Origin: an uncultured Bacillota bacterium
Lineage (GTDB): Bacteria; Bacillota_I; Bacilli_A; RFN20; CAG-631
Length of the DNA: 64,000 bases
Direction of reading: 5' to 3'
Assembly: GCA_902491575.1 (NCBI GenBank)
Contig: CABUID010000004.1
Coordinates: forward strand, 2,627 to 66,626
Positions 1 to 64,000 of the stretch are shown piece by piece; the stretch's first letter is position 1, and each line of letters begins with the position of its first letter. The translations under genes and the position numbers were made by a program. Below the pieces are notes generated by a model that saw only the letters and a list, made by a program, of their open reading frames with translations, did not search any database and had not been told where the DNA came from.

Positions 1-42
1 CTATGCACAAATTATAAGAAATGGTAAAGGCGAGATTACTGC

Positions 43-1524
43 TTGATATCCTTTAATGTCAAGCAAGATAATGATCCGTCTACAAAAGGTAAAGTTGAAA
101 AGATAGTTGATTTTGCGAAACATCAATTTTTGGATGGGAGAATTTATTATGGCTTAGATAGATTAAATCAAGAATTTATTGATTGGCTTGCTCATGAAGG
201 AAACGGAATGATTAATGATACGACCAAAAAGTCTCCTCGTGAATTATTCAAAAAGAGTAAACAAGATATAAAAAAGTTGCTCACTTATATTGATAAAAAT
301 TGCTCAAAATGCGGAGCGGTTTGTATAGAAGGGCCAAAATGGTGCGGTAAAACTTGGACTTCTGCGTTTCACTCTAATAGTGAGTTTTTAGTTGGCGATC
401 CTATGAATAACTTTTCAAATAGACAGCTTGCGGAATTAAATCCTTCTTTAATTTTACAGTGGGAAACGCCTCGTATGATTGATGAATGGCAAGAAGTTCC
501 ATCTATTTGGGATGCAACACGTGCTGAGGTGGATAAGCGCCATAAAAAAGGGCAAATAATTTTAACAGGTTCATCCACTCCTAAAACAAAAGGTATTATG
601 CATACTGGTTCTGGAAGAATTGTCAGACTTCGAATGAATACGATGTCATTATACGAATCAGGTGATTCATCAGGAAAAGTAAGTTTAAAAGAACTTTGTA
701 ATAACAATTTGACTATGCAAATGCTTGAAGAGGTCTCTCTTGAAAAACTTGCGACTTATATTGTTCGTGGTGGTTGGCCAGAAAACATTTCAGTAGATGA
801 CAGAAAAGCTCACTTGATGCCAAGAGCATATATGGAAAATGTCATAAGTGAGGATTTGAATAACCTTGATGATGGTATAGAATATGATAAGCACAAAACT
901 GCGTTGCTTCTTAGGTCACTTGCAAGAAATGAATCTACAACTGTATCAGATTCCTCTTTGCTGAAAGATATCATAGAAAAGGATAATGAATCAATGAGTA
1001 GAAACACGATTGCAAAATATCTTGATGCCTTAAGTCGTTTGTTTATCTTTAATAATCAAATGCCTTTTTCTCCAAATCTTCGTTCATCATTAAGAGTAAA
1101 ACAATCAGAAAAAAGACATTTTTCAGATCCCGCAATGGCTTGTGCTTTATTAAATATTACACCTGAAAAATTACTCGGAGATTTAAACACTTTTGGTTTT
1201 TTGTTTGAAGGATTGGTAGAACGTGATTTATCTATTTATGCTCAATCTTTCGGTGCAAAATTATTCCATTATCAAGATTATAAAGGGAATGAAATTGATG
1301 CTGTTATTGAACTTGAAAATGGCGATTGGTGTGCATTTGAAATAAAACTTGGAGCAAAGAAAATTGATGAAGGAGCTGAAAACTTGATTAAAGTTTGCAA
1401 GAATATTGAAGACAACGGAGGGAAAGCCCCTAAAATTAAGTGCGTAATATGTGGCCTTTCAAATGCAGCATATCAAAGACTTGATGGTGTTTTTGTTGTC
1501 CCCATTACTGCTTTAAAGAACTAG
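43..1524 (+). CDS. AAA ATPase of the AAA_14/DUF4143 family. The probable true start is the ATG at 208. The first ~55 codons of the ORF resemble an IS21 IstA transposase fragment read in frame.
   Basis: P-loop 'GPKWCGKTW'; 'ILTGSS...GRI' AAA_14 core; C-terminal 'YQDYKGNEIDAVIELENGDWCAFEIK' DUF4143-type nuclease-like fold. N-terminal 'LNQEFIDWLAHEGNGMINDTTKKSPRELF' resembles the IstA 'LN..WL..aNqRvHgTT..P.erF' region. The window edge prevents seeing the upstream part. Confidence 0.6.
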   Translation: MISFNVKQDNDPSTKGKVEKIVDFAKHQFLDGRIYYGLDRLNQEFIDWLAHEGNGMINDTTKKSPRELFKKSKQDIKKLLTYIDKNCSKCGAVCIEGPKWCGKTWTSAFHSNSEFLVGDPMNNFSNRQLAELNPSLILQWETPRMIDEWQEVPSIWDATRAEVDKRHKKGQIILTGSSTPKTKGIMHTGSGRIVRLRMNTMSLYESGDSSGKVSLKELCNNNLTMQMLEEVSLEKLATYIVRGGWPENISVDDRKAHLMPRAYMENVISEDLNNLDDGIEYDKHKTALLLRSLARNESTTVSDSSLLKDIIEKDNESMSRNTIAKYLDALSRLFIFNNQMPFSPNLRSSLRVKQSEKRHFSDPAMACALLNITPEKLLGDLNTFGFLFEGLVERDLSIYAQSFGAKLFHYQDYKGNEIDAVIELENGDWCAFEIKLGAKKIDEGAENLIKVCKNIEDNGGKAPKIKCVICGLSNAAYQRLDGVFVVPITALKN

Positions 1525-1559
1525 TTGAAAGCTACTGGTGCAAAAATACAAAGAGTTGT

Positions 1560-2290
1560 TGGGTTAAACTTAAAAATTGTACTGAACAGCATAAAAAAAT
1601 TCTTAATCTACAGAATATTGCTAATGGAACAATTGATTTAAATAATGAAACGATATCTAATAAAGAATATCTATATAAGATATTACTTGAAGAAGTTAAT
1701 ACCAGAAATGCTAATAAACTTAAGGATGCTAAAACAAATAACATTTGATGAAACAAGAATTACAGATGGTCTTAATTGGCAATATCTAAACTAAGAGAAT
1801 TTGACTTTGTATTAAAGAAACAAAATAGATTAGTTGGAGTTGTTTATTAGAAAAAACATTACTCGCTTCAACAATAGGAATAAATGCTCTAGAAAAAGAT
1901 GCTAAGGTAATGTATCTTACACTAGATGATTTATTATTTGAAGCTAAACTAAAAAAGAAATGCTGAAATAATGTTCTGAACGCTGATCTTATTATCGTTG
2001 ATGTGTGTTTTACCTAACACCCACTGAAGATGAACTAATTCAAATATAAGATGAATGTGGATACACATTTAATAGAGACATTAGAAAAAAGGCTTATGCA
2101 AGGTGCTCAAATTATATCACTAGCATAAGATAATAGATTCATCAGTTGGTTCAAACTTGCTTTCTTTTTAAGCCAAGCGATGAGCCTATTATCTCGTTTG
2201 AATCACGATACAAGTGTATATGAAGCTTTCTCAAAATTACTAACTTTTTATAAAAAGGGTAAGGGAAGTCAAATCTCTACTCTACGCCTT
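1560..2290 (+). pseudogene. Decayed IS21-family istB (helper ATPase) remnant, interrupted by many stops and frameshifts.
   Basis: Translated fragments 'SKLREFDFVLKKQNRLVG' (cf. IstB 'TLEEFDF.FNP'), 'LIIVDVCFT' (cf. 'LLILDELGY') and 'LLSRLNHDTSVYE' (cf. 'ILDRLLHHS.VI') appear in a consistent + orientation but across frames. No intact ORF. Confidence 0.4.
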
Positions 2291-2500
2291 GTTATATGGG
2301 ACATTAGGCGAGGGTTTCGTGTGTAAAAATTATAGTTCAAACGGTATTCTCTCATTTCTGCATCAAATTTGAGAAAAAGATTTAATTATCTAAATGCCAA
2401 AAAATCTAAAAGCAAAAAGCCTAAAAATACCCTTATTTATTAACTTTCCCCTTAAAACGAGATAATATTTAAGGGAAATATAATGATGTGAGGTGAAAAT

Positions 2501-3547
2501 ATGAGAGATTTCAATTATTCGTTAATTAGTAAAAACACATGGGATTCAGAGGTATTAGGTTATATAGCTGCTATATATAAAGAAGTTGGAAAGCAAGAAA
2601 TGTATTTAAAACAAAGATCTGAAGAATTAGAAAAACTAGTTGAAATAGCTAAAATTCAAAGTACAGAAGCTTCAAACGCTATTGAAGGTATAGTTACAAC
2701 TAATACAAGAATTAAGCAATTAGTTGAAGAAAAAACAACTCCTAAAAATAGGGCTGAAGAAGAAATTGCTGGATATCGTGACGTATTAAATATAATACAC
2801 GAAAGTTTTGATGCAATTCCATTAACTCAAAATTTTATATTACAACTTCATAAGATTGTGTATAGTCATATGAATAACCCTATGGCAGGTAGAACTAAGA
2901 ATGTTCAAAATTATATATCTGCTACATATTCTGATAGTAAAGTTGAAGTATTATTCCCACCTCTTGATCCATTTGAAACACCAGCAGTACTTGATAGAAT
3001 TTGTGAAGAATACAATAGAGTGATAGGGAATAATGAATTAGAACCATTAATTGCTATACCAGTGTTTATTCATGATTTTTTATGTATTCACCCATTTAAT
3101 GATGGAAATGGTAGAATGTCTAGATTGTTGACAACATTATTGTTGTATAGGAATGGATTCTATGTTGGTAAATTTATTTCATTAGAAGCTAAGATAGCAA
3201 AACATAAGGATTTATATTATGATGCACTAGGCGCTTCACAAGAAGGGTGGACAAAGGGAAATGATAATCCTGTTCCATTTATTAAGTACTTATTAAGTAC
3301 AATTCTTGCTGCATATAAAGACTTTGAAGATAGATTTAAAATTATTGAAGAAAAACTACCTGTTATAGATACAGTAAGAAAAGCAGTGAATAATAAAATA
3401 GGATGGTTTACAAAACAAGATATAAGAGAATTATGCCCATCAATTAGCGTTAGTTCAATAGAAGGAGCATTAAGAAAATTAATTGAACTTGGTGAAATAA
3501 GACGTGAAGGCAATGGAAAGAATAACAAATATGTCAGATTAAAATAA
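2501..3547 (+). CDS. Fic family protein (class II, AMPylation-competent motif) with a C-terminal winged-helix domain.
   Basis: Canonical Fic motif 'HPFNDGNGRMSRLL' (HxFx[D/E]GNGRxxR). N-terminal inhibitory-helix motif 'SNAIEG' ([S/T]xxxE[G/N]). SD-like 'GAGGTGAAAAT' before the ATG. Confidence 0.85.
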   Translation: MRDFNYSLISKNTWDSEVLGYIAAIYKEVGKQEMYLKQRSEELEKLVEIAKIQSTEASNAIEGIVTTNTRIKQLVEEKTTPKNRAEEEIAGYRDVLNIIHESFDAIPLTQNFILQLHKIVYSHMNNPMAGRTKNVQNYISATYSDSKVEVLFPPLDPFETPAVLDRICEEYNRVIGNNELEPLIAIPVFIHDFLCIHPFNDGNGRMSRLLTTLLLYRNGFYVGKFISLEAKIAKHKDLYYDALGASQEGWTKGNDNPVPFIKYLLSTILAAYKDFEDRFKIIEEKLPVIDTVRKAVNNKIGWFTKQDIRELCPSISVSSIEGALRKLIELGEIRREGNGKNNKYVRLK

Positions 3548-4391
3548 ACTTTCCCTTAGGTTGCATATTAAATTAAGGGGAATGCCTAAAAATAAGATTA
3601 AGCATCTATCATAATGGTAGGTGCTTTTTGCTGAGGGTGCATGTATCAAATAGACTTACCTTACACATTAAAAAATATATAGGTTTATACAAAGAAAATT
3701 GAGTAGATTTTTAAGTGTCAAACTTTTCGTATACTAAAACTAGGAGTTAATCTCTTGGTTTTTTTATTTTAAATACTATGTATAATAGTAATGAAGGAAT
3801 GTTTATATAAAATATTAGGGCGTTTAACGCCCCTGCAAAAACCTTTACAGCTAGACTGTTATTAAGATCATTCCTTCACTATAGAAATAAGTTAACTGAG
3901 AGAATCTTTGACTCCCAACTTTTTCTTTTATGTAGGCATAGATTTAAGAAAAGGTTTTGAAACTATGTGATCAAGCTGTGAGCAAAAGATCTGTGAAGAA
4001 ATAATCTATGGTGATAAAGTTCATTACAAATGTGAAGAATCAGACGATATCGATAAAATGATTAAGTAAATCTAATGAATTAAGATGAAGGTGTTATTCA
4101 TAAGGAGTAGCACTTTTTCTTTTATATTATTTGAAAGAAAAATCATAAAAAAGTTTTAATTACCAAAATTAATATAAAAGTATATTGGTAAAATTTAGAA
4201 ACTATGATAGACTTTAGTTAGAAGTTAAACATTATAAATATCTAAAAAGGGAGGGAGCACCTATGGTTTTGAATATTCGTAGGTTAGTATATCAAATTTT
4301 TTGTGCACTCCTTTTGAGTATTTTTCTTTTTAATTAATGCACAAAAACTGCTTAATTAATTGCATTATTTATCAAATGGAGAAAATTTAAT

Positions 4392-4826
4392 ATGAAAAAA
4401 ATAAAAAAATTACTTTGTTTATTTTGCAATTTGCTAGTGTTTTCTAGCTGTACAGTTGTCAATAATAAAAGTAACACAAGTATTAGTCAAGAAAAAGTAA
4501 ATATTCATTTTATTCAATATGATTTACAACAGTTTTATTTTAATGAAAAATCAGGATTTTGGGGTTATGATAAAATCTTATGGGATATAAAAGTTGAATA
4601 TGATTATAATTATTTTTTAACATATAATGAAGCTGAAAATATGATGGAAAAAAGTAATAAGTATATTCCACCTTTAAATGGGGATGGGTATTGGTCCTTT
4701 ACAAGATTATATACATCTAAAAATTTAAGAGATGATGAGCGTGGAATACACTTAGAATTTAGTAATCAATTTAATGATTGTTATTTAACACAGGATATGG
4801 AATTATATTATGGAATTTATGGATAG
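4392..4826 (+). CDS. Small lipoprotein (hypothetical).
   Basis: Signal peptide with lipobox 'LVFSSC'. Its stop lies 10 nt before the next gene, so the two are co-transcribed. Confidence 0.5.
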   Translation: MKKIKKLLCLFCNLLVFSSCTVVNNKSNTSISQEKVNIHFIQYDLQQFYFNEKSGFWGYDKILWDIKVEYDYNYFLTYNEAENMMEKSNKYIPPLNGDGYWSFTRLYTSKNLRDDERGIHLEFSNQFNDCYLTQDMELYYGIYG

Positions 4827-4835
4827 GAGAAAGAA

Positions 4836-6581
4836 ATGAAAAAAGAAATTTTATTATTAACTATATTATTAACATGCTCAATATGTACCTTAGGAAAAAA
4901 CAATAAAACTAACTTTATTGCTGAAAATAACTTTGAAAAATCATTTCAATATGATGATGGATTATACTATGCAGTAGAACCTAGTAATAGTGGTTTTAGT
5001 AAAGAAATCTATGATAATTCTTATAAAGAGTTTATTCAACCAAGACAAGTTATTCAACCAGAAACTCCAAAAACTGAAGATATTTATATTGCAAATCCAT
5101 CTTTTATGTACAAATATTACAAGAATTTAGGAGACAATATTTTAACAAATCATTTAGGAATATGTGGATATACTGCCATTGCAATGTTCTTGTCTTATTA
5201 CGATACTTATTGGAACGATGATTTTATATTAGAAAACTATGATTCTGATCAAACAAGGATTACTGAATCAACATTTAATAATTATAATCATCAATCACCA
5301 GGTGTCAAAAATACTTTATCAACTTCGCCATATATTTCTACTTTGAAAAATAAAATTAAAAAAACCGGAATAACGGATGAAGATTCTATTGAATTTAAGG
5401 AAGCCTTAGATCGTGAAATAATGACAGTAGTAAAAAAAGAAATAGATAATGATAGTTTTGCAGGAAAATTATTCTCAATTGGTATTGCGAATGGTTCAAT
5501 AACTCCCCACTATAATCTTGAAGAGTATAAATACTCTGTTGAACAACCTGATAACAGCAATATTGCAAATGAAGGTTATCTAAGTGGAATTGGTGTAAAT
5601 AATGGTATTATGAATAATGTGCTATCAGATTATATTAATAAAAATGAAAGAATTAATGGAAAAGTAAGTATTGTAACATCCAAATTAGAAAATGATAGTG
5701 CTTCAGAAAAAAATAGAATTCGTAATGAAATTGTTAACTTAGTAAAGGCGGGAAAGCCAGTCTTAATGGGTGGAGATGGGTTTGATGATAAAAATAATAA
5801 TGGAATTCAAGACAATTATGGAGAAAATGACCCAAGAAATGAAAATGGCTTTGGACATGTTGTTATAGCTTATTACTATGATATAACAACCGATACTTTA
5901 TATGGTAATATGGGATGGGGTTCTTCACAATCATTTAGAAATTTGGATGAATATTTTAATATACAAATGTCAGATTATTGGAGCTTAAATATATCAGAAG
6001 ATTTGCCACAATCCTATACAAACAATTATTATTTTACTGATAAAAACACAATTTATTGTCCTTATAAAAATAGCAAATACAATACATTAGCACCTATTGA
6101 ATATGAGTTTCCAGAAAGTTATGGAAAAGGACTTTCTATATCATCAACAATTTCACTCCCAAATTCTAATGATACTGTGGATATCGCTTTCAATAGATTT
6201 AGAACAGGCTATATTGAAAAAGAATGTATTAATCTATCACCTAGATTATTAAATGAAGGAACTGCATATTTAGAATATAAATTTTCTAAAAAAGTTAAAA
6301 GAATAAATGTTGATTTATCTTTTTGGAGTTCAACCGAATTTATTACAAGCAAAGATTCAGAGTATTTAATTCAATACTCAATAGACGGAGTTTGGTTTAC
6401 AACTAAAAATTTATGGACAGATGTAAATCTATCCAAAGATAGAAAAAAACCTACTAACGTTGAAGTAGAATTTCCTGAAAGTATTTCAAATTTTAGATTT
6501 TATGCTAAAACTGAGCCAATTGGTGATAGAAATAAAGGGAGACTCTCAATTTTCGATATGCGAATTGTTTACGATAATTAA
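4836..6581 (+). CDS. Secreted papain-fold putative cysteine peptidase (Peptidase_C39_2 / YvpB-BtrH-like) with a C-terminal beta-rich domain.
   Basis: Signal peptide 'MKKEILLLTILLTCSICTLG'. Cys motif 'NHLGICGYTAIAMFLSYYD' and His motif 'GFGHVVIAYYYD'. An N/D-rich insert lies between the catalytic residues. Confidence 0.5.
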   Translation: MKKEILLLTILLTCSICTLGKNNKTNFIAENNFEKSFQYDDGLYYAVEPSNSGFSKEIYDNSYKEFIQPRQVIQPETPKTEDIYIANPSFMYKYYKNLGDNILTNHLGICGYTAIAMFLSYYDTYWNDDFILENYDSDQTRITESTFNNYNHQSPGVKNTLSTSPYISTLKNKIKKTGITDEDSIEFKEALDREIMTVVKKEIDNDSFAGKLFSIGIANGSITPHYNLEEYKYSVEQPDNSNIANEGYLSGIGVNNGIMNNVLSDYINKNERINGKVSIVTSKLENDSASEKNRIRNEIVNLVKAGKPVLMGGDGFDDKNNNGIQDNYGENDPRNENGFGHVVIAYYYDITTDTLYGNMGWGSSQSFRNLDEYFNIQMSDYWSLNISEDLPQSYTNNYYFTDKNTIYCPYKNSKYNTLAPIEYEFPESYGKGLSISSTISLPNSNDTVDIAFNRFRTGYIEKECINLSPRLLNEGTAYLEYKFSKKVKRINVDLSFWSSTEFITSKDSEYLIQYSIDGVWFTTKNLWTDVNLSKDRKKPTNVEVEFPESISNFRFYAKTEPIGDRNKGRLSIFDMRIVYDN

Positions 6582-6598
6582 CAAAATTTAGTTTTAAA

Positions 6599-6632
6599 GG
6601 CTCACATGAAAATGTGGGCTTTTCTTTTACTT
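6599..6632 (+). terminator. Rho-independent terminator after the peptidase gene.
   Basis: 'GGCTCACATgaaaATGTGGGC' stem (one G-U pair) followed by 'TTTTCTTTT'. Confidence 0.5.
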
Positions 6633-7415
6633 AAAATACTTTGGTAAATGACTTGATAAATTTTTGCGTTAGAGTGATTAATTACACGAACTAATTTCAG
6701 TTCAGGAAAAATCATTCTTGATAGTATTCATTAGTTAAAAATTTGTTTTACTATACGCCAAGAAATGCGAATTCTAGAAGAAAATCAAAATACAGAATTG
6801 TAAATTTTCGCTATGATGTTAGTTTTAAATGAAGAAAAAAGTATGGGAAAGGTTAGAGCGGAATTAAGTAGATGAATAAAAATAAAAATCAAAAACTCAG
6901 CGTTGAAGAAAAAAATTTATTCAAAAGGAACAAGAATAGAACTTGTAAAAATTGTCTTATGTAGGTTGTAGTATAGCTGATTATGACGAAGAAGTAGGAG
7001 AAAGTGATTTTAGAGTGGCTGCAAGTAATTCCATCTTGTCGTGGACGTGGATACGGATAATATATTGTAAATCATTTGCTTTCACATTCACAAGTGCGAG
7101 CGATATTTACAACTGTGTTAGGCAAAGTAAATAACAAGATGCACCTTGAAAAAATGCATCACAAGTGTGGCTTTAATGGTAACGATGTTTGGCATGTTTT
7201 ATTGAGAAGTGATTAAATCATCTAAATTAATAAGTATTACTATTTGCATCTTATTTAGTATTTAATATGTAAACAACCTTCTGTAAAAGTTGAATATTTG
7301 CACATTTTATGATAAAATATATGTAAATAAAATAAAAAGTAGGCAAATAGGAAGAGATATGATTACAAATTTTTAAAGAATATAATGGTGCTATCATTAC
7401 TTTTAATGTATAAAA

Positions 7416-7808
7416 ATGATTGATATTTCAAAATATGTTTCTTTTGAAGAACAAATCAATTTATCAAAAGGAAATTATTATGAGTCTTTAAAATTATCAT
7501 CTATTGGTTGGCATGAAAACAATAATGATTATATTCCATTTATAGAAAACTTTCTTTTTACATTATATCTATGTTACAAAGAACTAGATAAGCGTTTTTT
7601 AACTCTTAAGAGTGGAAAAGTTAGTAAGACAAAAAGAATTGAAGAAACTATAATGGCTTCATTTTTACCAATTTCAAAAAAAGAAATAGAAAACTTGTTA
7701 CCAGATATTTCTATAACGACAATTGAAAAAGTATTATCAATTAAGCTAAAAGAAGGAAAAATCAAGAAAATTGGCACAACAAATAATGCTAAATATATAA
7801 AAAAATAG
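7416..7808 (+). pseudogene. N-terminally truncated Fic-family remnant (C-terminal winged-helix portion only).
   Basis: Its 130 aa align with residues ~215-348 of the Fic at 2501-3547 ('YIPFIENF' vs 'VPFIKYL'; '...NNAKYIKK' vs '...NNKYVRLK'). Just upstream, out of frame, 'LSLLLMYKND' matches 'LTTLLLYRNGF'. The HPFxxGNGR motif is absent. Confidence 0.5.
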
Positions 7809-8217
7809 AGGTATGCTTTTTTTCTTAAAAAGTATGCAAAAATATAGAGGTATTCAAATTGTATTAAAGTAGTATATCTTTGCTAAAAAAATTAGACTAG
7901 CACATTTGTATTGCTTTTTTCTTTTTAAGGAGTTTTTTATTGATATAAGAATAAAATTAAAAAGGCATAAATGCTACTAAGGACTTATTTACTTTGTGTT
8001 TATAAAACTGTTGGTTCATCGATTTATAAATATATATGAAATCTTAAAACATATCTTATCATTATGATTTTGAATCAAATGCAAATAATAGTCCGTTTTA
8101 TTTTTAAATATTATGCTAGATTTTATAAAAATATATTAAAACTTCATTAAGCGTATTTATCATTTTTTTCAGTTAAAACGATTATTTAAAATAATTAATC
8201 TATGAAAATTTATAGAA

Positions 8218-8607
8218 TTATTTCTTTATATAGCTAAAATATTCTTTTTTTCCTGCTAATATGTCATCATAAAATTGTTGTTTGGTATCAATATAATGAA
8301 TTGAGTTTTCTATTTCTTTTAACTGGATTAGTAAATTTTCCCTTGTCTCCTTTAAAATTTCTTTTCTTTCTGGTATGCTTGACTGTCCCATTAAGCATAA
8401 ATTCATATAATTCTTCATTTCCTTAATACTCATTCCACATTTTTTTAAACATTTTAATCCCAAAATCCAAGCAATGTCATTTTCATCAAATACCCGATAA
8501 TTATTTGAGTCTCTTTTCACATTTGGAATTAATCCTTCATTACAATAATATTTAAGTGTTTGATAATTCAAATTAACCTTTTTACAAGTTTCTTTCATAG
8601 AATACAT
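8218..8607 (-). CDS. MerR family transcriptional regulator.
   Basis: N-terminal HTH 'YSMKETCKKVNLNYQTLKYYCNEGLIPNVKRDSNNYRVFDENDIAWI' with a coiled-coil dimerisation region. Divergent from a reductase operon. Confidence 0.8.
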   Translation of the reverse strand: MYSMKETCKKVNLNYQTLKYYCNEGLIPNVKRDSNNYRVFDENDIAWILGLKCLKKCGMSIKEMKNYMNLCLMGQSSIPERKEILKETRENLLIQLKEIENSIHYIDTKQQFYDDILAGKKEYFSYIKK

Positions 8608-8706
8608 AAATTTTTCATCCTTTCTATAAAAATAAGTATTTCTCTTGACCGATAGTAACTATCGAATGATACAATTATATCATAAATATTGAAGGAGGCA
8701 ATGAAA

Positions 8707-9594
8707 ATGGATTTTGTTACACTTTATAATGGAGTAAAAATGCCTATTTTAGGATATGGTGTTTATCAAGTTTCAAAAGAAGATTGTAAAAGATGTGTAT
8801 TAGAAGCTATTGAATTAGGATATCGTTTAATTGATACTGCGCAAAGTTACTTCAATGAAGAAGAAGTAGGTGAAGCCATCTTAGAATGTAAAGTTCCTAG
8901 AAATGAATTATTTATTACAACCAAAGTTTGGATTGAACATTATGGGTATGATGAATGTAAAAAATCAGTACTTGAATCAATGAACAAGTTAAAGGTCGAC
9001 TATATTGATTTAGTTTTATTACATCAACCTTTTGGTGATTATTATGGCGCTTATAGAGCATTAGAAGATTTATACATAGAAGGGAAAATAAAAGCCATTG
9101 GTGTTTCTAATTTTTACCCTGATCGATTAGTGGATATATGCAATTTTGCTAAAATAAAACCAATGATAAACCAAATCGAAACACATCCTTTGTTTCAAAG
9201 AGAAGAAGATTTTCAATGGATGCAAAAATATGGTGTTCAACATGAAGCTTGGGCATCATTTGGCGAAGGTAGAAAAGGGTTATTTACCAATTCGATTTTA
9301 GAAAGCATTGGAAAAAAATATAACAAAACTACGGCTCAAGTGATGTTAAGATGGGCCATTCAAAGAGGTATAGTTGTTTTGCCAAAATCTATTCATATAG
9401 AAAGAATGAAGCAAAACTTTGAAGTTTTTGATTTTCAACTTAGTCAAGAGGATATGAATCAAATTCGTCAATTAGATACTCATACAAGTTCATTTTTCTC
9501 GCATCAAGATCCAGCCATGGTAGAATGGTTTACAAAAATGGTAGAAGAGAGAAAAAAGAACCAAGATCATCAAAAAGAAAAGAAAAATTGGTAG
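8707..9594 (+). CDS. Aldo/keto reductase (YtbE/2,5-diketo-D-gluconate reductase-like).
   Basis: 'LIDTAQSY..E..VGEAI', 'ITTKVW', 'IGVSNF', 'LQRGIVVLPKS' AKR signatures. GGAGG sits 8 nt upstream of the ATG at 8707; the track ORF started at a TTG inside the SD. Confidence 0.85.
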   Translation: MDFVTLYNGVKMPILGYGVYQVSKEDCKRCVLEAIELGYRLIDTAQSYFNEEEVGEAILECKVPRNELFITTKVWIEHYGYDECKKSVLESMNKLKVDYIDLVLLHQPFGDYYGAYRALEDLYIEGKIKAIGVSNFYPDRLVDICNFAKIKPMINQIETHPLFQREEDFQWMQKYGVQHEAWASFGEGRKGLFTNSILESIGKKYNKTTAQVMLRWAIQRGIVVLPKSIHIERMKQNFEVFDFQLSQEDMNQIRQLDTHTSSFFSHQDPAMVEWFTKMVEERKKNQDHQKEKKNW

Positions 9595-9604
9595 GTAATA
9601 GATA

Positions 9605-10159
9605 ATGAGAAAAAATTTAGGTATTAAAACATTTATTTATCCTCAACCCGTATTAATTATAGGGACTTATGATGAAAAATTTAATGCAAATGCAATGAAT
9701 GCAGCATGGGGATGTATTGCAGATTATGATAAAGTGATTGTTTGTTTAGCGAAACATAAATCAACGGATAACATTTTATTAAATAAAGATTTTACCATTT
9801 CTATTGGGGAAGCTAAACAAGTTAAGGCATGTGATTATGTAGGAATTATCTCTCAAAATGAAGAACCTAACAAAATGCTAAAATCCGGCTTTACAACAAG
9901 CAAAGCAGAATTTGTAAATGCCCCTATTATCAACGAATTATCCTTATGTTTGGAATGCAGATTAATTAAAATTTTAGAAGGTGATTTATATTTAGCTAAA
10001 ATTATAAATGTGAATGCAGATGAATCGATTTTAGATGAAAACAATCATATTTCACTTGAAAAGTTTATACCAATTTCTTATGATCCATCCACGCATGGCT
10101 ATTATAAGGTAGAAGGTAGAATAGGAAATGCTTTTAAAGACGGAAAAGAATTAATCTAA
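9605..10159 (+). CDS. Flavin reductase-like (FMN-binding split-barrel) family protein.
   Basis: 'IYPQPVLIIGTYDE...NAMNAAWG' is typical of the PF01613 family. It is 10 nt downstream of the AKR gene. Confidence 0.7.
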   Translation: MRKNLGIKTFIYPQPVLIIGTYDEKFNANAMNAAWGCIADYDKVIVCLAKHKSTDNILLNKDFTISIGEAKQVKACDYVGIISQNEEPNKMLKSGFTTSKAEFVNAPIINELSLCLECRLIKILEGDLYLAKIINVNADESILDENNHISLEKFIPISYDPSTHGYYKVEGRIGNAFKDGKELI

Positions 10160-10558
10160 TATTTAATACAATTTTTTAAATATTTAAAAATTGAAAACTT
10201 ACGATAACCTTGATTCACTTCTTAAAATTGTTTTGAATTAGGCGTAAGTTTTTTTATTCTTTAAATTTGTCTATTTTCATGATACTATGTTTTATTTGCT
10301 TAAAGAAAAGATTATTTGTATAATTAATATTAAGTGAACCAGAGGTTCTACTATCATTGATAAAATTATGAATAACGGTAAAATATCATTTTGGCGCAAT
10401 AACCTTTCAATCAAACAATCATCCGGTAATTGTATTGGATGAAATATATTCCAAATGGATAGTAATAAATCTTTCATGGCAATCTGAATCAAATGAATTA
10501 TACTGAATTTTTATTGGATAGATACTATGTATTATGAAAATGTAATTGAGGTGTTTAC

Positions 10559-11404
10559 ATGGAACTATTTTTAGTAAAATCAAACAAAGAATTTAATCAA
10601 ATATTTAAAGATTATTTAAAAAAAGATGAAATAAAACTTCAACTTTTTTTACGCAATTTATCCAATCATCAAATGATAGATGCCACACAAATACGTGGTG
10701 GTATCTATACAAATCAAAGTTTAGATTTAATTTTTTTAAATGCCTATCCTTTCAATTTACAAATTTATAGTTTCACGAATAATAAAGATGCTTTTTCTCT
10801 TCTAGTTGATTATTTAATCAGCCATCATATTTCCATTAATGGTGTTCAAGGTAATTTGAATGATTGTACACTTTTCATCCAAGAATACAGCAAAAAAACA
10901 AACTTAAAGTTTCAATTACATTTTTCAATGAAAATCATGAAGTTAACGAAAGAAACTTTAAAAAAACCCTTAATAACAGGTAATTTACGTCAAGCAACAA
11001 AAGATGATATTTTTACTATTTTAAAAATTTATCATAAATTTTTAAAAGAAGCTTTAAATGAAACCAAAGATATAGACTATCTTTATAATGAAATCAATAA
11101 AATGATTGAAACAAAGCAATTATATGTTTTTATCAATTCACAAAAACAATTAACATCTTGTATAAAATTAATACATCATTCCTCTAATGGTGGTGCACTA
11201 TCTTTCGTTTTTACTGCTAAAGAATATCGTAACCTTGGATATGCTAAAGAAATGATTTATTTATTAGCTAATTCATTTTTGAAAACAAAAAAATATTTAA
11301 CATTATTTGTCGACCAAAACAAAACCATTCCAAATAAATTATATATTGGAATGGGCTTTACCTATGAAGAAGAAAACTATGATTATCGTTTAATTCAAGA
11401 ATAA
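10559..11404 (+). CDS. GNAT-fold acetyltransferase-like protein with an uncharacterised N-terminal domain.
   Basis: C-terminal 'RNLGYAKEMIYLLANSF...LYIGMGF' resembles GNAT motif A. Confidence 0.4.
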   Translation: MELFLVKSNKEFNQIFKDYLKKDEIKLQLFLRNLSNHQMIDATQIRGGIYTNQSLDLIFLNAYPFNLQIYSFTNNKDAFSLLVDYLISHHISINGVQGNLNDCTLFIQEYSKKTNLKFQLHFSMKIMKLTKETLKKPLITGNLRQATKDDIFTILKIYHKFLKEALNETKDIDYLYNEINKMIETKQLYVFINSQKQLTSCIKLIHHSSNGGALSFVFTAKEYRNLGYAKEMIYLLANSFLKTKKYLTLFVDQNKTIPNKLYIGMGFTYEEENYDYRLIQE

Positions 11405-11405
11405 A

Positions 11406-13469
11406 TTATTTTTGAATTTTTAATTGATAGGCATGAGCTCGAGTTTGATTGGTTAATTCATAAACATTTTTGCCAATAAATTTTAAATTTTTGGTTTTAA
11501 CGAGTTTTTCTTTTGAATAAATGATTTGTTTTTCATTTGCTTTAATAAAATGAGCATGTAAAACACCATCTTTTACTTTTTGTCGAATAACCGGACGGAT
11601 CGTGGCATTACTTGCTATTACTTGCAAATCTTTTACCGGACTAATCTGTAAAACTTTACAACAATGAGGATTTATCCAACAACTATATTCATTTTGGAAA
11701 ATTCCTTGATAACAATCCTCCCAAAAATCATAAACATGGCTTTCCTTTATTTTTAAATTGTATTTTTTAGGCTTTTCTTCCCAATTGACTAAAATGTAGA
11801 CATGTATACCATATTTGTTTTTAAAATCTAATTTGCTAACTAAATGCGATTCCATTAAATCCATAGGTATAGCACTATATTGAACATTAGGAAATATCTT
11901 ATCTATCCTTTCTAGTTGCTTTTCAGTTAAATTTTTTAATTTATCCGAAAGCATAATCGATCCACCACTAGCAGCGATTAAAGAAATATAAGTTAAAACT
12001 TCATCTTCTGTTCGAATGATGTTTTTTAAGCATTCTTCATCTTCGTTTTCATGATTACGAATAATTAAACAATCTGCATCATTAATGAATAATTTTTGAT
12101 TCATATAGTATCTTTTTAATGTAGAATTAAAAATATATTGTAAAGATTCAAAATCATCTTGAACATCGCCACTTACACGCATATAATCACATAAAGACGA
12201 CACATATGCTAATGGACAAGTACAAGCAAGAATTTCTCCCTCATCACCGATAGCTTTACGGATAATCTTAAATCCTTCTTGTAAATTCTTTACCGTATTA
12301 AAAGAAGGATCATAATGTCTTCCTGGAGCCAAATGAGAAGTAATAATATCTAATTTAAAATAACGAAATCCATATTCATGAGCAAACTTATAAAACAAAT
12401 CATAAAAATATTTTCGCACTTCAGGATGTGAAAAATCTAAAGATAAATTACCATAAGGTTCATCATTATCCCAATTTTTAACAAACCAATCTTTATGATG
12501 ATGGTAAATATCACTTTCATTATTGGAAGCAAATGGTGCAAACCATAATCCTGGTTTTAAATTTTCTTTTAAAATGTCCTTAGCTAATTGTTTTAAATCT
12601 TTAAATTTTTCATTATTCGTCCAATTGCACCAATTTATCTGCCATCCATCATCAATTTGAATGTATTTCACAGGATATTTTTTATAATTTAAAAGAAAAT
12701 TTAAATTTTCATAAACATTTTCTTGTTTTACTTGATTATAGTAATAATACCAAGTGCAATAACCAACAGGTGGTTTTAAATATTTTAAATGTACATTCAT
12801 ATTTTTAGCTATAATGGAAGCAAAAGTTGGCAAACCAGAATAAGCAATATCTTTAAAAAACCCTAAATATATCCAATCACTTAAAACCTCTTCATTTTCT
12901 TGAATATCATGATTCTCCATATGACCGATGATTTTAAAAGAACCATCATGATGAATCCACATTTCATTGAAAAATTTTTCATAAGTGATTAATCCAAAAA
13001 CACCTTGATTTTTCTTTTCGTCTATAAAAGCGATATTATCAACACTATGAATGATTTTACCAGGGGACAAACTCATGACTTCTAAAGTCGATTGCATTTC
13101 GTTAGCCATATTATTATTTGCATAAACATAATGATTCATTAAGCATTTTTGAAAGTTATGAACATACATTCCTTGAATAATCAATTCTTTACAACGTTTT
13201 AATGGACTTTGTTGATTTTTAAGAGAAACTTGAAATTTAAAACCTTTTTTTTCTTTTAATAACTTTACTTTACAATTCGAAGAAAAAGCCACATTATCTT
13301 GTACAGTCCAATGATCATCACATTGAAACTTTCCATTTTCATATAAAATAGAAAAAGATAGATGGCTAAAAACCATTTTATTTTGATAATAAACACATAA
13401 TTGATTTTGCTTATAAAGAAATTTCATATTTTTCTCCTTATTTTTGTTTTGATAAATTAAGTTTAACAT
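11406..13469 (-). CDS. Clan GH-D glycoside hydrolase, alpha-galactosidase-like (GH36/GH27-type).
   Basis: 'KYIQIDDGWQ' (the DDGW motif) and 'FRYFKLDI' (KxD nucleophile region). Its size of 687 aa is typical of GH36 enzymes. Confidence 0.5.
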   Translation of the reverse strand: MLNLIYQNKNKEKNMKFLYKQNQLCVYYQNKMVFSHLSFSILYENGKFQCDDHWTVQDNVAFSSNCKVKLLKEKKGFKFQVSLKNQQSPLKRCKELIIQGMYVHNFQKCLMNHYVYANNNMANEMQSTLEVMSLSPGKIIHSVDNIAFIDEKKNQGVFGLITYEKFFNEMWIHHDGSFKIIGHMENHDIQENEEVLSDWIYLGFFKDIAYSGLPTFASIIAKNMNVHLKYLKPPVGYCTWYYYYNQVKQENVYENLNFLLNYKKYPVKYIQIDDGWQINWCNWTNNEKFKDLKQLAKDILKENLKPGLWFAPFASNNESDIYHHHKDWFVKNWDNDEPYGNLSLDFSHPEVRKYFYDLFYKFAHEYGFRYFKLDIITSHLAPGRHYDPSFNTVKNLQEGFKIIRKAIGDEGEILACTCPLAYVSSLCDYMRVSGDVQDDFESLQYIFNSTLKRYYMNQKLFINDADCLIIRNHENEDEECLKNIIRTEDEVLTYISLIAASGGSIMLSDKLKNLTEKQLERIDKIFPNVQYSAIPMDLMESHLVSKLDFKNKYGIHVYILVNWEEKPKKYNLKIKESHVYDFWEDCYQGIFQNEYSCWINPHCCKVLQISPVKDLQVIASNATIRPVIRQKVKDGVLHAHFIKANEKQIIYSKEKLVKTKNLKFIGKNVYELTNQTRAHAYQLKIQK

Positions 13470-13615
13470 ACTTTTTTTAAAATTTTAATGAAATTCCTAT
13501 CCTTAAAAATTTTTGACAAGAAAAAAAATAAATTGATATCGAAAAAAAAGGATTTCAATTAAAAATATTGGTTAAGGTTCTATAAAATATGTTAAAATGA
13601 TAAAGAGGGTTAAAT

Positions 13616-14833
13616 ATGGACATCAAAAAAGAGCAAAAATATTTACTGGATTTAATATCATTTTATTTATTTGATGAACCTTTTGATATTTTATCTTATC
13701 CGGAAAAGGATCTTCATTTGCCTTATTTAAAAAGATTGATTAAAGAGCAAAAGATGGATGGATTAATTTTTTGTGCATTGGAAAAACTTCACCTAAAAAA
13801 TGATTTATACTATTCTTTAAAAAACCGGTATATGCAACTTGTTATTTATTCAACAAATCAAGATAACGAATATCAACAAATCATCCAACTATTGGATAAT
13901 CATCATATTCAATATGTTCCTTTAAAAGGAAGTTTCATGAAAAATTATTACCCTCATCATGAAAATCGCTTAATGGGAGATATTGATATTTTGATTCCTT
14001 ATGAAAAAAGGAAAGAAGTTCATCAACTACTACTTGAAAATGGTTATAGTGACGCAGAAGATGCACAACTAAGTTCACATCATGAAATCTTTACACATGG
14101 AGCTTATGGACATTTCGAAATTCATTTTCGTTTATTAGATGAAGAATGCTCAGCAAGGGATTATTTGGATAAAATTGTATGGGATGAAACCTTTAATCAT
14201 CAATTTACAAATGAATTTAATCTTGTCTATCAGCTTGCACATTATGCAAATCATTTCACCCATGGTGGTGCGTCTTTTAAATCATTCATCGATATTGCTT
14301 TACTTTTACAAAAAGAAAATATGAATGAAGAAAAACTTTATCATCTTTTAAAAGAGTCGAAACAAATTTCTTTTTACAATCATATTGCTCAATTAATTGA
14401 ATATATTTTTCCTTTAAAAGTTTTGTGTTTTCAAAAAGATTTAAGCAATGAACAGCTCAATCAAATCATTGATTTTATCTTCCGCTGCGGAGATTTTGGT
14501 TTTGGAAAAGACAATGATTTTAATTATCAAAGAATTCTTTATGATTTTTCTAGTAAAAAGAAGATTACAAAAGCAAGTAAACTAAAATATATTATTTTAC
14601 AAGTATGTATTCCTTATCGGAAATTTAAAGAAATCAGCAAAACGATTCGCTATTGTCCTATTTTATTACCTTTTGGATGGCTCGTTCGTTTAATTAAATA
14701 TTCTTTTAAATATAAAGGTAAAGTAAAAGAAAAACTTAAAAACATTTCTAAAATATCGAATAAAGATATCGAGAAATACCAATTAATACATCATTTTTTA
14801 AATGAAGAAGGAGAAATAAACCATGAAAAATAA
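13616..14833 (+). CDS. Uncharacterised nucleotidyltransferase family protein (PF14907-like).
   Basis: 'RLMGDIDILIPYEKRKEVHQLLLENGY' is a nucleotidyltransferase-type GD[I/V]D motif. Confidence 0.45.
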   Translation: MDIKKEQKYLLDLISFYLFDEPFDILSYPEKDLHLPYLKRLIKEQKMDGLIFCALEKLHLKNDLYYSLKNRYMQLVIYSTNQDNEYQQIIQLLDNHHIQYVPLKGSFMKNYYPHHENRLMGDIDILIPYEKRKEVHQLLLENGYSDAEDAQLSSHHEIFTHGAYGHFEIHFRLLDEECSARDYLDKIVWDETFNHQFTNEFNLVYQLAHYANHFTHGGASFKSFIDIALLLQKENMNEEKLYHLLKESKQISFYNHIAQLIEYIFPLKVLCFQKDLSNEQLNQIIDFIFRCGDFGFGKDNDFNYQRILYDFSSKKKITKASKLKYIILQVCIPYRKFKEISKTIRYCPILLPFGWLVRLIKYSFKYKGKVKEKLKNISKISNKDIEKYQLIHHFLNEEGEINHEK

Positions 14834-15146
14834 TGAAGAAATGTCCCAAATAGAAAAACTACTAGATGAAAATAATAATGATAATATCATTTTATTTAAC
14901 GAAAATAATGTAGAAACAGAATTTGAGCAAATTGCTGTTATTCCATTAGAAGATTGTATTTATTTTATATTAAAGCCTGTACAACCCATCGAAGGAGTTC
15001 AAGAGGACGAAGCACTTGTATTTGTTCTTGAAGAAACAGAAGATGAAGATATGATTGTCATTTGTGATGATGAAGAAACGATAAATAAAGTATTTGAAGA
15101 GTATTATAGTTTATTAAAAGAAGAGGGTTTAATCGATTCATTTTAA
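14823..15146 (+). CDS. DUF1292 family protein.
   Basis: 'IILFNENNVETEFEQIAVIPLEDCIYFILKP...EALVFVLEE' has the typical DUF1292 pattern and an acidic tail. It overlaps the upstream gene by 11 nt. Confidence 0.6.
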   Translation: MKNNEEMSQIEKLLDENNNDNIILFNENNVETEFEQIAVIPLEDCIYFILKPVQPIEGVQEDEALVFVLEETEDEDMIVICDDEETINKVFEEYYSLLKEEGLIDSF

Positions 15147-15299
15147 TATTATAAAATTTGTCCTTTATTTTAATGAACTGGATGCACCTTCTAAAATAAA
15201 AGAATAAAAAAAAAACGAAATTATCTTTTTATAAATCATTTCGTTTATGCAATAATTAAAAACTAAGAAGAAATCATCCTCTTTTTAGTTTTTTTTATT

Positions 15300-16052
15300 T
15301 TAATTCATTTCAATGTCATTCAATGAATTGATTTTTCTTGTAGATAAATATAATGGCATAAAAAAGATGAAAACCATCATAATTGTAATAATACTATTGA
15401 CTAAAGCAGAAGGTGTTTTTAAGATGGATGCAACCACTGCACTATGAAAGTTTTCTCCAACCAATACTAAAAATAAAGTTCGCAAGATAAATTCTAAAAT
15501 CACATTCACCATTACGCCTATGGATGAAGATAGAATAACTAATCTTAATAGTTTTTGAATTTTATGACCGATTAAAAGTAAAACAAGAAAGAGAATTGAA
15601 AACACATACATTAGTATTGCAGACAATAAAAATAATAAAGGCTCTTTTAATAATTCAGGTTGTGTAAAATAAAGAAATAAAGAAAGGCTACCTATTATAA
15701 GAAATATAATGGATAATATTAAAGGTAAAATTTTATATTCTTTTTCTTTTTTTAAAAGTACTCTCAATAAACTGCCAACGATAAAACAAAAACAAAATTT
15801 AACGATAAATGTTCGAATAAAAGTAGTATAAGGGTATCCGTTGATAATATCGTATAAACCCATTCCTATAGAACCAGATATTCCTCCGATAAGACCACCA
15901 AATAATAACGCTGCTAATATAGCGACAAAATTTCCTAGATGAATCATTCCGCCAATGGAAAAATTAATTTTAATATAAGTCGCCGCAAAAGTTAAAGATA
16001 TAAATAAAGCTGTATAAACCATTTTTAATAATAATTTTCGAGTTTTTTTCAA
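15300..16052 (-). CDS. Integral membrane protein, possibly an ECF-transporter S-component-like protein.
   Basis: Six or more predicted TM helices; 'GNFVAILAALLFGGLIGGISGSIG'. Confidence 0.35.
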   Translation of the reverse strand: MKKTRKLLLKMVYTALFISLTFAATYIKINFSIGGMIHLGNFVAILAALLFGGLIGGISGSIGMGLYDIINGYPYTTFIRTFIVKFCFCFIVGSLLRVLLKKEKEYKILPLILSIIFLIIGSLSLFLYFTQPELLKEPLLFLLSAILMYVFSILFLVLLLIGHKIQKLLRLVILSSSIGVMVNVILEFILRTLFLVLVGENFHSAVVASILKTPSALVNSIITIMMVFIFFMPLYLSTRKINSLNDIEMN

Positions 16053-16123
16053 ATCTTCACCTTCTAACTAAAATTTTTACTTTATTATATTCTTTTAAAA
16101 CTAAAAATAGAAACAAAAAATAA

Positions 16124-17482
16124 TTAAAGAATACCTTGCAAAATCATCGCTTCAGCAATTTTTTCAAAACCTGCTATATTGGCGCCTGCTAGTAAATCAT
16201 TTTCTTTTAGATGATAACGGAGAATGGTTTGATGTACATTATCTAATATTCCTTCCATAATTGCTTTTAATTTTTCATCTACTTCTTCAAATGTCCAACT
16301 TAAACGCATTGAGTTTTGGCTCATTTCTAATGCAGATGTGGCTACACCACCCGCATTTGCTGCTTTTGCAGGTCCAAAAATCACATCATTTTGTATAAAA
16401 TAATGTGCTGCGGATAAGGTAGAAGGCATATTGGCTCCTTCACAAACAGCAATAACTCCATTTTTTACTAATGCTTTGGCATCTTCTAATGTCAATTCAT
16501 TTTGTGTTGCACAAGGTAACGCTATATCACAAGGAATACTCCAAACTGTTGGATTACCTAATTTACTTTCTACATATTTTGCTGTTTTAACCGTTAAAAG
16601 ATAATCTTTAATTCTTCCTCTTTGTAAGAGTTTGATTTGTTTTACTAATTCTAAATCAATTCCATTTTCATCATAAATCCAACCATTAGAATCAGAAAGT
16701 GTTAATACTTTAGCGCCTAATTGAATAGCTTTTTCAGCTGCATAAATAGCAACATTTCCTGCACCAGAAATTACGACACGTTTTCCTTTCATAGAATCAT
16801 TTTTCAATGTCTTTAAAGCTTTTTCAGTAAAATAACATAAACCATATCCTGTAGCTTCTGTACGTACTAAAGATCCACCAAAAGTAATATCTTTACCTGT
16901 TAAAACACCTGTATATTCATTTTTTATTTTCTTATATTGACCAAATAAATAACCAATTTCTCTTCTTCCTACACCGATATCTCCTGCAGGGACATCACAA
17001 TGATGACCAATATGTCGATATAATTCATTCATAAATGCCTGACAAAATCGCATAATCTCTTGATCACTTTTTCCTTTAGGATCAAAATCTGCGCCTCCTT
17101 TTGCACCTCCAATAGGAAGAGTAGTTAAAGAGTTTTTTAAGCATTGTTCCAAACCTAAAAATTTAATAATCGATTCATTCACTGTAGGATGAAAACGTAA
17201 TCCGCCTTTATAAGGACCTATAGCACTATTATATTGCACACGAAATCCTCTATTTACATGTACTTGATTAGAATCATCCATCCAAGATACTCTAAACTGA
17301 ATAAATCTTTCAGGCTCTAAAAATCTTTCTAAAAGATGTTGATGTTCATATTCTGGATGATACTTTAATAAAATTTCTAAAGATTCTAAAATTTCCTGAC
17401 ACGCTTGTATATATTCTTTTTGATGTTCATTTTTTTTGCAAAATTCATCAAAAACCTTTTTTACATATTGATTATTTAACAT
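16124..17482 (-). CDS. gdhA: NADP-specific glutamate dehydrogenase.
   Basis: 'KGGLRFHPTVNESIIKFLGLEQCLKNSLTTLPIGGAKGG' is the Glu/Leu/Phe/Val dehydrogenase signature. Length 452 aa. Confidence 0.9.
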   Translation of the reverse strand: MLNNQYVKKVFDEFCKKNEHQKEYIQACQEILESLEILLKYHPEYEHQHLLERFLEPERFIQFRVSWMDDSNQVHVNRGFRVQYNSAIGPYKGGLRFHPTVNESIIKFLGLEQCLKNSLTTLPIGGAKGGADFDPKGKSDQEIMRFCQAFMNELYRHIGHHCDVPAGDIGVGRREIGYLFGQYKKIKNEYTGVLTGKDITFGGSLVRTEATGYGLCYFTEKALKTLKNDSMKGKRVVISGAGNVAIYAAEKAIQLGAKVLTLSDSNGWIYDENGIDLELVKQIKLLQRGRIKDYLLTVKTAKYVESKLGNPTVWSIPCDIALPCATQNELTLEDAKALVKNGVIAVCEGANMPSTLSAAHYFIQNDVIFGPAKAANAGGVATSALEMSQNSMRLSWTFEEVDEKLKAIMEGILDNVHQTILRYHLKENDLLAGANIAGFEKIAEAMILQGIL

Positions 17483-17578
17483 TTTTAAACCTCCTTAATA
17501 TTAATATTGTACATGATTTATTATTATATTTTAAGTTTTTTTTTATTTTCATAAAATACTGTTATTATTTAAACAAAA

Positions 17579-18595
17579 TTAAATAATAGAATTAAATATT
17601 TCTTTTAATTTAGTTTGCTGACCAATATTACTTGAGTTTAATTCATCAAATGATTCTTCCAAAATCATATTGTTTGGCTTTTTTATTAACATTTTAATTT
17701 TCATAGAAATTTCTTGTATACTTTTCACATCGAAAATTATATAAGATGGTTTTAAATTTTTAAAAAGATCTTTACATCCTGTATTATTTGACATTAACAA
17801 ACTACATCCTGAGTAAAATGCTTCTATTAATGCAATGCCAAATGATTCAAACGTACTGTTTTGAATGTAAATATTTGATTCATTTAAATTTGCAATAAAC
17901 TCATTGTGTGAGATTTGACCCATCCATTTTACAAAATTATATGTTTTAATTTCTTTATCTTTATTACCATTTGAACCAAAAACACGATATTCAATATTAA
18001 ATCCTTCTTGAATTAATTTTTCAATTGCTTTCGCTACAAATAAATTATTTTTTATATCACTACCTCCGCCTGCAGATGAAATAATAATTCTTTCATTGTC
18101 CTTATAATGAATTTTATTTTCTATTTTTTTTAAATTAATGGTATGATAAATATAATCAAATTTATTTGCATAAATTGCATAATTTTCTTTCATAAATTCA
18201 GAAAAAAATTTTGAAACACAAATGATTTTAGTTGATTTTTTTAAAATATAATTATCATATTTTTTTGCAGCTTTTGCAATCTCAATTGGCATGTCATTCC
18301 ATTGCGCTTCAAGTGATGGACATCCATGCATCAAGTAAATAATAGGCTTTCTTAATATTTTTGCGCATCTAAAGGCGAAAAAATTTATTCTAGATTTTGA
18401 ACAAACAAATAAAGCATCACAATTAATTATTTTAAAGAAACAATCTATAACTCTTTTTAAAAGATTTTTATTTTTACTTTTTTTAACAATAAAGTTTGAA
18501 TTTAAATTATTAAAAATTATTCTATTCGCATTAGCTGGTCCTGTATTCGATTCAAAATCACCTAACATATAAATTTTTTTCATTTTGGTTTTCAT
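17579..18595 (-). CDS. Glycosyltransferase family 1 (GT-B fold).
   Basis: C-terminal 'ESFGIALIEAFYSGCSLLMSNNTG' is the GT1/GT4 EX7E-like region. Confidence 0.65.
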   Translation of the reverse strand: MKTKMKKIYMLGDFESNTGPANANRIIFNNLNSNFIVKKSKNKNLLKRVIDCFFKIINCDALFVCSKSRINFFAFRCAKILRKPIIYLMHGCPSLEAQWNDMPIEIAKAAKKYDNYILKKSTKIICVSKFFSEFMKENYAIYANKFDYIYHTINLKKIENKIHYKDNERIIISSAGGGSDIKNNLFVAKAIEKLIQEGFNIEYRVFGSNGNKDKEIKTYNFVKWMGQISHNEFIANLNESNIYIQNSTFESFGIALIEAFYSGCSLLMSNNTGCKDLFKNLKPSYIIFDVKSIQEISMKIKMLIKKPNNMILEESFDELNSSNIGQQTKLKEIFNSII

Positions 18596-18633
18596 CTCCT
18601 CAACATTTTATTTTAAAAATTAATATAATTTTT

Positions 18634-20148
18634 TCATTTTTTAATAAATGTTATATAAAAGTTATGAATATTTTCTCTGTTAAGGATGAATTCAATAACT
18701 GCAACGATGACGAGTGAAATGCCAGTAACTTCTAATGCATTTATTATCCATCCACCATAACTAGTTGTTGAAATAGTCATCCAACTTGTCGATAGAACAA
18801 TTAAAAAAATAATAATTATATCTACAAAACATTGTTTTAAAAACAATGTAAATTTTCTATTTAAGATGTTTTTATGCAAATAAATTGTTTCATAAATTAC
18901 AAAGAATACAGTAGAAACGATAGTTCCAATTGCAACACCCACTAAACCATAATTAAAAACTAATACCACTGAAATTAAAACATTTAAAATTGTTTCTATT
19001 AATGATGCTTTTTGTGTTTGTTTATAATGTCCTGCTGCTTTTATTAATGTAAAATATCCATTTCGAATCAAATTCATAAAACCTGCTATTATGATTAAAA
19101 TTGCAAATAAAGGAACATTATAATTTGCATCTTCAATTCCATTTGTATAAATTAATACAAATGGAACAATTAAAATACCAGTAATTGTAAATAGCATTAC
19201 TCCTATTGTGTGCAAAAACCATTCAAAAGTATTAAAAGTAGAATTTAAATAGTTCATTTCTTTTTTGGCAATGATATTACCAAATGTAGCTAAAAAACCA
19301 TTAGTTAATGAGTTAATCATTGTTTTTATACTATTCACTACTAAAAAATAAATATTATATATTGCTACATTTGCAAGTGAAGATAAACATGTCAACACAA
19401 TAACATCGGTATTTTCATACACCATATAAGATATATGTTGAATAATTCCATTGCTTTTTTGAGGTAAACACGCAAAATCTGGTTTAATTTTTTTATCTAA
19501 TTTATAATGTTTTCTTACATATAATGCCATCAAAAGAGGTCTAAAAAGATAAATAATAGATGTCGATAACTTAACCAATTGAATATTACATCCATTAATC
19601 ATTAATAACACACATAATAAAGTATTTATTAATAATGTAAGACCATTTATTATATATTGAATATAAGATTTTTGATCTGCATTGATAAGAATTTGATAGC
19701 TTATACCTAAAAAATATTGAGAAAACTGAGAAATGCACATTGCTAAAATTAAAGAAACAGTAAACCAAAGGTCAAATTCATTAGCAACAATATTCGGATA
19801 AACAAAAATCAATATAACAACATATGCCACTAATATATAACTTACAACTCTAAAATATTTTTTAGCTGTAAAATAGATTCTAGATACTTCATTAGTATTG
19901 TCATCTGCTAATGGCTTGTATAATGCAGAAGAAACTACTGCTCCTATTCCTAAGTCACATATATTAATAAAAGATAAAAATTGAGTAATGGATGAAACTA
20001 ATCCATAAACACTAGAACCATAATAACGCAAAAAAAACTTAGGCAATATAAATCCACTAATTATTAATATAACTTGATAAGTTAATCCAAATATGGAACT
20101 TAATTTTAATTTTTTGATTCTATCATTACTTTGCATTTTTTTCACCAC
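18634..20148 (-). CDS. wzx: Oligosaccharide flippase (Wzx, MOP superfamily).
   Basis: 504 aa with about 12-14 TM helices; matches the polysaccharide biosynthesis protein family pattern. Confidence 0.7.
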   Translation of the reverse strand: MVKKMQSNDRIKKLKLSSIFGLTYQVILIISGFILPKFFLRYYGSSVYGLVSSITQFLSFINICDLGIGAVVSSALYKPLADDNTNEVSRIYFTAKKYFRVVSYILVAYVVILIFVYPNIVANEFDLWFTVSLILAMCISQFSQYFLGISYQILINADQKSYIQYIINGLTLLINTLLCVLLMINGCNIQLVKLSTSIIYLFRPLLMALYVRKHYKLDKKIKPDFACLPQKSNGIIQHISYMVYENTDVIVLTCLSSLANVAIYNIYFLVVNSIKTMINSLTNGFLATFGNIIAKKEMNYLNSTFNTFEWFLHTIGVMLFTITGILIVPFVLIYTNGIEDANYNVPLFAILIIIAGFMNLIRNGYFTLIKAAGHYKQTQKASLIETILNVLISVVLVFNYGLVGVAIGTIVSTVFFVIYETIYLHKNILNRKFTLFLKQCFVDIIIIFLIVLSTSWMTISTTSYGGWIINALEVTGISLVIVAVIEFILNRENIHNFYITFIKK

Positions 20149-20478
20149 TTAAAATTTTCACAAAATACAATCTAAATATCGATATTTTATTTCATCTAAA
20201 GAATTATTTTGATTACTGTATTTAATTTATCAACTTTTGAAATAAATCCTTTAAAAACAATAGCCTTATCTGAAATAGTCAGTATAAAAATTTTAATCTC
20301 TTTCATATTATTCTATTTACTGAGTAGTATAATATAAAAAGAAAAAGTCGAAAGAAATAAAAGATGATTCAACTTTTACGATTTTTATACCACATTTTTA
20401 TTATATCATATTAGCCAAAAATATAAACACATGATTAAACTGTTATGTTCTTTCAAAAAATTCTTACATCATCTTTTT

Positions 20479-21624
20479 TCATAATTGCTTTTTTAATTCA
20501 ATAGAATATTTACAGGCAATGCTTAATATAATTATAACTAAAAATCCATTTATTGTAGATTCTGTTAAACCATTTATAAGAAGTATACACAACGCAATAA
20601 ATATAATCTTATGTCTATTGTCTTTAAAATCCAAATTTTTTATAGTTTTAAAAAATAAAATAGCAAAAAGCACTAAAGCGATAATTCCTCCTTCCATAAG
20701 AATTTCTAGAATGAAATTATGCGCTTCATAAATAGTTTGTTTTACTCCCCATGTATTAACATAAGATAACTCAACGCCTCGACCAGCACCAATAAACCAG
20801 TTATCCTTAATTAATTCTTCAGCAAGTTTCCAAATAGTTGTTCTTGAAGTTAATGTAGCATCTTTTCCTATAAAATTAGTAAATTTTTGCCAAAATTCTG
20901 TAAGCAAAAAAGAGTCCATAAATAAAAGAAATAAAGCATAAACTGTAAAAATAATTCCTAAATATAAACCTTTTTTAGGTTTAAACTTAATACTTAAAAG
21001 TAATAATAGTATTGTACATGAAGCAACAACTATTCCTGTTCCACTTGAGCCAATAAAAATAGTTAGTAAACTACTGATTACGACTATCACTGCAAATTTG
21101 CTTAATTTACCATATTTTTCAAATGAATTAATAATTACTAAAAATAAGCCTGGAATTAAAAATATACCTAACGCATTTTTTCCACCGATAAAATATTCAG
21201 TATTCACTGAATTTCTATTTATCAACATAACCAAAAAATTGATAACTAATGTGGCAATAATAATAATAAAAACCGCGCTTAACATGTCATCATAATAATC
21301 TGTTTGAAGCAAAGTAAATATTAAAACAGAAGCGACAATAACTGTAATAATACCAGGACTAATACCATTATTAAATATGCTACTAAAAAGAATTATAAAC
21401 TGGTATATGCCAAAAATTCCTATCGACCAATTTAATTTTATTTTCGTTGCTTTCATAATTAATAATATTAAAAGTATAGCTACCGATATGATTTGCCATG
21501 CCTGATAGATATTTGAACTTATTATATTTTTAATTCCTGAAAGACTTAAAAAAGGTATAATCAAAAAAATAAATAATAATATTATGAAATAATTACTTTT
21601 TCTTTTTACTTTTTCCATAATCAA
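20479..21624 (-). CDS. wzy: O-antigen ligase/Wzy-type polysaccharide polymerase.
   Basis: Polytopic membrane protein with a large periplasmic loop ('EAHNFILEILMEGG'), lying in the cps operon. Confidence 0.55.
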   Translation of the reverse strand: MIMEKVKRKSNYFIILLFIFLIIPFLSLSGIKNIISSNIYQAWQIISVAILLILLIMKATKIKLNWSIGIFGIYQFIILFSSIFNNGISPGIITVIVASVLIFTLLQTDYYDDMLSAVFIIIIATLVINFLVMLINRNSVNTEYFIGGKNALGIFLIPGLFLVIINSFEKYGKLSKFAVIVVISSLLTIFIGSSGTGIVVASCTILLLLLSIKFKPKKGLYLGIIFTVYALFLLFMDSFLLTEFWQKFTNFIGKDATLTSRTTIWKLAEELIKDNWFIGAGRGVELSYVNTWGVKQTIYEAHNFILEILMEGGIIALVLFAILFFKTIKNLDFKDNRHKIIFIALCILLINGLTESTINGFLVIIILSIACKYSIELKKQL

Positions 21625-22517
21625 TTACCTTTAGTCCTTTTTTTCAATTTTGTTTTCATAACTTGTCTTATTCTAAAATACCCTATCCCAAGGATAAAAT
21701 ATATTTGATTAATATTTAATAAACTAGCTGACTCCCTTATTTTTAACCCTTTGAGTTTTGAAACATAATAAAATTCACCACATTTGTTTAAGGAAGGAAA
21801 AAACGAGTGAGTTTCCAAAAATAATTTAGAACAATAAATAAATCCTAAAAAATTATTTGCATAAGTATTTTCATTAGTTTGTTTAGTTAATCCATCTTCT
21901 TTATATTCACATATATAAATTACTTCATTATACCATCTTATCTTAAGTCCATCTTTTGCAATACGATCCCAAACAGCAGATTCTCTTATAAAGTTTTCAT
22001 TTTCAAATTCAGGAAACGGATATTGTTTTAATACATCTGTTTTGTATATCTCTGCTTTATCCCCAAGTAAATTATATTTTTTCCTTTCCAAATTTGTGGC
22101 ATCAATGAAATATGATTGCGGTGAACCTCCAATTGTAGTATTCCCGTCAGCCTTTAACCCTGCAACTCCAGCAAATCCTTCCAATCCAGAAATATCTAAA
22201 ATCCATTCATGAACTTTTTCCACAGCATTTTCTGTAAGTTGATCGTCGCTATCAAGAATTAATAAATAATCATAATTTGCTAATGAGACAGCTCTATTTA
22301 CTGCGCGATGTTTTCCGCCATTTTTTTGTTTTTCATAAATAATAGAAAAATTATGTTCTTCTTTTAACCATTGTTTTACAATAGTTTCTGTTTCATCTGT
22401 CGACCCATCATCAATAATTATCCATTCAAAGTCTAGCAACGTCTGCTTTTTTAATGATTGATATGCTTTAGACAAAATATATGCCCTATTATATGTTGGC
22501 GTCACTATAGTAATCAT
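21621..22517 (-). CDS. Glycosyltransferase family 2.
   Basis: 'ITIVTPTYNRAYIL...IIDDGSTDETETIV...ILDSDDQL' shows DxD and GT-A signatures. Confidence 0.75.
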   Translation of the reverse strand: MITIVTPTYNRAYILSKAYQSLKKQTLLDFEWIIIDDGSTDETETIVKQWLKEEHNFSIIYEKQKNGGKHRAVNRAVSLANYDYLLILDSDDQLTENAVEKVHEWILDISGLEGFAGVAGLKADGNTTIGGSPQSYFIDATNLERKKYNLLGDKAEIYKTDVLKQYPFPEFENENFIRESAVWDRIAKDGLKIRWYNEVIYICEYKEDGLTKQTNENTYANNFLGFIYCSKLFLETHSFFPSLNKCGEFYYVSKLKGLKIRESASLLNINQIYFILGIGYFRIRQVMKTKLKKRTKGN

Positions 22518-22603
22518 ATCTTTTTACCTTACTTTCTATTTAAACCATAATAAATTTTTTTTGAACTGTTTATTACAAATATAGTTTGTTTTTTCTATGG
22601 TTT

Positions 22604-23401
22604 TCATATATTTATCCCCTTTGATTTTTTTAAATATTTCATTTTCCCTGCTTTCATTAACTTAATAGCTTTTATTGTCGATATATTTTCTTTATATAAA
22701 CTTCTTTTTCTTATTGCCCATTGACATATTAATAAAATAGTAAATGGTGTTTTCATTGCCGCAAATGATGCTCCCTTACCAATGAAATATTTTTCATTTC
22801 TCTTTGTAAACCAAGTTGAATCTCCTATATGCAAATCAGCAATTTCTTTTGGAATATAAAAAATTTTTAACTTTTTACGCAAGCATTGGAATAACAAAGC
22901 ATTTTCTTCTCCCATCATAAATTCTGTTCCTGCACCAATAACTTCATCAAATTGTATATTTTTTTCTACAAAACTAGTTCTTTTAAATGCAAGTTCTACC
23001 GATGCCATTTTCATTGAATTTAAATATTTTATTCTTTTTGCCTTTGTTGAATAATCTTTAAACTTTTTTTCTATTCCACATACTTGAAAACCTATAATAT
23101 CCACATTAAATTTTGAAAAAGCTGTTAAAACTATATTTACATAATTACTTCGATATTCCATATCATCATCCGCAAGCATACAAATATCTGCAGTAGCATT
23201 GCGAATTGCCATGTTTCTACTTTTACTTAATCCTCTTTCAGTTGTATCTATCCACAAAATAGTATGGTTATTATATTTAATTGATTCAATTTTTTCTTTA
23301 TTGCATTGATTGATTACTACCGCATCAGATGAGATTTTCATTTTTTTTAGCAGCGAATGATCTATTTGATTCATCGTTGAAATAAGAAGTTGTAAAGTCA
23401 T
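22604..23401 (-). CDS. GT-A fold glycosyltransferase-like protein.
   Basis: 'ICMLADDDMEY' is a DxD-like motif. The stop overlaps the upstream GT4 gene by 4 nt. Confidence 0.45.
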   Translation of the reverse strand: MTLQLLISTMNQIDHSLLKKMKISSDAVVINQCNKEKIESIKYNNHTILWIDTTERGLSKSRNMAIRNATADICMLADDDMEYRSNYVNIVLTAFSKFNVDIIGFQVCGIEKKFKDYSTKAKRIKYLNSMKMASVELAFKRTSFVEKNIQFDEVIGAGTEFMMGEENALLFQCLRKKLKIFYIPKEIADLHIGDSTWFTKRNEKYFIGKGASFAAMKTPFTILLICQWAIRKRSLYKENISTIKAIKLMKAGKMKYLKKSKGINI

Positions 23402-24600
23402 TGCACTTCACCTGCTATCATATTAATAATTTCTTGGTATGTTTTACTTCTGTCAAATCTTTCCTCTGCTAATCTTCGACTATTCATCCCCATTCGCTGA
23501 CGCGTTATCTCGTTTTCTATAAGAAAACGAATAGCTTTTGCCAATGATTGGACATCACCCGGGAAACACATCAAACCCGCATCATATTGTCTTAACAATT
23601 CTCCAAATTCTTGATTTTTTTGAACATTAATTATTGGAAGTGCTGCTGATACATAATCAGCATGTTTATTTATTATGCTCCCTGTTGCTTTGCCAACAAG
23701 GACATTAATTCCTATATCACATTTTACAAGGATCTTAATCATATTTTCATAAGTCAATCTACCAGTAAAGCGAACAGGGAGATGATTTTGCTTTGCATAA
23801 ATTTCAAATTTTTCTTTCATGGGACCATCTCCCATAATTAATAACTCTACTTTATCACAACCTTGTGTTATTAATAATTTCATTGCATCCATAACACCAC
23901 ATAAGTCATAGCTATGTCCAAGCATTCCTATATAGGCCATTGTAATAGGACGTAGTTTCCCTTTTAATGGTAACGCAGTTTTAGCTATTCTATCAAAATA
24001 ATTAATATCTGTACCAATAAATACGCTATGTCCCTTTATCATCTTAGAATTATTTTGTGTTGCTCTTTGAACATATGAATTTGAAACGGCAACTACCTCA
24101 CTTGCATTAAGATATGCAAAATCAATTTCTTTTTTCATTGGATACAATAATATTTTTGAAATAAAATTTGGCAAAAATATTTCAAATGCTTCTGGCCAAA
24201 GATCTAAAATATCAATTATTATACGAATATTGTTCTTTCTTGCAAACTTAACAACTTTTTTTGCCAAAAATGTAGGTGGGACAAATAGATAAATTACATC
24301 TGGCTTTGTTTGCTTTTTAAGATATTTAATGACATTTTTAGCAAAATGGCGATGAGCAAACAAACGCGAAAGTGAAATATTTTTTCTATAGGTTCCTTCC
24401 TCAAGCAAGGTCGCTTTGTAAGAAATATCCCTTAATACTTCAATTTCACTTCTTTGTTTTTTCGCGGTATGATAAAATTTTGAAGTAATCACTTCCACAG
24501 ATATTCCTTTTTTAACCGCAAGCGTTGCTATTGTATGATAACGACTACTTGTTTTTTCAACTGGAAAATGCCAATAATTAGATATAATAATTGCTTTCAA
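23398..24600 (-). CDS. Glycosyltransferase family 4 (GT-B fold).
   Basis: 'ISLSRLFAHRHF...' N-terminal domain plus C-terminal 'GDGPMKEKF...' GT1-type domain; 400 aa. Confidence 0.7.
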   Translation of the reverse strand: MKAIIISNYWHFPVEKTSSRYHTIATLAVKKGISVEVITSKFYHTAKKQRSEIEVLRDISYKATLLEEGTYRKNISLSRLFAHRHFAKNVIKYLKKQTKPDVIYLFVPPTFLAKKVVKFARKNNIRIIIDILDLWPEAFEIFLPNFISKILLYPMKKEIDFAYLNASEVVAVSNSYVQRATQNNSKMIKGHSVFIGTDINYFDRIAKTALPLKGKLRPITMAYIGMLGHSYDLCGVMDAMKLLITQGCDKVELLIMGDGPMKEKFEIYAKQNHLPVRFTGRLTYENMIKILVKCDIGINVLVGKATGSIINKHADYVSAALPIINVQKNQEFGELLRQYDAGLMCFPGDVQSLAKAIRFLIENEITRQRMGMNSRRLAEERFDRSKTYQEIINMIAGEVQ

Positions 24601-24604
24601 AATA

Positions 24605-25609
24605 TCACACTCCTAACAAATATTTTAATGGTTTCTTAATTTTCTTAAAAGGCAAAGCTCTTAAGACAATTAAAATAATAACTGGAATTAAATAACCCAA
24701 TATACTCATTGCAATTGCAGTAATTGCTACACTTAAATTCAAAAGTTGATAGAATAAAATGCGAACTAAAATCATTATAGGCCAATGCATAATATATATG
24801 CCAAATGAGAATGATGCAAGTTTTTCAAAAAATGGTGACAAAGATTCAATGGATGTAGAAATAGAAAGAAATGTCATTAAAATAAAAATACAAGGAATGA
24901 AATGTAATGGTTTTGTTTGCTCATACCAAATTAATGAAATAATAGAAAAAAGAATTGCACCACATATAAATCCTAATCGAAATCTTTTCATCACTATAAT
25001 AAATTTGTCACTTCTCATTTGCCCCAATAAACAACCAATAACGAAGAAAAGTAAATCCTTGTGCAAATCACTTAAAGCTAAAAACTCAGTATTTATAGGC
25101 AATATATAAAGGAAAATACAAAATACTATTGCAATTGTTGAAATCCACACTTTTTTTGTTTCAAATAGTTTTTGGAATAAAGGAGTAGCCAAATAAACTA
25201 TAAACAATGCTACCAAAAACCATGTATGTCCCCAAACGTTTTGGCGTGGAAAAACAAAAGCTTTTAATATATCTAATACATTGAATGACACTTTATCTGA
25301 AAGATAATCTTGAAATAAAAATTTAGGTACCCAAAAAATTATGTTCCAAATAAAATAAGGAAGTAATAGACGTTTTGACTTATTAAAAATAAATTTAATA
25401 TATGATTTTTCTCCTTGATATCCTTTAAATGATAATAAATACCCACTAATCAAAAAGAATAAAGGCATATGAAAAATATAAATCCACTCTTTTGAAAAGA
25501 TATACCAAGCACCTGTTGATTGAAGGCCATTTAATGAATGTCCTAACACAACAAAAATGGGACCTATAATTTGTAATAGACTTATATATGTAATTCTTTT
25601 ATTCTCCAT
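24605..25609 (-). CDS. Acyltransferase family 3 (membrane O-acyltransferase).
   Basis: 'ISLLQIIGPIFVVLGHS' N-terminal motif; ten predicted TM helices. Confidence 0.6.
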   Translation of the reverse strand: MENKRITYISLLQIIGPIFVVLGHSLNGLQSTGAWYIFSKEWIYIFHMPLFFLISGYLLSFKGYQGEKSYIKFIFNKSKRLLLPYFIWNIIFWVPKFLFQDYLSDKVSFNVLDILKAFVFPRQNVWGHTWFLVALFIVYLATPLFQKLFETKKVWISTIAIVFCIFLYILPINTEFLALSDLHKDLLFFVIGCLLGQMRSDKFIIVMKRFRLGFICGAILFSIISLIWYEQTKPLHFIPCIFILMTFLSISTSIESLSPFFEKLASFSFGIYIMHWPIMILVRILFYQLLNLSVAITAIAMSILGYLIPVIILIVLRALPFKKIKKPLKYLLGV

Positions 25610-26636
25610 ATTCTATCAAAGCCTTCCTTATGTTATTTTTTTCAAATAAAATAGTCAATTCATTAATTGTTTCACATGTTAATTCTACACTTTTTCCATT
25701 GCACATTTCACTTTTTTTGTTTCCTATTTCTCCAGGATAAAACACTTTCCCAGAAGCATGTACCTCATCTATATATTCATCCATTTGTTTATAAAATGAA
25801 TCTCCTAAAATTATCGACGGATTAATAGCTATAAAGGACTGTCCAACATTCATACATTTATTGTCATCTGAATAAAATCTATTTATATGATTCAAATAAC
25901 CTGCACCTGACAAAACTCCAGAAAGAATATCTATTGCCATAGCGATGGCATATCCTTTATGTTCAGCCATAGGCAAAATCATACCTTTAATTGCTTTTTC
26001 TGGGTCTGTTGTAGGATGTCCGTTTTCATCAACAGCCCACCCAATTGGTATTTTACCACCTTGTTTACGAATTTCATTTATTTTAGATTTGGCTACAATA
26101 CTCGTTGCCATGTCAATTAATATAGGGCTGTTCTTATCAGCAGGAATACCAATAGCAAAGGGGTTTGTTCCTAAAATTTTTATATTACCTCCCCAAGCAG
26201 GCATTGCTGAAGGGCTATTAGATAAGCATATTCCTATCATTTTTTGTGTTGTGGCCTTTTTAACATATCTAAAAGCTGCTCCAAATGTATTTGCATTACG
26301 GCAAAACACTGTATAAATGCCTGTTTGAAGAGCTTTTTCTAACGCAATTTCCATACATCTATCTGCAGAAACTACTCCTATTTGATTATTTGCATCTAAA
26401 ATTGTAAAAGATGGAGTCTGTCTTAAAATTATACTCTCCTCAGTCAAATTAAAGCCTTTATTTTGAATTTTTTTTATATACACAGGAAAAATAGATACGC
26501 CATGTGTGTGTACACCTCGCATATCTGCTTCAAGCATAGAATCAACTAAAGTTTCAGCTTGTTTTTCACTAACTTTATTTTTTTTTAATATTTCAATTAA
26601 AGCACTCTTTAATTCAATGATGGAATATCTTTTCAT
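25599..26636 (-). CDS. Ldh_2 family (malate/L-sulfolactate dehydrogenase-type) NAD(P)H-dependent 2-oxoacid oxidoreductase.
   Basis: 'MRGVHTHGV', 'LGTNPFAIGIP' and 'HKGYAIAMAIDILSGVLSG' are typical of PF02615. SD 'GAGGAAAA' precedes the ATG. Confidence 0.7.
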   Translation of the reverse strand: MKRYSIIELKSALIEILKKNKVSEKQAETLVDSMLEADMRGVHTHGVSIFPVYIKKIQNKGFNLTEESIILRQTPSFTILDANNQIGVVSADRCMEIALEKALQTGIYTVFCRNANTFGAAFRYVKKATTQKMIGICLSNSPSAMPAWGGNIKILGTNPFAIGIPADKNSPILIDMATSIVAKSKINEIRKQGGKIPIGWAVDENGHPTTDPEKAIKGMILPMAEHKGYAIAMAIDILSGVLSGAGYLNHINRFYSDDNKCMNVGQSFIAINPSIILGDSFYKQMDEYIDEVHASGKVFYPGEIGNKKSEMCNGKSVELTCETINELTILFEKNNIRKALIEYGE

Positions 26637-26642
26637 TTTTCC

Positions 26643-27335
26643 TCATTTCTCGATGTTATCCTTTGAATTTGTTTCGGATTCATCGTCTATATTTTCTGTT
26701 ATTACTGTAGTTTTAGAATTTGATTTTTTTTCTATAGTAATATTTTTATTTTCATTATCTGCATTCGAAAGTACTTTCCAAATTGTAATGAAAAAAATAC
26801 GTAAATCTAAAAGAAATGAAACATGTTCAGCGTAATAAACTCCCATATTAATACGATCAACCCACATAACATCTTTTCTGCCATGTATTTGTGCCCATCC
26901 TGTAACACCAGGGCGTACTTCAAACATTTTACGCTGCTCATCGTCATAGTCCTCAAACGGCCAGGGATGATAAGTAAGAGGTGGTCGAAATCCTATCAAG
27001 GACATATCTCCTTTTATGATATTTATTAATTGTGGTAGTTCATCAATACTTGTAGCTCTTATTACACGTCCAACTTTAGTGACTCTTGGATCACCTTTAA
27101 ACGAATATTGACCAGAGCCCTTATTTTCAGCATCTACACACATTGAACGAAATTTATAAATTGTAAATGGTTTCCCATGCCTTCCTAATCGTGTTTGTTT
27201 AAAAATTACTGGACCAGGTGTTTCTAGTTTTATAGCAATTGCAACAATCAAAAAAACAGGTGAAAGTAATATCAAAACTAAAAAGGAAAAAAATAAATCA
27301 AATAAGCGTTTTAAAAAATTTTTATATATTCTCAT
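26643..27335 (-). CDS. Undecaprenyl-phosphate sugar phosphotransferase (small PglC/WbaP-C-type priming transferase).
   Basis: 'LKRLFDLFFSFLVLILLSPVFLIVAIAIKLETPGPVIFKQTRLGRHGKPFTIYKFRSM...DELPQL'. 'AAAGGAG' lies upstream of the ATG at 27335; the track's TTG start falls inside the SD. Confidence 0.8.
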   Translation of the reverse strand: MRIYKNFLKRLFDLFFSFLVLILLSPVFLIVAIAIKLETPGPVIFKQTRLGRHGKPFTIYKFRSMCVDAENKGSGQYSFKGDPRVTKVGRVIRATSIDELPQLINIIKGDMSLIGFRPPLTYHPWPFEDYDDEQRKMFEVRPGVTGWAQIHGRKDVMWVDRINMGVYYAEHVSFLLDLRIFFITIWKVLSNADNENKNITIEKKSNSKTTVITENIDDESETNSKDNIEK

Positions 27336-28161
27336 TTTTATTTTTACTCCTTTTGACAATCTCTTCTACACATTTTTGAATATATTTAATATTATTCAAA
27401 AATGACTGAGTTTCATTTAAATCTATTTTTGTTTCAAATTCTCTTAATTTTTTTAAATTTTCCGAAAACGATTTTTCTAATTTCGAAATCTCAGAAAACT
27501 CTTCTATATTGCAAAAACTTCTCGACAAAATCGCTCTTGTAGACCCAAGTCTATAATGTTCCATAATAATACTTTCTGCAGGAAGTAATCCCTCACCAAT
27601 ACATGCGATTCCCCCAAAGCCATAAGGTATACCAGCTTTTTTAAATTTTTTACAAAGTGTTTCTACCAAACCATTTGCTAATAGTTCAAACATAAACGTG
27701 AGTCCATAACTAAGATGCAAATCATTCAAACCAATATGAATTTCATCGAAACCACCCATTTCAAGAACTTCATCAATACATTCTACTGCTTCTTTCGTTT
27801 CTAGCAAAAGAATTGTTTTAGTTCTATTTTTAACAAATTTGAGAAATTCTTTAACTTCTTTAGGCGTTTTCCACATTGGTAACATGATTAAATCTGCACC
27901 AGCAATTATTACCTGATTAATTTCTTTTTCAGAAGTTTCATTTAAAGGATTAATCCGTACAAGCATTTCTGAAGTTTCTAACAAATTAGATATAATTCTA
28001 ATATCCTGAATACAATGATGCGATTTCACTGTATTTATATTATGTTGCCGTTCTTCTTTACCAAGGACTTCGAGATCAACCCAAATTCTTTCAACACCAT
28101 TTTTTTCAGCAATCTTAGCAATTGCTGGATTGTTTGTTATATACATTAAAGTCAATGGCAT
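27322..28161 (-). CDS. HpcH/HpaI aldolase / citrate-lyase beta-like family protein (class II pyruvate aldolase fold).
   Basis: 'ITNNPAIAKIAEKNGVERIWVDLE', 'VRINPLN', 'AGADLIMLPM', 'LLLETKEAVECIDEVL...DEIHIGLNDL' match PF03328. The start is assigned to M22, which has an AGGA SD. It overlaps the PGT start by 14 nt. Confidence 0.55.
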   Translation of the reverse strand: MPLTLMYITNNPAIAKIAEKNGVERIWVDLEVLGKEERQHNINTVKSHHCIQDIRIISNLLETSEMLVRINPLNETSEKEINQVIIAGADLIMLPMWKTPKEVKEFLKFVKNRTKTILLLETKEAVECIDEVLEMGGFDEIHIGLNDLHLSYGLTFMFELLANGLVETLCKKFKKAGIPYGFGGIACIGEGLLPAESIIMEHYRLGSTRAILSRSFCNIEEFSEISKLEKSFSENLKKLREFETKIDLNETQSFLNNIKYIQKCVEEIVKRSKNKNENI

Positions 28162-28519
28162 CGTATCACGTCCTATCTTCAAAATAATGTGTGTTATATT
28201 CAAAAGTAAAATTTTACTAAACATTTTTCAAAATATACTGAAAAAAGTTATCTTGACAAATATTTTTCTTCCTATATTCTTTCTGCTTGTATGACTTACC
28301 TATTATACTAATAGGTATATTTAGACTTTAATAGTATGGCATATTTATTGGAATAATTCAATTACAATTAAATATAAGTTTGTATTTATCGTAATTATAA
28401 GAAAAAATCGATTTCAATGCAACCTACAAATGTAATTTAATTATGTAGATAATAGAAATGTATAAATCTTATTTCATCTATTACAATTATTTCACTTTAT
28501 GGAAAATATAAGTATCATT

Positions 28520-30460
28520 TTATGCTACAGGAATTTTTTCTTTTTTTGTTTGGTTAGACTTTTTATCAATAATTTGACGATTAAATTCTATATAATCTGT
28601 ATAACTCGTTACGACTTCTTTTAAGCAATTTTTAATTGCCTCATTATCTGTCATGGTGAAAACTTTACTAATAAACTTCATTTTCTCTTCCATAGGTAAA
28701 ATTGTTGTTTTTTCTTCGACAAAAATCTTTTCATTCGTTGTTTTCGTATTTTTTGTTACATCAAGAAGTAATTCTTCATATAATTTTTCCCCAGGTCTTA
28801 ATCCAATAAACACTATATCAATATCTTTATATGGAATAAGTCCACACTGCTTAATTACATTTTCTGCAAGTGTGACAATTTTAACAGGTTTCCCCATATC
28901 TAAAATAAAGATTTCTCCTCCAGTGGCAAAAGCTCCAGATTGTAAAATTAAACTCACAGCTTCAGAAACAGTCATAAAATATCGAATAATATCTGGATGC
29001 GTAATTGTAACAGGGCCCCCTTCTTCTATCTGTTTTTTAAATAAAGGAATCACCGAACCATTTGATCCTAATACATTACCAAACCGAACGGCAGAATAAG
29101 AAGTCGTTTCACTTTTTTCGTCCCAATAACGGATTACCATTTCTGCAAAAGATTTTGTTGCTCCCATTGTATTCGTTGGTCTAACTGCCTTATCAGAAGA
29201 TACTAAAACCATTTTCTCTACATGATATTTATCAGACATTTTCGCTACATTATAAGTTCCTAAACAATTTGTACGAATCGCTTCAACTGGTGAATCTTCC
29301 ATTAAAGGAACGTGTTTATATGCTGCAGCATGAAAAACTATATCTGGACGATATTTATTAAAAATTTCATCCAATCTAAATTCATTATAAGTTGATCCAA
29401 TTAAGGTAATTATCTCGATATCTTTACCGTCATGTTTTAATTTTCTAATTAATTCTTGTTGGATATCATATACTGCGTTTTCATATATATCAAACAATAT
29501 TAATTTCTTAACATTAAAATAATAACATTGTCTTGCTAATTCTGATCCAATCGTTCCACCTCCACCTGTAATCAATACAGTTTTATGGTTCAACCAATTT
29601 TGAATTTGCATAGTATCAAATGTTATTTGTTCTCGACCCAATAGTTCAGCTAAAGAAACATCTTTAATAAGCATTTTTTTCGTAGGATCTATCATTTCAC
29701 TTAATAATGGAAGTCGACGAATTTTAACATTTTCATTAGCAAGAAAAGCAATAATTTCATTAAGTTGTTTTTTATCCAATTTTGAAATTGCTATAATTAC
29801 TTCTTTTATTCCATACTTTTCAATAATTTGATGAGCATTATTTAATGGACCCACAACTGGTTTCCCTAAATATTTTTTACCAACTTTAGATAAATCATTA
29901 TCACCAAAACAGACTATTTTATTATTAAAAGCTGAATTGTTATGCATTTCATCATAAGCTATTTTACCAGCCACACCAGCACCAATTATCATTGTAGAAA
30001 CAGCATTTTTATTAGACGTAGTATAGAATTTAATAGTTCTTTGAACACATCTACTTCCAATCATTAAAATCGCTTCAAATGTTGAAATAAATGCAAACAT
30101 TAAAATAGAAAGTCTAGGAATAGAAGGAAGAATTTTATTCATTATAGCAGCGACAACATTTACAAATAAAATCAAAATACAAAATCGGATGGCGTCTCCT
30201 AAACCAAAATTATCTGTAATTATTCGATAACCTCCAAAAAAATAAAATACAAAAACATGAAATAAAGCCACACCACAAATAAATAATAAAGAAGGCAATT
30301 CTATATTTTTATATTGTATTAAATATCCTAAAATATAAGTAATCATAACAATTGCTATGTCTACAAAAATAAAAAGCAACATTTTTAATGTTCTAAAACT
30401 CATATATACCTTTTTATTTTTCATTTCCGTCATAAAATCAGTACCTTTCATTTTTTGCAT
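28520..30460 (-). CDS. capD: Membrane-anchored UDP-N-acetylglucosamine 4,6-dehydratase (CapD/PglF/EpsC family).
   Basis: Four N-terminal TM helices followed by two Rossmann motifs ('IGAGVAGK', 'VLITGGGGTIGSELARQ'). Length 646 aa. Confidence 0.85.
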   Translation of the reverse strand: MQKMKGTDFMTEMKNKKVYMSFRTLKMLLFIFVDIAIVMITYILGYLIQYKNIELPSLLFICGVALFHVFVFYFFGGYRIITDNFGLGDAIRFCILILFVNVVAAIMNKILPSIPRLSILMFAFISTFEAILMIGSRCVQRTIKFYTTSNKNAVSTMIIGAGVAGKIAYDEMHNNSAFNNKIVCFGDNDLSKVGKKYLGKPVVGPLNNAHQIIEKYGIKEVIIAISKLDKKQLNEIIAFLANENVKIRRLPLLSEMIDPTKKMLIKDVSLAELLGREQITFDTMQIQNWLNHKTVLITGGGGTIGSELARQCYYFNVKKLILFDIYENAVYDIQQELIRKLKHDGKDIEIITLIGSTYNEFRLDEIFNKYRPDIVFHAAAYKHVPLMEDSPVEAIRTNCLGTYNVAKMSDKYHVEKMVLVSSDKAVRPTNTMGATKSFAEMVIRYWDEKSETTSYSAVRFGNVLGSNGSVIPLFKKQIEEGGPVTITHPDIIRYFMTVSEAVSLILQSGAFATGGEIFILDMGKPVKIVTLAENVIKQCGLIPYKDIDIVFIGLRPGEKLYEELLLDVTKNTKTTNEKIFVEEKTTILPMEEKMKFISKVFTMTDNEAIKNCLKEVVTSYTDYIEFNRQIIDKKSNQTKKEKIPVA

Positions 30461-30617
30461 AACACTATTAATAAGTTAATAAATATTATTAACTTTTATT
30501 AATCATATCATAGAATCGTGTTAGATACAATTTAAATAATTTGGAAAACTACGTAATCCGAATATTTATAATCACTTTTATGAATGAAAGCGTTAACAAA
30601 AAAACTTAGACCATTGT

Positions 30618-31295
30618 CTAAGTCTTTTCATTAAGAAAATTAAATTCAAAAAGTTGATTATTCTTACACTTTTCCTTAGCCAGTAATAAATTTGAAGGAC
30701 GAAATGAATGAACATCGGAGGCAACAATATCGACTAAATTATTTTTAAGTAACTTTTGAACTAATTTATACTCTCTTTTATTCGTTAATTTCAAAATTGA
30801 ATTTGCATTAATTTGGATAAATGCACCTTCTTTTCTTAATTGAATAATTTTTTCAATGGTCATCCATTCATATCTTTCAACATGTGCGATAATCACTTTA
30901 TAATGAAAACATGTAAAATTATAAATTAATTCCAGTAAATCTTCTGGTTCATAAACGAAGGAAAATTCAAGTAAAATATATTGACTTTGATTCATTGTTA
31001 AAAGCTTATTTTGATTTAACATCTCAATGATATTTTCATGTCGAGAATAATAAATTTCTTGACCAAGTAACAAATGAATCTTTAAATTTTGCTTTTTCAC
31101 TTCTTCTAAAAGTACTTCAAAGTAATGTTTTATTTCTTCTACACTTTTTTCATATTTTGAATAGATATGATGTGGAGTACAAACAATTGTATCCACTCCC
31201 ATAGAAATTTCGTTTTTTATCATCTCAATAGAGTCTTTTAATGAAGTACTGCCATCATCTACAAATGGAATAATATGTGTGTGAATATCAATCAT
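30618..31295 (-). CDS. cpsB: Tyrosine-protein phosphatase CpsB/CapC (PHP family).
   Basis: 'MIDIHTHIIPFVDDG' start and 'HVERY' motifs. Confidence 0.85.
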   Translation of the reverse strand: MIDIHTHIIPFVDDGSTSLKDSIEMIKNEISMGVDTIVCTPHHIYSKYEKSVEEIKHYFEVLLEEVKKQNLKIHLLLGQEIYYSRHENIIEMLNQNKLLTMNQSQYILLEFSFVYEPEDLLELIYNFTCFHYKVIIAHVERYEWMTIEKIIQLRKEGAFIQINANSILKLTNKREYKLVQKLLKNNLVDIVASDVHSFRPSNLLLAKEKCKNNQLFEFNFLNEKT

Positions 31296-31304
31296 ACTTT
31301 TTTA

Positions 31305-32033
31305 TTATTCATTACTTTCTGAATAATCTTGGTAATAATAATGATATCGACTATTCCCATACCCACTTTTATCTTTTCTTGAAATTCCTGTAACAATGCT
31401 ACCTAAAAGATTCACGTTATTATTTTTTAATAGTTTTATGGCTTCTTTAGCAGCTGTTTTTTCTGTTAATTTTTGTGAAACAACAAATAAACATCCATCC
31501 GTATATTTTGATATTACGACAGCATCGGATACAGCTAATATTGGTGGGCAATCTACAAGAATAACATCATACATCTCACGTAATTGGTTCATTACCTTTT
31601 CTAGTTCTTTAGAGCCTAATAAAGCCGTTGGATAAGGTGTCTTTGTTCCACGATTAATTAAATCAAAAGGTAATTTATCCGAATGTTTAATAGCATCATT
31701 TATCGTAATATTTCCTGTTAAAACATCTGTAATTCCTTTTTCATTTGGAAGATAAAATGCACGATGAAGTTTTGGTCTTCTAAAATCTAAATCTAAAACA
31801 ATGACTTTCTTTTTGCTCTCTGCATAGGTTGCAGCTAAATTTAACACTGTTGTGGTCTTTCCTTCACCTTGCAAAGAGGAACAAACTTGAATCACTTGAA
31901 TTTTTTTATCTACTTCAGAATACTCAAGTCCAACTTTCACTCTTCGATAAGCTTCCGCTAAAATCGATAAAGGCTCTTCTAATGTTACAATATGTGTATA
32001 CGTTTCTGTCATCTCTATTTTGTTCTTTTTCAT
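31305..32033 (-). CDS. cpsD: Tyrosine-protein kinase CpsD/CapB (BY-kinase cytoplasmic domain).
   Basis: Walker A 'GEGKTTTVLNLA', Walker A' 'VLDLDFRRP', Walker B 'VILVDCPP', and a C-terminal Tyr cluster 'YGNSRYHYYYQDY'. Confidence 0.85.
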   Translation of the reverse strand: MKKNKIEMTETYTHIVTLEEPLSILAEAYRRVKVGLEYSEVDKKIQVIQVCSSLQGEGKTTTVLNLAATYAESKKKVIVLDLDFRRPKLHRAFYLPNEKGITDVLTGNITINDAIKHSDKLPFDLINRGTKTPYPTALLGSKELEKVMNQLREMYDVILVDCPPILAVSDAVVISKYTDGCLFVVSQKLTEKTAAKEAIKLLKNNNVNLLGSIVTGISRKDKSGYGNSRYHYYYQDYSESNE

Positions 32034-32049
32034 TCTTTTATCCTCCTCT

Positions 32050-32811
32050 TTAATTTGTTTTATCGGAAATATATTCTGGAATTCCAGATAAAACAGGAAG
32101 ACCTAATACTTTTTCAACTTCTTCAGAATTTTTAAATTTATTATCTGTTAGTTCACGAATTAAAACATATAGTAAAGAAAGCACAATTCCTACAGCAAAA
32201 AAGATAACTACATATTTTCTGGTATAACTAACTTGAGTAATGGTATTTTCGCTTGCATTATTTAAAATTACAATATTTTCATATAAAAATTTATTGACAG
32301 GTTTATTATTTACATCTACTTCATTTGCTTTTTCAATGACGGTTTCCATCAAAGTATTTAATATAACAATCGCTTTATCAGGATTATTAGCTGTATAAGT
32401 CAAATCCAAAATTAAAGAAGAACCCGATATTTGTGCATTAAAACTTCTTTTTAAGGTATTAATGGTCAATTCAGGATAGTCTTGTTTTAGTTTATCTACT
32501 GTAGCACCTAAAACACTATCTTGTGATAAATAAACAACATAAGTATTAATTAAGTATTGTGATAATTGATAATTTTGATAATCGGATAAACTTGATCCAT
32601 TTGAATTACCATCTACAGACACCATCATCGATGAATTTGCATTATATTGTGGATGTTTTGCTTGTTTAAATTTTGCAAAGCCAAAACCAATTACTGTAAA
32701 AACAATAATCGTAATGCATATCACGATAAGATGTTTACGAACGATATGTAATAAATCTTGAAAAGATAGTCCTTCTTTTTCTTCAACTATTTTTTCTGCT
32801 TCATTTTCCAT
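32050..32811 (-). CDS. cpsC: Capsular polysaccharide chain-length determinant / BY-kinase transmembrane activator (CpsC/CapA, Wzz-like).
   Basis: Two TM helices flank a periplasmic domain. It lies immediately upstream of the kinase. Confidence 0.75.
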   Translation of the reverse strand: MENEAEKIVEEKEGLSFQDLLHIVRKHLIVICITIIVFTVIGFGFAKFKQAKHPQYNANSSMMVSVDGNSNGSSLSDYQNYQLSQYLINTYVVYLSQDSVLGATVDKLKQDYPELTINTLKRSFNAQISGSSLILDLTYTANNPDKAIVILNTLMETVIEKANEVDVNNKPVNKFLYENIVILNNASENTITQVSYTRKYVVIFFAVGIVLSLLYVLIRELTDNKFKNSEEVEKVLGLPVLSGIPEYISDKTN

Positions 32812-33024
32812 GTATTATACCTCCCCATAGATAAAAAAATTATATAATAATATCCTATTGAATGCAAACTTTTTAAATTTTCTATGTTTTTTTTATTTCA
32901 TTTTATATAAATTATGCATTTGTCACAAAATATAGAGAAAAAGAATAATTTATAATAGAAATATATATTATATCATGTTAAACTTAAAAATGACATTGTT
33001 ATAATAATAACTGAGGTAATCGAA

Positions 33025-34152
33025 ATGAAAATAATAGATCAAAACTTTCTCTTAGAAATGTTTGCAAATTATGATTTTAAAATTGAACAATATATAAATT
33101 ATAAAATAATTTCTCAAGGCCATATTAATACGACTTATGTCTTATATTTTGATTATGGTAATCGAGTAAAAAGATATTTATTACAAGAAATTAATACGAA
33201 CGTCTTTAAAAAACCAGATCAATTAATGAGCAATATTTCTAAAGTGACAAATTATGGAAAAAATGTCTTAAAAGAAAAGTTAGGAACAAAATATAAAAAT
33301 AAAATTTTAAGAATTTATCCCACAAAAGATAAAAAATCTTATGTTCTTTTATCCGATGGTTCTTATTGGCGTGTTTTCCATTATGTAGAAAATAGTATTA
33401 CTTATGATACATCATCCAACGCAAAAATATTTTATGAAGCAGGACAAGTTATCGGTGAATTTCAAAATATTCTTTCTAATTTCCCGGTCAATGAATTATA
33501 TCCAATAATCGAAAATTTTCATGATACAATTAAACGTTATGAACGTTTTAATGAAATTTTAAATTCAGCTAGTGAAGCTTTAAAAGCAACTTGTCAAGAT
33601 GAAATAAAGTTTTTTAAAGATTATTCATCCATCGCTTATCAAATCCAAACTTTAATCAACGAGAAGAAAATGCCTGTTCGTGTAACTCATAATGATACAA
33701 AGTTAAACAATTTAATGTTTGAATATGGTACAAATAAAGGTCAGTGCATTGTCGATTTGGATACTGTTATGCCTGGTTGTCTTTGCTTTGATTTTGGCGA
33801 TTTTGTGCGAAGTGCTTGTAATAAAGGATTAGAAGATGCTCAAGACTTATCTACCGTTGTCTTTCAAAAAGAATTATGTCTTGAATTTACGAGAGGATTT
33901 TTAGAAAAATTAAAAGACAATATCACAATGGTTGAGTTAGAAAATTTGATTATGGGAGCTCTTGATATTACTTATGAATGTGGTATGCGTTTTTTAACCG
34001 ATTATTTGGAAGGAAATGTGTATTTTAAAGTTTGCTATCCAGAACATAATTTAGTTCGTTGTAAAACACAAATTCATATGTGCAAACAAATTATAAACAA
34101 TAAAAAGGAATTAGATTATAAAATATTAGAAATGTATCAATCCTTAAAATAA
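33025..34152 (+). CDS. APH-fold phosphotransferase (NahK / CotS-like sugar or small-molecule kinase).
   Basis: Catalytic loop 'VTHNDTKLNNLMF' (HxDxxxxN) and 'IVDLDTV' (DxD) of the aminoglycoside-phosphotransferase superfamily. Confidence 0.55.
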   Translation: MKIIDQNFLLEMFANYDFKIEQYINYKIISQGHINTTYVLYFDYGNRVKRYLLQEINTNVFKKPDQLMSNISKVTNYGKNVLKEKLGTKYKNKILRIYPTKDKKSYVLLSDGSYWRVFHYVENSITYDTSSNAKIFYEAGQVIGEFQNILSNFPVNELYPIIENFHDTIKRYERFNEILNSASEALKATCQDEIKFFKDYSSIAYQIQTLINEKKMPVRVTHNDTKLNNLMFEYGTNKGQCIVDLDTVMPGCLCFDFGDFVRSACNKGLEDAQDLSTVVFQKELCLEFTRGFLEKLKDNITMVELENLIMGALDITYECGMRFLTDYLEGNVYFKVCYPEHNLVRCKTQIHMCKQIINNKKELDYKILEMYQSLK

Positions 34153-34254
34153 AAATATTCCAGGAAATTATTCCTATGGAATATTTTTTTATAAATATAA
34201 TGATAGTATTGAGTTAAACGGATTAAGTATTCAAGAAATTACCTAATCATCACT

Positions 34255-34662
34255 TTACTCCTCTAATTTCAAATGAATTTTATAGCAAGGAATGGATTTA
34301 TATTTATTATTAAATTTTAATAAATAATCATAAGTTGTTTTTAAATCCACTTTATCAATACTATATATCGTGTCTTTTTCATCATCCATTTGAATTTTAC
34401 TTCCTTTTTTTAAATATTCTCTATAGGCTTTCGATTTACTGGCCTTTACATAATAAGTCAATGTATTATCATCAAAAACACCATAAAAAAGTTTATTCGT
34501 TTTTTTCCCTTCTGGCAACTCGACAACATAAAACAAAGAAGTAGAAGCCATATAAGCAATATTGCTTACAGACTTATTATAAATATTTTTAATTGAATTT
34601 GACGCTAATTTCGCACTATTTTTTAATCCTTTTACAAATTTATCTTTAAAATTATTTTCCAT
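34255..34662 (-). CDS. Hypothetical protein.
   Basis: 135 aa ORF whose start overlaps the asd stop by 11 nt. No recognisable motif. Confidence 0.3.
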   Translation of the reverse strand: MENNFKDKFVKGLKNSAKLASNSIKNIYNKSVSNIAYMASTSLFYVVELPEGKKTNKLFYGVFDDNTLTYYVKASKSKAYREYLKKGSKIQMDDEKDTIYSIDKVDLKTTYDYLLKFNNKYKSIPCYKIHLKLEE

Positions 34663-35635
34663 ATTCTTCTCCTCTTAAATCAATGAAATGCTTCAATATT
34701 AAATAAGCATTCGTTGCCGCTCCGACTCGAACATTATCGGCTACACAATAAAACAAAACATTATTATCATGTTTACGTATTCTACCTACGTAAACTTTAT
34801 CATTTTTACAAGATAGTATTGAAGAAGGCACTATTTTTTCACAAACCACAACATTATTTTGATTAGCAAAAGCTTCTTTAATATCTTTTATTTCAAAATT
34901 TTCAACGAGTTCAGCTTGAACAGAAACACCATGTGAAAACATAACGGGTACTCGAACACAAGTTGCTACCACATCCAAAGATGGATTATGTAAAATTTTC
35001 TTTGTTTCTTCAATTAGTTTTATTTCTTCTTCTGTATAATCATTTTCATTATACTCCCCTATTTTTGGAATACAGGTAAAAGATATATCTGTCTCATAAA
35101 ACAAAGGCATTAACCCTTTTCGACATCTTAATAAATCGTCAATACCTTGTTTCCCTGAACCAGAAACCGATTGATAAGTATTATAAATGACTTTTTGTAT
35201 TTTAAATTTATTTAATAATGATAATAGTATTACACTTTGAATAATACAACAATTGGGATTTGCTATTAACAAATCTTCTTTTTGAATCAAAGATTCATTG
35301 ACACCATAAGCGATTAGTTTTACATCATCATGCATACGAAAATAAGAAGAATTGTCGATAACAGTAACATTTTTTCGAATGGCTATGGGAATATAAATTT
35401 TGGAAATATCTGCACTTGAGAAAAAACATGCATAATCCACATCATCAAAACTATGTTGATCTAAAGTTTTGACGATATAATTTTTTTGATTAATTCTTAT
35501 TTTTTTTCCATCGGATTGACTGGAAGCAAATAATTGTATTTCATAATTATCTATATTATTTTCTTCTAATATATGTAAAAAAGTCTGGCCTACAAGTCCG
35601 GTAGCACCAATCACTGCAATTTTTTGTTTTTTCAT
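34652..35635 (-). CDS. asd: Aspartate-semialdehyde dehydrogenase.
   Basis: 'KIAVIGATGLVGQ' NAD(P) motif; central 'NPNCCIIQSV' containing the catalytic Cys region; 327 aa. Confidence 0.8.
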   Translation of the reverse strand: MKKQKIAVIGATGLVGQTFLHILEENNIDNYEIQLFASSQSDGKKIRINQKNYIVKTLDQHSFDDVDYACFFSSADISKIYIPIAIRKNVTVIDNSSYFRMHDDVKLIAYGVNESLIQKEDLLIANPNCCIIQSVILLSLLNKFKIQKVIYNTYQSVSGSGKQGIDDLLRCRKGLMPLFYETDISFTCIPKIGEYNENDYTEEEIKLIEETKKILHNPSLDVVATCVRVPVMFSHGVSVQAELVENFEIKDIKEAFANQNNVVVCEKIVPSSILSCKNDKVYVGRIRKHDNNVLFYCVADNVRVGAATNAYLILKHFIDLRGEEYGK

Positions 35636-35849
35636 TTACTTCACCTAATTCAATATATGTGTATCGTGAAAAGAAAATGAAGAGAAAAATAAAATATTAT
35701 CAGTTTAAATCAATGCTCTTTTATGAAAAACTATCTTTATCTTTTTTCATTTTCATTTATGGAAAAAAATATCTTTTATATAGACGAACATATTATAATT
35801 TGCTACAATAAATATGAAAAAATTATAGTCGTTTTCAGGAGGAAAAGAA

Positions 35850-36323
35850 ATGGAAAAACAAAGTTTAACTCATTTTTTGAGTAAAAACAATATAAAAATT
35901 CGTAGTCTTACAAATTTAATTGGTGTCTTTTTAATGTTTGCTGCTGGTTTAGTCTTTGTTTTGTTCATTGATTTAAAAGTACAATTGTCTGCTGATAGTA
36001 AAGTACCTTTGTCTTTATGGTTATTCTTAACCATAATCTTTGCTTTAGGTGGTGGCATATTTTATTTTCTTGGTGATTCAATGAAACATAAAAAAACGCA
36101 AACCATTGTATTTAAAGGTATAGGATTACTTTTGTCCGTGGGTTATCTAATTTATTTATTTCTATTTAAAAATTGGGTATCTACTTCCAATGGTGTAAAA
36201 CCTGTAGCCATTAATACCGTCAATACAATAACCATTATTTCAATTGTCATTACGGTATTAGGTATTCTATTTTTGATTTTGAATTATGTTTTATCTATTT
36301 TATATATTGAAGAAGATTATTAA
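35850..36323 (+). CDS. Hypothetical membrane protein.
   Basis: Four predicted TM helices; AGGAGG SD. Confidence 0.3.
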   Translation: MEKQSLTHFLSKNNIKIRSLTNLIGVFLMFAAGLVFVLFIDLKVQLSADSKVPLSLWLFLTIIFALGGGIFYFLGDSMKHKKTQTIVFKGIGLLLSVGYLIYLFLFKNWVSTSNGVKPVAINTVNTITIISIVITVLGILFLILNYVLSILYIEEDY

Positions 36324-36373
36324 AATAAAAAATACCAATTTCTATTGGCATTTTTTATAAGGAGAGTAAAGAT

Positions 36374-38401
36374 ATGTTAAATAAAAAATTAGGATTGTTA
36401 TTGAGTTCTTGTATTTTAGTATTAACAAATTGTAGTGGAAATGAAGTGAGTTCATCATTAGAAGATGAAACGAATATTGAAAATTCTATATCTTCAACGG
36501 AAGATGTTTCAACATCAAGTAATGTCAATGATGATATTGATATAAAAAATGATGAACTTTTAGATGAAAACTATGAAAATTGTCAAAGTTTGAATTCAAT
36601 ACAAAAAGGAACGGTTTTAAACTGGAAGGAGGATTATGCGGATAAAGCTCAATTTGTTTCTTCCAATTCGATTCTTTATGAAGAGGTTTATAAGAATAAT
36701 ACTTTAGAAAATAAAAAAATGGATATTGGAGAAGATGATGATGTAAAATTAGTTTTTTACAATCAAAATTATGCTCGTTTTGTAAGTAAGCCTGATGGTT
36801 ATGCATTTACAATACCGACGAATACTACGCTGAATACGGATTTTTCATTAGGCCTTTATCGTAGTAAATTATATAATAAAGATTTTACTTTAACCCTATC
36901 CTATGAACATTCAAACCCTTATCATGATTGGGACACTTATCGAAGAGAATGGTTATATCGTTATTTAGATAATGAGAATTATTATACGCAAAATAATTTA
37001 TCGCCTCTTTCAACCCCTCGCATTAGTGATAGTCGATATTTGGATGGATATATTATTGATGAATATAATCTTGTCATTAACCAACCTTATCAAATTAGAA
37101 AGAATTATTATCATATTGCTAGTATCCGTAAGGAAGGGGATATTAAAAATTTCATTTTATTGGTATTAAAATCAACTTATGATATGACGGATAGTTTTGA
37201 AGATATAATCTTGTCTTATAAGCCTGTTTCACAAGAAGGAAAAGCAAACAACAATTCGATGAATGATTTGCCGATTGTGGAAGATCCAAATTGGAATGAT
37301 GAAACAAAAGCTTACTATGCTTTATTAAAAGAAGACCAAAGAACGGGTTGGGGGGCTTTTACAGCTACTTTACCAGATGGAACGATGACTCAAAGTGTTT
37401 TAAAAACAACTCGTGTCTATAAAAAATGGACAGCATTAAGTGAAGCATTAGATTATTCATTTGATATTTTACCAACCTATCAACATATTGCATGGTATAA
37501 AGAAACTTCAAATTATTGGCCAACAACTGCTGCTACATCCATGGCTGGAGGAAATGGATTTAATAATAAACCTGTCATTCAGATGTCTTACCAGTTCACA
37601 GATAATAATAATAATGTTTCTGTTTCCAATACGACGGATTGCTATACACCAATGTTTGATATCTATCGTGGGAGCAATGAAGATAGTGGTATAGAGGATT
37701 ATTATCTTACCACTCAATATAAATATGCTGCTAAATTAAGAGGAATCGCTCATAGCATTAAAAGTTATGGCAAACCTGTTTTATTCCGTTTAAATAATGA
37801 GATGAATTCCGATTGGGTAAGTTATTGTGGTATGATGACTTTATTGGACCCTGATATTTTCCAAGCTACTTGGAGAATTATTTACAATGCTTTTATTGAA
37901 GAAGGGGTTGATAATTGTATTTGGATTTTTAATCCAAATGGTGAATCCTGTCCTTTTAGTTCTTGGGGAGAAGATTTATGTTATTATCCTGGAGTAAATT
38001 ATGTTCAAGCATTAGGTCTTACTGCTTATCAAGCCAATAATAATAATGATGTTAACTACTATACATTTAGAAATGATTATACAAAATTATATGAAAAAAA
38101 TAACCCTGTTTGGAATCAATATCCATGGATTATTTCTGAATTTGGCTGTGGTGCTGGTGGAGAAACAACGGGAACACAATTCCGTAATCAAGCTTCACAA
38201 GTTGAATATGTAAGAGGCATGTTTGATGATTTTAATGACCGAGAAAATCATCCTTATTTACAAAATATAAAAGGTGCTGTTTGGTTTTCTGTAAATGATT
38301 ATAGTGGTGATCAAGTTGTTAACCAATATGAATTAGTTATTGACGAATTGCAAGATACTATTGCAGCCTTAAAAGTAGGGCTTGCCCCAAATAAAATATA
38401 A
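36374..38401 (+). CDS. Lipoprotein with a C-terminal clan GH-A (GH26-like) glycoside hydrolase domain.
   Basis: Lipobox 'LVLTNCSG'. 'VLFRLNNEMNSDW' (cf. GH26 'RFaHEMNgdW', catalytic acid) and 'WIISEFGCGAGG' (nucleophile Glu). Confidence 0.45.
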   Translation: MLNKKLGLLLSSCILVLTNCSGNEVSSSLEDETNIENSISSTEDVSTSSNVNDDIDIKNDELLDENYENCQSLNSIQKGTVLNWKEDYADKAQFVSSNSILYEEVYKNNTLENKKMDIGEDDDVKLVFYNQNYARFVSKPDGYAFTIPTNTTLNTDFSLGLYRSKLYNKDFTLTLSYEHSNPYHDWDTYRREWLYRYLDNENYYTQNNLSPLSTPRISDSRYLDGYIIDEYNLVINQPYQIRKNYYHIASIRKEGDIKNFILLVLKSTYDMTDSFEDIILSYKPVSQEGKANNNSMNDLPIVEDPNWNDETKAYYALLKEDQRTGWGAFTATLPDGTMTQSVLKTTRVYKKWTALSEALDYSFDILPTYQHIAWYKETSNYWPTTAATSMAGGNGFNNKPVIQMSYQFTDNNNNVSVSNTTDCYTPMFDIYRGSNEDSGIEDYYLTTQYKYAAKLRGIAHSIKSYGKPVLFRLNNEMNSDWVSYCGMMTLLDPDIFQATWRIIYNAFIEEGVDNCIWIFNPNGESCPFSSWGEDLCYYPGVNYVQALGLTAYQANNNNDVNYYTFRNDYTKLYEKNNPVWNQYPWIISEFGCGAGGETTGTQFRNQASQVEYVRGMFDDFNDRENHPYLQNIKGAVWFSVNDYSGDQVVNQYELVIDELQDTIAALKVGLAPNKI

Positions 38402-38457
38402 AAAAAGGATTGACGAGTGAATTTCGTTCTTAATAAGGAAATCACTCCAATCCTTTT

Positions 38458-38832
38458 TTATTCAAATTTATAATTATCTAATGCTTCTTTTAAGTATTTT
38501 TCTTCTTGCAAAACTTTATGTATTGGTGTATTTCCAAGAGTGATGACCTCTATTGTATCGATACATACATTCAATAAATCTTTGATTGTTTTTAAATTCT
38601 CATAGGCTTCATCTATCCATAATTCATGATTATCACCAACGATAGCAATCCTTTCAAAACTCAAATCATAGATGTCAAAAGTTGTAGCTTTTTTCTCGCC
38701 TGTTTGTAAATTTTTCAATAATAATTGTAAAGATAGAAAAAACTCTATAAGCGTCATTTCATCATCTACAGGTAAAGATGTGGAAACGCTTTTACCATCC
38801 ATCGTTAAGTTCATTTTTATTTCTTGATTCAT
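38458..38832 (-). CDS. Hypothetical protein (start assigned to M11).
   Basis: 'GGAGTGATTAAT' lies upstream of the internal ATG (MNQEIKM...); 1-nt gap to the upstream phosphatase stop. Confidence 0.3.
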   Translation of the reverse strand: MNQEIKMNLTMDGKSVSTSLPVDDEMTLIEFFLSLQLLLKNLQTGEKKATTFDIYDLSFERIAIVGDNHELWIDEAYENLKTIKDLLNVCIDTIEVITLGNTPIHKVLQEEKYLKEALDNYKFE

Positions 38833-38833
38833 A

Positions 38834-39559
38834 TTAATCACTCCGTGTATCATCAAAATCATTTTCTCTAAATCTTCCCATAAATGAAGGCTCTATCTTT
38901 TCTTGATATAAATGGGATAGATCCCCTAAACATTGTGCTCGAAATTGGGCCACTTTAGGTTTTCTTTCTTCAGTGTAAAGTATTGAAACAGAACTTGGTG
39001 CAGGAGCAAAATGTTGAGCAATAGCTACAAAAGGAAGGTTAAATAAATGGGATAATAAAACACTTTCTAAACCCAAATGGCAAAAGAATACTAAAGTATC
39101 TTTATTTGAATGGGTAACTTCATAATATTTTCCATGGCGAACATAACCGTGTTTTTCTAATAATTTATCTAAATTTTCTATAACGTAATGATATCCTTCA
39201 TAAACTTCGGAATTTTTAAAAAGAGGCAATTCAAGATATCGACTATTATCATACATTTCTTCTTTAGAAGTAAAATATTCCACTTTAAAATCCCAAGGAA
39301 TTCTAGGCAAATGACTTTCTTCATCTTCTATTTTATAAGGAAATTCTTTTAGCCAATCCAAAACCATAAATTGCTTTTGACTTTGCTTTAAATATTCTTT
39401 TGCTGTATCTTTTGCCCGACCTAAAGGAGAAATATACACATAATCAATTTTTTCTTTTAATAGTCTTTTCGACAAGGCATGTGCTTCTTTAAAACCATTT
39501 TCTGTCAAAGAATCTTTTGCATAATCGGGTTCTCCATGTCTTATAATGATTATACGCAT
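38834..39559 (-). CDS. Histidine phosphatase family protein (phosphoglycerate mutase-like).
   Basis: 'MRIIIIRHGEPDY' RHG catalytic motif, with a second His region 'HYVI'. Confidence 0.7.
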   Translation of the reverse strand: MRIIIIRHGEPDYAKDSLTENGFKEAHALSKRLLKEKIDYVYISPLGRAKDTAKEYLKQSQKQFMVLDWLKEFPYKIEDEESHLPRIPWDFKVEYFTSKEEMYDNSRYLELPLFKNSEVYEGYHYVIENLDKLLEKHGYVRHGKYYEVTHSNKDTLVFFCHLGLESVLLSHLFNLPFVAIAQHFAPAPSSVSILYTEERKPKVAQFRAQCLGDLSHLYQEKIEPSFMGRFRENDFDDTRSD

Positions 39560-39567
39560 TTTATCAC

Positions 39568-40395
39568 CTATATTTCGATTATCATTCCATCATAAGTCAC
39601 TTCTACATGATGTTTTAAAGCATTTTCTCTCATCTTTTCATAACCTGCTTGTCCATTGTGAGAGAAATGATTTGCCATGATTTTTGTATGTTGATCAATC
39701 AATTTCATTTCTTTCAATCTCTCGATTACTTCTAAAAAACAATCAAAAGATAAATGATGATCCTTCCAATTTGTAAGTAAACCTGCTGTACAATCTAAGG
39801 AAATTAAATCAAAATGAATATATAACTTCTCTAAAAATTTCCAGACTTCTTCTGAATAATAGCCTGTATCATGTGCATACAAAATCGTTTTGTCATTTTG
39901 TCGAATAATATAATTTAAAGGTCCAGCATTTTTATCATGATTTGCTTTCAAAGGAATAATGGTATAATCCTTGATTTGAAAAGATTCAAATGGCTGAACG
40001 AAACGTGCTTGCACATATTGTTCCATATTTTCACTTTTTATAACTCGCAACGCTTCTTGATAAACAGAGTCTGCACCATAAACAAATAATGGCTCTTCTT
40101 CTACTTTTGAAGCATATCCTTTTCTTCTAAAACATAATTCATTACTATAAAAGTGATCCGAATGATTATGTGTGATTAAAACATGATGAATTCGGTCTAA
40201 TGGGACTTGATAAGTAAGCATATGATAATAAGTGTCTGGTCCAAAATCTAAAAGTAAATCATCATTAATCAATGTCTGACAACGGCTTCTAATAAAACGT
40301 CCTCTTTTTTCATTGGCTTCTTTACAAACATCACATTGACAATATAATGCTGGAATTCCTTCTGCAGCGGCTGTTCCTAAAAATTGTATTTTCAT
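39568..40395 (-). CDS. MBL-fold metallo-hydrolase, PhnP-like (with Cys-rich zinc ribbon).
   Basis: 'MKIQFLGTAAAEGIP', 'CQCDVC' and 'HVLITHNHSDH' (HxHxDH). Confidence 0.65.
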   Translation of the reverse strand: MKIQFLGTAAAEGIPALYCQCDVCKEANEKRGRFIRSRCQTLINDDLLLDFGPDTYYHMLTYQVPLDRIHHVLITHNHSDHFYSNELCFRRKGYASKVEEEPLFVYGADSVYQEALRVIKSENMEQYVQARFVQPFESFQIKDYTIIPLKANHDKNAGPLNYIIRQNDKTILYAHDTGYYSEEVWKFLEKLYIHFDLISLDCTAGLLTNWKDHHLSFDCFLEVIERLKEMKLIDQHTKIMANHFSHNGQAGYEKMRENALKHHVEVTYDGMIIEI

Positions 40396-40512
40396 AGTTT
40401 TGTTTCTCCTTTTTTTATATTATACTCTCTTTTCGCTTTTTGTTTGTGAAAGAATAAAAAAATTTCACAAACAAATGAAAATATGATAAAATAATCCTTG
40501 TGAGGTAAAAAT

Positions 40513-41166
40513 ATGGATGAAAATACAAAAAAAATCCCACCAAGTTCTAAAAGAAGATTTCCATTATATTTAAGAGCTTTACAACAATTAAAACAACGAG
40601 GTGTTGAAAGAGTAATGTCTTATCAAATTGGTAATATGTGTAATGTAGCAGCAGATACCGTAAGACGAGATTTAATGTATGTTAAACATAAAGGCAAAAC
40701 GGCTGCAGGTTATGATGTAGATAGCCTTCTTGAAGCTTTTAATGAGGAACTTGGAACAACATCAAGTGATGCTAAAATGGTTTTAATAGGTGTAGGAAAT
40801 ATTGGACTAGGACTTTTAAAATATAATTATATTCCTGCTCATGTGGGACATATTGAATGTGCTTATGACATTGACCCTACTAAAATAGGTTCAAATATAA
40901 ATGGCGTCCCTGTTTATGATTACACCACATTGAAAAAAACATTTCCTACAGATTGTAAAATTGCTATTCTTGCTATTCCTAAAGAAAATATCGATGAAGT
41001 AGTTAGTCGATTAGTAAGTTTAAAAATTAAAGCCATTATTAATTTTTCGGATGGTATACCAAGAAAAAGAAACAATGTTATCGTTCATCAAGTTGATTTG
41101 GCTAAAATTGTTTCGGAAATTATTTATGAATTTAAAACTAAACAGATTGATCAAACTTCTTTATAA
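40513..41166 (+). CDS. rex: Redox-sensing transcriptional repressor Rex.
   Basis: 'PLYLRALQQL' winged-helix and 'LIGVGNIGLGLL' Rossmann motif; 217 aa. Confidence 0.85.
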   Translation: MDENTKKIPPSSKRRFPLYLRALQQLKQRGVERVMSYQIGNMCNVAADTVRRDLMYVKHKGKTAAGYDVDSLLEAFNEELGTTSSDAKMVLIGVGNIGLGLLKYNYIPAHVGHIECAYDIDPTKIGSNINGVPVYDYTTLKKTFPTDCKIAILAIPKENIDEVVSRLVSLKIKAIINFSDGIPRKRNNVIVHQVDLAKIVSEIIYEFKTKQIDQTSL

Positions 41167-41874
41167 TGATTTTTTGGATGGTTTCACTTTGACAATACGT
41201 GAACTATCCATTTTTTTCTTAATCAATACAATGGTAAAAATAAAGATGAGTAAGATACATAGTGTGATAGCAATTCCAAGAATAGATTTATTATAAATAT
41301 TGGCTCCCATCGATGTCCATATTATGATTCCAGGGATTCTAGATAAACAATATACAAACAAAGTTTTTCTGGCTTTTAAAGGAGTCAATCCTGCTCCATA
41401 CATGATGACATCCTTAGGGACAAATGGTAAATTACAAAAAATAAATAAAGAAACAAACCCTGTATTCGATTCAAAAAAGGAAACCATTTTATCTATTTTT
41501 TCTTTTTTAATGAATTTATTGACAAAACTATATCCTAAAAAACGTGAAATATAAAAAGCGATTGTTGATCCTAATACTACCCCAATAAAAGAAAGTATAG
41601 AGCCTAGTACAATATTAAATAAGAAGCCTCCTGTAGCATTAATGACATCTCCAGGTATAATGAAAATGACCACTTGAATAATTTGTAATAAAATAAATAA
41701 AACATAACTTAAAAATTGATTATCTCCTACAAACTGACGTACATTATCAAAAGTAACTTTTTCCTTAATATTTGGATAAAATACAATTCCACAAATAATA
41801 ATAGAAATTAAAAAAAGTGCGAATATAATAAATTTAATAATATCACTTATTTTATATTTTTTCTTCATTTTCAC
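41161..41874 (-). CDS. TVP38/TMEM64 (DedA-like) family membrane protein.
   Basis: 'FIIPGDVINATGGFLFN' and 'YGAGLTPLKARKTLFVYCLSRIPG'. Confidence 0.6.
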   Translation of the reverse strand: MKMKKKYKISDIIKFIIFALFLISIIICGIVFYPNIKEKVTFDNVRQFVGDNQFLSYVLFILLQIIQVVIFIIPGDVINATGGFLFNIVLGSILSFIGVVLGSTIAFYISRFLGYSFVNKFIKKEKIDKMVSFFESNTGFVSLFIFCNLPFVPKDVIMYGAGLTPLKARKTLFVYCLSRIPGIIIWTSMGANIYNKSILGIAITLCILLIFIFTIVLIKKKMDSSRIVKVKPSKKSL

Positions 41875-41953
41875 ACCATCCTTTTATACAAGGTATGAAA
41901 TAAAATAAAAGTTTATGTAAAAAAAAACTTCTTTCATAAAGAAGTCTTTCGAT

Positions 41954-42634
41954 TTAAGCAAATTTTTTTAATAAAATCCAAATTACAATTAAAATAATTA
42001 ATAAAACAATTCCAATTAAAGCCATAATGAGAGATGTTTTTTTATTCGTTCCACCACTCTTTTCAATTAAATGAATGGCTCTTAATGCTGTAATAATTGG
42101 TTTATAAAGCAATAATACCAAAGCTACATTCACACCTATCTTTACTAAATTAAAAATGATAATATAAACTAAATAGTTTTGAATTAATACATCTCTTGGA
42201 ACATCCATATATAAAGGCGTAATAATGATATTCCATAATGTCATGACAATAATTGCAGATATAAACCCTGTAAGTAAAGCAATTAATGCACCTGAGAAAC
42301 TTTTTTTCGTTTTGTAAATCAATGTTGCAGGAATTACAAAAGCGCACGTAGAAATAATGTTCATAATTAATCCATAAAAGCCAGTGCTACTGATGGTAAT
42401 CATTTCAATGAAGGATACGACAACAGAAATAATCAATGCTGCAATAGGTCCTAAAATAAAACCACCAATACAAATAATAATATCCTTTGGATCATAAGTT
42501 AAAAAGGATACGCTTGGCACTATCGTTAAATGCAAAAAGTGCGCAACCATAGCTACTACATAGGCGATTGCTGCAAACATGGCAATCATCGACATTTTTT
42601 TTACTAATAAATTTTTTTTCATGTTTTTCTCCAA
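41954..42634 (-). CDS. ribU: ECF transporter S component, putative riboflavin transporter (assigned via the upstream FMN riboswitch).
   Basis: Six-TM small membrane protein, preceded on the same strand by an FMN riboswitch. Confidence 0.65.
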   Translation of the reverse strand: MEKNMKKNLLVKKMSMIAMFAAIAYVVAMVAHFLHLTIVPSVSFLTYDPKDIIICIGGFILGPIAALIISVVVSFIEMITISSTGFYGLIMNIISTCAFVIPATLIYKTKKSFSGALIALLTGFISAIIVMTLWNIIITPLYMDVPRDVLIQNYLVYIIIFNLVKIGVNVALVLLLYKPIITALRAIHLIEKSGGTNKKTSLIMALIGIVLLIILIVIWILLKKFA

Positions 42635-42640
42635 AAAAAA

Positions 42641-42795
42641 GTACCCGCGGGCTCCAAGGGTACTTTAAAATTAAAAATTTTTGCTTCTTTCATCCAGACT
42701 TTACTGTCGGCACTAGAATTTCACTAGTTCATGCTAAATAGCTCGTGGGCTTTACCACCGGTTCGGAATTACACCTGACCCTGAAGACATTATTA
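42641..42795 (-). promoter_or_regulatory. FMN riboswitch (RFN element) with intrinsic terminator expression platform.
   Basis: Minus-strand RNA 'CUUCAGGGUCAGGUGUAAUUCCGAACCGGUGGUAAAGCCCACGAGC...GUGCCGACAGUAAAGUCUGGAUGAAAGAAG' matches the conserved RFN core. 'GUACCCuuggagcccgcGGGUAC' plus U8 lies immediately before the ribU SD. Confidence 0.8.
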
Positions 42796-42889
42796 TTATA
42801 AACCCTGTGAAAGAAAAAGCAAGAGTGCTATTTAATTTTATTGTGAAAATTTGTATAATACTCTTATAAAAAAGAAAGGACTGATATGA

Positions 42890-44224
42890 ATGAATTCCAT
42901 TAATGATACGATTGTTGCATTATGCAGTGGTGCTATTAAATCTGCAATTAGTGTTATAAGGGTAAGTGGTAATGATGCATTTGCAATTGTTGATTCATTC
43001 TTTACCAATAAAAAGAAACATGAACATCAACATGTCTATTACGGATATATTTTAGACCAAAACGAAATCATCGATGAAGTAATGGTAGCATATTATTTTG
43101 GTCCTCATTCTTTTACAGCAGAAAACATGGTTGAAATATCTTGTCATGGCAATTTGTATATTGTTCAAAAAATTATCGAACTTATCATTTCAAAAGGAGC
43201 TCGATTAGCAGAAAATGGTGAATTTACCAAAAGAGCTTTTTTATTTAACCGTATTGATTTAGTCAATGCTGAAGCAATTAATGATTTAATTAATGCTACT
43301 AGCCAACAGTCTGTTAAACTTGCTTTATCCGCTTTAAATGGAACTACCAGTCAATATGTTGAACAATTATCACAAAAATTATTAGATGTTTTATCATTAA
43401 TTGAAGTGAATATTGATTATCCTGAATATGATGACGTGGAAGAACTTCGCCATGATAGTATTTTACCTTCTATCCAAGATTTTATTACTCAGTTGAATCA
43501 AGTGATTGAAGATACAAAAAAAGGACAAACCATCAAAGAGGGCATTAACACGGTGATTGTTGGCCGACCTAATGTAGGAAAATCCTCTTTATTAAATGCT
43601 ATGCTTAAAGAAGACAAAGCTATTGTTACAAACATTGCTGGAACAACACGAGATATTGTAGAAGGTAAAATTAACCTTAATGGAATAACGTTGAATCTTA
43701 TTGATACTGCAGGTATTCATGAAACCAATGATATTATCGAACAAATTGGAATTAGTAAATCTTTGCAATCATTAGAAAAAGCTGCCTTAGTATTATGCGT
43801 TTTAGATGGTAGTGAAGAATTGACTGATGAAGATAAAAACATATTAGAAAGGACAAAAAATTATCCTCGGATTATTCTTATTAATAAAGCCGATCAAAAC
43901 GTTAAAATTCAATTGAAAGATGCCATTAGAATTTCTGCAATCAATAAAGATATTCAACAACTTGAGAAAAAAATTAAAGAAATGTTTCAAGATTTAATTT
44001 ATCAAAATGAACCTTTATTATTTAACGCTCGTCAATTAGGATTATTAAATAAAGCAAAACAACATTTATTAGATGCCAAAAACCAAGCTGAACAAGGTCA
44101 AGTTATTGATATTATTTCCATTGATTTAAAACTCGCTTATACATGTATTAATGAAATATTAGGAAGGAATAACTCAGAAGACTTATTGAATAATATTTTT
44201 TCTAAGTTTTGTTTAGGTAAATAA
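42890..44224 (+). CDS. mnmE: tRNA modification GTPase MnmE.
   Basis: G1 'GRPNVGKSSLLN', 'DTAG', 'NKAD' and the C-terminal 'FCLGK' motif. Confidence 0.9.
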   Translation: MNSINDTIVALCSGAIKSAISVIRVSGNDAFAIVDSFFTNKKKHEHQHVYYGYILDQNEIIDEVMVAYYFGPHSFTAENMVEISCHGNLYIVQKIIELIISKGARLAENGEFTKRAFLFNRIDLVNAEAINDLINATSQQSVKLALSALNGTTSQYVEQLSQKLLDVLSLIEVNIDYPEYDDVEELRHDSILPSIQDFITQLNQVIEDTKKGQTIKEGINTVIVGRPNVGKSSLLNAMLKEDKAIVTNIAGTTRDIVEGKINLNGITLNLIDTAGIHETNDIIEQIGISKSLQSLEKAALVLCVLDGSEELTDEDKNILERTKNYPRIILINKADQNVKIQLKDAIRISAINKDIQQLEKKIKEMFQDLIYQNEPLLFNARQLGLLNKAKQHLLDAKNQAEQGQVIDIISIDLKLAYTCINEILGRNNSEDLLNNIFSKFCLGK

Positions 44225-44225
44225 T

Positions 44226-44981
44226 ATGATTTTTAACACTCACTCCCATATTAATGACAAAAATAGTGAAATTCCTCTTTTAATTCAAGAATGTTTGGAA
44301 AAACAAGTTAATAAAATAGCTGCCGTTGGTTATGATTATATATCTTCTTTAAAAGCGATTGAGATCGCCAAAAAGTATCATAATATTTATGCTATATGTG
44401 GTTTACAGCCTGAAGAAATTCAAAACTTTAATGGTGATTTTAGTCTTTTTAACAATTTATTTAATGACCCTTATTGTATAGGAATAGGTGAAATAGGTCT
44501 TGATTATTATTATGGAAAAAACAATAAAGAACTGCAAATAAAGTATTTTGAAGAGCAATTAAAATTAGCTACACATTATCCTAAACCCGTTATGATTCAT
44601 TGTAGAGAAGCTCATGAAGATACTTTCAATCTATTAAGCAAATATGCAGATTACCTCGATGGTATTATTTTACATTGTTATACAGGTAGTGTTGAAATGA
44701 TGGAAAGATATTTAAGTCTTAATGCTTATATTTCTATTTCAGGAATTGTTACATTTAAAAATGCTAAAACTATAAAAGAAGTCGTAATGAAATGTCCTTT
44801 AGAAAAATTGTTGGTTGAAACAGATGATCCTTACTTAACACCTGTACCTTTTAGAGGGCAAGAAAATCATCCAGCTTATGTGTATTATGTAGTGGAAGAA
44901 ATTGCAAAAATAAAAAATCTATCTTTTAACGAAATAGCACAAATCACTTATAATAATGCTAAGAAGGTGTTTCACTTATGA
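44226..44981 (+). CDS. tatD: TatD family metal-dependent DNase/hydrolase.
   Basis: 'MIFNTHSHIND' and 'IGEIGLDYYY' motifs. Confidence 0.85.
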   Translation: MIFNTHSHINDKNSEIPLLIQECLEKQVNKIAAVGYDYISSLKAIEIAKKYHNIYAICGLQPEEIQNFNGDFSLFNNLFNDPYCIGIGEIGLDYYYGKNNKELQIKYFEEQLKLATHYPKPVMIHCREAHEDTFNLLSKYADYLDGIILHCYTGSVEMMERYLSLNAYISISGIVTFKNAKTIKEVVMKCPLEKLLVETDDPYLTPVPFRGQENHPAYVYYVVEEIAKIKNLSFNEIAQITYNNAKKVFHL

Positions 44982-45508
44982 AAAAAATAAATGAAATCAT
45001 CATTGTAGAAGGAAAATCTGATAAGCAATTTTTAGAAACCTTTTTAAATGCCGATATTTTAACTTGCAATGGTTCTGCCATTGATGGCTTTGAAAAAGAA
45101 TATCTTATTGAACTTGCTTACAAAAGAGGAGTTATTATCTTAACAGATCCAGATTATCCAGGAGAAAAAATACGAAAAGAAATATCCTCTTATCTTCCTA
45201 TTTGTACACATGCTTTTGTTCGAAAAGAATATGCCATTAAAAATCACAAAGTAGGAGTGGCAGAAGCCACAAAAGAAGAAGTTTTACATGCTTTAGAAAA
45301 TAAAGTGACTTTTAATAAAAATTTAATGGGGAATCTAACAGAAACAGATTTATTTTTGTGTCATCTTTCTGGCCCTCATAGTCGCGACAATAAAGATAAA
45401 ATTATTCAACATTATCATTTGGGTTTTTGTAATAGTAAAACATTATTGAAAAGACTTAATTTATTAAACGTTTCAAAAGAAGAATTGGAGAAAATTATTC
45501 ATGATTAG
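44978..45508 (+). CDS. rnmV: Ribonuclease M5 (Toprim domain).
   Basis: 'IIIVEGKSDKQFL' and 'ILTDPDYPGEKIR' Toprim motifs. It sits between tatD and rsmA as in Bacillus. Confidence 0.8.
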   Translation: MKKINEIIIVEGKSDKQFLETFLNADILTCNGSAIDGFEKEYLIELAYKRGVIILTDPDYPGEKIRKEISSYLPICTHAFVRKEYAIKNHKVGVAEATKEEVLHALENKVTFNKNLMGNLTETDLFLCHLSGPHSRDNKDKIIQHYHLGFCNSKTLLKRLNLLNVSKEELEKIIHD

Positions 45509-46352
45509 CAGTAAAAAATATGTTGATGAGACCTTAAAATATTATCATTTAAACGCAAATAAATCGCTAGGTCAAAATTTTTTAGTAGAAGAAAATATTG
45601 CTAAAGAAATTGTAGATAGTGCAAACATCACCTCTTCTTTTTGCGTTATCGAAATTGGACCCGGTCTTGGTGCTTTAACTGAATTCTGTATAGAAAAAGC
45701 AGGTTTGGTTTGGGCTTTTGAAATAGACGAAAATATGGTTAAAATACTAAATGAAACTTTTAAAAATTTTCAAAACATACAAATTTTCCATAAAGATTTT
45801 TTAAAAGTAGATATCATTCAACTTGTTAAAAGTATTCAATTAAAAGGATTTCAAGATATTATTATATTATCCAATCTACCCTATTATATAACGAGTAAAC
45901 TTTTAAACAAAATTTTAATTCATGACATGCCTATTTTTACTCTTATTACGATGATGCAAAAAGAAGTTGGACAGAAAATTTTAAAACCACAAAAAAAAGA
46001 TTTCAATGTCTTATCGGTAATCTTAGACTATCAATATCAAGTTTCTATCGTCAAATATGTTGGAAAGAATTCTTATTTACCTCGTCCAGAAATCGATTCT
46101 ATTGTTTTAAAGTTTGAAAAAATCATGCCAAGATATAATGTTCCTTTTCAAACTTTATTACAAGTAGCAGATACTTTATTTACCTATCGCAGAAAAACAA
46201 TATATAACAATTTAAAAGCATTATTTAAAAATAATGATGAATTAACAAATTGCTTAAATCATTTCAATTTATCCCCTAATATGCATGTTGAACAATTAAC
46301 TACTCAACAAATCGTGCAACTTGCAAATTACTTATCTAATCACTTTGCCTAA
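45501..46352 (+). CDS. rsmA: 16S rRNA (adenine1518/1519-N6)-dimethyltransferase RsmA/KsgA.
   Basis: 'LGQNFLVEENIAKEIV', 'VIEIGPGLGALT' and 'NLPYYITS'. Confidence 0.9.
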   Translation: MISSKKYVDETLKYYHLNANKSLGQNFLVEENIAKEIVDSANITSSFCVIEIGPGLGALTEFCIEKAGLVWAFEIDENMVKILNETFKNFQNIQIFHKDFLKVDIIQLVKSIQLKGFQDIIILSNLPYYITSKLLNKILIHDMPIFTLITMMQKEVGQKILKPQKKDFNVLSVILDYQYQVSIVKYVGKNSYLPRPEIDSIVLKFEKIMPRYNVPFQTLLQVADTLFTYRRKTIYNNLKALFKNNDELTNCLNHFNLSPNMHVEQLTTQQIVQLANYLSNHFA

Positions 46353-46397
46353 ACCTTCATTTTCATGAATCATATCTTATATTAGGGGTGAGTGAAA

Positions 46398-47126
46398 ATG
46401 ACTTTTGATATCAATGATTTGGTAACAAGAAAATCACATCATCATGATATTATTTTCCAAATAAAATCGATCACAGGAGATTATGTTATTTTACAAGGAT
46501 ATAATGTTCGTCTTTGTGCCGATTGCTTTCTACAAGATTTAAAAAAGGTAGAAGCCACAAGAGATATAGGTGATTGGATGGATTTACCCATAGAAAAAGG
46601 AAATTACCTCAATGGAAAAATTCTACATTTAGATAGTGATATTGATTATTTAAAAAGAAGCATGAAACTTTATGAACACTATAATGTCCCTGCAGTAGGT
46701 TATAAGTTAGTTGAAAGAGAAATGCCTTTAAAAATTAAAGAATTACTTATCGAACATCATCCCGACATTCTTATTGTAACAGGCCATGATGCTATCGATA
46801 AAAATGGAAATAGTATTAACACTTCTTACTTTGTTGAATGTGTAAAAGAAGCTAGAAAATATCAGCCATCCAAAGATGCATTATGCATTATTGCTGGAGC
46901 TTGTTACTCGTCTTTTAAAGATTTAATATACGAAGGAAGTAACATTTCAAGTTCACCTGGGAAAGTGAGCATAAATGTTTTAGATCCGTCAAAAGTGGCT
47001 ATTATGGTCGCTACAACCCCAGTCATTGAATATGTAGACATTCCAAAAGTAATTGATTTAACATCCAATAAAAGTAAAGGTATGGGTGGTATTGATACCA
47101 AAGGAGTTGCAAGAAAAATATATTGA
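46398..47126 (+). CDS. yabG: YabG-like sporulation-associated peptidase (peptidase U57) homologue.
   Basis: Position directly after rsmA matches Bacillus synteny. 'ILIVTGHDAIDKNGN...CIIAGACYS' is a conserved YabG-type core. Start placed at the ATG 9 nt after GGGG. Confidence 0.5.
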   Translation: MTFDINDLVTRKSHHHDIIFQIKSITGDYVILQGYNVRLCADCFLQDLKKVEATRDIGDWMDLPIEKGNYLNGKILHLDSDIDYLKRSMKLYEHYNVPAVGYKLVEREMPLKIKELLIEHHPDILIVTGHDAIDKNGNSINTSYFVECVKEARKYQPSKDALCIIAGACYSSFKDLIYEGSNISSSPGKVSINVLDPSKVAIMVATTPVIEYVDIPKVIDLTSNKSKGMGGIDTKGVARKIY

Positions 47127-47151
47127 TTAAATCATAACATCAATATATTTT

Positions 47152-48006
47152 TTATTTGCGGATAGAGTATACCTCACATAATTCATAATTTTCTTTTTTA
47201 AATACTTTTTTGGCCGTTTTATATGGAAATTTTTCTTTTGATAAAGCGAAACAGGTTGAACCAGATCCAGTCAAAGATACAATTTCAAATCCACAAGTTC
47301 TTAAACGATTGATAATATCTTCTATTTCATTATTTATCTTACATGCACTAATTAATAATGAATTATCGACATGTTTAGCAAGTAAAGGATAATTATTTTG
47401 CTTTAAAGCAAATTCTACTTTATTTAGATTAGGATGAATAAGGTTTTTATAATCTAATTGTTCATATACTTTTTTGGTTTCACAACCACTTTTAGGTTTT
47501 ATGACAAGTATTTTTCCTTTTAATTTGGATTCAATAGGAATAACTTGTTCTCCTTTTCCTTTCACACGGCAGGGCGTTGATAATAACATATAGGGACCAT
47601 CTGAAGTAATGGACTCTAAAAATCTCATTTTTTGTAAAACCGTCATCTTCGTTTTAAAGAACTTATCCAATAAATCAAGCATGGCGGCTGCATTTCCAGA
47701 TCCACCAGCCATACCCGACTGAACAGGAATACATTTTTTAATTTGAATATGACATGAAAATTGTAAATTAAAAATTCTTTTATATTTTTCTATGACTTTG
47801 TAAACTAAGTTTTGCTGATCAAGTGGGACTTGAGGATGATTGCATTCAATGATTATTTCGTTTCCATCTTTTTTAAAATTTGCCTTTACTTCATCTTTTA
47901 ATTGAATCGTTATATTTACCATATCCAAATCATGTAAATTCTGTGGCTTCGATTTATTGACAATATTTAAAGCGATATTAATTTTGGCATAATTATATTT
48001 TTTCAT
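47152..48006 (-). CDS. ispE: 4-(cytidine 5'-diphospho)-2-C-methyl-D-erythritol kinase.
   Basis: 'AKINIALNI' start and 'PVQSGMAGGSGNAAA' GHMP-kinase motif. Confidence 0.75.
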   Translation of the reverse strand: MKKYNYAKINIALNIVNKSKPQNLHDLDMVNITIQLKDEVKANFKKDGNEIIIECNHPQVPLDQQNLVYKVIEKYKRIFNLQFSCHIQIKKCIPVQSGMAGGSGNAAAMLDLLDKFFKTKMTVLQKMRFLESITSDGPYMLLSTPCRVKGKGEQVIPIESKLKGKILVIKPKSGCETKKVYEQLDYKNLIHPNLNKVEFALKQNNYPLLAKHVDNSLLISACKINNEIEDIINRLRTCGFEIVSLTGSGSTCFALSKEKFPYKTAKKVFKKENYELCEVYSIRK

Positions 48007-48087
48007 GAAATTCCTCCATTTTATTAAAAGTTTTTTTTATGACTATCTATAATTTTATTATATCATTGTTTTAAATTATTAAAATAT

Positions 48088-48693
48088 ATGATAAAATATT
48101 TTTTGAGTTTTAAAAGGAATTTAACTATGAGGGATGAATCCATTTTATTTTATTCAATTGTCATGATACTTGTTTTTCTATATAGAATATTTTTAAGTAT
48201 TCTTTTTTTAACAAAAAAGAAATATTTACTAGACGAAAAATATTATATAATGGTTTTTTATTGTTCTTTAGTTTCTATCATCGTTTTGTTTACGAATTCT
48301 TTAATAGCCGGATTTATTTTAATAGCAATTTTACCTATTATTTTAATACTTTATGTTTCATTAGCCCCTTCAAGAATTTACTGGATTATTAACGGATGGG
48401 AAATTACTGAATCGACCTTTATTAATCAATTAATGAAAGAGGAAGAGGTTTATCAAAATTCTGCTTTTCGTATTCAACATTTTAAAATGTATCGAAAAAC
48501 AAAGGAAAAAAGAACGAAAATTGAATTTTTAAAACTAAAGTATGAAGAAAAAGAAAAACTTTTAAAATTTATAACAAATATTTGTCAGAAAAATGTAAAA
48601 AAAGCAAATAAACATGAATGGCTAACCATCTTGCTTAATTTTTTACTTATCTTAATGTTATTATCTTTTATTATTTTCGCTTTATTTACCTAA
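48088..48693 (+). CDS. Hypothetical membrane protein.
   Basis: Four TM helices; upstream of gdpP. Confidence 0.3.
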   Translation: MIKYFLSFKRNLTMRDESILFYSIVMILVFLYRIFLSILFLTKKKYLLDEKYYIMVFYCSLVSIIVLFTNSLIAGFILIAILPIILILYVSLAPSRIYWIINGWEITESTFINQLMKEEEVYQNSAFRIQHFKMYRKTKEKRTKIEFLKLKYEEKEKLLKFITNICQKNVKKANKHEWLTILLNFLLILMLLSFIIFALFT

Positions 48694-48782
48694 TTTCATT
48701 TATAAAAGAATATTCTTTTATAATTATTTTTAAGATATGTTATAATAAATGCATAAATATAAATTGAAAAGGACGTGATTGG

Positions 48783-50792
48783 ATGTTCAAAAGACTCAAA
48801 AAAGATAGAAGCAATCTATTATTGATATTTTTCTTAGAATTCATCATAGCAATTGGAATGATCTTAGTAGCATTCTTCTTGGATAATGTTGAATTCATCC
48901 ATCATTATTCACTTTATATTTTATTAGGTTATTTTTTGTTAATTAATTTTATTAACATTTTTTCGATTAGTAAATTTTTAAATAAAACAGAAAAATATTT
49001 AAATCGAACAGATATTACTATCGCTTCTATATTTGGAAATGAAGTCAGTCCTGTTTTTGAATTTGGAGATATTGTCATTTTAGTTTATAACGAAATGGAT
49101 GAAGTCATTTGGGTTTCACAGACTACATTAATCAAAAAAGATGATATATTAGGACAAAAAGTTTATGATTTAATTCCTAATTTTGATAATTTAGCCATTA
49201 TGGAAAATTCTCAAGATATCTTTACGAGTATCGGTGGAAAAACTTTCCAACTTGAAATTAATATCGGGCTAAAAGTTATTTATATGAAAGATGTTTCTGC
49301 TCAAGTTATTCAAAATGCTAAAATAGAAGCAGAACGTCCTTTTATTGGACATGTCGTTATTGATAATTATCAAGATGTTATTATTTCTTTAGGAGAAGCT
49401 GATTTCGTTTTATATGCTACTGAAGTCAAAGAAGCTATCATGAATTGGGCAAAAAAATATAATTTATTTATTCGTTCTTATGGTAATGATTCTTTTTTAA
49501 TCATTGGCGAAGAATCAAACTATCAAACCATTTTAAAAGATAATTTTTCCATTATAGAAGAAATTCGTACTACAGCCAGTAAAAATGATAATCCATTAAC
49601 GATTTCTATTGGTATTGGGAAAGGAAATACAACGAGTATTTTAAGAACCAGTGAATTATCTTACATGGCTTTAAATATGGCATTATCTCGTGGTGGTGAC
49701 CAAGTCGTTGTAAACGTTTTTGGCAAACCTTTAGAGTATTATGGTGCGAAAAATGAAGTAAAACAGACACGATCACATGTAAGAGGAAGAGTTTTAGCCA
49801 CTTCATTAGCTAATTTAATCAAAACGAGCAAAGGTGTCATTATCATGGGTCATAAAAACATGGATTTTGATGCACTTGGAGCTTCAATGGGTGTTTGGGC
49901 TATTTGTAAATCCTTGAAAGCAAAAGCAAGTTTTGTTTATGAAGATGATTTAGTGGAATTTCAAACCAAAAGAGCCTTTCGACAAGTTTTTTCAAATAGT
50001 GAAATTAATGAAATGACCATTACACCAGCAAGAGCATTGCAATCTGTTACGGATCAAACTTTAGTCGTTGTAGTGGATACTCACCGGCCAGAATCAACTA
50101 TGCAACCTAAAATTATTGATAAATGTAAAGATATTTGTGTTATTGACCATCATCGAAAAGGAGATTCTTTCATTCATGATCCAGTATTTCAATATCATGA
50201 ACCACAATCAAGTTCTGCATCTGAACTTGTAACTGAACTTATTTTTTACCAGTCAAACAAAGTAAATATTAGTGAAAATGTAGCTAATTTTTTACTTTCA
50301 GGAATTTGTTTGGATACAAAATTTTTTAAATCTGGAGCAAGTGGAAAGACTTTTGAAATGGCAATGGTCTTAAAAAATTATCAAGCAAGTGTCGAATCGG
50401 TCAGTGAATTCTTCAAAGAAGAATACGAGGAAATGAAACTGATTAGTAGTATTGTAAATACTTCTAAAGCTCTTTCACCAGGTATATATATGGCAAAAGG
50501 AGAAGATGAAGACATTATTACGCGTACAGTTCTTTCTAAAGTAGCAGAAGAAATTTTGTCAACCATTGGTGTTCAAGCTGTTTTTGTCATTGGTCGCACC
50601 AATAATAATGAAGTTTCTATTAGTGCCCGTTCACTTTCCGATTTTAATGTTCAAATTATTATGGAATCTTTAGGCGGTGGTGGACATTTTTCAAAAGCTG
50701 CTACTCAAATACAAAATTCAAATGTGAATCAAGTTAGTGATTTGTTAGAAGAAAAAGTAAAAGTATTCTTAAGAGATGGCGGTCGTTTATAA
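48783..50792 (+). CDS. gdpP: Cyclic-di-AMP phosphodiesterase GdpP (two TM, PAS, degenerate GGDEF, DHH, DHHA1).
   Basis: N-terminal two TM helices; 'VVVDTHRPEST...VIDHHRKG' DHH; 'GGGGH' DHHA1. The gdpP-rplI-dnaB synteny supports the call. Confidence 0.85.
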   Translation: MFKRLKKDRSNLLLIFFLEFIIAIGMILVAFFLDNVEFIHHYSLYILLGYFLLINFINIFSISKFLNKTEKYLNRTDITIASIFGNEVSPVFEFGDIVILVYNEMDEVIWVSQTTLIKKDDILGQKVYDLIPNFDNLAIMENSQDIFTSIGGKTFQLEINIGLKVIYMKDVSAQVIQNAKIEAERPFIGHVVIDNYQDVIISLGEADFVLYATEVKEAIMNWAKKYNLFIRSYGNDSFLIIGEESNYQTILKDNFSIIEEIRTTASKNDNPLTISIGIGKGNTTSILRTSELSYMALNMALSRGGDQVVVNVFGKPLEYYGAKNEVKQTRSHVRGRVLATSLANLIKTSKGVIIMGHKNMDFDALGASMGVWAICKSLKAKASFVYEDDLVEFQTKRAFRQVFSNSEINEMTITPARALQSVTDQTLVVVVDTHRPESTMQPKIIDKCKDICVIDHHRKGDSFIHDPVFQYHEPQSSSASELVTELIFYQSNKVNISENVANFLLSGICLDTKFFKSGASGKTFEMAMVLKNYQASVESVSEFFKEEYEEMKLISSIVNTSKALSPGIYMAKGEDEDIITRTVLSKVAEEILSTIGVQAVFVIGRTNNNEVSISARSLSDFNVQIIMESLGGGGHFSKAATQIQNSNVNQVSDLLEEKVKVFLRDGGRL

Positions 50793-50806
50793 AAGGAGAT
50801 GAAAAT

Positions 50807-51253
50807 ATGAAAGTAATTTTAATCAAAGATGTTAAAAATGTAGGTAAAAAAGATGATGTAGTAGAGGTTTCAGAAGGATATGCAACGAATTTTCTAATCA
50901 AAAAAGGTTTAGCTATCTTACAAAATAAAGCAAATTTAAATGATTTAAATCGACAGAAAGAAGAAGCAAAAAAAATAGATATTGCTAAAAGAGAAGAAGC
51001 AGTAGAATTAAAAAATAAATTACAAAATCTTATTGTCGTTTTTAAAGAACATCCTGGTACAGAAGGCAGATTACATAGTGCAATCACTTCTAAAAATTTG
51101 GAAGAGAAACTTAAAAAAGATTTTAATATTTTCATTGATAAAAAGAATTTTAAAAATTTCTTACCAATTAAAGCCATTGGAAAAGCAACCATTGAAGTAG
51201 TAATATATAAAGATATAATCGGAAAGATTAATGTAGAAGTTCAAGAAATCTAG
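50807..51253 (+). CDS. rplI: 50S ribosomal protein L9.
   Basis: 'MKVILIKDVKNVGKKDDVVEVSEGYATNFL'. Confidence 0.9.
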   Translation: MKVILIKDVKNVGKKDDVVEVSEGYATNFLIKKGLAILQNKANLNDLNRQKEEAKKIDIAKREEAVELKNKLQNLIVVFKEHPGTEGRLHSAITSKNLEEKLKKDFNIFIDKKNFKNFLPIKAIGKATIEVVIYKDIIGKINVEVQEI

Positions 51254-51263
51254 GAGGTATATT

Positions 51264-52634
51264 ATGGAATTACCATTTAACGTTGAAGCTGAAAAACAAG
51301 TCTTGGCAAATATGATTTTTTCTTCAGATATGCTGATAGAAACTTTTTCGCGATTAAATAAAGATGATTTTTACCTTAATGAACACAAGATTATTTTTTC
51401 AACTTTAAAATCCATATACGATACCAACAAAGCAAAAATTGAGCCTTTTGCTTTAATCGATCAACTTTCAATTGATGACAATTTAGATAAAGTTGGCGAT
51501 GCATCTTATATTTTAGAATTAATGAATTCTTACATTGATATAGCCAATGCAAAATATTACATTAATTCGGTAGAAGAAAAATCCATTTTAAGAAAAATCA
51601 TTTTATGTGCAAATAACATTGTAACAAAATGGCCAGCAGAATCTTCTGGAGATATTTCAAATTATATTAACAAAATTGAAAGAGATATTACCGATATAAC
51701 TAAAAAACGTAGAGTGGAAGATTTTGTATCCATTACAGAAGCTTTTAATAAATACAAAGAAAGAATTTCACTTATTAAATCCGGTAAAGATAATCTAGAA
51801 GGACTTGCTACAGGATTTGAGACATTCGACAAGATTATGTTAGGTTTTAAAGCCGGAGAAATTAATATTTTAGCAGCAAGACCATCTGTAGGCAAAACGG
51901 CATTGGCACTAAATTTTTTATTTCGTGTAGCGATGAAAACAAAAAAACCATGTGTTCTATTCTCGCTAGAAATGGGTGTTGACTCAGTAACGAATCGTAT
52001 TTTATCTGCCAAAAGTGGCGTACCAATCCGTAAAATTCAAACGGCGGCTTTTGATAAACAAGAAGAAGATAATTTAAACAAGGCAATGCGCGACATTTCA
52101 AGTAGTAATCTATTTATTGATGAAACACCTGCTATTAAAGTAGTAGACATTCGCGCAAAATTAAATAAATTACAATCGAGGTTTGGCGATATAGGTTTAG
52201 TAGTTATCGACTATATTGGACTGATTACACCAGACGTTAAATCGAAAAAAGATGCTTCTAGAACCTTAGAAATCGGAGAAATATCTGCTGCTTTAAAAGC
52301 CATTGCACGTGATTTTAAATGTCCATTGTTGGTTTTATCGCAATTAAACCGAAGTGTGGAAGGTAGAGCTGACAAAGTCCCTCAACTATCGGATTTAAGA
52401 GAATCAGGTTCTATTGAACAAGATGCAGATGTAGTCATGTTTATACATCGACCAGATTATGGAAAAATTCAAGATGCAGCCAATAGTGAAAATGGGACGG
52501 ATGATCCTAATGCCACATCGGATTCACCTGTTAGTTTAATTGTTGCTAAAAACCGAAATGGTCGTTTAGCCACGATTGATTTTATGTTCCAAAAGCATAT
52601 TGGACGCTTTGTAGAAATGGATCAAAGACATTAA
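51264..52634 (+). CDS. dnaB: Replicative DNA helicase (DnaB family; DnaC in Bacillus nomenclature).
   Basis: 'PFNVEAEKQVL', Walker A 'ARPSVGKTALALN', 'LVVIDYIGL' and 'SQLNRSVE'. Confidence 0.9.
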   Translation: MELPFNVEAEKQVLANMIFSSDMLIETFSRLNKDDFYLNEHKIIFSTLKSIYDTNKAKIEPFALIDQLSIDDNLDKVGDASYILELMNSYIDIANAKYYINSVEEKSILRKIILCANNIVTKWPAESSGDISNYINKIERDITDITKKRRVEDFVSITEAFNKYKERISLIKSGKDNLEGLATGFETFDKIMLGFKAGEINILAARPSVGKTALALNFLFRVAMKTKKPCVLFSLEMGVDSVTNRILSAKSGVPIRKIQTAAFDKQEEDNLNKAMRDISSSNLFIDETPAIKVVDIRAKLNKLQSRFGDIGLVVIDYIGLITPDVKSKKDASRTLEIGEISAALKAIARDFKCPLLVLSQLNRSVEGRADKVPQLSDLRESGSIEQDADVVMFIHRPDYGKIQDAANSENGTDDPNATSDSPVSLIVAKNRNGRLATIDFMFQKHIGRFVEMDQRH

Positions 52635-52635
52635 T

Positions 52636-53394
52636 ATGCGATATTATTTTTTAGCGAGTGGTTCTGGTGGCAATTGTACGGTTTTAGTAAATGATGAAAA
52701 CGAAATTCTTCTTATCGATTGTGGCATTCCTGTAATGGATATAAAAAGAAGAATGAAACAAATTAATTTAGATTTTGAAAATGTAAAAAAAGTTATAATT
52801 ACTCACATGCATGTAGACCACGTAAAATCTTTAAAAGCCTTTGATCCTCAAAATGTTTACTTAAATGCTTTAACTAATATGAATGAATATAATCTTTTTG
52901 ATTATTATCAAACCTTAAATATTTTAGGTTTCAAGATTTATACCTTACCTGTTTCTCATGATTCACCTGGAACAACTGGATTTTTAATTGAATATAAAAA
53001 TGAAAAAATGGCTTATATTACCGACACAGGCTATGTCCACGAAAATATTCAGCGAATCATCAATAATTGCGATATCTATTGTATGGAAAGTAATCATGAC
53101 CCACGTTTGTTGATGCTGACCAAAAGACCTATGTTTTTAAAACAACGAATTTTATCCGCTATTGGGCATTTATCGAACCAAGATTGTGCTTATGTTTTAG
53201 GAAATATAATTGGACCAAAAACGAAAGAAATTGCTTTTTTACATCGTTCTAAAGAAGCAAATACCGAAGAAATACTTATGGAAACATTCTTATCAACAAT
53301 GAAAAAAATGAATGTCAATATTGAACAAATTTCTTTATGTATTGCACGCCAAAATGAACCCGTATCCTTTGAACAATTAACCATTAATAGATAA
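52636..53394 (+). CDS. MBL-fold metallo-hydrolase.
   Basis: 'HMHVDH' (HxHxDH), 'ITDTG' and 'ESNHD'. Confidence 0.6.
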   Translation: MRYYFLASGSGGNCTVLVNDENEILLIDCGIPVMDIKRRMKQINLDFENVKKVIITHMHVDHVKSLKAFDPQNVYLNALTNMNEYNLFDYYQTLNILGFKIYTLPVSHDSPGTTGFLIEYKNEKMAYITDTGYVHENIQRIINNCDIYCMESNHDPRLLMLTKRPMFLKQRILSAIGHLSNQDCAYVLGNIIGPKTKEIAFLHRSKEANTEEILMETFLSTMKKMNVNIEQISLCIARQNEPVSFEQLTINR

Positions 53395-53444
53395 TGACTT
53401 TAAACTCATTATTATTGATTTTTTTTAAAAATAGTTTATAATTT

Positions 53445-54008
53445 GTGCAGGGTGAACAAAATATGATCAACAAGGCTTATATCAAAATAACCAATAAGAA
53501 TAATCGAAATTTATTGAAACAGATATTAACAGATAATTTTAAAGATTTTGAAATGGATTGGGACAATGATATTGCTACTTTAATCGTTATGGATTGTGAA
53601 TCTTTCCAGTGGCAATTAAAAAAATTACTATCGATGTCTTTTCAAGATTTTAATGTGCAAGCAAGTATTCTTATTGTTCCTTTCTTTGATTATTTATTTT
53701 TAAAATATCTTGATAAACTTAATAACAAAGTTTGTACCGCTTTTGAAGTGTTTATCCGGAATATTCATGAAGATTTTGTTCAGACTGACGCAAAAGAAAT
53801 TATTTTTAAACTTGGTCAAAAGAATATGGATACCTTAAAAGCTTTTTTATATTGCAATGGAAATTCATGTGAAACAGCAAATGAATTATTTATTCATCGC
53901 AATACTTTCAATTATCGAATCAATCAATTGGTTCAATTAAATAATATCGATATACGCGATTTAAATACATTAATGTTTTTCAATTTAATCATCAATATTT
54001 GTGCATAA
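53445..54008 (+). CDS. PucR-like C-terminal HTH domain protein (putative regulator).
   Basis: C-terminal 'CETANELFIHRNTFNYRINQLVQL' HTH. Confidence 0.35.
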   Translation: MQGEQNMINKAYIKITNKNNRNLLKQILTDNFKDFEMDWDNDIATLIVMDCESFQWQLKKLLSMSFQDFNVQASILIVPFFDYLFLKYLDKLNNKVCTAFEVFIRNIHEDFVQTDAKEIIFKLGQKNMDTLKAFLYCNGNSCETANELFIHRNTFNYRINQLVQLNNIDIRDLNTLMFFNLIINICA

Positions 54009-54067
54009 TGCACAACATCTTTTCTTTAAAATCATATACAATATTCTTAATATAAAAGGAGAAAATT

Positions 54068-55246
54068 ATGGCAACATTAAAATTTGTAAATATTAATAAA
54101 ATTTATGATAACAAAGTTCAAGCAGTTTTTGATTTTAACCTTGATGTACAAGACAAAGAATTTATCGTTTTTGTCGGTCCTTCAGGATGTGGTAAATCAA
54201 CAACTTTAAGAATGGTAGCTGGTCTTGAAGAAATAACTTCTGGAGAATTATATATTAATGATCGTTTAGTAAATGATATAGCACCAAAGGATAGAGATAT
54301 CGCCATGGTATTCCAATCTTATGCTTTATATCCTCACATGACTGTATTCGACAATATGGCTTTTGGTCTAAAATTAAGAAAAATACCAAAAGAAGAAATC
54401 GAAAAAAGAGTTAATGAAGCTGCAGCAATTTTAGGACTTGAACCTTACCTTAACCGAAGACCAAAAGCATTATCAGGTGGTCAAAGACAAAGAGTCGCTT
54501 TAGGTAGAGCCATTGTACGTAGCCCTAAAGTGTTTTTAATGGATGAACCTTTAAGTAACCTTGATGCTAAATTAAGAGTTCAAATGAGAGCTGAAATTGC
54601 TAAAATTCATGAACGTGTTGGCGCTACAACCATTTACGTTACTCACGACCAAACTGAAGCGATGACAATGGCTTCTAGAATTGTTATTATGAAAGATGGT
54701 CATGTTCAACAAATTGGTTCACCAAAAGAGGTTTATAATTATCCTGCTAATATTTTCGTCGGTGGTTTCATTGGTTCACCTGCTATGAATTTCTTGCGTG
54801 GTAAATATATCGATGGAAAATTTGTCATTGAAGCAGATAAAACACAAAGAAGAATTGATATTGAACTTACAGAAGAATTGCGTTTAAATATCCAAGGTTA
54901 TGAAAATGAAGAAGTTGTATTAGGAATTCGTCCTGAGGATATTTATGTTGATGGTCCAATTGTTGAAAAATATCCAAATGCAACGAATGAAGTTGAATGT
55001 GATGTTGTCGAATTATTAGGTCATGAACTTATCGTTTATGGTTATATGAATAGTCAACGTATCATTGTTAAAACAAGCGCAATTCATGATATTCAAGTAC
55101 ATGATAAAGTAAACTTTACATTCGATATGAATAAAGTTCATTTCTTTGATCCTACTACAACAAATCGTTTAGTTTATAAAAAAGAAAAATTAGGAGCTAT
55201 GAATCATAACGAAGAAGCAAAAGAAACAAACGAGGTAAGTGAATAA
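54068..55246 (+). CDS. Sugar ABC transporter ATP-binding protein (MalK/MsmK/MsmX-type, with C-terminal TOBE domain).
   Basis: 'GPSGCGKSTTLRMVAGLE', 'LSGGQRQRVALGRA' and 'FLMDEPLSNLDA'. Confidence 0.85.
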   Translation: MATLKFVNINKIYDNKVQAVFDFNLDVQDKEFIVFVGPSGCGKSTTLRMVAGLEEITSGELYINDRLVNDIAPKDRDIAMVFQSYALYPHMTVFDNMAFGLKLRKIPKEEIEKRVNEAAAILGLEPYLNRRPKALSGGQRQRVALGRAIVRSPKVFLMDEPLSNLDAKLRVQMRAEIAKIHERVGATTIYVTHDQTEAMTMASRIVIMKDGHVQQIGSPKEVYNYPANIFVGGFIGSPAMNFLRGKYIDGKFVIEADKTQRRIDIELTEELRLNIQGYENEEVVLGIRPEDIYVDGPIVEKYPNATNEVECDVVELLGHELIVYGYMNSQRIIVKTSAIHDIQVHDKVNFTFDMNKVHFFDPTTTNRLVYKKEKLGAMNHNEEAKETNEVSE

Positions 55247-55265
55247 TTCATTCATTTTAAGACAA

Positions 55266-55295
55266 AGCAATTATTATTAATTGCTTTTTTTGAAA
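55266..55295 (+). terminator. Rho-independent terminator.
   Basis: 'AAGCAATTattattAATTGCTT' hairpin followed by 'TTTTT'. Confidence 0.45.
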
Positions 55296-55308
55296 GAAGG
55301 AGACATTA

Positions 55309-57189
55309 ATGGCAGTTTTAAGTGTGAAGGATATATCGAAAAGTTATAAAGCATCACTTGTTTTAAATGATGTTTCTTTCAGCATTAATAAGAATGATAA
55401 AGTTGCTATTATTGGCGATAATGGAGAAGGAAAAACAACTTTATTAAAAATCCTTACAAAACAAATTGAGCCGGATAAAGGATCCGTTTTTTTTGAAAAC
55501 TCAGAAAGTATTGGCTATTTATCTCAACAAGTAATTGACAATGTTGAACATACTTTAATGGAGGAAATGGAACTTTCTTTTACGAAAATCAAAAAAATGG
55601 AACTTGAAATGGCAGATTTAGTAGAAAAAATGAGCTATCACTCCGATAAGAATTTAATTGAAAGATATTCTATGCTTCATGATTTATATACAAATGAAGG
55701 TGGCTATGAATATAAATATTTAATCCAGCAAATGTTATTTAAATTTGGATTTAATGAACTGGATTATCAACGTCCTTTAAAATCTTTTTCTGGTGGAGAA
55801 AGGACAAGAGCATCTTTTGTTAAATTGTTATTAACCAAACCTTCTTTTTTATTACTGGATGAACCAACGAACCATCTTGATCTGATAATGATTGAATGGC
55901 TTGAAAAGTACTTAAAAACCTATAATGGCACGATAATCATTGTTTCACATGATCAAGTTTTTATTGATAATTTGGTTAATAAAGTTATAGAATTAGAAAA
56001 TCATAAAGCCACTTTGTATTCTGGAAATTATTCCTATTATATCCAAGAAAAACAATTGAGATATGAACAAGCATTAAAAGCTTATAATCTACAAGAAAAA
56101 GAAATTAAAAGATTAGAAATGCTCATACGAAAGTTTAAACCTAAACCAACTAAAACTTCTTTTGCTCAATCGTTAGAAAAAAAATTAGATAAAATGGAAA
56201 AAATTGAAAAACCATCTAATCGACAAAAGACAATACATGCAAAGTTTGAAGCAAATCTAGAGCCTTATAGCGTCAAAATGCATATCTCCGAAAATTTAGA
56301 ATTTGGTTATAATGGCAAAGCGTTAACTGAACCATTGAATCTTATCATTTCAAACCAAGATAAAATTTGTATTATGGGACAAAATGGGTCGGGGAAAACA
56401 ACTCTTTTAAAATGTTTAATGACGAATGAAAATAAACTTTCTGGTTTTAATCATGATGTGAGAGAAAATTTAAAGTATTTTTATTTTGATCAAACGCAGC
56501 AAATATTAAATCCTAATCTTACATTATTTGATACTATCCATAATGAATTCCCTTTAATGAGCAACACAGAAGTTAGAACCTTACTAGGTAGATTTTTATT
56601 TCATGATGATGATGTATTCAAATATATTGAAAATCTTTCTGGAGGGGAAAAAATCAGGATGATTTTTGCTTTAATTTCTTTAAGAAATTATGATATTTTA
56701 TATTTAGATGAACCTACAAATCATTTGGATTTCACAACTAAACGAATCATCTCTGATATTTTAGAAGATTATCCTGGAACCATTATTATGGTTTCTCACG
56801 ATCGTTTTTTTGTAAATCGTGTTGCAAACAAAATTCTATATTTACAAAATGGACATTTTATCTTAGAGGAAGGAAATTATGATGATTTTTGTAAATTACA
56901 TGATATTCAAAATAGTTCTTCTTTACAAAATGTAAAAAAGAATAAAGATCTTTCTTTGCCTATCAAAAAAGAGAAAAAAATTCCAAATGTCTCTTTAGAA
57001 AAGCAAAGAAAAAAAATTGAAAAAGAAATCGAAGAATTAATGATCCAATTAGATAATGAAAACCAAAAAATATCGGATTTTGAAGTTCAATACAATTGGC
57101 TTGAGTATAAGGAAATGCAAGAAAAAATTGAAGAATTAGAAGATCAAATTGAATTATTAATGAATAAACTTGAAAAATTGGATGCTTAA
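55309..57189 (+). CDS. ABC-F family ATPase (two ABC domains plus a C-terminal coiled coil).
   Basis: Two Walker A motifs ('GDNGEGKTTLL', 'GQNGSGKTTLL') and two signature motifs ('FSGGERTR', 'LSGGEKIR'). No TM domain. Confidence 0.8.
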   Translation: MAVLSVKDISKSYKASLVLNDVSFSINKNDKVAIIGDNGEGKTTLLKILTKQIEPDKGSVFFENSESIGYLSQQVIDNVEHTLMEEMELSFTKIKKMELEMADLVEKMSYHSDKNLIERYSMLHDLYTNEGGYEYKYLIQQMLFKFGFNELDYQRPLKSFSGGERTRASFVKLLLTKPSFLLLDEPTNHLDLIMIEWLEKYLKTYNGTIIIVSHDQVFIDNLVNKVIELENHKATLYSGNYSYYIQEKQLRYEQALKAYNLQEKEIKRLEMLIRKFKPKPTKTSFAQSLEKKLDKMEKIEKPSNRQKTIHAKFEANLEPYSVKMHISENLEFGYNGKALTEPLNLIISNQDKICIMGQNGSGKTTLLKCLMTNENKLSGFNHDVRENLKYFYFDQTQQILNPNLTLFDTIHNEFPLMSNTEVRTLLGRFLFHDDDVFKYIENLSGGEKIRMIFALISLRNYDILYLDEPTNHLDFTTKRIISDILEDYPGTIIMVSHDRFFVNRVANKILYLQNGHFILEEGNYDDFCKLHDIQNSSSLQNVKKNKDLSLPIKKEKKIPNVSLEKQRKKIEKEIEELMIQLDNENQKISDFEVQYNWLEYKEMQEKIEELEDQIELLMNKLEKLDA

Positions 57190-57252
57190 TGTTTATTTTT
57201 CATAAAAAAAATAGTATAATAATTGATGAACTTCAAAAAAGGAGAGAACATT

Positions 57253-57729
57253 ATGTCAAATATAAAAAAAGAAGTAGTAACAAAAGAATATTTTGAAGAA
57301 TTACAACTTCAATATAGACATTTACTTGATGTAGAAAGACCTCAAGTATTAGAAGAATTAGCTGCTGCTCGTGCTCAAGGTGACTTATCAGAAAATGCAG
57401 ATTATGATGCTGCAAGAAATAAACAAGCCGAAATTGAAGCTAAAATTAGAGATTTAGAATTTACTTTAGGCAATATTGAAGTCGCTTCCGAAAAATCATC
57501 TAAAAATCGAGTAACGGCTACGAGTACTGTAACCATTTTTGATGAAGAAGATCAAGAAGAATATACTTTTCAATTAGTGGGTTCTATTGGATCAGACCCT
57601 GAAAAAGGTAAAATCACTACTGAATCTTCTTTGGGTGCTGCTTTACTTGGTAAAGAAGTAGGTAATGAAGTAGAAGTCATTTGTGGAGATGGAAATTCTT
57701 ACAAAATTATTATTCGTTCTATTCGATAA
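57253..57729 (+). CDS. greA: Transcription elongation factor GreA.
   Basis: 'ARAQGDLSENADYDAARNKQAEIEAKIRDLE'. 'AAAGGAGAG' SD precedes the ATG at 57253. Confidence 0.85.
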   Translation: MSNIKKEVVTKEYFEELQLQYRHLLDVERPQVLEELAAARAQGDLSENADYDAARNKQAEIEAKIRDLEFTLGNIEVASEKSSKNRVTATSTVTIFDEEDQEEYTFQLVGSIGSDPEKGKITTESSLGAALLGKEVGNEVEVICGDGNSYKIIIRSIR

Positions 57730-57783
57730 ATTTTAAGTAAAATAAATATAAAATCACTACTATAAATATAGGAGGATACATCC

Positions 57784-58314
57784 ATGAAAACGATTATAGG
57801 AGTGATTTTTTTAGTTTTTATTATTATCATTGGTATGACTGCAATTGAAAAAGATAGAGCTATTTTTTATACTAGTTTAAATCAAGGGAATGAAAGTCAA
57901 AATATTGATGATTCTACAAGTAATGAAGAAGTTTATTTTTATGTTACTTTATCTGGTGAAATTCAAAAACCTGGCACTTATGCAATCATTGCCAATAGTT
58001 ATTTAGAAGAAATTATTGCTCTTGCTAGTGGTGTTACTACACAAGCTGACACTGATTGTTTTGATTACTATTTAATCATTGAAGAAGATTTGGAAATCTA
58101 TATTCCACCTATTAGTAATGAAAAAAAAGTTTCATTAAATACAGCAACGTTAGAGGAATTAACACAACTTTCTGGTATTGGAAAAGTACTAGGAAATCGC
58201 ATCATTACTTACCGTGAAGAAAATGGTAATTTTAAATTTTTAGAAGAAATTATGAAAATTGATGGCATAGGGAAAGCCTTATTTTTTAAAATTAGAGATC
58301 AAATATGTCTTTAA
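57784..58314 (+). CDS. comEA: Competence protein ComEA (SLBB + tandem HhH DNA-binding domains).
   Basis: 'LNTATLEELTQLSGIGKVLGNRIITYREENG.F...IDGIGKALF'. Confidence 0.8.
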   Translation: MKTIIGVIFLVFIIIIGMTAIEKDRAIFYTSLNQGNESQNIDDSTSNEEVYFYVTLSGEIQKPGTYAIIANSYLEEIIALASGVTTQADTDCFDYYLIIEEDLEIYIPPISNEKKVSLNTATLEELTQLSGIGKVLGNRIITYREENGNFKFLEEIMKIDGIGKALFFKIRDQICL

Positions 58315-60365
58315 AAAACTTTTTTGTATTTTTATTGATAACTTCATTACTCGCTATTAGTTTTCTTTATACACATTTTTTTATTATCATTCTAGTTTTT
58401 ATTTTTTTTCTTGTTTTCGTTTTTAAAAAATATGGTTGGTTTTCTTCTTTAAGCTTAATCATCTGTTTCATTTTTTTTAACTTTTATAAAATTAATCAAA
58501 AACCAAATATACAAGAAAAGAATATTGAAAATTATTTTAGTGTTTTTGAAGCAAAAGAAAAGTATATGCTTGTTAAAGATAATGAAAATCGCTATTTAGT
58601 TTATTATCCTGAAAATAAGGAAACTTATGAAAAAAAAGATGAATTGTATATATCAGGATTTTTAATTGAAATTCAAAAAGATTTAGATATTGATGTATTT
58701 GATTTTAAAGAATATCTTAATAAAAAAAGAGTTTTTTATCAAATTGTCATTGAGCAGGTAAAACTTGTTCGTTCAAATGCATCTTTTAACCAAAAAATAA
58801 TTCAAACCTTAACAGGCAAATTAAAAGATGAAAGCTATAATATGACAAGAATGTTGCTTTTTAACGATAAAGAAGTGGATATTGAAAACTATAATCATTT
58901 AAAAGAAATAAATGCATTACATCTCTTTGTCGTATCAGGTTTTCATATTCATTTTTTATTTTCTCTTATTATAAATATTTTTAAAAAAAAGAAAATAGGA
59001 ATGATGGTTGCTTTTGCTTTTTGTTTTTTTTACGTTTATATTCTTGATTTTACAATAAGTTCTTGTCGCGCACTTTTCACTTTATTTTTATCAAAATGTT
59101 TCTCAAAATTTTTTTCTACTTTAGATTGTATTTCTATTTCGGGTTTATTATTTCTTCTTATCGAACCTTTAAATATTTATAATTATTCATTTATAATGAC
59201 CTATATTATGACCTTTACGATGGTTATTTCTGCCAATATTGTTAAAAATCAAAATAAAATTTTACAAGCATTTATACTTTCTTTTATTGGATTTTTGGCG
59301 ATGATTCCCATTCAATTATTATTAAATTATAAGATTAACTTCATAAGTTTAATTGCTAATGCTTTTTTAAGCTATATTGTTCTTATCTTATTTATGGCTT
59401 GCTTAATTGGTATGCCAATATCGATTATTTCAAATAACTTTTTTCAATTTATTTATAAGCCTTTCTATAAAATAATCGAACAATTAAGTAACTTATCTAC
59501 TTCTATTACCTTTGGAAGTCTTTCTTTTTGGTTAATCTTACTATACTATATTTTGTTTTTTTTCTTTTTATATATTTTAGAAAAAAGAAAACTCAAAAAA
59601 TCTATTTTATCTTTTTTACCTATTCTTGCTTTCATGTTTTGCCTTTATCATCGACAATATTTCATTACTTATCAACAAGTAACTTTTTTGAATGTCTTTC
59701 AAGGTGATTGTGCCATTATACAAGATTCGTATCATGGTGGAGTCATGCTCATTGATACTGGTGGCTTATTAAATTATGATATTGCAGAGAAAAAAATTAT
59801 GCCATATTTAAATTATCATGGAATACGTGAAATTGATATGGTCGTTATAACTCATCATGATAATGATCATTGTGGAGCTTTACAATCATTAAGTGAAAAA
59901 GTAAAAATAAAGGAAATTATCGACGACCCTAATATAGAAAATTTAAAATTAGGAAAATTATCATTTACCAATCTAAATCACTATTTTTCTCATAATGATA
60001 ATGAAAATGATCAATCCATCGTTTTATATGGAAATATATGTTCTTTAAATTTTTTATTTACAGGCGATATTTCTTCGGAAATTGAATTGAAAATCATTCA
60101 AGATTATTCTTCACTTAAGGTTGATGTATTAAAAGTAGCTCATCATGGTTCTTCTACTTCTACACATCGTGATTTTATTGCTTTTATCCAACCAAAATAT
60201 GCCATTATTAGTGTTGGTGAAAATAATATATATGGTCATCCTTCCCCACTCGTCTTAAGAATTTTAACTCAATATAATGTGGAAGTCTATCGTACGGATG
60301 AAGACGGAACAATAAGATTTAAAGGTAAAATATTGGATAAGTATTTCATTGAAACAGCAAAATAA
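58305..60365 (+). CDS. comEC: DNA internalisation competence protein ComEC/Rec2 (with C-terminal MBL domain).
   Basis: Polytopic competence domain; 'VVITHHDNDHCGAL', 'FTGDIS' and 'LKVAHHGS'. Confidence 0.8.
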   Translation: MSLKNFFVFLLITSLLAISFLYTHFFIIILVFIFFLVFVFKKYGWFSSLSLIICFIFFNFYKINQKPNIQEKNIENYFSVFEAKEKYMLVKDNENRYLVYYPENKETYEKKDELYISGFLIEIQKDLDIDVFDFKEYLNKKRVFYQIVIEQVKLVRSNASFNQKIIQTLTGKLKDESYNMTRMLLFNDKEVDIENYNHLKEINALHLFVVSGFHIHFLFSLIINIFKKKKIGMMVAFAFCFFYVYILDFTISSCRALFTLFLSKCFSKFFSTLDCISISGLLFLLIEPLNIYNYSFIMTYIMTFTMVISANIVKNQNKILQAFILSFIGFLAMIPIQLLLNYKINFISLIANAFLSYIVLILFMACLIGMPISIISNNFFQFIYKPFYKIIEQLSNLSTSITFGSLSFWLILLYYILFFFFLYILEKRKLKKSILSFLPILAFMFCLYHRQYFITYQQVTFLNVFQGDCAIIQDSYHGGVMLIDTGGLLNYDIAEKKIMPYLNYHGIREIDMVVITHHDNDHCGALQSLSEKVKIKEIIDDPNIENLKLGKLSFTNLNHYFSHNDNENDQSIVLYGNICSLNFLFTGDISSEIELKIIQDYSSLKVDVLKVAHHGSSTSTHRDFIAFIQPKYAIISVGENNIYGHPSPLVLRILTQYNVEVYRTDEDGTIRFKGKILDKYFIETAK

Positions 60366-60392
60366 TGTATAATAAAATCGTGAGGATTATTT

Positions 60393-61346
60393 ATGATAAG
60401 ATTATTAATTAGTGAACCATCTCTTTTATTAAAAGCAAAAATCAATGAATACACTTATGCTATTTTAGAATCTAAAAACGATTTTAATTATTGTACTTTT
60501 GATTTTGAAGAAACACCATTAGATGAAATTATAGATACTTTACAATCTCCTGCTTTTGGATCGGATAAAAAAATGGTTATTTGCAAAAATCCCTATTTTA
60601 TTAAAGATGAAAAATTAAAATTACCTTTTACAAACGACTTAAAAAAATTAGAAGATTATATTGCCAATCCAAACCCAGACAGTGAATGGATTATCATTTG
60701 CCCGAAAAAATATTATATAGCCAAAAATAAACTCATCAATAAAATAGCTAAAAATGGTAAAGTTGAAAATTTATTACTTGAGAATGAAAATGAATATTAT
60801 GATTATGGAAAACATTTAATTGAAAGTGCAAATATTAAAATTGAAGAAAAAGCAATGAATATTTTATTTGAACGTTGCATAAACGATATTTGTAAACTAG
60901 AAAGAGAAATTGCTAAGTTAGCACTTTATAATCAACCAATTGATGTTAACTTAATTCAAAAATTTGTTTCCAAACCATTGGAAGATGATGTGTTTGAATT
61001 ATCCAATGCTCTTTTATCGAAAAATCATAAAAAAATAATGCAAGTGTATAATGATTTAAAATTATTAAAAATAGAACCTGTATATTTAATTTCTTTATTA
61101 GCCAACCAATTTCGTTTAATGCTTCAAGTATCTATTTTACGAAAACAAAACGATAAAGAAGAAAATATCGCTGAAATTTTAAATGTTCATCCTTATCGTA
61201 TAAAATTGGCTATAAAAAACACTCAAAATTATTCATTACAAGATTTAAAAAATAGCTTAATTGAATTATCTGATCTCGATAGTAAAATTAAGACAGGCGA
61301 ATTGGACCGTTATGTAGATTTCGAACTTTTTTTAGCAACGAAATAA
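60393..61346 (+). CDS. holA: DNA polymerase III subunit delta.
   Basis: Position after comEC as in Bacillus; 317 aa; 'PVYLISLLANQFR' delta C-terminal helical region. Confidence 0.65.
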   Translation: MIRLLISEPSLLLKAKINEYTYAILESKNDFNYCTFDFEETPLDEIIDTLQSPAFGSDKKMVICKNPYFIKDEKLKLPFTNDLKKLEDYIANPNPDSEWIIICPKKYYIAKNKLINKIAKNGKVENLLLENENEYYDYGKHLIESANIKIEEKAMNILFERCINDICKLEREIAKLALYNQPIDVNLIQKFVSKPLEDDVFELSNALLSKNHKKIMQVYNDLKLLKIEPVYLISLLANQFRLMLQVSILRKQNDKEENIAEILNVHPYRIKLAIKNTQNYSLQDLKNSLIELSDLDSKIKTGELDRYVDFELFLATK

Positions 61347-61449
61347 TGATTTATAACATTTTTTTGATCTTTTTAAAAGAATGTCAAAAGAATGTTTTTT
61401 TTCCACAAAAAATATAGTATAATAGATTTAGATATTGCGGAGGCACTTT

Positions 61450-62220
61450 ATGAAAATAGTCATTTATGTAGGAAAATTTGAAAAAGAATTTTCAAATTAT
61501 TCATTCGAAAAACCAAAATCTTTATTAGAAATTGGTGATATGCCTATCTTATGGCATATTATGAAATACTATGCATCATTTGGGTTTAATGATTTTGTTT
61601 TGGCATGCAGTTATAAACCTTATTATATCAAAGAATTTTTTGCAAATTATGCTTTACATCATAATGATGTCACTATCGATTTAAAAAACAAAACAATTAA
61701 ACCATTATTAAATGAAGAGGAAGATTGGAAAATAACAATCATCGATGTAGGTAAAAATACAAATACTGGTGGAGCTATTAAAAAACTACACCCTGTTATT
61801 GGTGATGAAATGTTTATGTTTACTTATGGTGATGGTCTTTCAAATATCGATTTAAATTTATTATTATCTCATCATATTCGCCATAAAAAAATGATTACAA
61901 TAAGTTCTATTTCTGCTAGTCAAAAGTTCGGTATTATTGACTTTAACGATAATGGTTCTGTTATCGGCTTTAGAGAAAAAGATAGTTTAGATTCTACTGT
62001 CAATGGTGGATATATGGTTTGTAATCCTGAAGTATTTGATTTAATTGACGATAGCGCAAATACTATTTTTGAAAGAGAACCTATGATTACCGCAGTAGCC
62101 TATCACCAAGTTACTGCTTACCGACACCATGGATTTTGGCGTAGTGTAGATACTTTTAATGATCTTGATGAATTAAATGAAATGTGGATTAATGGAAATG
62201 CTCCTTGGAAAAATTGGTAA
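61450..62220 (+). CDS. Glucose-1-phosphate cytidylyltransferase (RfbF/DdhA) homologue with a degenerate N-terminal nucleotide-binding loop.
   Basis: Strong similarity across the body ('KPILWHIMK' -> 'MPILWHIMK', 'IKEFFANYALH', 'FTYGDG', 'INGGYMVCNP', 'GFWRSVDT', 'APWKNW'). The signature 'LAGGLGTRL' is replaced by 'YVGKFEKEF'. Confidence 0.7.
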   Translation: MKIVIYVGKFEKEFSNYSFEKPKSLLEIGDMPILWHIMKYYASFGFNDFVLACSYKPYYIKEFFANYALHHNDVTIDLKNKTIKPLLNEEEDWKITIIDVGKNTNTGGAIKKLHPVIGDEMFMFTYGDGLSNIDLNLLLSHHIRHKKMITISSISASQKFGIIDFNDNGSVIGFREKDSLDSTVNGGYMVCNPEVFDLIDDSANTIFEREPMITAVAYHQVTAYRHHGFWRSVDTFNDLDELNEMWINGNAPWKNW

Positions 62221-62288
62221 AACAAAAAAATTCGACTGACATTTTAAATTATTTTTTGATAAAATATAATAGAAAGGGGATATGAAAT

Positions 62289-62786
62289 ATGTTTAAAGTA
62301 AACGATAATGTAATACATAAAAGCGCAGGTGCTTGCATCGTAGAAGATATCGTTACACGTGATTTTGGCACGGGTGATAAAACATATTATTATCTTAAAC
62401 CTAAATATCCAAATGCTGTTAATAAAACTTTAGAAATTTATTTGCCTTTAGATAAGGAAAATGATTTTATTCGTAAACCTTTATCCAAGAAAGATGTTTT
62501 ATCTCTTATACAATCCATTCCATCTATGGAAAAAATATGGTTTAATGATGCTAAAACACGTAAATTAAAATTTGAAGAAATTTATCACGATGGAAATATC
62601 AAGGGATTATGTCAATTGGTTAAGCTTTTATATGTTGAGTCAGACTTTTTTTCAAAACCAATGAGCCTTACCGATAAAGGATTTTTAACAAAAATCCGCA
62701 ATAATATTTTTGATGAATTTGCTGTAGCTTTAGAAATATTGCCACAGGAAGTTGAACAATATGTCAAAAAATACCTAGTAGATTAA
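62289..62786 (+). CDS. CarD/CdnL/TRCF-domain family protein (RNAP-interacting).
   Basis: N-terminal 'MFKVNDNVIHKSAGACIVEDIV' resembles the CarD_CdnL Tudor-like domain. Confidence 0.55.
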   Translation: MFKVNDNVIHKSAGACIVEDIVTRDFGTGDKTYYYLKPKYPNAVNKTLEIYLPLDKENDFIRKPLSKKDVLSLIQSIPSMEKIWFNDAKTRKLKFEEIYHDGNIKGLCQLVKLLYVESDFFSKPMSLTDKGFLTKIRNNIFDEFAVALEILPQEVEQYVKKYLVD

Positions 62787-62861
62787 TTACCATATCCATT
62801 TATTCAATTATATGATATAATTTATAATGAATAAATGGATTTTTATTGAAAGGATGGTAGT

Positions 62862-63998
62862 ATGAAAAAATTACTAAAAATATGTTCTATTATTACTTTT
62901 TCATTGAGTATAGCAAGTTGTGAAAATAAAACCTTTAATTCAAATAGTGAAAATCTTTCAAGCGATTCTCATTCAACCATTGAAGAATCAAGCAATCCTA
63001 TTTCAACAGACGAAAATAGTTCTTCGGTTGATGACAAAGAATATACAACTTTCGTAGAACTTGAAGATGTTTTTATTGAAGTAGGAGAAACTTATAGTTT
63101 GAAAAATGCACTGAGTGAATTTAAAGGAATAATGATAACTTCACAAAATGTAAATATTGCTTTTTACAATTCTAGTACATCACAAATTATGGGAAACATG
63201 GTTGGATCTACTTCTTTAATTTTAAAATATAGAGAACAATTTCAATTACTTCCTGTCACCGTTGTAAAACAAGGTACTTACGCTAATAATTTTGTTTTTG
63301 ATCGTTTTCATCTTGAAGATAAGAATATCGTTGCTTTTGGTGATTCTGTTACTGCTGATGCTACCTTAGGAGGCTCGGGATTAACATATGTATCTTTATT
63401 TGCGAATAAATATCATATGAATTTATTAAACAACTACGCAATAGGAGGAACTACTGCAACTTATATGTATGAAGGTAGTAATATCTACAAAGAATATGCT
63501 AATAATAAAACGGCTATTGATGGATGTCGAGTCGTTTATAATGCATTTAAAAATGAAGAATTAGAAAATGTAGATTATGCATTTATTGCTTATGGTCATA
63601 ATGATCAATATTTTCAGCCACCTGTTACTGTCTCTGGTGATGATGTTTATTGTGTTGATAATAGTTTTTCTTCTTGTCATTCTTATAAAGGCAGTTATCG
63701 TTATATGATTAATGTTTTAAGAGAGGCCAATCCAAATGTAAGAATTATTCTCTTAAATTGTACTTATTCAGAATATGATATTGTCAGTCCTTCGCCTTAT
63801 GGCTCTACTTATAATTATACGAGCTACCGAATGGCAACAAAAGAAATTGCTGAAGAAATGAATTGTCGTTATATTGATCCATGGGATTATATGAAAGATT
63901 ATTTTGATTATGACAAAACGAGAACTTATTATTCTGATTCTGTACATTTGACTGCTAAAGGACATCAAGTTTTAAGCAATTATATTTATAATAATTAA
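62862..63998 (+). CDS. Lipoprotein with an SGNH/GDSL hydrolase domain.
   Basis: Lipobox 'LSIASC'; 'IVAFGDSVTAD' (GDS block I); 'YSDSVHLTAKGHQ' (DxxH block V). Confidence 0.65.
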   Translation: MKKLLKICSIITFSLSIASCENKTFNSNSENLSSDSHSTIEESSNPISTDENSSSVDDKEYTTFVELEDVFIEVGETYSLKNALSEFKGIMITSQNVNIAFYNSSTSQIMGNMVGSTSLILKYREQFQLLPVTVVKQGTYANNFVFDRFHLEDKNIVAFGDSVTADATLGGSGLTYVSLFANKYHMNLLNNYAIGGTTATYMYEGSNIYKEYANNKTAIDGCRVVYNAFKNEELENVDYAFIAYGHNDQYFQPPVTVSGDDVYCVDNSFSSCHSYKGSYRYMINVLREANPNVRIILLNCTYSEYDIVSPSPYGSTYNYTSYRMATKEIAEEMNCRYIDPWDYMKDYFDYDKTRTYYSDSVHLTAKGHQVLSNYIYNN

Positions 63999-64000
63999 TT

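What the first reader, a model, noticed from the sequence alone, without database searches (positions are those of the whole stretch)
4392..6581. Lipoprotein plus large secreted C39-like cysteine peptidase pair
The 581-aa secreted protein carries a Peptidase_C39_2-like Cys motif ('GICGYTAIAMFLSYYD') and a His motif ('GFGHVVIAYYYD'). The two are separated by an unusually long Asn/Asp-rich insert and followed by a C-terminal beta-rich domain of about 200 aa. The co-transcribed small lipoprotein could be a cognate inhibitor or immunity/anchor partner, analogous to staphostatin-staphopain pairs. Function is unknown.
Basis: partly seen in the sequence, partly recalled or inferred. Interest (0 to 1): 0.5.

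Follow-up and report, generated by a model that had tools for sequence, protein, structure and literature searches.

The report
Secreted cysteine peptidase with lipoprotein partner
A two-gene operon of a low-GC gut bacterium encodes an exported papain-type cysteine peptidase with a ligand-binding tail, next to a small fast-evolving membrane lipoprotein; the pairing recurs across many uncultured gut Bacilli, but the lipoprotein's role (probably an inhibitor or immunity partner) is only inferred.

Summary
ORFs 4392-4826 (144 aa, lipobox Cys20) and 4836-6581 (581 aa) lie 9 nt apart, each with its own RBS, between terminator-like hairpins.

The 581-aa protein is an exported clan-CA peptidase.
- Cys110 and His341 are kept in 183/184 and 197/197 family representatives. 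Asn105, Asn/His358 and Trp361 are also conserved.
- Its last ~185 aa form a CBM/discoidin-like beta-sandwich with no Pfam model.
- It scores just below the cut-offs of Pfam Peptidase_C39_2 and NCBIfam Mplas_Cys_pep.
- The "long Asn/Asp insert" is mostly a folded helical subdomain plus a short DxNxNGxxD calcium-type loop.

The pairing is real. An adjacent same-strand lipoprotein occurs in at least 33 of 48 loci, with lipoboxes in 36/60 adjacent ORFs against 25/218 other ORFs. Flanking genes differ between loci. Partner and peptidase co-diverge (r = 0.93). The partner evolves faster (dN/dS 0.27-0.77 against 0.08-0.18).

The staphostatin analogy is only organisational. The lipoprotein model is beta-grasp-like, not a lipocalin barrel, and it is extracytoplasmic. 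The nearest precedent is Bfp/Bfi of Bacteroides fragilis.

The substrate (protein or cell wall) and the partner's role remain untested. I rate it a new variant of a known kind, of moderate interest.

The parts
4087..4117 (+). Terminator-like hairpin ending the upstream transcription unit; marks the probable 5' limit of the operon.
   Evidence: 13-pair stem followed by a T-run. The region holds 6 such sites, against 0.7 expected from shuffles.
4392..4826 (+). Gene for a 144-aa lipoprotein (family 'LP-A'). It has a signal peptide and lipobox VFSS|C20 (Cys codon 4449-4451), an Asn/Ser-rich tether of about 12 aa, and a beta-grasp-like domain of about 110 aa. Conserved residues are Q42, G99-Y100, T104 and the C-terminal G144.
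4825..4829 (+). AGGAG ribosome-binding site of the peptidase gene. It overlaps the lipoprotein stop codon and lies 6 nt before the ATG.
   Evidence: sequence read directly.
4836..6581 (+). Gene for the 581-aa exported cysteine peptidase.
4836..5069 (+). Signal peptide (aa 1 to about 20, with a possible lipobox LLT|C14) and a low-confidence linker (aa 14-78). The linker holds the conserved short motif D-x-G-x-[FY]-Y-x-T-x-P (aa 41-50). There is no folded prodomain.
   Evidence: pLDDT below 50 for residues 14-78; consensus; lipobox in 8 of 37 close homologues and 14 of 168 overall; a signal-like N-terminus in 150 of 168.
5070..6026 (+). Papain-fold catalytic domain (aa 79-397).
- Asn105: oxyanion-hole candidate.
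- Cys110: at the N-terminus of helix 110-125.
- Asp123: invariant, role unknown.
- His341: in strand 338-349.
- Asn358-x-Gly-Trp361: equivalent to papain's Asn-Ser-Trp.
- A helical and alpha/beta subdomain (aa 160-316) lies between Cys and His.
5787..5813 (+). D318-K-N-N-N-G-I-Q-D326, a DxNxNGxxD loop of the calcium-binding (DxDxDG) type, 15 residues before the catalytic His. It is specific to this subfamily.
   Evidence: D318, N320, N322, D326 invariant among 25 close homologues; the loop is present in about one third of the wider family. Calcium binding is inferred from the motif only.
6027..6578 (+). C-terminal beta-sandwich (jelly-roll, galactose-binding-domain-like) module, aa 398-581. 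Signature residues are R454, R456, G458, S468, N566 and R569. It is the probable ligand- or target-binding domain.
6596..6623 (+). Terminator-like hairpin 15 nt after the peptidase stop codon; probable 3' end of the operon.
   Evidence: 12-pair stem followed by a T-run.

Best explanation
This is a self-contained two-gene operon that recurs in uncultured low-GC gut and rumen Bacilli (Erysipelotrichaceae-like and 'Bacilli bacterium' MAGs).

Gene 2 encodes a Sec-exported clan-CA (papain-fold) cysteine peptidase. The proposed active site is Cys110 as nucleophile, His341 as base, Asn358 as orienting residue (shielded by Trp361), and Asn105 in the oxyanion hole. The protein has no folded prodomain. 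It carries a subfamily-specific calcium-type loop next to the His strand. A C-terminal CBM/discoidin-like beta-sandwich most likely docks the enzyme onto a glycan or protein ligand.

Gene 1 encodes a small lipoprotein held at the outer face of the membrane by a short tether. Its beta-grasp-like domain most likely binds the peptidase and blocks it. This would protect the producer's own surface, in the manner of an inhibitor or immunity protein, until the enzyme is released or meets its target.

Shown: gene structure, export signals, fold, conservation of the catalytic residues, conserved adjacency, co-divergence, and faster evolution of the partner.

Inferred: catalytic activity, calcium binding, ligand binding by the C-terminal domain, physical interaction between the two proteins, and inhibition.
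For: Peptidase:
- C110, H341, N105 and D123 are kept in at least 99% of 204 representatives. Position 358 is N or H, and W361 is conserved.
- Cys110 caps helix 110-125 and His341 sits in a strand, as in papain.
- PF13529 is hit by 29 of 46 relatives and NF045837 by 40 of 46.
- The C-terminal sandwich is shown.

Pair:
- 9-nt gap, separate RBS, flanking terminator-like hairpins.
- Adjacent same-strand ORFs carry a lipobox in 36 of 60 cases, against 25 of 218 other ORFs in the same loci (Fisher p = 9e-14). At least 33 of 48 loci have such a neighbour.
- Flanking genes differ in every locus.
- Identities of the LP-A partner and its peptidase correlate at r = 0.93.
- dN/dS is 0.27-0.77 for the partner and 0.08-0.18 for the enzyme.
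- Different peptidase subfamilies carry lipoproteins with no detectable sequence similarity to one another, on either side of the peptidase gene. This pattern is typical of inhibitor and immunity genes.

Export and anchoring:
- Most peptidases have a signal-like N-terminus (150 of 168), but few have their own lipobox (14 of 168). No prodomain is modelled.

Precedent: the B. fragilis Bfp C10 proteases have co-transcribed 116-138-aa Bfi partners, two of which are predicted lipoproteins (PMC2873492).
Against: - No test of binding or inhibition was possible. No complex could be modelled and no natural fusion was found.
- r = 0.93 can arise from simple co-inheritance.
- About 30% of loci show no adjacent lipoprotein under my heuristic.
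- The window protein scores below the curated cut-offs of both PF13529 and NF045837.
Confidence: 0.45

Rival explanations
1. Cell-wall lytic enzyme with an immunity lipoprotein. The C39_2-like domain cleaves peptidoglycan stem peptides or cross-bridges, either as an autolysin or as an antibacterial bacteriolysin. The C-terminal sandwich serves as the cell-wall-binding domain. The lipoprotein is the producer's immunity or regulatory protein, as with T6SS Tae/Tai pairs or B. subtilis IseA acting on NlpC/P60 endopeptidases (both recalled from general knowledge). This shares the inhibitor role of the best explanation and differs only in the substrate.
For: - The architecture of a catalytic domain followed by a binding domain is that of lysins.
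- Peptidase_C39_2 is listed among the enzymatically active domains of lysins from phages of Gram-positive hosts (PMC8223927).
- The partners have no detectable sequence similarity to one another, evolve fast, and lie on either side of the peptidase gene.
- The genomic neighbourhoods are variable.
Against: - No PHROG lysin family matches the peptidase or five relatives, and no relative was found in viral contigs.
- The nearest curated family is a Mycoplasma peptidase model, and one locus is from an Anaeroplasmataceae MAG. These lineages are generally wall-less (general knowledge).
Confidence: 0.2
2. Anchor, adaptor or cofactor rather than inhibitor. The lipoprotein tethers the otherwise unanchored secreted peptidase to the cell surface, or presents substrate to it. 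This would resemble binder-plus-protease pairs on Mollicute surfaces (MIB-MIP, recalled from general knowledge).
For: - Only 14 of 168 peptidases have their own lipobox, whereas the partner almost always does.
- The partner's beta-grasp-like fold resembles binding modules such as the InlB B-repeat and staphylokinase, a protease cofactor.
- A conserved short motif in the peptidase's disordered N-terminal linker could be a docking site.
Against: - Where the peptidase has its own lipobox, as in the window (LLTC14), a tether is redundant, yet the partner is retained.
- A near-neutral dN/dS (0.77 for window against L003) is unusual for an obligate structural adaptor.
- All fold matches are weak.
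Confidence: 0.2
3. Maturation factor. The lipoprotein acts as a foldase or an in-trans pro-segment needed to fold or activate a peptidase that lacks a prodomain. Precedents are the PrtM lipoprotein for the lactococcal proteinase PrtP and Lif for lipases (general knowledge).
For: - No folded prodomain is modelled in a papain-fold enzyme.
- The linkage is tight and the upstream position allows translational coupling.
Against: - The partner lies downstream in many subfamilies and belongs to families with no detectable similarity to one another.
- It has no PPIase or other known chaperone domain.
- Its fast evolution does not fit a conserved folding catalyst.
Confidence: 0.08
4. The adjacency has no functional meaning. 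The lipoprotein is an unrelated surface protein that happens to neighbour a secreted peptidase in a variable region.
For: - The lipoprotein families cannot be shown to be homologous to one another.
- My lipobox heuristic has false positives; 11% of background ORFs are flagged.
Against: - Enrichment is about five-fold (60% against 11%, p = 9e-14) across 48 loci whose other flanking genes are unrelated.
- The upstream position with 2-18-nt gaps or short overlaps is kept in all 10 LP-A loci, down to 39% peptidase identity.
Confidence: 0.05

Closest known systems
Bfp C10 cysteine proteases with Bfi partners of Bacteroides fragilis (PMC2873492)
   Same: A papain-fold cysteine protease gene lies within tens of bp of a small co-transcribed gene (116-138 aa). 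Two Bfi proteins and several Bfp proteases are predicted lipoproteins. The organism is a gut commensal. The proposed role of the partner is self-protection.
   Different: - The peptidase family differs (C10/SpeB-like with a prodomain, against C39_2-like without one).
- Bfi proteins were proposed to be staphostatin-like, whereas the partner here models as beta-grasp-like.
- The host is a Gram-negative Bacteroidota.
- There is no C-terminal beta-sandwich.
- Bfi inhibition is itself only predicted in that paper.
Staphopain-staphostatin (C47) and SpeB-Spi (C10) operons
   Same: A secreted clan-CA cysteine protease is co-transcribed with a small specific inhibitor gene (as summarised in PMC2873492).
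   Different: - Staphostatins and Spi act in the cytoplasm and have no signal peptide.
- Staphostatins are lipocalin-like barrels, and Spi is a propeptide analogue.
- The partner here is an exported lipoprotein with a different predicted fold.
Pfam PF13529 Peptidase_C39_2 and NCBIfam NF045837 Mplas_Cys_pep
   Same: Both models give sequence-level matches around the Cys and His motifs. 29 of 46 relatives hit PF13529 and 40 of 46 hit NF045837 at E below 0.01.
   Different: - The window protein scores below both curated cut-offs (22.1 against 24 bits; 24.9 against 45 bits).
- The Cys-His spacing is 231 aa and includes an extra subdomain.
- The third residue is Asn or His in an N-x-G-W context, as in papain, rather than the Asp of classical C39.
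- The C-terminal sandwich is additional.
Family C1 papain-like peptidases (Lpg2622, xylellain, cathepsin B, Der p 1)
   Different: Sequence identity is 9-14%. There is no Pfam C1 hit and no prodomain. The oxyanion residue is Asn rather than Gln.
Calpain (C2)
   Same: A papain-fold core with calcium-type loops is followed by a beta-sandwich domain. m-Calpain was the only protease among the Foldseek PDB hits (E = 1e-4).
   Different: Calpain is cytosolic and eukaryotic, and there is no sequence relationship. The TM-score is low (0.13), so the resemblance is one of architecture only.

Membership tests
Clan CA (papain-fold) cysteine peptidases | Nucleophilic Cys at the N-terminus of a helix and a general-base His on a beta-strand, in that order, both conserved. 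| tested here: met
   Cys110 starts helix 110-125 and His341 lies in strand 338-349. They are kept in 183 of 184 and 197 of 197 representatives.
Clan CA (papain-fold) cysteine peptidases | Overall fold superposes on known members. | tested here: met
Clan CA (papain-fold) cysteine peptidases | Cys-His ion-pair geometry (S-N distance of about 3.5-4 A) and proteolytic activity. | not testable with these tools
   Model coordinates are not exposed, so the distance was not measured. Activity needs an experiment.
Pfam PF13529 Peptidase_C39_2 | Score at or above the gathering threshold (24 bits) over the whole domain model. | tested here: not met
   22.1 bits, covering only model positions 15-85 of 143. 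Relatives P0063 (31.3 bits) and P0035 (25.6 bits) pass, and 29 of 46 relatives hit at E below 0.01. The protein is therefore related to the family but lies at its edge.
NCBIfam NF045837 Mplas_Cys_pep | Score at or above the curated cut-off (45 bits). | tested here: not met
   24.9 bits, residues 224-404 against model positions 78-236 of 240. 40 of 46 relatives hit at E below 0.01, the best at 1.6e-12.
Classical C39 bacteriocin-processing peptidases | N-terminal domain of an ABC exporter, with a Cys/His/Asp triad, cleaving double-glycine leader peptides. | tested here: not met
   The protein stands alone and is exported; no ABC transporter gene is adjacent. PF03412 is hit by only 2 of 46 relatives. 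The third residue is Asn or His. Cleavage specificity was not tested.
Staphostatin-type (lipocalin-like) inhibitors | Cytoplasmic protein forming an eight-stranded beta-barrel. | tested here: not met
Bacterial lipoproteins | Signal peptide with a positively charged N-region, a hydrophobic core and a lipobox Cys. | tested here: met
   MKKIKKLLCLFCNLLVFSS|C20, with the Cys invariant in 9 orthologues. Lipidation itself was not tested.
Galactose-binding-domain-like / CBM beta-sandwich | Jelly-roll fold. | tested here: met
Galactose-binding-domain-like / CBM beta-sandwich | Demonstrated carbohydrate binding, or membership of a sequence family in CAZy or Pfam. | tested here: not met
   No Pfam hit at E up to 1. 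Ligand binding cannot be tested here.

The most novel reading that the evidence does not exclude
The pairs could be a widespread, undescribed effector-immunity system of gut Bacilli. A Sec-secreted papain-fold enzyme would be aimed at the surface of competing bacteria by a new beta-sandwich targeting module. It could act on cell wall or on surface proteins. The fast-evolving, mutually dissimilar lipoproteins would give strain-specific immunity to the producer. This would be a contact-independent, Gram-positive counterpart of the T6SS amidase effector-immunity pairs.
Probability: 0.15. Interest if true: 0.7.

Novelty: new variant of a known kind. Interest (0 to 1): 0.42.

Why it matters
The family is large. 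It has 2012 representatives at 50% identity, 546 of them with E at or below 1e-30. It is confined mostly to uncultured gut and rumen Bacilli and has no characterised member.

If the peptidase degrades host glycoproteins or rival bacteria, it would be a common but unrecognised factor in colonisation or competition. Its lipoprotein partners would then add a new structural class of protease inhibitor or immunity protein.

The C-terminal module has no Pfam model. It also occurs on a subtilase, which marks it as a portable targeting domain worth defining. None of this overturns current understanding; it extends the known theme of a protease gene paired with an adjacent inhibitor gene.

Tried and rejected
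- Sequence searches of the PDB with the peptidase, its profile and the lipoprotein profile found nothing meaningful.
- Foldseek against the PDB returned almost only matches to the C-terminal sandwich.
- The word-index search found only 2 relatives of the lipoprotein, and 5 when queried with a profile.
- No natural lipoprotein-peptidase fusion exists among the 211 retrieved proteins.
- Profile-profile comparison of the LP-A family with 20 other adjacent lipoprotein groups aligned only the signal peptides. One group (B) gave an inconclusive 49% probability over its full length.
- Phage origin is rejected: no relatives in viral contigs and no PHROG hit for the peptidase.
- No Rfam element lies in 3400-7500. 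The promoter scan was no better than shuffled sequence.
- There are no paralogues of either gene elsewhere in the window.
- Literature searches found no paper on this family.
- The first related-loci run with the wide alignment failed for lack of a conserved stretch. A narrower alignment worked.

Full report
**Observation.** ORF 4392-4826 (+) encodes 144 aa and ORF 4836-6581 (+) encodes 581 aa. The quoted motifs are residues 108-123 and 338-349, with Cys110 at nt 5163-5165 and His341 at nt 5856-5858. The small protein begins MKKIKKLLCLFCNLLVFSS|C20, a standard lipoprotein signal. The genes are 9 nt apart. AGGAG overlaps the first stop codon and lies 6 nt before the second ATG. Terminator-like hairpins at 4087-4117 and 6596-6623 bracket the pair; the region holds 6 such sites against 0.7 expected. 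No Rfam element lies in the region.

The window is chromosomal DNA of a bacterium with about 27% GC. It carries DnaB, MnmE, GdpP, ComEC and HolA genes and a surface-polysaccharide cluster at about 17.5-30.5 kb. The pair sits in a variable stretch between a DUF4143 ATPase gene and a Fic gene on one side and a MerR regulator and an aldo-keto reductase gene on the other.

**The peptidase.** Curated models give only borderline hits. Pfam Peptidase_C39_2 scores 22.1 bits against a gathering score of 24 and covers only the Cys half. NCBIfam NF045837 (Mplas_Cys_pep) scores 24.9 bits against a cut-off of 45 and covers the His half. Across 46 relatives, 29 hit PF13529 and 40 hit NF045837 at E below 0.01. 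The protein is therefore a peripheral relative of both families, not a member by their thresholds. No solved structure is related by sequence.

The family is large:
- 71 clusters by word search, all unnamed or 'hypothetical' apart from one 'C39 family peptidase'.
- 2012 representatives at E at or below 1e-3, and 546 at or below 1e-30, by exhaustive HMMER.
- 49 loci in species-representative genomes. Nearly all are MAGs labelled Bacilli, Bacillales, Erysipelotrichaceae or Thomasclavelia, with one Anaeroplasmataceae, from gut or rumen samples. A few titles (E. coli, Phascolarctobacterium) look like mis-binned contigs.

In 204 representatives the putative active site is essentially invariant:
- Cys110 in 183 of 184.
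- His341 in 197 of 197.
- Asn105 in 182 of 184.
- Asp123 in 186 of 188.
- Position 358 is Asn in 96 and His in 95.
- Gly360 in 194 and Trp361 in 156.

I could not measure the Cys-His distance because model coordinates are not exposed.

**The 'insert'.** Cys and His are 231 residues apart. Most of this span is a well-modelled helical and alpha/beta subdomain (helices 167-175, 185-204, 208-218, 256-269 and 289-304; strands 277-283 and 309-316). Only residues 317-337 are Asn/Asp-rich. Within them, D318-x-N-x-N-G-x-x-D326 is invariant in the close subfamily and fits the DxDxDG class of calcium-binding loops (general knowledge). The loop is present in only about a third of the wider family.

Residues 14-78 are modelled as disordered, so there is no folded prodomain. 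A short conserved motif, D-x-G-x-[FY]-Y-x-T-x-P, lies within this linker.

**Export.** 150 of 168 full-length relatives have a signal-like N-terminus, but only 14 have a canonical lipobox. In the close subfamily 8 of 37 do, including the window protein (LLT|C14).

**The lipoprotein and the pairing.** By sequence the small protein has almost no detectable relatives: 2 by single-sequence word search and 5 by profile. It has no Pfam, NCBIfam or PDB match.

Position tells more. In the 8 contexts I inspected by hand, a small same-strand ORF with a lipobox Cys lies next to the peptidase gene, while all other flanking genes differ. Over 48 non-redundant loci, adjacent same-strand ORFs carry a lipobox in 36 of 60 cases, against 25 of 218 other ORFs in the same loci (Fisher p = 9e-14). 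At least 33 loci have such a neighbour, and a few more were missed by the heuristic.

The window-type lipoprotein ('LP-A') has the motifs VTLTFxQH, GDGYWSFT and LHFAIYG. It accompanies only the close peptidase subfamily and always lies upstream, separated by 2-18 nt or overlapping by up to 10 nt. More distant subfamilies carry other lipoproteins with no detectable sequence similarity to LP-A, either upstream or downstream. Profile-profile comparison aligns only their signal peptides, apart from one inconclusive case.

Pairwise identities of LP-A and its peptidase correlate at r = 0.93 over 36 pairs. Mean identity is 34% for the lipoprotein and 51% for the peptidase. dN/dS is 0.27-0.77 for the lipoprotein and 0.08-0.18 for the peptidase.

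**Interpretation.** The peptidase assignment is well supported. The role of the partner is inferred. Several features fit an extracytoplasmic inhibitor or immunity protein best:
- Tight linkage with possible translational coupling.
- Both proteins are exported.
- The enzyme has no prodomain.
- The partner is a fast-evolving, membrane-anchored protein that has been replaced by dissimilar lipoproteins in other subfamilies.

The closest documented precedent is not staphostatin. It is the Bfp/Bfi arrangement of B. fragilis: small co-transcribed genes within 35 bp of C10 protease genes, with Bfi1B, Bfi4 and several Bfp proteins predicted to be lipoproteins (PMC2873492).

The substrate is open. A protein or glycoprotein target is favoured by the C1-like fold matches and the kinship to a Mycoplasma peptidase model. 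A cell-wall target remains possible, because C39_2 domains are listed among the catalytic domains of lysins from phages of Gram-positive hosts (PMC8223927) and the enzyme-plus-binding-domain architecture is lysin-like. Against the cell-wall reading, there is no PHROG or viral-contig relative. Anchor, adaptor and maturation-factor roles for the lipoprotein cannot be excluded.

**Novelty and score.** The catalytic fold, and the theme of a cysteine protease gene with an adjacent small partner gene, are both known. What is new:
- The combination of domains.
- A Pfam-less C-terminal module.
- A Pfam-less, beta-grasp-like lipoprotein partner family.
- The breadth of the pairing across uncultured gut Bacilli.

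I rate it a new variant of a known kind, with interest 0.42.

Noticed in passing
window 43-1524; L027 2450-3739; L059 2439-3740; L001 1-2689: An AAA_14/DUF4143 ATPase gene lies 3 kb upstream of the pair in the window. The same kind of gene lies directly upstream of distant peptidase homologues in two other loci. L001 shows a second copy and a Phage_portal fragment just beyond the window start. This may mark a mobile or variable region.
   Followed up: partly
window 3548-4391: An 843-nt non-coding gap lies between the Fic gene and the lipoprotein gene. It holds three terminator-like hairpins (3736-3762, 3817-3833 on the minus strand, and 4087-4117). It has no Rfam match and no ORF longer than 24 aa lying within it.
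   Followed up: partly
P0057, P0060 (homologues): The C-terminal beta-sandwich module (RLRTGYIE...NLSPRR...RNKGR) also occurs after an S8 subtilase domain and after an unrelated Cys/His-containing N-terminal module. It has no Pfam model.
   Followed up: partly
P0058, P0062; loci L021-L036 (peptidases of about 780 aa): A longer subfamily carries an extra C-terminal domain after the sandwich. The domain has its own conserved Cys and His motifs (NCY[AN]Y ... H[FW]YRQNxDGTWSHK) and may be a second catalytic domain.
   Followed up: no
window 4956-4985 (peptidase aa 41-50): A conserved short linear motif, D-x-G-x-[FY]-Y-x-T-x-P, lies inside the N-terminal linker that AF2 leaves disordered. It could be a docking or autoinhibitory segment.
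   Followed up: no
window 4821-4823 (lipoprotein G144) and all 9 LP-A orthologues: The lipoproteins end in an invariant C-terminal Gly (..YGIYG) on a beta-grasp-like fold. I noted this as a curiosity and do not take it as evidence of ubiquitin-like chemistry.
   Followed up: partly
L033/L034 3457-6635; L047 3013-6722; L010 6841-11569: Some loci depart from the one-to-one pattern. In L033/L034, paralogous lipoproteins flank the peptidase on both sides. In L047, two tandem peptidase paralogues follow one lipoprotein. In L010, a run of ORFs of about 270-300 aa follows the pair, the first of them a lipoprotein.
   Followed up: no
window 17500-30500: A surface-polysaccharide biosynthesis cluster on the minus strand: Wzy-like polymerase, GT1 glycosyltransferases, Acyl_transf_3 and Polysacc_synt_2.
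   Followed up: partly
window 4458-4604 (lipoprotein aa 23-71): A weak match to phrog_21099, of unknown function (E = 7.8e-5). It probably reflects the Asn/Ser-rich composition of this stretch.
   Followed up: no
loci L030, L044, L013, L014: These contigs carry the family but are titled Phascolarctobacterium, Escherichia coli, Lachnospiraceae and Waltera 'cleanbin'. They are probably mis-binned, so their taxonomic labels should not be trusted.
   Followed up: no

What the first reader, a model, noticed from the sequence alone, without database searches (positions are those of the whole stretch)
25599..28161. HpcH/HpaI-type aldolase plus Ldh_2-family 2-oxoacid dehydrogenase embedded in a capsule operon
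Two enzymes that do not belong to the usual sugar-nucleotide toolkit are translationally coupled inside the cps operon. The aldolase-like gene overlaps the priming transferase start by 14 nt, and the Ldh_2 gene lies 6 nt after the transferase stop. Known HpcH/HpaI members are class II pyruvate/4-hydroxy-2-oxoacid aldolases or CoA-ester lyases. Known Ldh_2 members (L-sulfolactate, malate, ureidoglycolate and 2,3-diketogulonate dehydrogenases) reduce 2-oxo acids to 2-hydroxy acids. Together they could make a 3-deoxy-2-ulosonic or aldonic acid, or a hydroxy-acid substituent such as lactyl, glyceryl or malyl, that is attached to the repeat unit. I know of no characterised cps or eps locus with this pair.
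Basis: partly seen in the sequence, partly recalled or inferred. Interest (0 to 1): 0.7.

Follow-up and report, generated by a model that had tools for sequence, protein, structure and literature searches.

The report
Aldolase-like capsule-priming cassette with oxoacid reductase
The two odd enzymes are real, and they belong to a widespread, uncharacterised gene cassette in which an aldolase-like enzyme sits beside the transferase that starts capsule assembly, so they probably build an unusual acidic first sugar for the capsule of gut bacteria.

Summary
A divergent HpcH/CitE-type TIM-barrel enzyme (27322-28161), a small priming transferase (PGT, 26643-27335) and an Ldh_2 oxidoreductase (25599-26636) are translationally coupled on the minus strand of a Wzy-type capsule operon.

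The pairing is not a chance insertion. The aldolase-like family occurs in at least 560 species genomes. In 70 of 71 usable loci a small PGT lies within four genes of it.

Its other partners are interchangeable and all are 2-oxoacid or amino-acid enzymes: Ldh_2, a D-2-hydroxyacid dehydrogenase, or a branched-chain-type aminotransferase with or without a DAP-decarboxylase-like enzyme. Natural fusions join the aldolase-like domain to a PGT, Ldh_2, the dehydrogenase, the decarboxylase, a GT4 and a CapD-type dehydratase domain.

The aldolase-like protein is equally conserved across cassette types. The PGT mostly groups by partner type.

Best reading, inferred and not shown: the aldolase-like enzyme attaches a pyruvate-derived 2-oxoacid arm to the priming nucleotide sugar, plausibly CapD's 4-keto product. 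Ldh_2 reduces that arm to a 2-hydroxy acid, and the PGT loads the product onto undecaprenyl phosphate. The substrate is unproven, and most loci lack a dehydratase in cis. I found no paper describing the cassette.

The parts
32050..32811 (-). Wzz-type chain-length protein, first gene of the capsule operon
   Evidence: PF02706, E 3e-8
31305..32033 (-). CpsD/CapB-type tyrosine kinase (P-loop)
   Evidence: AAA_31 and ParA hits
30618..31295 (-). CpsB/CapC PHP phosphatase
   Evidence: PF19567, 189.5 bits
28520..30460 (-). CapD/PglF-type membrane-anchored UDP-HexNAc 4,6-dehydratase (CoA_binding_3 plus Polysacc_synt_2). Candidate supplier of the 4-keto sugar.
   Evidence: PF02719, 382 bits, and PF13727. 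It is the only extended SDR in the 64-kb window, and the window has no DegT, PglD or reductase partner.
28162..28519 (-). Intergenic gap upstream of the cassette. Function unknown.
   Evidence: Read. It holds one promoter-like match (28259-28232), but such matches are not above chance here. No Rfam hit. No conservation with the upstream regions of other loci.
27322..28161 (-). HpcH/CitE-superfamily TIM-barrel enzyme (279 aa). It is the constant first gene of the cassette and the proposed C-C bond-forming (pyruvate-adding) enzyme.
26643..27335 (-). Small monotopic phosphoglycosyl transferase (priming transferase). Its start overlaps the previous gene by 14 nt.
   Evidence: PF02397, 224.7 bits. 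Best solved relative is PglC at 154 bits, against 125 for WbaP. The KFRSM, DELPQL and RPGVTGWAQ motifs are read.
25599..26636 (-). Ldh_2-family NAD(P)H oxidoreductase. It is the cassette-specific tailoring enzyme and the proposed 2-oxo to 2-hydroxy reductase.
   Evidence: PF02615, 345 bits. Nearest solved relative is ComC (2x06) at 206 bits. It scores below every NCBIfam equivalog cut-off. Its clade has lost ComC's HGIGR arginine and NANHFG histidine.
24605..25609 (-). Acyl_transf_3 membrane acyltransferase, overlapping the Ldh_2 stop by 11 nt. It accompanies Ldh_2 in most cassettes of this type.
   Evidence: PF01757, 130 bits. The same position is occupied in L004, L016, L044, L051, L073, L093 and L095, and by a Hexapep acetyltransferase in L094.
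17579..24600 (-). Rest of the repeat-unit machinery: GT4 (23398-24600), GT2 (22604-23401), GT2 (21621-22517), Wzy polymerase (20479-21624), a 504-aa polytopic membrane protein that is probably the flippase (18634-20148), and GT4 (17579-18595).
   Evidence: Pfam hits. The 504-aa ORF has no Pfam hit but at least 10 hydrophobic segments. Nearly the same gene series follows the cassette in L004.

Best explanation
The three genes are one variant of a modular 'priming-sugar tailoring' cassette.

Shown: the HpcH-like enzyme is the constant member and is almost always encoded next to a small PGT. The variable members are all enzymes that act on a 2-oxo-carboxylic acid or on the amino acid derived from it.

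Inferred mechanism:
1. The HpcH-like enzyme uses a Mg2+-bound pyruvate (or related 2-oxoacid) enolate to form a C-C bond with a carbonyl on the nucleotide sugar destined for priming. In this window the obvious electrophile is the UDP-4-keto-6-deoxy-HexNAc made by the adjacent CapD. The product would be a 4-C-(2-oxo-2-carboxyethyl) branched sugar, the same skeleton as shewanellose.
2. Ldh_2 reduces the side-chain 2-oxo group to a 2-hydroxy acid. The acyltransferase encoded next may acylate it.
3. The PGT transfers the finished sugar-1-phosphate to undecaprenyl phosphate.
4. The GT4 and GT2 enzymes, Wzx and Wzy build and export the polymer.

Sister cassettes would make the D-hydroxy acid (2-Hacid_dh), the amino acid (aminotransferase alone) or the aminoethyl-type amine (aminotransferase plus decarboxylase).

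My confidence is about 0.45 for the general scheme, in which a 2-oxoacid arm is built on the priming sugar and then tailored. It is about 0.3 for the specific C-4 branching of CapD's product.
For: Linkage:
- At least 560 species genomes carry the HpcH-like gene.
- In 71 loci with enough flank, 70 have a PGT within four genes downstream.
- The module persists with permuted gene order in Methylosinus, Paucibacter and Bacteroides caecimuris.

Interchangeable, non-homologous partners, all 2-oxoacid or amino-acid enzymes:
- Ldh_2, 2-Hacid_dh, an IlvE-like aminotransferase and a LysA/FslC/BtrK-like decarboxylase.

Fusions:
- PGT-HpcH (6 of 150 representatives), PGT-GT4-HpcH, GT4-HpcH, HpcH-Ldh_2, HpcH-2-Hacid_dh and HpcH-decarboxylase.
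- HpcH fused to Polysacc_synt_2, the CapD dehydratase domain (P0187).
- CapD's TM plus CoA_binding_3 anchor fused to HpcH, and aminotransferase fused to GT2.

Order of steps:
- HpcH-like proteins are about 62% identical both within and between cassette types.
- PGTs fall into clusters that match cassette type: 52/52 for aminotransferase plus decarboxylase, 3/3 for aminotransferase only, and 15 for the acid and partner-less types. Identity between clusters is about 40%.
- The B. caecimuris, L093 and L094 PGTs follow the same rule.
- 2-Hacid_dh loci keep a 127-aa decarboxylase remnant after HpcH. The PGT and the tailoring gene were therefore swapped together.

No activating enzyme:
- The conserved core holds no ligase or nucleotidyltransferase.

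Catalytic competence:
- Confident TIM-barrel model. The Arg and the Glu/Asp metal pair are invariant at strand ends.

This window:
- CapD is present with no aminotransferase or reductase to use its product.
- CapD sits directly upstream of the cassette in L094 and L095 and elsewhere.

Substrate-pocket changes:
- The aminotransferase pocket has W126 changed to K/R.
- The Ldh_2 clade has lost two ComC active-site residues. Both changes suggest non-standard, probably bulky or anionic, substrates.

Chemical precedent:
- PF03328 aldolases add pyruvate to hydroxylated ketones, including a keto sugar, to give tertiary alcohols (PMC7610986).
- Shewanellose is 2-acetamido-2,6-dideoxy-4-C-(3'-carboxamide-2',2'-dihydroxypropyl)-D-galactose (PMC4052302).
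- L077 has a dehydratase, anchored HpcH, a PGT and an AsnB-like amidotransferase in a row.
Against: - No activity was measured and the substrate is unknown.
- Only 12 of 50 loci have CapD within three genes upstream. Only 27 of 71 have any extended SDR within about 10 kb. For most cassettes the keto sugar would have to come from elsewhere in the genome, or the electrophile is something else.
- The PGT-to-type correlation could be plain genetic linkage, because the PGT lies between the tailoring genes. It is also not absolute. The L095 (Ldh_2 type) PGT is nearer the amine-type cluster, and the proteobacterial PGTs are about 30% identical to every cluster.
- The HpcH-like protein lacks HpaI's His45 and the loop between strands 4 and 5. 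Its Arg-to-Glu spacing (52 residues) resembles CitE-type acyl-CoA lyases (my recollection: about 48) more than HpaI (about 79). Pyruvate kinase is as close structurally as the aldolases.
- The 80 genome loci are those most similar to the query, so type frequencies are biased.
Confidence: 0.45

Rival explanations
1. The aldolase-like enzyme and Ldh_2 make a free small hydroxy acid from central metabolites, for example a 2,4-dihydroxy acid, glycerate, lactate or malate. That acid is later attached as a side substituent of the repeat unit.
For: - Both families normally act on small free acids.
- No keto sugar is needed, which fits the many loci without a dehydratase.
- An acyltransferase follows Ldh_2 in most Ldh_2-type cassettes.
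Against: - The conserved core has no ligase, CoA-transferase, kinase or nucleotidyltransferase to activate a free acid or amine.
- It does not explain the near-obligate adjacency and fusion to the PGT, or the fusions with GT4, GT2 and the CapD domain.
- The amine-type cassettes have no acyltransferase at all.
- The Ldh_2 clade and the aminotransferase have altered substrate pockets.
Confidence: 0.17
2. CitE-type acyl-CoA lyase route. The HpcH-like enzyme condenses acetyl-CoA (or propionyl-CoA) with a 2-oxoacid such as glyoxylate or pyruvate. This gives malyl- or citramalyl-CoA, which the Acyl_transf_3 protein transfers to the polymer. Ldh_2 and the other partners supply the 2-oxoacid.
For: - The N-terminal half matches CitE best in NCBIfam (TIGR01588, E 1e-5).
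- The DLE motif and short Arg-to-Glu spacing are CitE-like.
- From my own knowledge: Acyl_transf_3 members such as ExoH transfer dicarboxylic acyl groups.
Against: - Acyl_transf_3 accompanies only the Ldh_2 type. A cytoplasmic Hexapep enzyme replaces it in L094.
- Most cassettes (54 of 71) carry an aminotransferase plus a decarboxylase, which makes no sense as an oxoacid supply.
- It does not explain the PGT linkage.
- No CitE-type C-terminal CoA-binding domain was detected by Pfam.
Confidence: 0.08
3. Phosphonate or sulfonate route. The HpcH-like enzyme works like a PEP mutase or ComA and makes phosphonopyruvate or sulfopyruvate. That product is pulled forward by reduction (Ldh_2, 2-Hacid_dh) or by transamination plus decarboxylation, giving aminoethylphosphonate or taurine-like head groups.
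For: - Ldh_2's closest characterised relative is sulfolactate dehydrogenase.
- The aminotransferase pocket gains a Lys/Arg.
- Fusion of HpcH-like to the downstream enzyme would suit an unfavourable equilibrium.
- The fold belongs to the same PEP/pyruvate superfamily.
Against: - The PEP-mutase signature EDKxxxxxNS is absent in 0 of 270 family members.
- The ComC residues expected to hold the substrate are lost in the cassette Ldh_2 clade.
- No cytidylyltransferase or LicD-type transferase is in the conserved core; these occur in only a few loci.
- Cassettes without any tailoring enzyme exist.
Confidence: 0.06
4. Accessory or regulatory role. The HpcH-like protein binds PEP or pyruvate and controls or drives the PGT, for example by metabolite sensing or by removing UMP, rather than modifying a sugar.
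For: - The GLNDL motif resembles the GTNDL motif of PEP-utilising enzymes (my recollection).
- Fusions exist to a response-regulator receiver (P0126) and to the membrane anchor shared by large PGTs and CapD.
- PGT activity is known to be regulated by partner proteins (PMC12802240, abstract).
Against: - It does not explain three unrelated families of 2-oxoacid enzymes, a decarboxylase and their fusions to the HpcH-like domain.
- The full set of catalytic-type residues is conserved.
Confidence: 0.07

Closest known systems
PglF-PglE-PglD-PglC (di-N-acetylbacillosamine) and S. aureus CapD-CapN-CapM (D-FucNAc) priming pathways
   Same: - A membrane-anchored 4,6-dehydratase sits upstream.
- Soluble enzymes tailor the nucleotide sugar.
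- A dedicated small monotopic PGT loads the product onto undecaprenyl phosphate.
- Tailoring enzymes are sometimes fused to the PGT.
- The window's PGT scores best with PglC among solved structures.
   Different: - There is no DegT aminotransferase, PglD acetyltransferase or SDR reductase.
- The tailoring enzymes are instead an HpcH-like lyase plus 2-oxoacid enzymes.
- The PGT lacks the GLLLP motif of diNAcBac-specific PGTs.
- A dehydratase is absent in cis from most cassettes.
HpcH/HpaI class II pyruvate aldolases (HpaI, YfaU/RhmA, GarL, SwHKA)
   Same: - TIM-barrel fold.
- An Arg plus a Glu/Asp metal pair at equivalent strand ends.
- Pfam PF03328 is matched above its threshold.
- Family members can add pyruvate to hydroxylated ketones.
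   Different: - Only 12-20% identity to the solved relatives overall.
- Only profile positions 8-160 are matched.
- The roughly 25-residue insertion between strands 4 and 5 is missing, as is the histidine next to the DxE motif.
- It has its own invariant Lys/Arg-rich loop (K35, R38, K46, H49) and an N146-D147 pair.
- It is found in polysaccharide loci, not in catabolic ones.
CitE-type acyl-CoA lyases, CLYBL, malyl-CoA lyase and the SbnG citrate synthase
   Same: - Short Arg-to-Glu spacing and a DLE motif.
- From my own knowledge: SbnG works in a pathway that also contains a DAP-decarboxylase-family enzyme.
   Different: - No recognisable CoA-binding C-terminal domain.
- No CoA-handling partners in the cassette.
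- The context is different.
ComC L-sulfolactate dehydrogenase and the other Ldh_2 oxidoreductases (type-2 malate dehydrogenase, AllD, YiaK)
   Same: - Full-length Ldh_2 fold match.
- The histidine of the HG motif is conserved.
- These enzymes carry out NAD(P)H-dependent 2-oxoacid reduction.
   Different: - It scores 271 bits against the 500-bit equivalog cut-off.
- The arginine of ComC's HGIGR is hydrophobic in 120 of 120 clade members.
- The histidine of ComC's NANHFG is Thr in 119 of 120.
- The clade is dedicated to the cassette.
Shewanellose, the C-4-branched 6-deoxy-HexNAc of Shewanella putrefaciens A6
   Same: Its structure is formally the aldol adduct of a pyruvate unit on a 4-keto-6-deoxy-HexNAc. 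That is exactly what the proposed first step would make.
   Different: - Its biosynthetic genes are unknown to me.
- No Shewanella locus was examined.
- It carries an amide and a hydrated ketone, not a hydroxy acid.
- The link is by chemical analogy only.

Membership tests
HpcH/HpaI aldolase / citrate lyase beta superfamily (PF03328) | Profile match above the curated threshold | tested here: met
   44.1 bits against a cut-off of 25, E 1.9e-11. Only profile positions 8-160 of 221 are covered. 139 of 150 family representatives match.
HpcH/HpaI aldolase / citrate lyase beta superfamily (PF03328) | (beta/alpha)8 barrel of the PEP/pyruvate superfamily | tested here: met
HpcH/HpaI aldolase / citrate lyase beta superfamily (PF03328) | Substrate-binding Arg plus the Glu and Asp that hold the divalent metal | tested here: met
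   R69, E121 and D147 are invariant. They align with the VR, ET and DL motifs of HpaI, YfaU and SwHKA.
HpaI/HpcH-type pyruvate aldolases in the narrow sense | The histidine next to the DxE motif, and the long loop between strands 4 and 5 | tested here: not met
   The motif reads D29-L-E31-V/T, with no His. Only about 25 residues separate PMW from LET, against about 47 in SwHKA. NCBIfam equivalogs score 17-25 bits against cut-offs of 369-443.
HpaI/HpcH-type pyruvate aldolases in the narrow sense | Pyruvate-dependent aldol addition or cleavage activity | not testable with these tools
   Needs an enzyme assay.
CitE-type acyl-CoA lyases | Equivalog profile match, and a C-terminal CoA-binding lid | tested here: not met
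   TIGR01588 scores 24.8 bits against a cut-off of 443. Pfam finds no C-terminal lyase domain. The C-terminus is modelled as two long helices.
PEP mutase | EDKxxxxxNS signature | tested here: not met
   Present in 0 of 270 family members. The PEP_mutase Pfam model gives only sub-threshold hits in two relatives.
Ldh_2 (type-2 malate/L-lactate dehydrogenase) family | Full-length profile match and the conserved catalytic His-Gly | tested here: met
   PF02615, 345.3 bits, profile positions 5-332 of 333. The HG motif is kept in 119-120 of 120 clade members.
L-sulfolactate dehydrogenase (ComC) as a specific function | Equivalog score and ComC's active-site Arg and His | tested here: not met
   NF040650 scores 271 bits against a cut-off of 500. 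The Arg of HGIGR and the His of NANHFG are replaced throughout the clade.
Monotopic phosphoglycosyl transferases (Bac_transf) | Profile match, the Asp-Glu dyad, and the re-entrant helix with Ser-Pro | tested here: met
   PF02397, 224.7 bits. DELPQL, LLSPVF and FRPP are read. It scores 154 bits to PglC.
UDP-diNAcBac-specific PGTs | The GLLLP loop motif and aromatic box described in PMC10186338 | tested here: not met
   The loop reads AENKGSGQYSFKGDP, with no GLLLP. The aromatic box was not evaluated.
PglFED/PglC-like priming-sugar pathway | A dehydratase, a DegT aminotransferase, an acetyltransferase and a PGT | tested here: not met
   CapD and a PGT are present. No DegT or PglD exists anywhere in the window. 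The cassette works like this pathway in outline but is not a member.

The most novel reading that the evidence does not exclude
The HpcH-like protein founds a family of nucleotide-sugar C-C ligases. These enzymes add a pyruvate unit to a keto sugar and so create C-branched, shewanellose-type first sugars. Swapping the partner enzyme turns the same intermediate into a hydroxy-acid, amino-acid or aminoethyl branch. This would be an unrecognised class of monosaccharides, and a new genetic route to acidic and zwitterionic capsules. It would be spread by gene transfer through hundreds of gut and rumen species across several phyla.
Probability: 0.3. Interest if true: 0.85.

Novelty: new variant of a known kind. 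Interest (0 to 1): 0.68.

Why it matters
Capsules of gut commensals shape immune recognition, phage sensitivity and colonisation, yet almost none of their structures are known. This cassette occurs in at least 560 species genomes. Some of its proteins are very abundant: one Bacteroides caecimuris copy is indexed in 1602 sample blocks, and one Ldh_2 copy in 491.

If the model is right, the cassette encodes a programmable way to put a carboxylate or an amine on the first sugar of the repeat unit. The amine versions, combined with uronic acids, would predict zwitterionic polysaccharides. That class is known for immunomodulation, and current gene-marker searches would miss these versions.

The cassette would also add a C-C bond-forming enzyme to nucleotide-sugar chemistry. 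It would give testable candidates for the orphan biosynthesis of shewanellose-like sugars. For annotation, 'aldolase/citrate lyase family protein' next to a 'sugar transferase' could be recognised as one functional unit.

Tried and rejected
**Literature**
- Eight full-text searches found no paper on this gene pair or cassette. The shewanellose search returned structural reviews only.

**RNA and regulatory signals upstream of the cassette**
- A conserved leader RNA upstream of the HpcH-like gene: no Rfam hit in the gap and no sequence conservation between loci.
- Promoter-like matches are at background frequency in this AT-rich DNA.

**Small upstream ORF**
- The 85-aa ORF upstream of the gene in some loci is not an acyl carrier protein. 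It has no phosphopantetheine-site motif.

**Rejected functional ideas**
- PEP mutase: the signature motif is absent.
- A strict requirement for CapD in cis: only about a quarter of loci have it.
- PGT substrate prediction from the diNAcBac motif: negative, and not informative beyond that.
- 'PGT type always follows cassette type': L095 is an exception and the proteobacterial PGTs carry no signal.

- The AFDB fold library was not available.
- Organism names could not be obtained for the window's own proteins.

Full report
**What is in the window**

The DNA is about 27% G+C. A Wzy-type capsule operon runs on the minus strand from about 32811 to 17579, in this order:
- Wzz, a CpsD-type kinase, a CpsB phosphatase and a CapD/PglF-type dehydratase;
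- a 358-nt gap;
- the HpcH-like gene (27322-28161), a small PGT (26643-27335), Ldh_2 (25599-26636) and Acyl_transf_3 (24605-25609);
- GT4, two GT2 genes, Wzy, a 504-aa protein with at least 10 hydrophobic segments, and GT4.

The coupling continues into the acyltransferase gene with an 11-nt overlap.

**Family assignments**

- Ldh_2 is unambiguous: PF02615, 345 bits. Its best solved relative is ComC sulfolactate dehydrogenase at 206 bits.
- The 'aldolase' passes the Pfam threshold (44 against 25 bits), but only over two thirds of the profile.
- Sequence matches to solved HpcH-family aldolases are weak. The best is E 1.9e-4 with the single sequence and 1.5e-6 with a family profile.
- An AlphaFold2 model is confident, with pLDDT 91. 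It is a TIM barrel.
- Residues that are invariant or nearly so across the family sit at the C-terminal ends of the barrel strands. They include R69, E121 and D147, which align with the aldolases' substrate Arg and metal ligands.
- The protein lacks the HpaI histidine and the long loop between strands 4 and 5. Its Arg-to-Glu spacing is CitE-like.
- It is therefore an active-looking, deep branch of the superfamily. It is not an orthodox HpaI aldolase.

**The pair is part of a cassette**

- The HpcH-like family is very large. The word-index search returned 8000 clusters, which is its cap. There are 1440 representatives at 50% identity. At least 560 of the species genomes scanned encode it.
- I fetched 80 genome loci and called and typed ORFs with seed searches.
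- Of 71 loci with enough downstream sequence, 70 have a small PGT within four genes.
- The other neighbours fall into a few types:
  - DAP-decarboxylase-like plus class IV aminotransferase: 54 loci;
  - aminotransferase alone: 3;
  - Ldh_2: 5;
  - 2-Hacid_dh: 1, plus several metagenome contigs;
  - none: 8.
- The aminotransferase is IlvE-like, at 303 bits against a cut-off of 279. The decarboxylase is nearest LysA, FslC and BtrK.
- Beyond these genes, the only one shared by most amine-type loci is a GT2 of about 255-290 aa.
- The same gene set appears with a different order in an alphaproteobacterium, a betaproteobacterium and Bacteroides caecimuris.
- Ldh_2 homologues at 54, 53 and 48% identity all lie after HpcH-like and PGT.

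**Fusions**

Among 150 representatives, the HpcH-like domain is fused to the following:
- a PGT (6 cases);
- the decarboxylase (3);
- 2-Hacid_dh (2);
- GT4 (2, one of them also carrying a PGT);
- Ldh_2 (1);
- a CapD-type Polysacc_synt_2 domain (1);
- a receiver domain (1);
- the TM plus CoA_binding_3 anchor that CapD carries.

The genome loci add an aminotransferase-GT2 fusion, an HpcH-decarboxylase fusion and a VanZ-PGT fusion.

**Order of action**

- HpcH-like proteins are as similar between cassette types as within them, at about 0.62 identity.
- PGTs are about 0.67 identical within a type and about 0.40 between the amine and acid types.
- Clustering separates the PGTs exactly by type in that set.
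- 2-Hacid_dh loci retain a 127-aa stump of the decarboxylase gene after the HpcH-like gene. Recombination has therefore replaced the PGT and the tailoring gene together, downstream of a constant HpcH-like gene.
- This pattern fits a common first step, type-specific tailoring, and a PGT matched to the tailored product.
- Two caveats apply. First, linkage alone could produce the correlation. Second, new loci gave one exception (L095) and no signal for the proteobacteria.

**Proposed mechanism**

Everything in this section is inference.
- All variable partners act on a 2-oxo-carboxylate or on the amino acid made from it.
- No activating or ligating enzyme is conserved in the cassette.
- Fusions tie the set to the PGT, to glycosyltransferases and to CapD.
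- The simplest scheme is therefore that the HpcH-like enzyme builds a 2-oxoacid arm on the priming nucleotide sugar.
- In this window CapD is present, and nothing else can use its 4-keto product.
- Class II aldolases of PF03328 add pyruvate to hydroxylated ketones, including a keto sugar.
- Shewanellose shows that nature makes exactly such a C-4 pyruvate adduct of a 6-deoxy-HexNAc.
- Ldh_2 would then give the 2-hydroxy acid.
- Two changes suggest unusual substrates. The aminotransferase pocket has W126 changed to K/R. The cassette Ldh_2 clade has lost ComC's Arg and His.

**Main weakness**

- Only about a quarter of loci have CapD upstream.
- Only 27 of 71 loci have any extended SDR nearby.
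- Either the keto sugar is supplied in trans, or the electrophile is different.

**Rival explanations**

These are a free hydroxy acid, a CitE-type acyl-CoA route feeding the acyltransferase, a phosphonate or sulfonate route, and a regulatory accessory of the PGT. None is excluded. Each explains fewer of the observations. The PEP-mutase signature is absent.

**Comparison with known systems, and novelty**

- In outline the cassette works like the PglF/E/D-PglC or CapD/N-CapM priming pathways. It shares none of their tailoring enzymes.
- No paper in the searchable library describes it.
- I rate it a new variant of a known kind, namely tailoring of the priming sugar coupled to a dedicated PGT. 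There is a fair chance that the chemistry itself is new.

Noticed in passing
window 42678-42792 (-), 41954-42634 (-), 15300-16052 (-): An FMN riboswitch (99.3 bits) lies directly upstream of a 226-aa ORF. Elsewhere in the window, an ECF-type riboflavin transporter S component flanks the capsule locus. Neither is related to the finding.
   Followed up: no
window 30593-30634 (-): A 19-pair terminator-like hairpin lies right after the cpsB stop and before capD. The capsule operon may be read in more than one unit. Terminator-like sites are about twice the shuffle mean in this region (8 against 3.6).
   Followed up: no
L001, L003, L015 (about 10834-11217 in L001); L011/L012 7028-7495: 2-Hacid_dh-type cassettes keep a 127-aa stump of the decarboxylase gene between the HpcH-like gene and the PGT. 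L011 and L012 also carry a truncated 155-aa PGT after a DegT gene, just upstream of the cassette. These are scars of cassette replacement by recombination.
   Followed up: partly
L077 7705-13580: The gene row is: soluble CapD-type dehydratase (360 aa), TM plus CoA_binding_3 plus HpcH-like (603 aa), VanZ-PGT fusion, then an asparagine-synthase-like amidotransferase. This is the set one would expect for a shewanellose-like carboxamide sugar.
   Followed up: partly
Class IV aminotransferases of 59 cassettes (e.g. L006 8781-9707): They pass the NCBIfam branched-chain aminotransferase cut-off. However, several side-chain pocket positions differ uniformly from E. coli IlvE: W126 to K/R, Y95 to S, R40 to P, V109 to S/A, M107 to W, and Y129 deleted. 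The catalytic K159, Y164, E193 and R97 aligned correctly.
   Followed up: partly
Ldh_2 clade, window 25599-26636 and P0273-P0391: Relative to ComC (2x06), the Arg of HGIGR is V/I/M/L in 120 of 120 sequences. The His of NANHFG is Thr in 119 of 120. The clade has a remodelled active site, and its substrate cannot be read from family membership.
   Followed up: partly
L095 6309-6974: This is an Ldh_2-type cassette whose PGT is closer to the amine-type PGT cluster (53%) than to the acid-type cluster (43%). It is an exception to the otherwise clean match between PGT clade and tailoring type.
   Followed up: no
L094 8055-8624 compared with window 24605-25609: The gene after Ldh_2 is a membrane Acyl_transf_3 in most loci, but a cytoplasmic Hexapep acetyltransferase in L094. 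This is a non-homologous swap that keeps an acyl-transfer step after the reduction.
   Followed up: no
P0126 (427 aa); L020 7840-9633: A response-regulator receiver domain is fused to an HpcH-like domain. Separately, a class IV aminotransferase is fused to a GT2 glycosyltransferase.
   Followed up: no
window 18634-20148 (-): A 504-aa ORF has no Pfam or NCBIfam hit but at least 10 hydrophobic segments. It sits where a Wzx flippase is expected. Similar ORFs of about 502 aa occur in 7 related loci.
   Followed up: partly
P0133, and L094 5465-6298: Some family members give weak hits to Pfam DUF7916 (PF25509). This uncharacterised family may be related to the cassette's HpcH-like branch.
   Followed up: no

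Follow-up and report, generated by a model that had tools for sequence, protein, structure and literature searches.

RfbF-like proteins with a replaced nucleotide-binding loop form a small clade in uncultured bacteria

Introduction

The glucose-1-phosphate cytidylyltransferase RfbF, also called DdhA, is represented by the NCBIfam equivalog TIGR02623 and by the structures 1TZF and 1WVC. The paper on 1TZF is said to describe RfbF as a hexamer with the active sites at the subunit interfaces. More is known about the nucleotide side of the site from other members of the family. In HddC, the canonical motif for nucleotide binding reads GXGXR, and the ribose O2' is bound via induced fit by the backbone amides of Ala8-Gly9-Gly10, a stretch that lies just before GXGXR and together with which Ser55 moves (PMC6981941). 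In GalF, the enterobacterial low-activity paralogue of the UDP-glucose pyrophosphorylase GalU, the Thr-Arg of G-x-G-T-R is substituted by Met-His. This exchange alone, made in GalU, lowers the Vmax by three orders of magnitude, and natural GalF shows about 1/20,000 of the activity of GalU, a drop of around four orders, with the gene being kept (PMC4643126). Mutation of the equivalent Arg in GlmU carries a 6000-fold cost, and in the large subunit of the potato AGPase the change of Arg to Lys at the equivalent position accompanies inactivity, whereas the eukaryotic UDP-glucose pyrophosphorylase functions without this Arg (PMC4643126).

Inactive members of the superfamily have also been described as modulators of their catalytic relatives. 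GlgD of Firmicutes, a subunit of ADP-glucose pyrophosphorylase, is inactive and modulates GlgC (PMC9093745), and the large subunit of the plant AGPase is likewise an inactive paralogue kept as a modulator (PMC9093745; PMC4643126). In eukaryotes, GMPPA is non-catalytic, binds GDP-mannose and regulates the GDP-mannose pyrophosphorylase GMPPB by allosteric feedback (PMC11228364).

In this work we analyzed an RfbF-like gene located in a 64-kb stretch of DNA, hereafter the window, whose product retains most of the conserved positions of RfbF and carries a different sequence in place of the glycine-rich nucleotide loop.

Results

The RfbF-like gene and the predicted fold of its product

A first-pass annotation of the window had reported an RfbF-like open reading frame at 61435-62220 with an altered loop. 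This feature is real, and the HMMER alignment to 1tzf agrees with its description. The mechanically listed frame (61435..62220, plus strand) opens with a TTG at 61435, a codon that is almost certainly unused. The likely start is the ATG at 61450, because it is preceded by a ribosome-binding site (Table 1) and because the sequence MK[IVT]V found at its position is the N-terminus of all the homologues.

The 256-aa product matched the Pfam NTP_transferase domain and covered 255/255 positions of TIGR02623 (268.1 bits, E 7e-80). Furthermore, it was aligned over its residues 2-256 with the RfbF of Salmonella (PDB 1tzf/1wvc; E 9.7e-65), with an identity of about 39% in the structural alignment; identity to the closest canonical sequences is 45-51%. 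Judged by these sequence comparisons, homology to RfbF goes far beyond chance and is beyond doubt. It should be noted that the score lies under the curated whole-protein cutoff of TIGR02623 (268.1 vs 300.25 bits). Five further members of the clade described below reached 224-268 bits, as compared with 392-428 bits for five canonical proteins.

The AF2 model, obtained from a 55-sequence alignment, has a mean pLDDT of 86.7 and a pTM of 0.85, with a pLDDT of around 61 at residues 11-20, in the loop region. Compared with solved structures, its top matches were 1tzf and 1wvc (TM 0.78-0.81, E 1e-29 to 9e-32), so that by the model and its PDB matches the protein has the three-dimensional fold of RfbF.

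Table 1. Position of the RfbF-like gene, its altered sites and its neighbours in the window
Feature	Coordinates	Strand	Basis or remarks
holA (DNA polymerase III delta), upstream neighbour	60393..61346	+	Pfam
GGAGG ribosome-binding site	61439..61443	+	read off the sequence; 6 nt upstream of ATG 61450
RfbF-like protein, CDS, 256 aa + stop	61450..62220	+	ORF list, TIGR02623, 1tzf match, AF2
G-K-F-E-K-E-F, codons 8-14, replacing G-G-x-G-T-R-L (1TZF residues 10-16)	61471..61491	+	HMMER alignment to 1tzf
Codon 54, Ser replacing Gly56	61609..61611	+	G 1.00 in canonical sequences; S/N/C/V in clade
Codon 100, Val replacing Thr102 of the V-D-T-G block	61747..61749	+	T 0.99 in canonical sequences; V in 12 and A in 2 clade members
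Codon 109, Ala replacing Arg111 (T-G-G-R -> T-G-G-A)	61774..61776	+	R 1.00 in canonical sequences; A in 14/14 clade members
Codons 155-178, S-A-S-Q-K-F-G-I-I-D-F-N-D-N-G-S-V-I-G-F-R-E-K-D, subdomain with the Glu-Lys sugar-phosphate motif	61912..61983	+	clade alignment
CarD/CdnL-like protein, downstream neighbour	62289..62786	+	Pfam PF02559

A small and isolated clade

The search of 5.8 billion proteins retrieved 16 clusters at 59-100% identity, 14 of them full-length and two fragments, which comprise about 87 member sequences. All 14 full-length clusters, defined at 90% identity and 59-86% identical, carry the altered loop and Ala at position 111. The next matches below them are canonical enzymes with around 50% identity. 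When a profile of the clade was run with HMMER against 1.84 billion representatives at 50% identity, a full-length sequence scored 502 bits and a fragment 376 bits, followed by a gap down to 277 bits. At 50% identity the whole clade thus falls into one isolated cluster. It is separated by a long branch, with 45% identity between clade and canonical sequences vs a mean of 67% among the canonical ones.

In a collection of 185,579 species, each represented by one genome, a single clade member was present, in an Erysipelotrichaceae MAG (72% identity, on a 1.5-kb contig). A protein of the same cluster, MCI5746183.1, bears at NCBI the name 'glucose-1-phosphate cytidylyltransferase'. Among the matches listed in a scan of JGI metagenomes there were only canonical relatives, with at most 47-48% identity. 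This is a small clade of uncultured bacteria, with the Erysipelotrichaceae MAG as the sole named member. As for the organism that harbors the window, genes of the cotJB and cotJC type located nearby suggest a low-GC spore-former.

The nucleotide side of the active site is rebuilt

As the first-pass annotation had proposed, the protein was aligned with canonical RfbF sequences. The window protein and 13 clade relatives were set against 1TZF plus 209 RfbF-like sequences of the canonical type, all carrying G-G-x-G-x-R. In the HMMER alignment, KAVILAGGLGTRLSEETIVKPK of 1tzf stands opposite KIVIYVGKFEKEFSNYSFEKPK of the window protein and, at the loop itself, LAGGLGTRLSEET of RfbF corresponds to YVGKFEKEFSNYS. 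The annotation held that the glycines and the Arg of the loop were lost. G11, G13 and R15, each 100% invariant in the 210 canonical sequences, are indeed gone and T14 is also substituted, but G10 is retained. The signature G-G-x-G-x-R is absent from the window protein, which reads V-G-K-F-E-K-E-F, and from all 14 clade members. These share instead the consensus G-[KR]-[FY]-[ED]-[RK]-[QE]-F, with a basic residue (K/R) at the position of G11 in 14/14 and at that of T14 in 13/14.

There are 62 positions conserved in at least 85% of the 210 canonical sequences. The clade keeps 46 of them in at least 85% of its members, which puts a number on the statement that almost every conserved block is present; 12 have a different majority residue in the clade, and at four the canonical majority is kept below 85%. 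The damage had been placed at the N-terminal loop, where the alignment confirmed it, and it proved to be wider, since Arg111, Gly56 and Thr102 are affected as well (Table 1). The changed positions that are 100% invariant in canonical sequences are G11, G13, R15, G56 and R111, to which T102 can be added at 99%, and all of them lie in or near the nucleotide site. By residue alignment (query 3-61 vs 4-62 of HddC 6jq8), codon 54 coincides with Ser55 of the HddC nucleotide pocket. Koropatkin et al. 2005 are said to have mutated Arg111 among the active-site residues of RfbF, and the role that we assign to this residue relies on that report and on its complete invariance.

On the other side of the site, the window protein retains Lys25, Asp131 (in Y-G-D-G), Asp236, Glu178, Lys179 and Asn188. 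All 14 clade members have Lys25, Asp131 and Asn188, and 12 of the 14 have Asp236 and Glu178/Lys179. The exceptions are the two most divergent members, both with intact ORFs: P0013 carries E178D, K179N and D236Y, and P0014 carries K179R and D236H. Such an additional loss of catalytic residues in intact ORFs would be expected if selection does not act on catalysis. The losses thus fall selectively on the part of the site that handles the nucleotide, and they reach beyond the loop.

In addition, 22 residues are fixed specifically in the clade and cluster at residues 154-178, in the sugar-binding subdomain with its invariant F-N-D-N-G-S-V, and at 215-222. Within the first stretch (61912..61983), E176 and K177 of the window protein, equivalent to E178 and K179, are kept. 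F165, N166, D167, N168, G169, S170, V171, G173 and F174 are invariant in the clade, several of them being rare in canonical RfbF. This pattern points to a surface under new constraint, or to a new ligand.

The altered gene is authentic and under purifying selection

A sequencing error at the 5' end had been named as the finding that would overturn the case. An error of sequencing or assembly could be ruled out, given that the identical protein is present on 14 metagenome contigs from several independent assemblies and the altered loop in 14 clusters. Six of these contigs, each from a different sample, had 0 or 1 synonymous difference from the DNA of the window. A frameshift or a wrong start was also ruled out: G-G-x-G-T-R-L is not restored in any other frame of 61300-61620, and G-x-G-[TS]-R-[LMFI] does not occur in the six frames of the whole 64-kb window, in agreement with the original remark that no other frame recovers the motif.

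The gene is not a decaying pseudogene either. The ORFs are intact, and pairwise dN/dS values (Nei-Gojobori, five clade members) were 0.18-0.35 at a dS of about 1. The divergence equals that of the essential neighbour holA, with identities between the same genomes of 69/68/71% for the RfbF-like protein vs 69/67/74% for HolA, and the RfbF-like protein is more conserved than ComEC, ComEA and the GDSL lipoprotein. The GC content of the gene (28.8%) is close to that of the window (27.7%). The RfbF-like protein is under purifying selection in its clade.

Genetic neighbourhood and search for pathway partners

The local gene order is comEA - comEC - holA - X - carD-like - GDSL lipoprotein, where X is the RfbF-like gene. 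The arrangement holA - X - carD-like was observed in five lineages (the window, P0003, P0004, P0009 and P0012) with 68-73% identity, and was broken in P0014, the most divergent member (59% identity), in which the gene is flanked by an asparaginase-like gene, read from the sequence, and by a solute-binding protein. This synteny seems to be a gene order kept by inheritance, and it says little about function, being limited to close relatives and broken in P0014. A scan for promoters and terminators gave 23 promoter-like sites vs 21.5 expected and no terminators, which is uninformative in DNA of 28% GC.

The gene had also been called an orphan, with no CDP-sugar pathway partners nearby. Using as tblastn query an RfbG (CDP-glucose 4,6-dehydratase) taken from a canonical RfbF locus, no match was obtained in the window, in the 10 kb further downstream or in the clade loci L001-L011, and the Pfam annotation of the neighbourhood contained no such dehydratase. 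The absence of partners was therefore upheld for the window and the following 10 kb; as an argument, it turned out to be weak. Among 79 canonical RfbF loci, a strong RfbG match within about 6 kb was found at only 28, and at around 11 others there is a dehydratase-like gene with a weaker match, directly adjacent in seven of them. Genomic association is thus only partly diagnostic for RfbF, and the orphan status carries little weight since about half of the canonical loci also lack a CDP-sugar partner within 6 kb. A catalytic nucleotidyltransferase paralogue was likewise not found in the 64-kb window or in the 10 kb further downstream.

The minus strand of the window carries a Wzy-type cps (capsule) locus at ~17.6-32.8 kb. 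Its products are Wzz, a CpsD-like kinase, CpsB, a Polysacc_synt_2 dehydratase, an initiating transferase, glycosyltransferases and Wzy, and it contains no nucleotidyltransferase, CDP-glucose dehydratase or other gene of the CDP pathway. As a source of pathway partners it was discarded, considering this gene content, its distance of 29 kb from the RfbF-like gene and its opposite strand.

Discussion

The protein described here resembles RfbF/DdhA in its end-to-end homology, length, predicted fold, and metal and sugar-phosphate residues. Unlike RfbF, it has a replaced loop, Ala at position 111, changed residues at Gly56 and Thr102, a score below the cutoff, a long branch and no adjacent CDP-glucose 4,6-dehydratase. 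Of the features by which RfbF is recognized, it has the predicted fold and the residues for metal and sugar phosphate, and it lacks Arg111, the signature loop and a score above the curated cutoff. At the same time it shows what characterizes a non-catalytic paralogue: signature residues substituted in a predicted intact fold, and an altered state that is under purifying selection across species. The first-pass annotation had left the choice between a pseudo-enzyme or regulatory paralogue and an atypical nucleotidyltransferase. As a disjunction this is supported, the trivial alternatives being excluded.

The sequence evidence favours a loss of the canonical activity. The explanation that we prefer, with moderate confidence, is a lineage-specific derivative of RfbF, selectively maintained, which would have lost the synthesis of CDP-glucose at a useful rate and become non-catalytic, vestigial or repurposed. 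In this derivative the RfbF fold and the residues for Mg2+ and sugar phosphate (Lys25, Asp131, Asp236, Glu178-Lys179, Asn188) would be kept, and the half of the site that serves the nucleotide would be rebuilt by the new loop, the change of Arg111 to Ala and the replacement of Gly56 and Thr102. Canonical CTP binding and catalysis would consequently be lost, or lower by orders of magnitude, and the retained half-site may bind a hexose-phosphate or an NDP-sugar. The protein could then act as a ligand-binding sensor or as a regulatory or scaffolding subunit, or preserve a vestigial activity, and it would be expressed from the housekeeping neighbourhood holA - X - carD-like. Such an evolutionary route would be the same as that of GalF, GlgD, the plant AGPase large subunit and GMPPA. 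Some caution is due when reading the protein as inactive: GalF itself has measurable activity; a catalytic partner is part of the way in which GlgD, GMPPA and the AGPase large subunit function, and has been proposed for GalF; and the residues fixed in the sugar subdomain of the clade would fit a regulatory role no better than a new substrate or ligand.

The main competing explanation, which we regard as possible and clearly the less probable, is an active nucleotidyltransferase with a non-canonical phosphate loop, in which the part of Arg15 and Arg111 would be taken by the Lys/Arg found at positions 9 and 12 of the loop, maybe acting on another nucleotide or sugar-phosphate. The conserved basic residues of the new loop speak for it, as does the retention of Lys25, of Asp131 and Asp236 (12/14) and of Glu178/Lys179 (12/14). 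The residues fixed in the sugar subdomain could mark a new specificity, selection on the gene is strong, and the eukaryotic UDP-glucose pyrophosphorylase is a precedent for activity without the Arg (PMC4643126). However, two 100%-invariant glycines are now charged residues, and the equivalent glycine-rich stretch of HddC binds the nucleotide by backbone amides (PMC6981941). Furthermore, in the potato AGPase large subunit even the conservative change of Arg to Lys goes along with inactivity (PMC4643126), the equivalent of Asp236 is gone in P0013 and P0014, in the former together with Glu178/Lys179, and no downstream pathway genes are found nearby.

A special case of the preferred explanation, by analogy with other members of the superfamily, is that the protein, itself non-catalytic, forms a hetero-oligomer with an active nucleotidyltransferase whose gene lies elsewhere in the genome, and adjusts the activity or specificity of that enzyme. 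We consider it unlikely in this specific form. GlgD modulating GlgC is a precedent within the Firmicutes (PMC9093745), and GMPPA, which binds GDP-mannose and regulates GMPPB (PMC11228364), is a second one. GMPPA/GMPPB structures are among the fold matches of the model. A hexamer with active sites at its interfaces, as reportedly formed by RfbF, would also suit such an arrangement. On the other hand, no canonical partner is present in the 64 kb, where G-x-G-T-R is not encoded in any frame, and glgD and galF adjoin or lie near functionally related genes, which is not the case of the RfbF-like gene.

Bolder still, and in our opinion rather improbable, is the idea of a new RfbF-derived family of stand-alone sensors of hexose-phosphate or nucleotide sugars, without a catalytic partner, that would feed the carbohydrate status into a housekeeping process of these Erysipelotrichaceae-type bacteria, with the position between holA and the gene for a CarD/CdnL-type RNA-polymerase-binding factor being functional and not just inherited. 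Finally, an artefact or a dying gene (5' error, frameshift, wrong start or recent pseudogene), compatible as it would be with an odd N-terminal loop known from just one read of one window, is hardly credible in view of the 14 contigs, the 14 clusters down to 59% identity, the absence of the motif in any frame, the dN/dS values and the matching GC content.

Taking the preferred explanation of a derivative without useful canonical activity, the comparison with the known cases shows particular differences. GalF keeps the glycines and differs in two loop residues, whereas the RfbF-like protein is changed at four of the six positions that define the loop (G11, G13, T14 and R15) and at Arg111; GalF belongs to the GalU subfamily and is encoded in or next to polysaccharide clusters, while the RfbF-like gene, of the RfbF subfamily, lies between holA and the carD-like gene. 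GlgD also occurs in low-GC Gram-positives (PMC9093745). Both GlgD and the AGPase large subunit are encoded beside a catalytic partner and assembled with it, in contrast to the RfbF-like gene, for which none was found in its 64-kb window, and they possess a C-terminal left-handed beta-helix domain that is absent from the RfbF-like protein. GMPPA, also an inactive nucleotidyltransferase fold that binds a sugar nucleotide (PMC11228364) and represented among the fold matches by 7d72 and 7d74, is eukaryotic, ~18-19% identical, and has an extra C-terminal domain and a known partner. What sets the present protein apart from GalF, GlgD, the AGPase large subunit and GMPPA is its derivation from RfbF, the loss of glycines besides the Thr-Arg, and the fact that no catalytic partner was found in the 64-kb window.

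Our literature searches found no description of an RfbF derivative of this kind. As far as these searches show, this would be the first case of 'enzyme inactivation' derived from RfbF, with precedents in the GalU, GlgC and GMPP branches, and a more radical one than those, because the entire glycine loop is replaced and not one or two residues. The public name glucose-1-phosphate cytidylyltransferase is probably wrong for the clade. Should the protein be inactive, the synthesis of CDP-glucose is predicted in error when the metabolism of these gut-type bacteria is reconstructed. Since the clade is small and restricted to uncultured organisms, the wider impact would be modest unless a new function emerges. 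For the family, these proteins would offer a natural test of a nucleotidyltransferase scaffold without its nucleotide loop.

Loop degeneration in the RfbF-like family

The N-termini of P0189 and P0239, two unrelated RfbF-like representatives recovered with the clade profile, were inspected and both lack the arginine of the G-x-G-x-R motif; their loops read AGGLPSTLIEEDEK and GGEGIHLPG. Since these proteins have also lost this residue, the loop has degenerated on more than one occasion in the family. P0015 is a clade fragment of 362 aa encoded on a 1154-bp JGI contig; in the alignment its C-terminus leaves the family after about residue 240 and continues as an unrelated tail of 140 residues, probably owing to a frameshift or to chimeric assembly.

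Other features of the window and of the clade loci

The very large ORFs found just downstream of the conserved block, two in the window's organism and one in a relative, have lengths of 1734 aa, >1088 aa and 1547 aa, and none of them matched Pfam. The capsule/EPS locus encodes Wzz, a CpsD-like kinase, CpsB, a Polysacc_synt_2 dehydratase, a Bac_transf initiating transferase, several glycosyltransferases, Wzy and an Acyl_transf_3 protein. It also includes a 503-aa protein with no Pfam match, which may be the flippase. The FMN riboswitch is located upstream of the ECF-transporter S component at 41954-42634. PF23023, matched by two products, is a Pfam family whose name comes from the phage anti-Pycsar nuclease Apyc1.

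Coordinates of the features (window positions unless a locus is named)
Feature	Position	Strand	Remark
Wzy-dependent capsule/EPS locus	17579-32811	-	
503-aa protein	18634-20148		in capsule/EPS locus
Ldh_2 family dehydrogenase	25599-26636		in capsule/EPS locus; unusual content
HpcH/HpaI-type aldolase	27322-28224		in capsule/EPS locus; unusual content
FMN riboswitch RF00050	42678-42792	-	99 bits
ECF S component	41954-42634	-	
Second ECF S component	15300-16052	-	riboflavin-type
Metallo-beta-lactamase-fold gene	39568-40395	-	chromosomal; PF23023
Metallo-beta-lactamase-fold gene	52636-53394	+	chromosomal; PF23023
NTP_transf_5 nucleotidyltransferase (uncharacterised) and Fic-domain protein	13616-14833, 2501-3547	+, +	first quarter of window
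Very large ORF	L001 14728-19932	-	window's organism
Very large ORF	L001 20065-20771	-	window's organism
Very large ORF	L008 3620-8263	+	relative

Neighbourhoods of canonical RfbF-like genes

About half of the canonical RfbF-like genes (loci L012-L090) have no CDP-glucose 4,6-dehydratase within ~6 kb; the loci without one belong mostly to MAGs of Cytophagales/Cyclobacteriaceae and Nitrospirota. It is therefore possible that many "RfbF" genes supply other, uncharacterised pathways.
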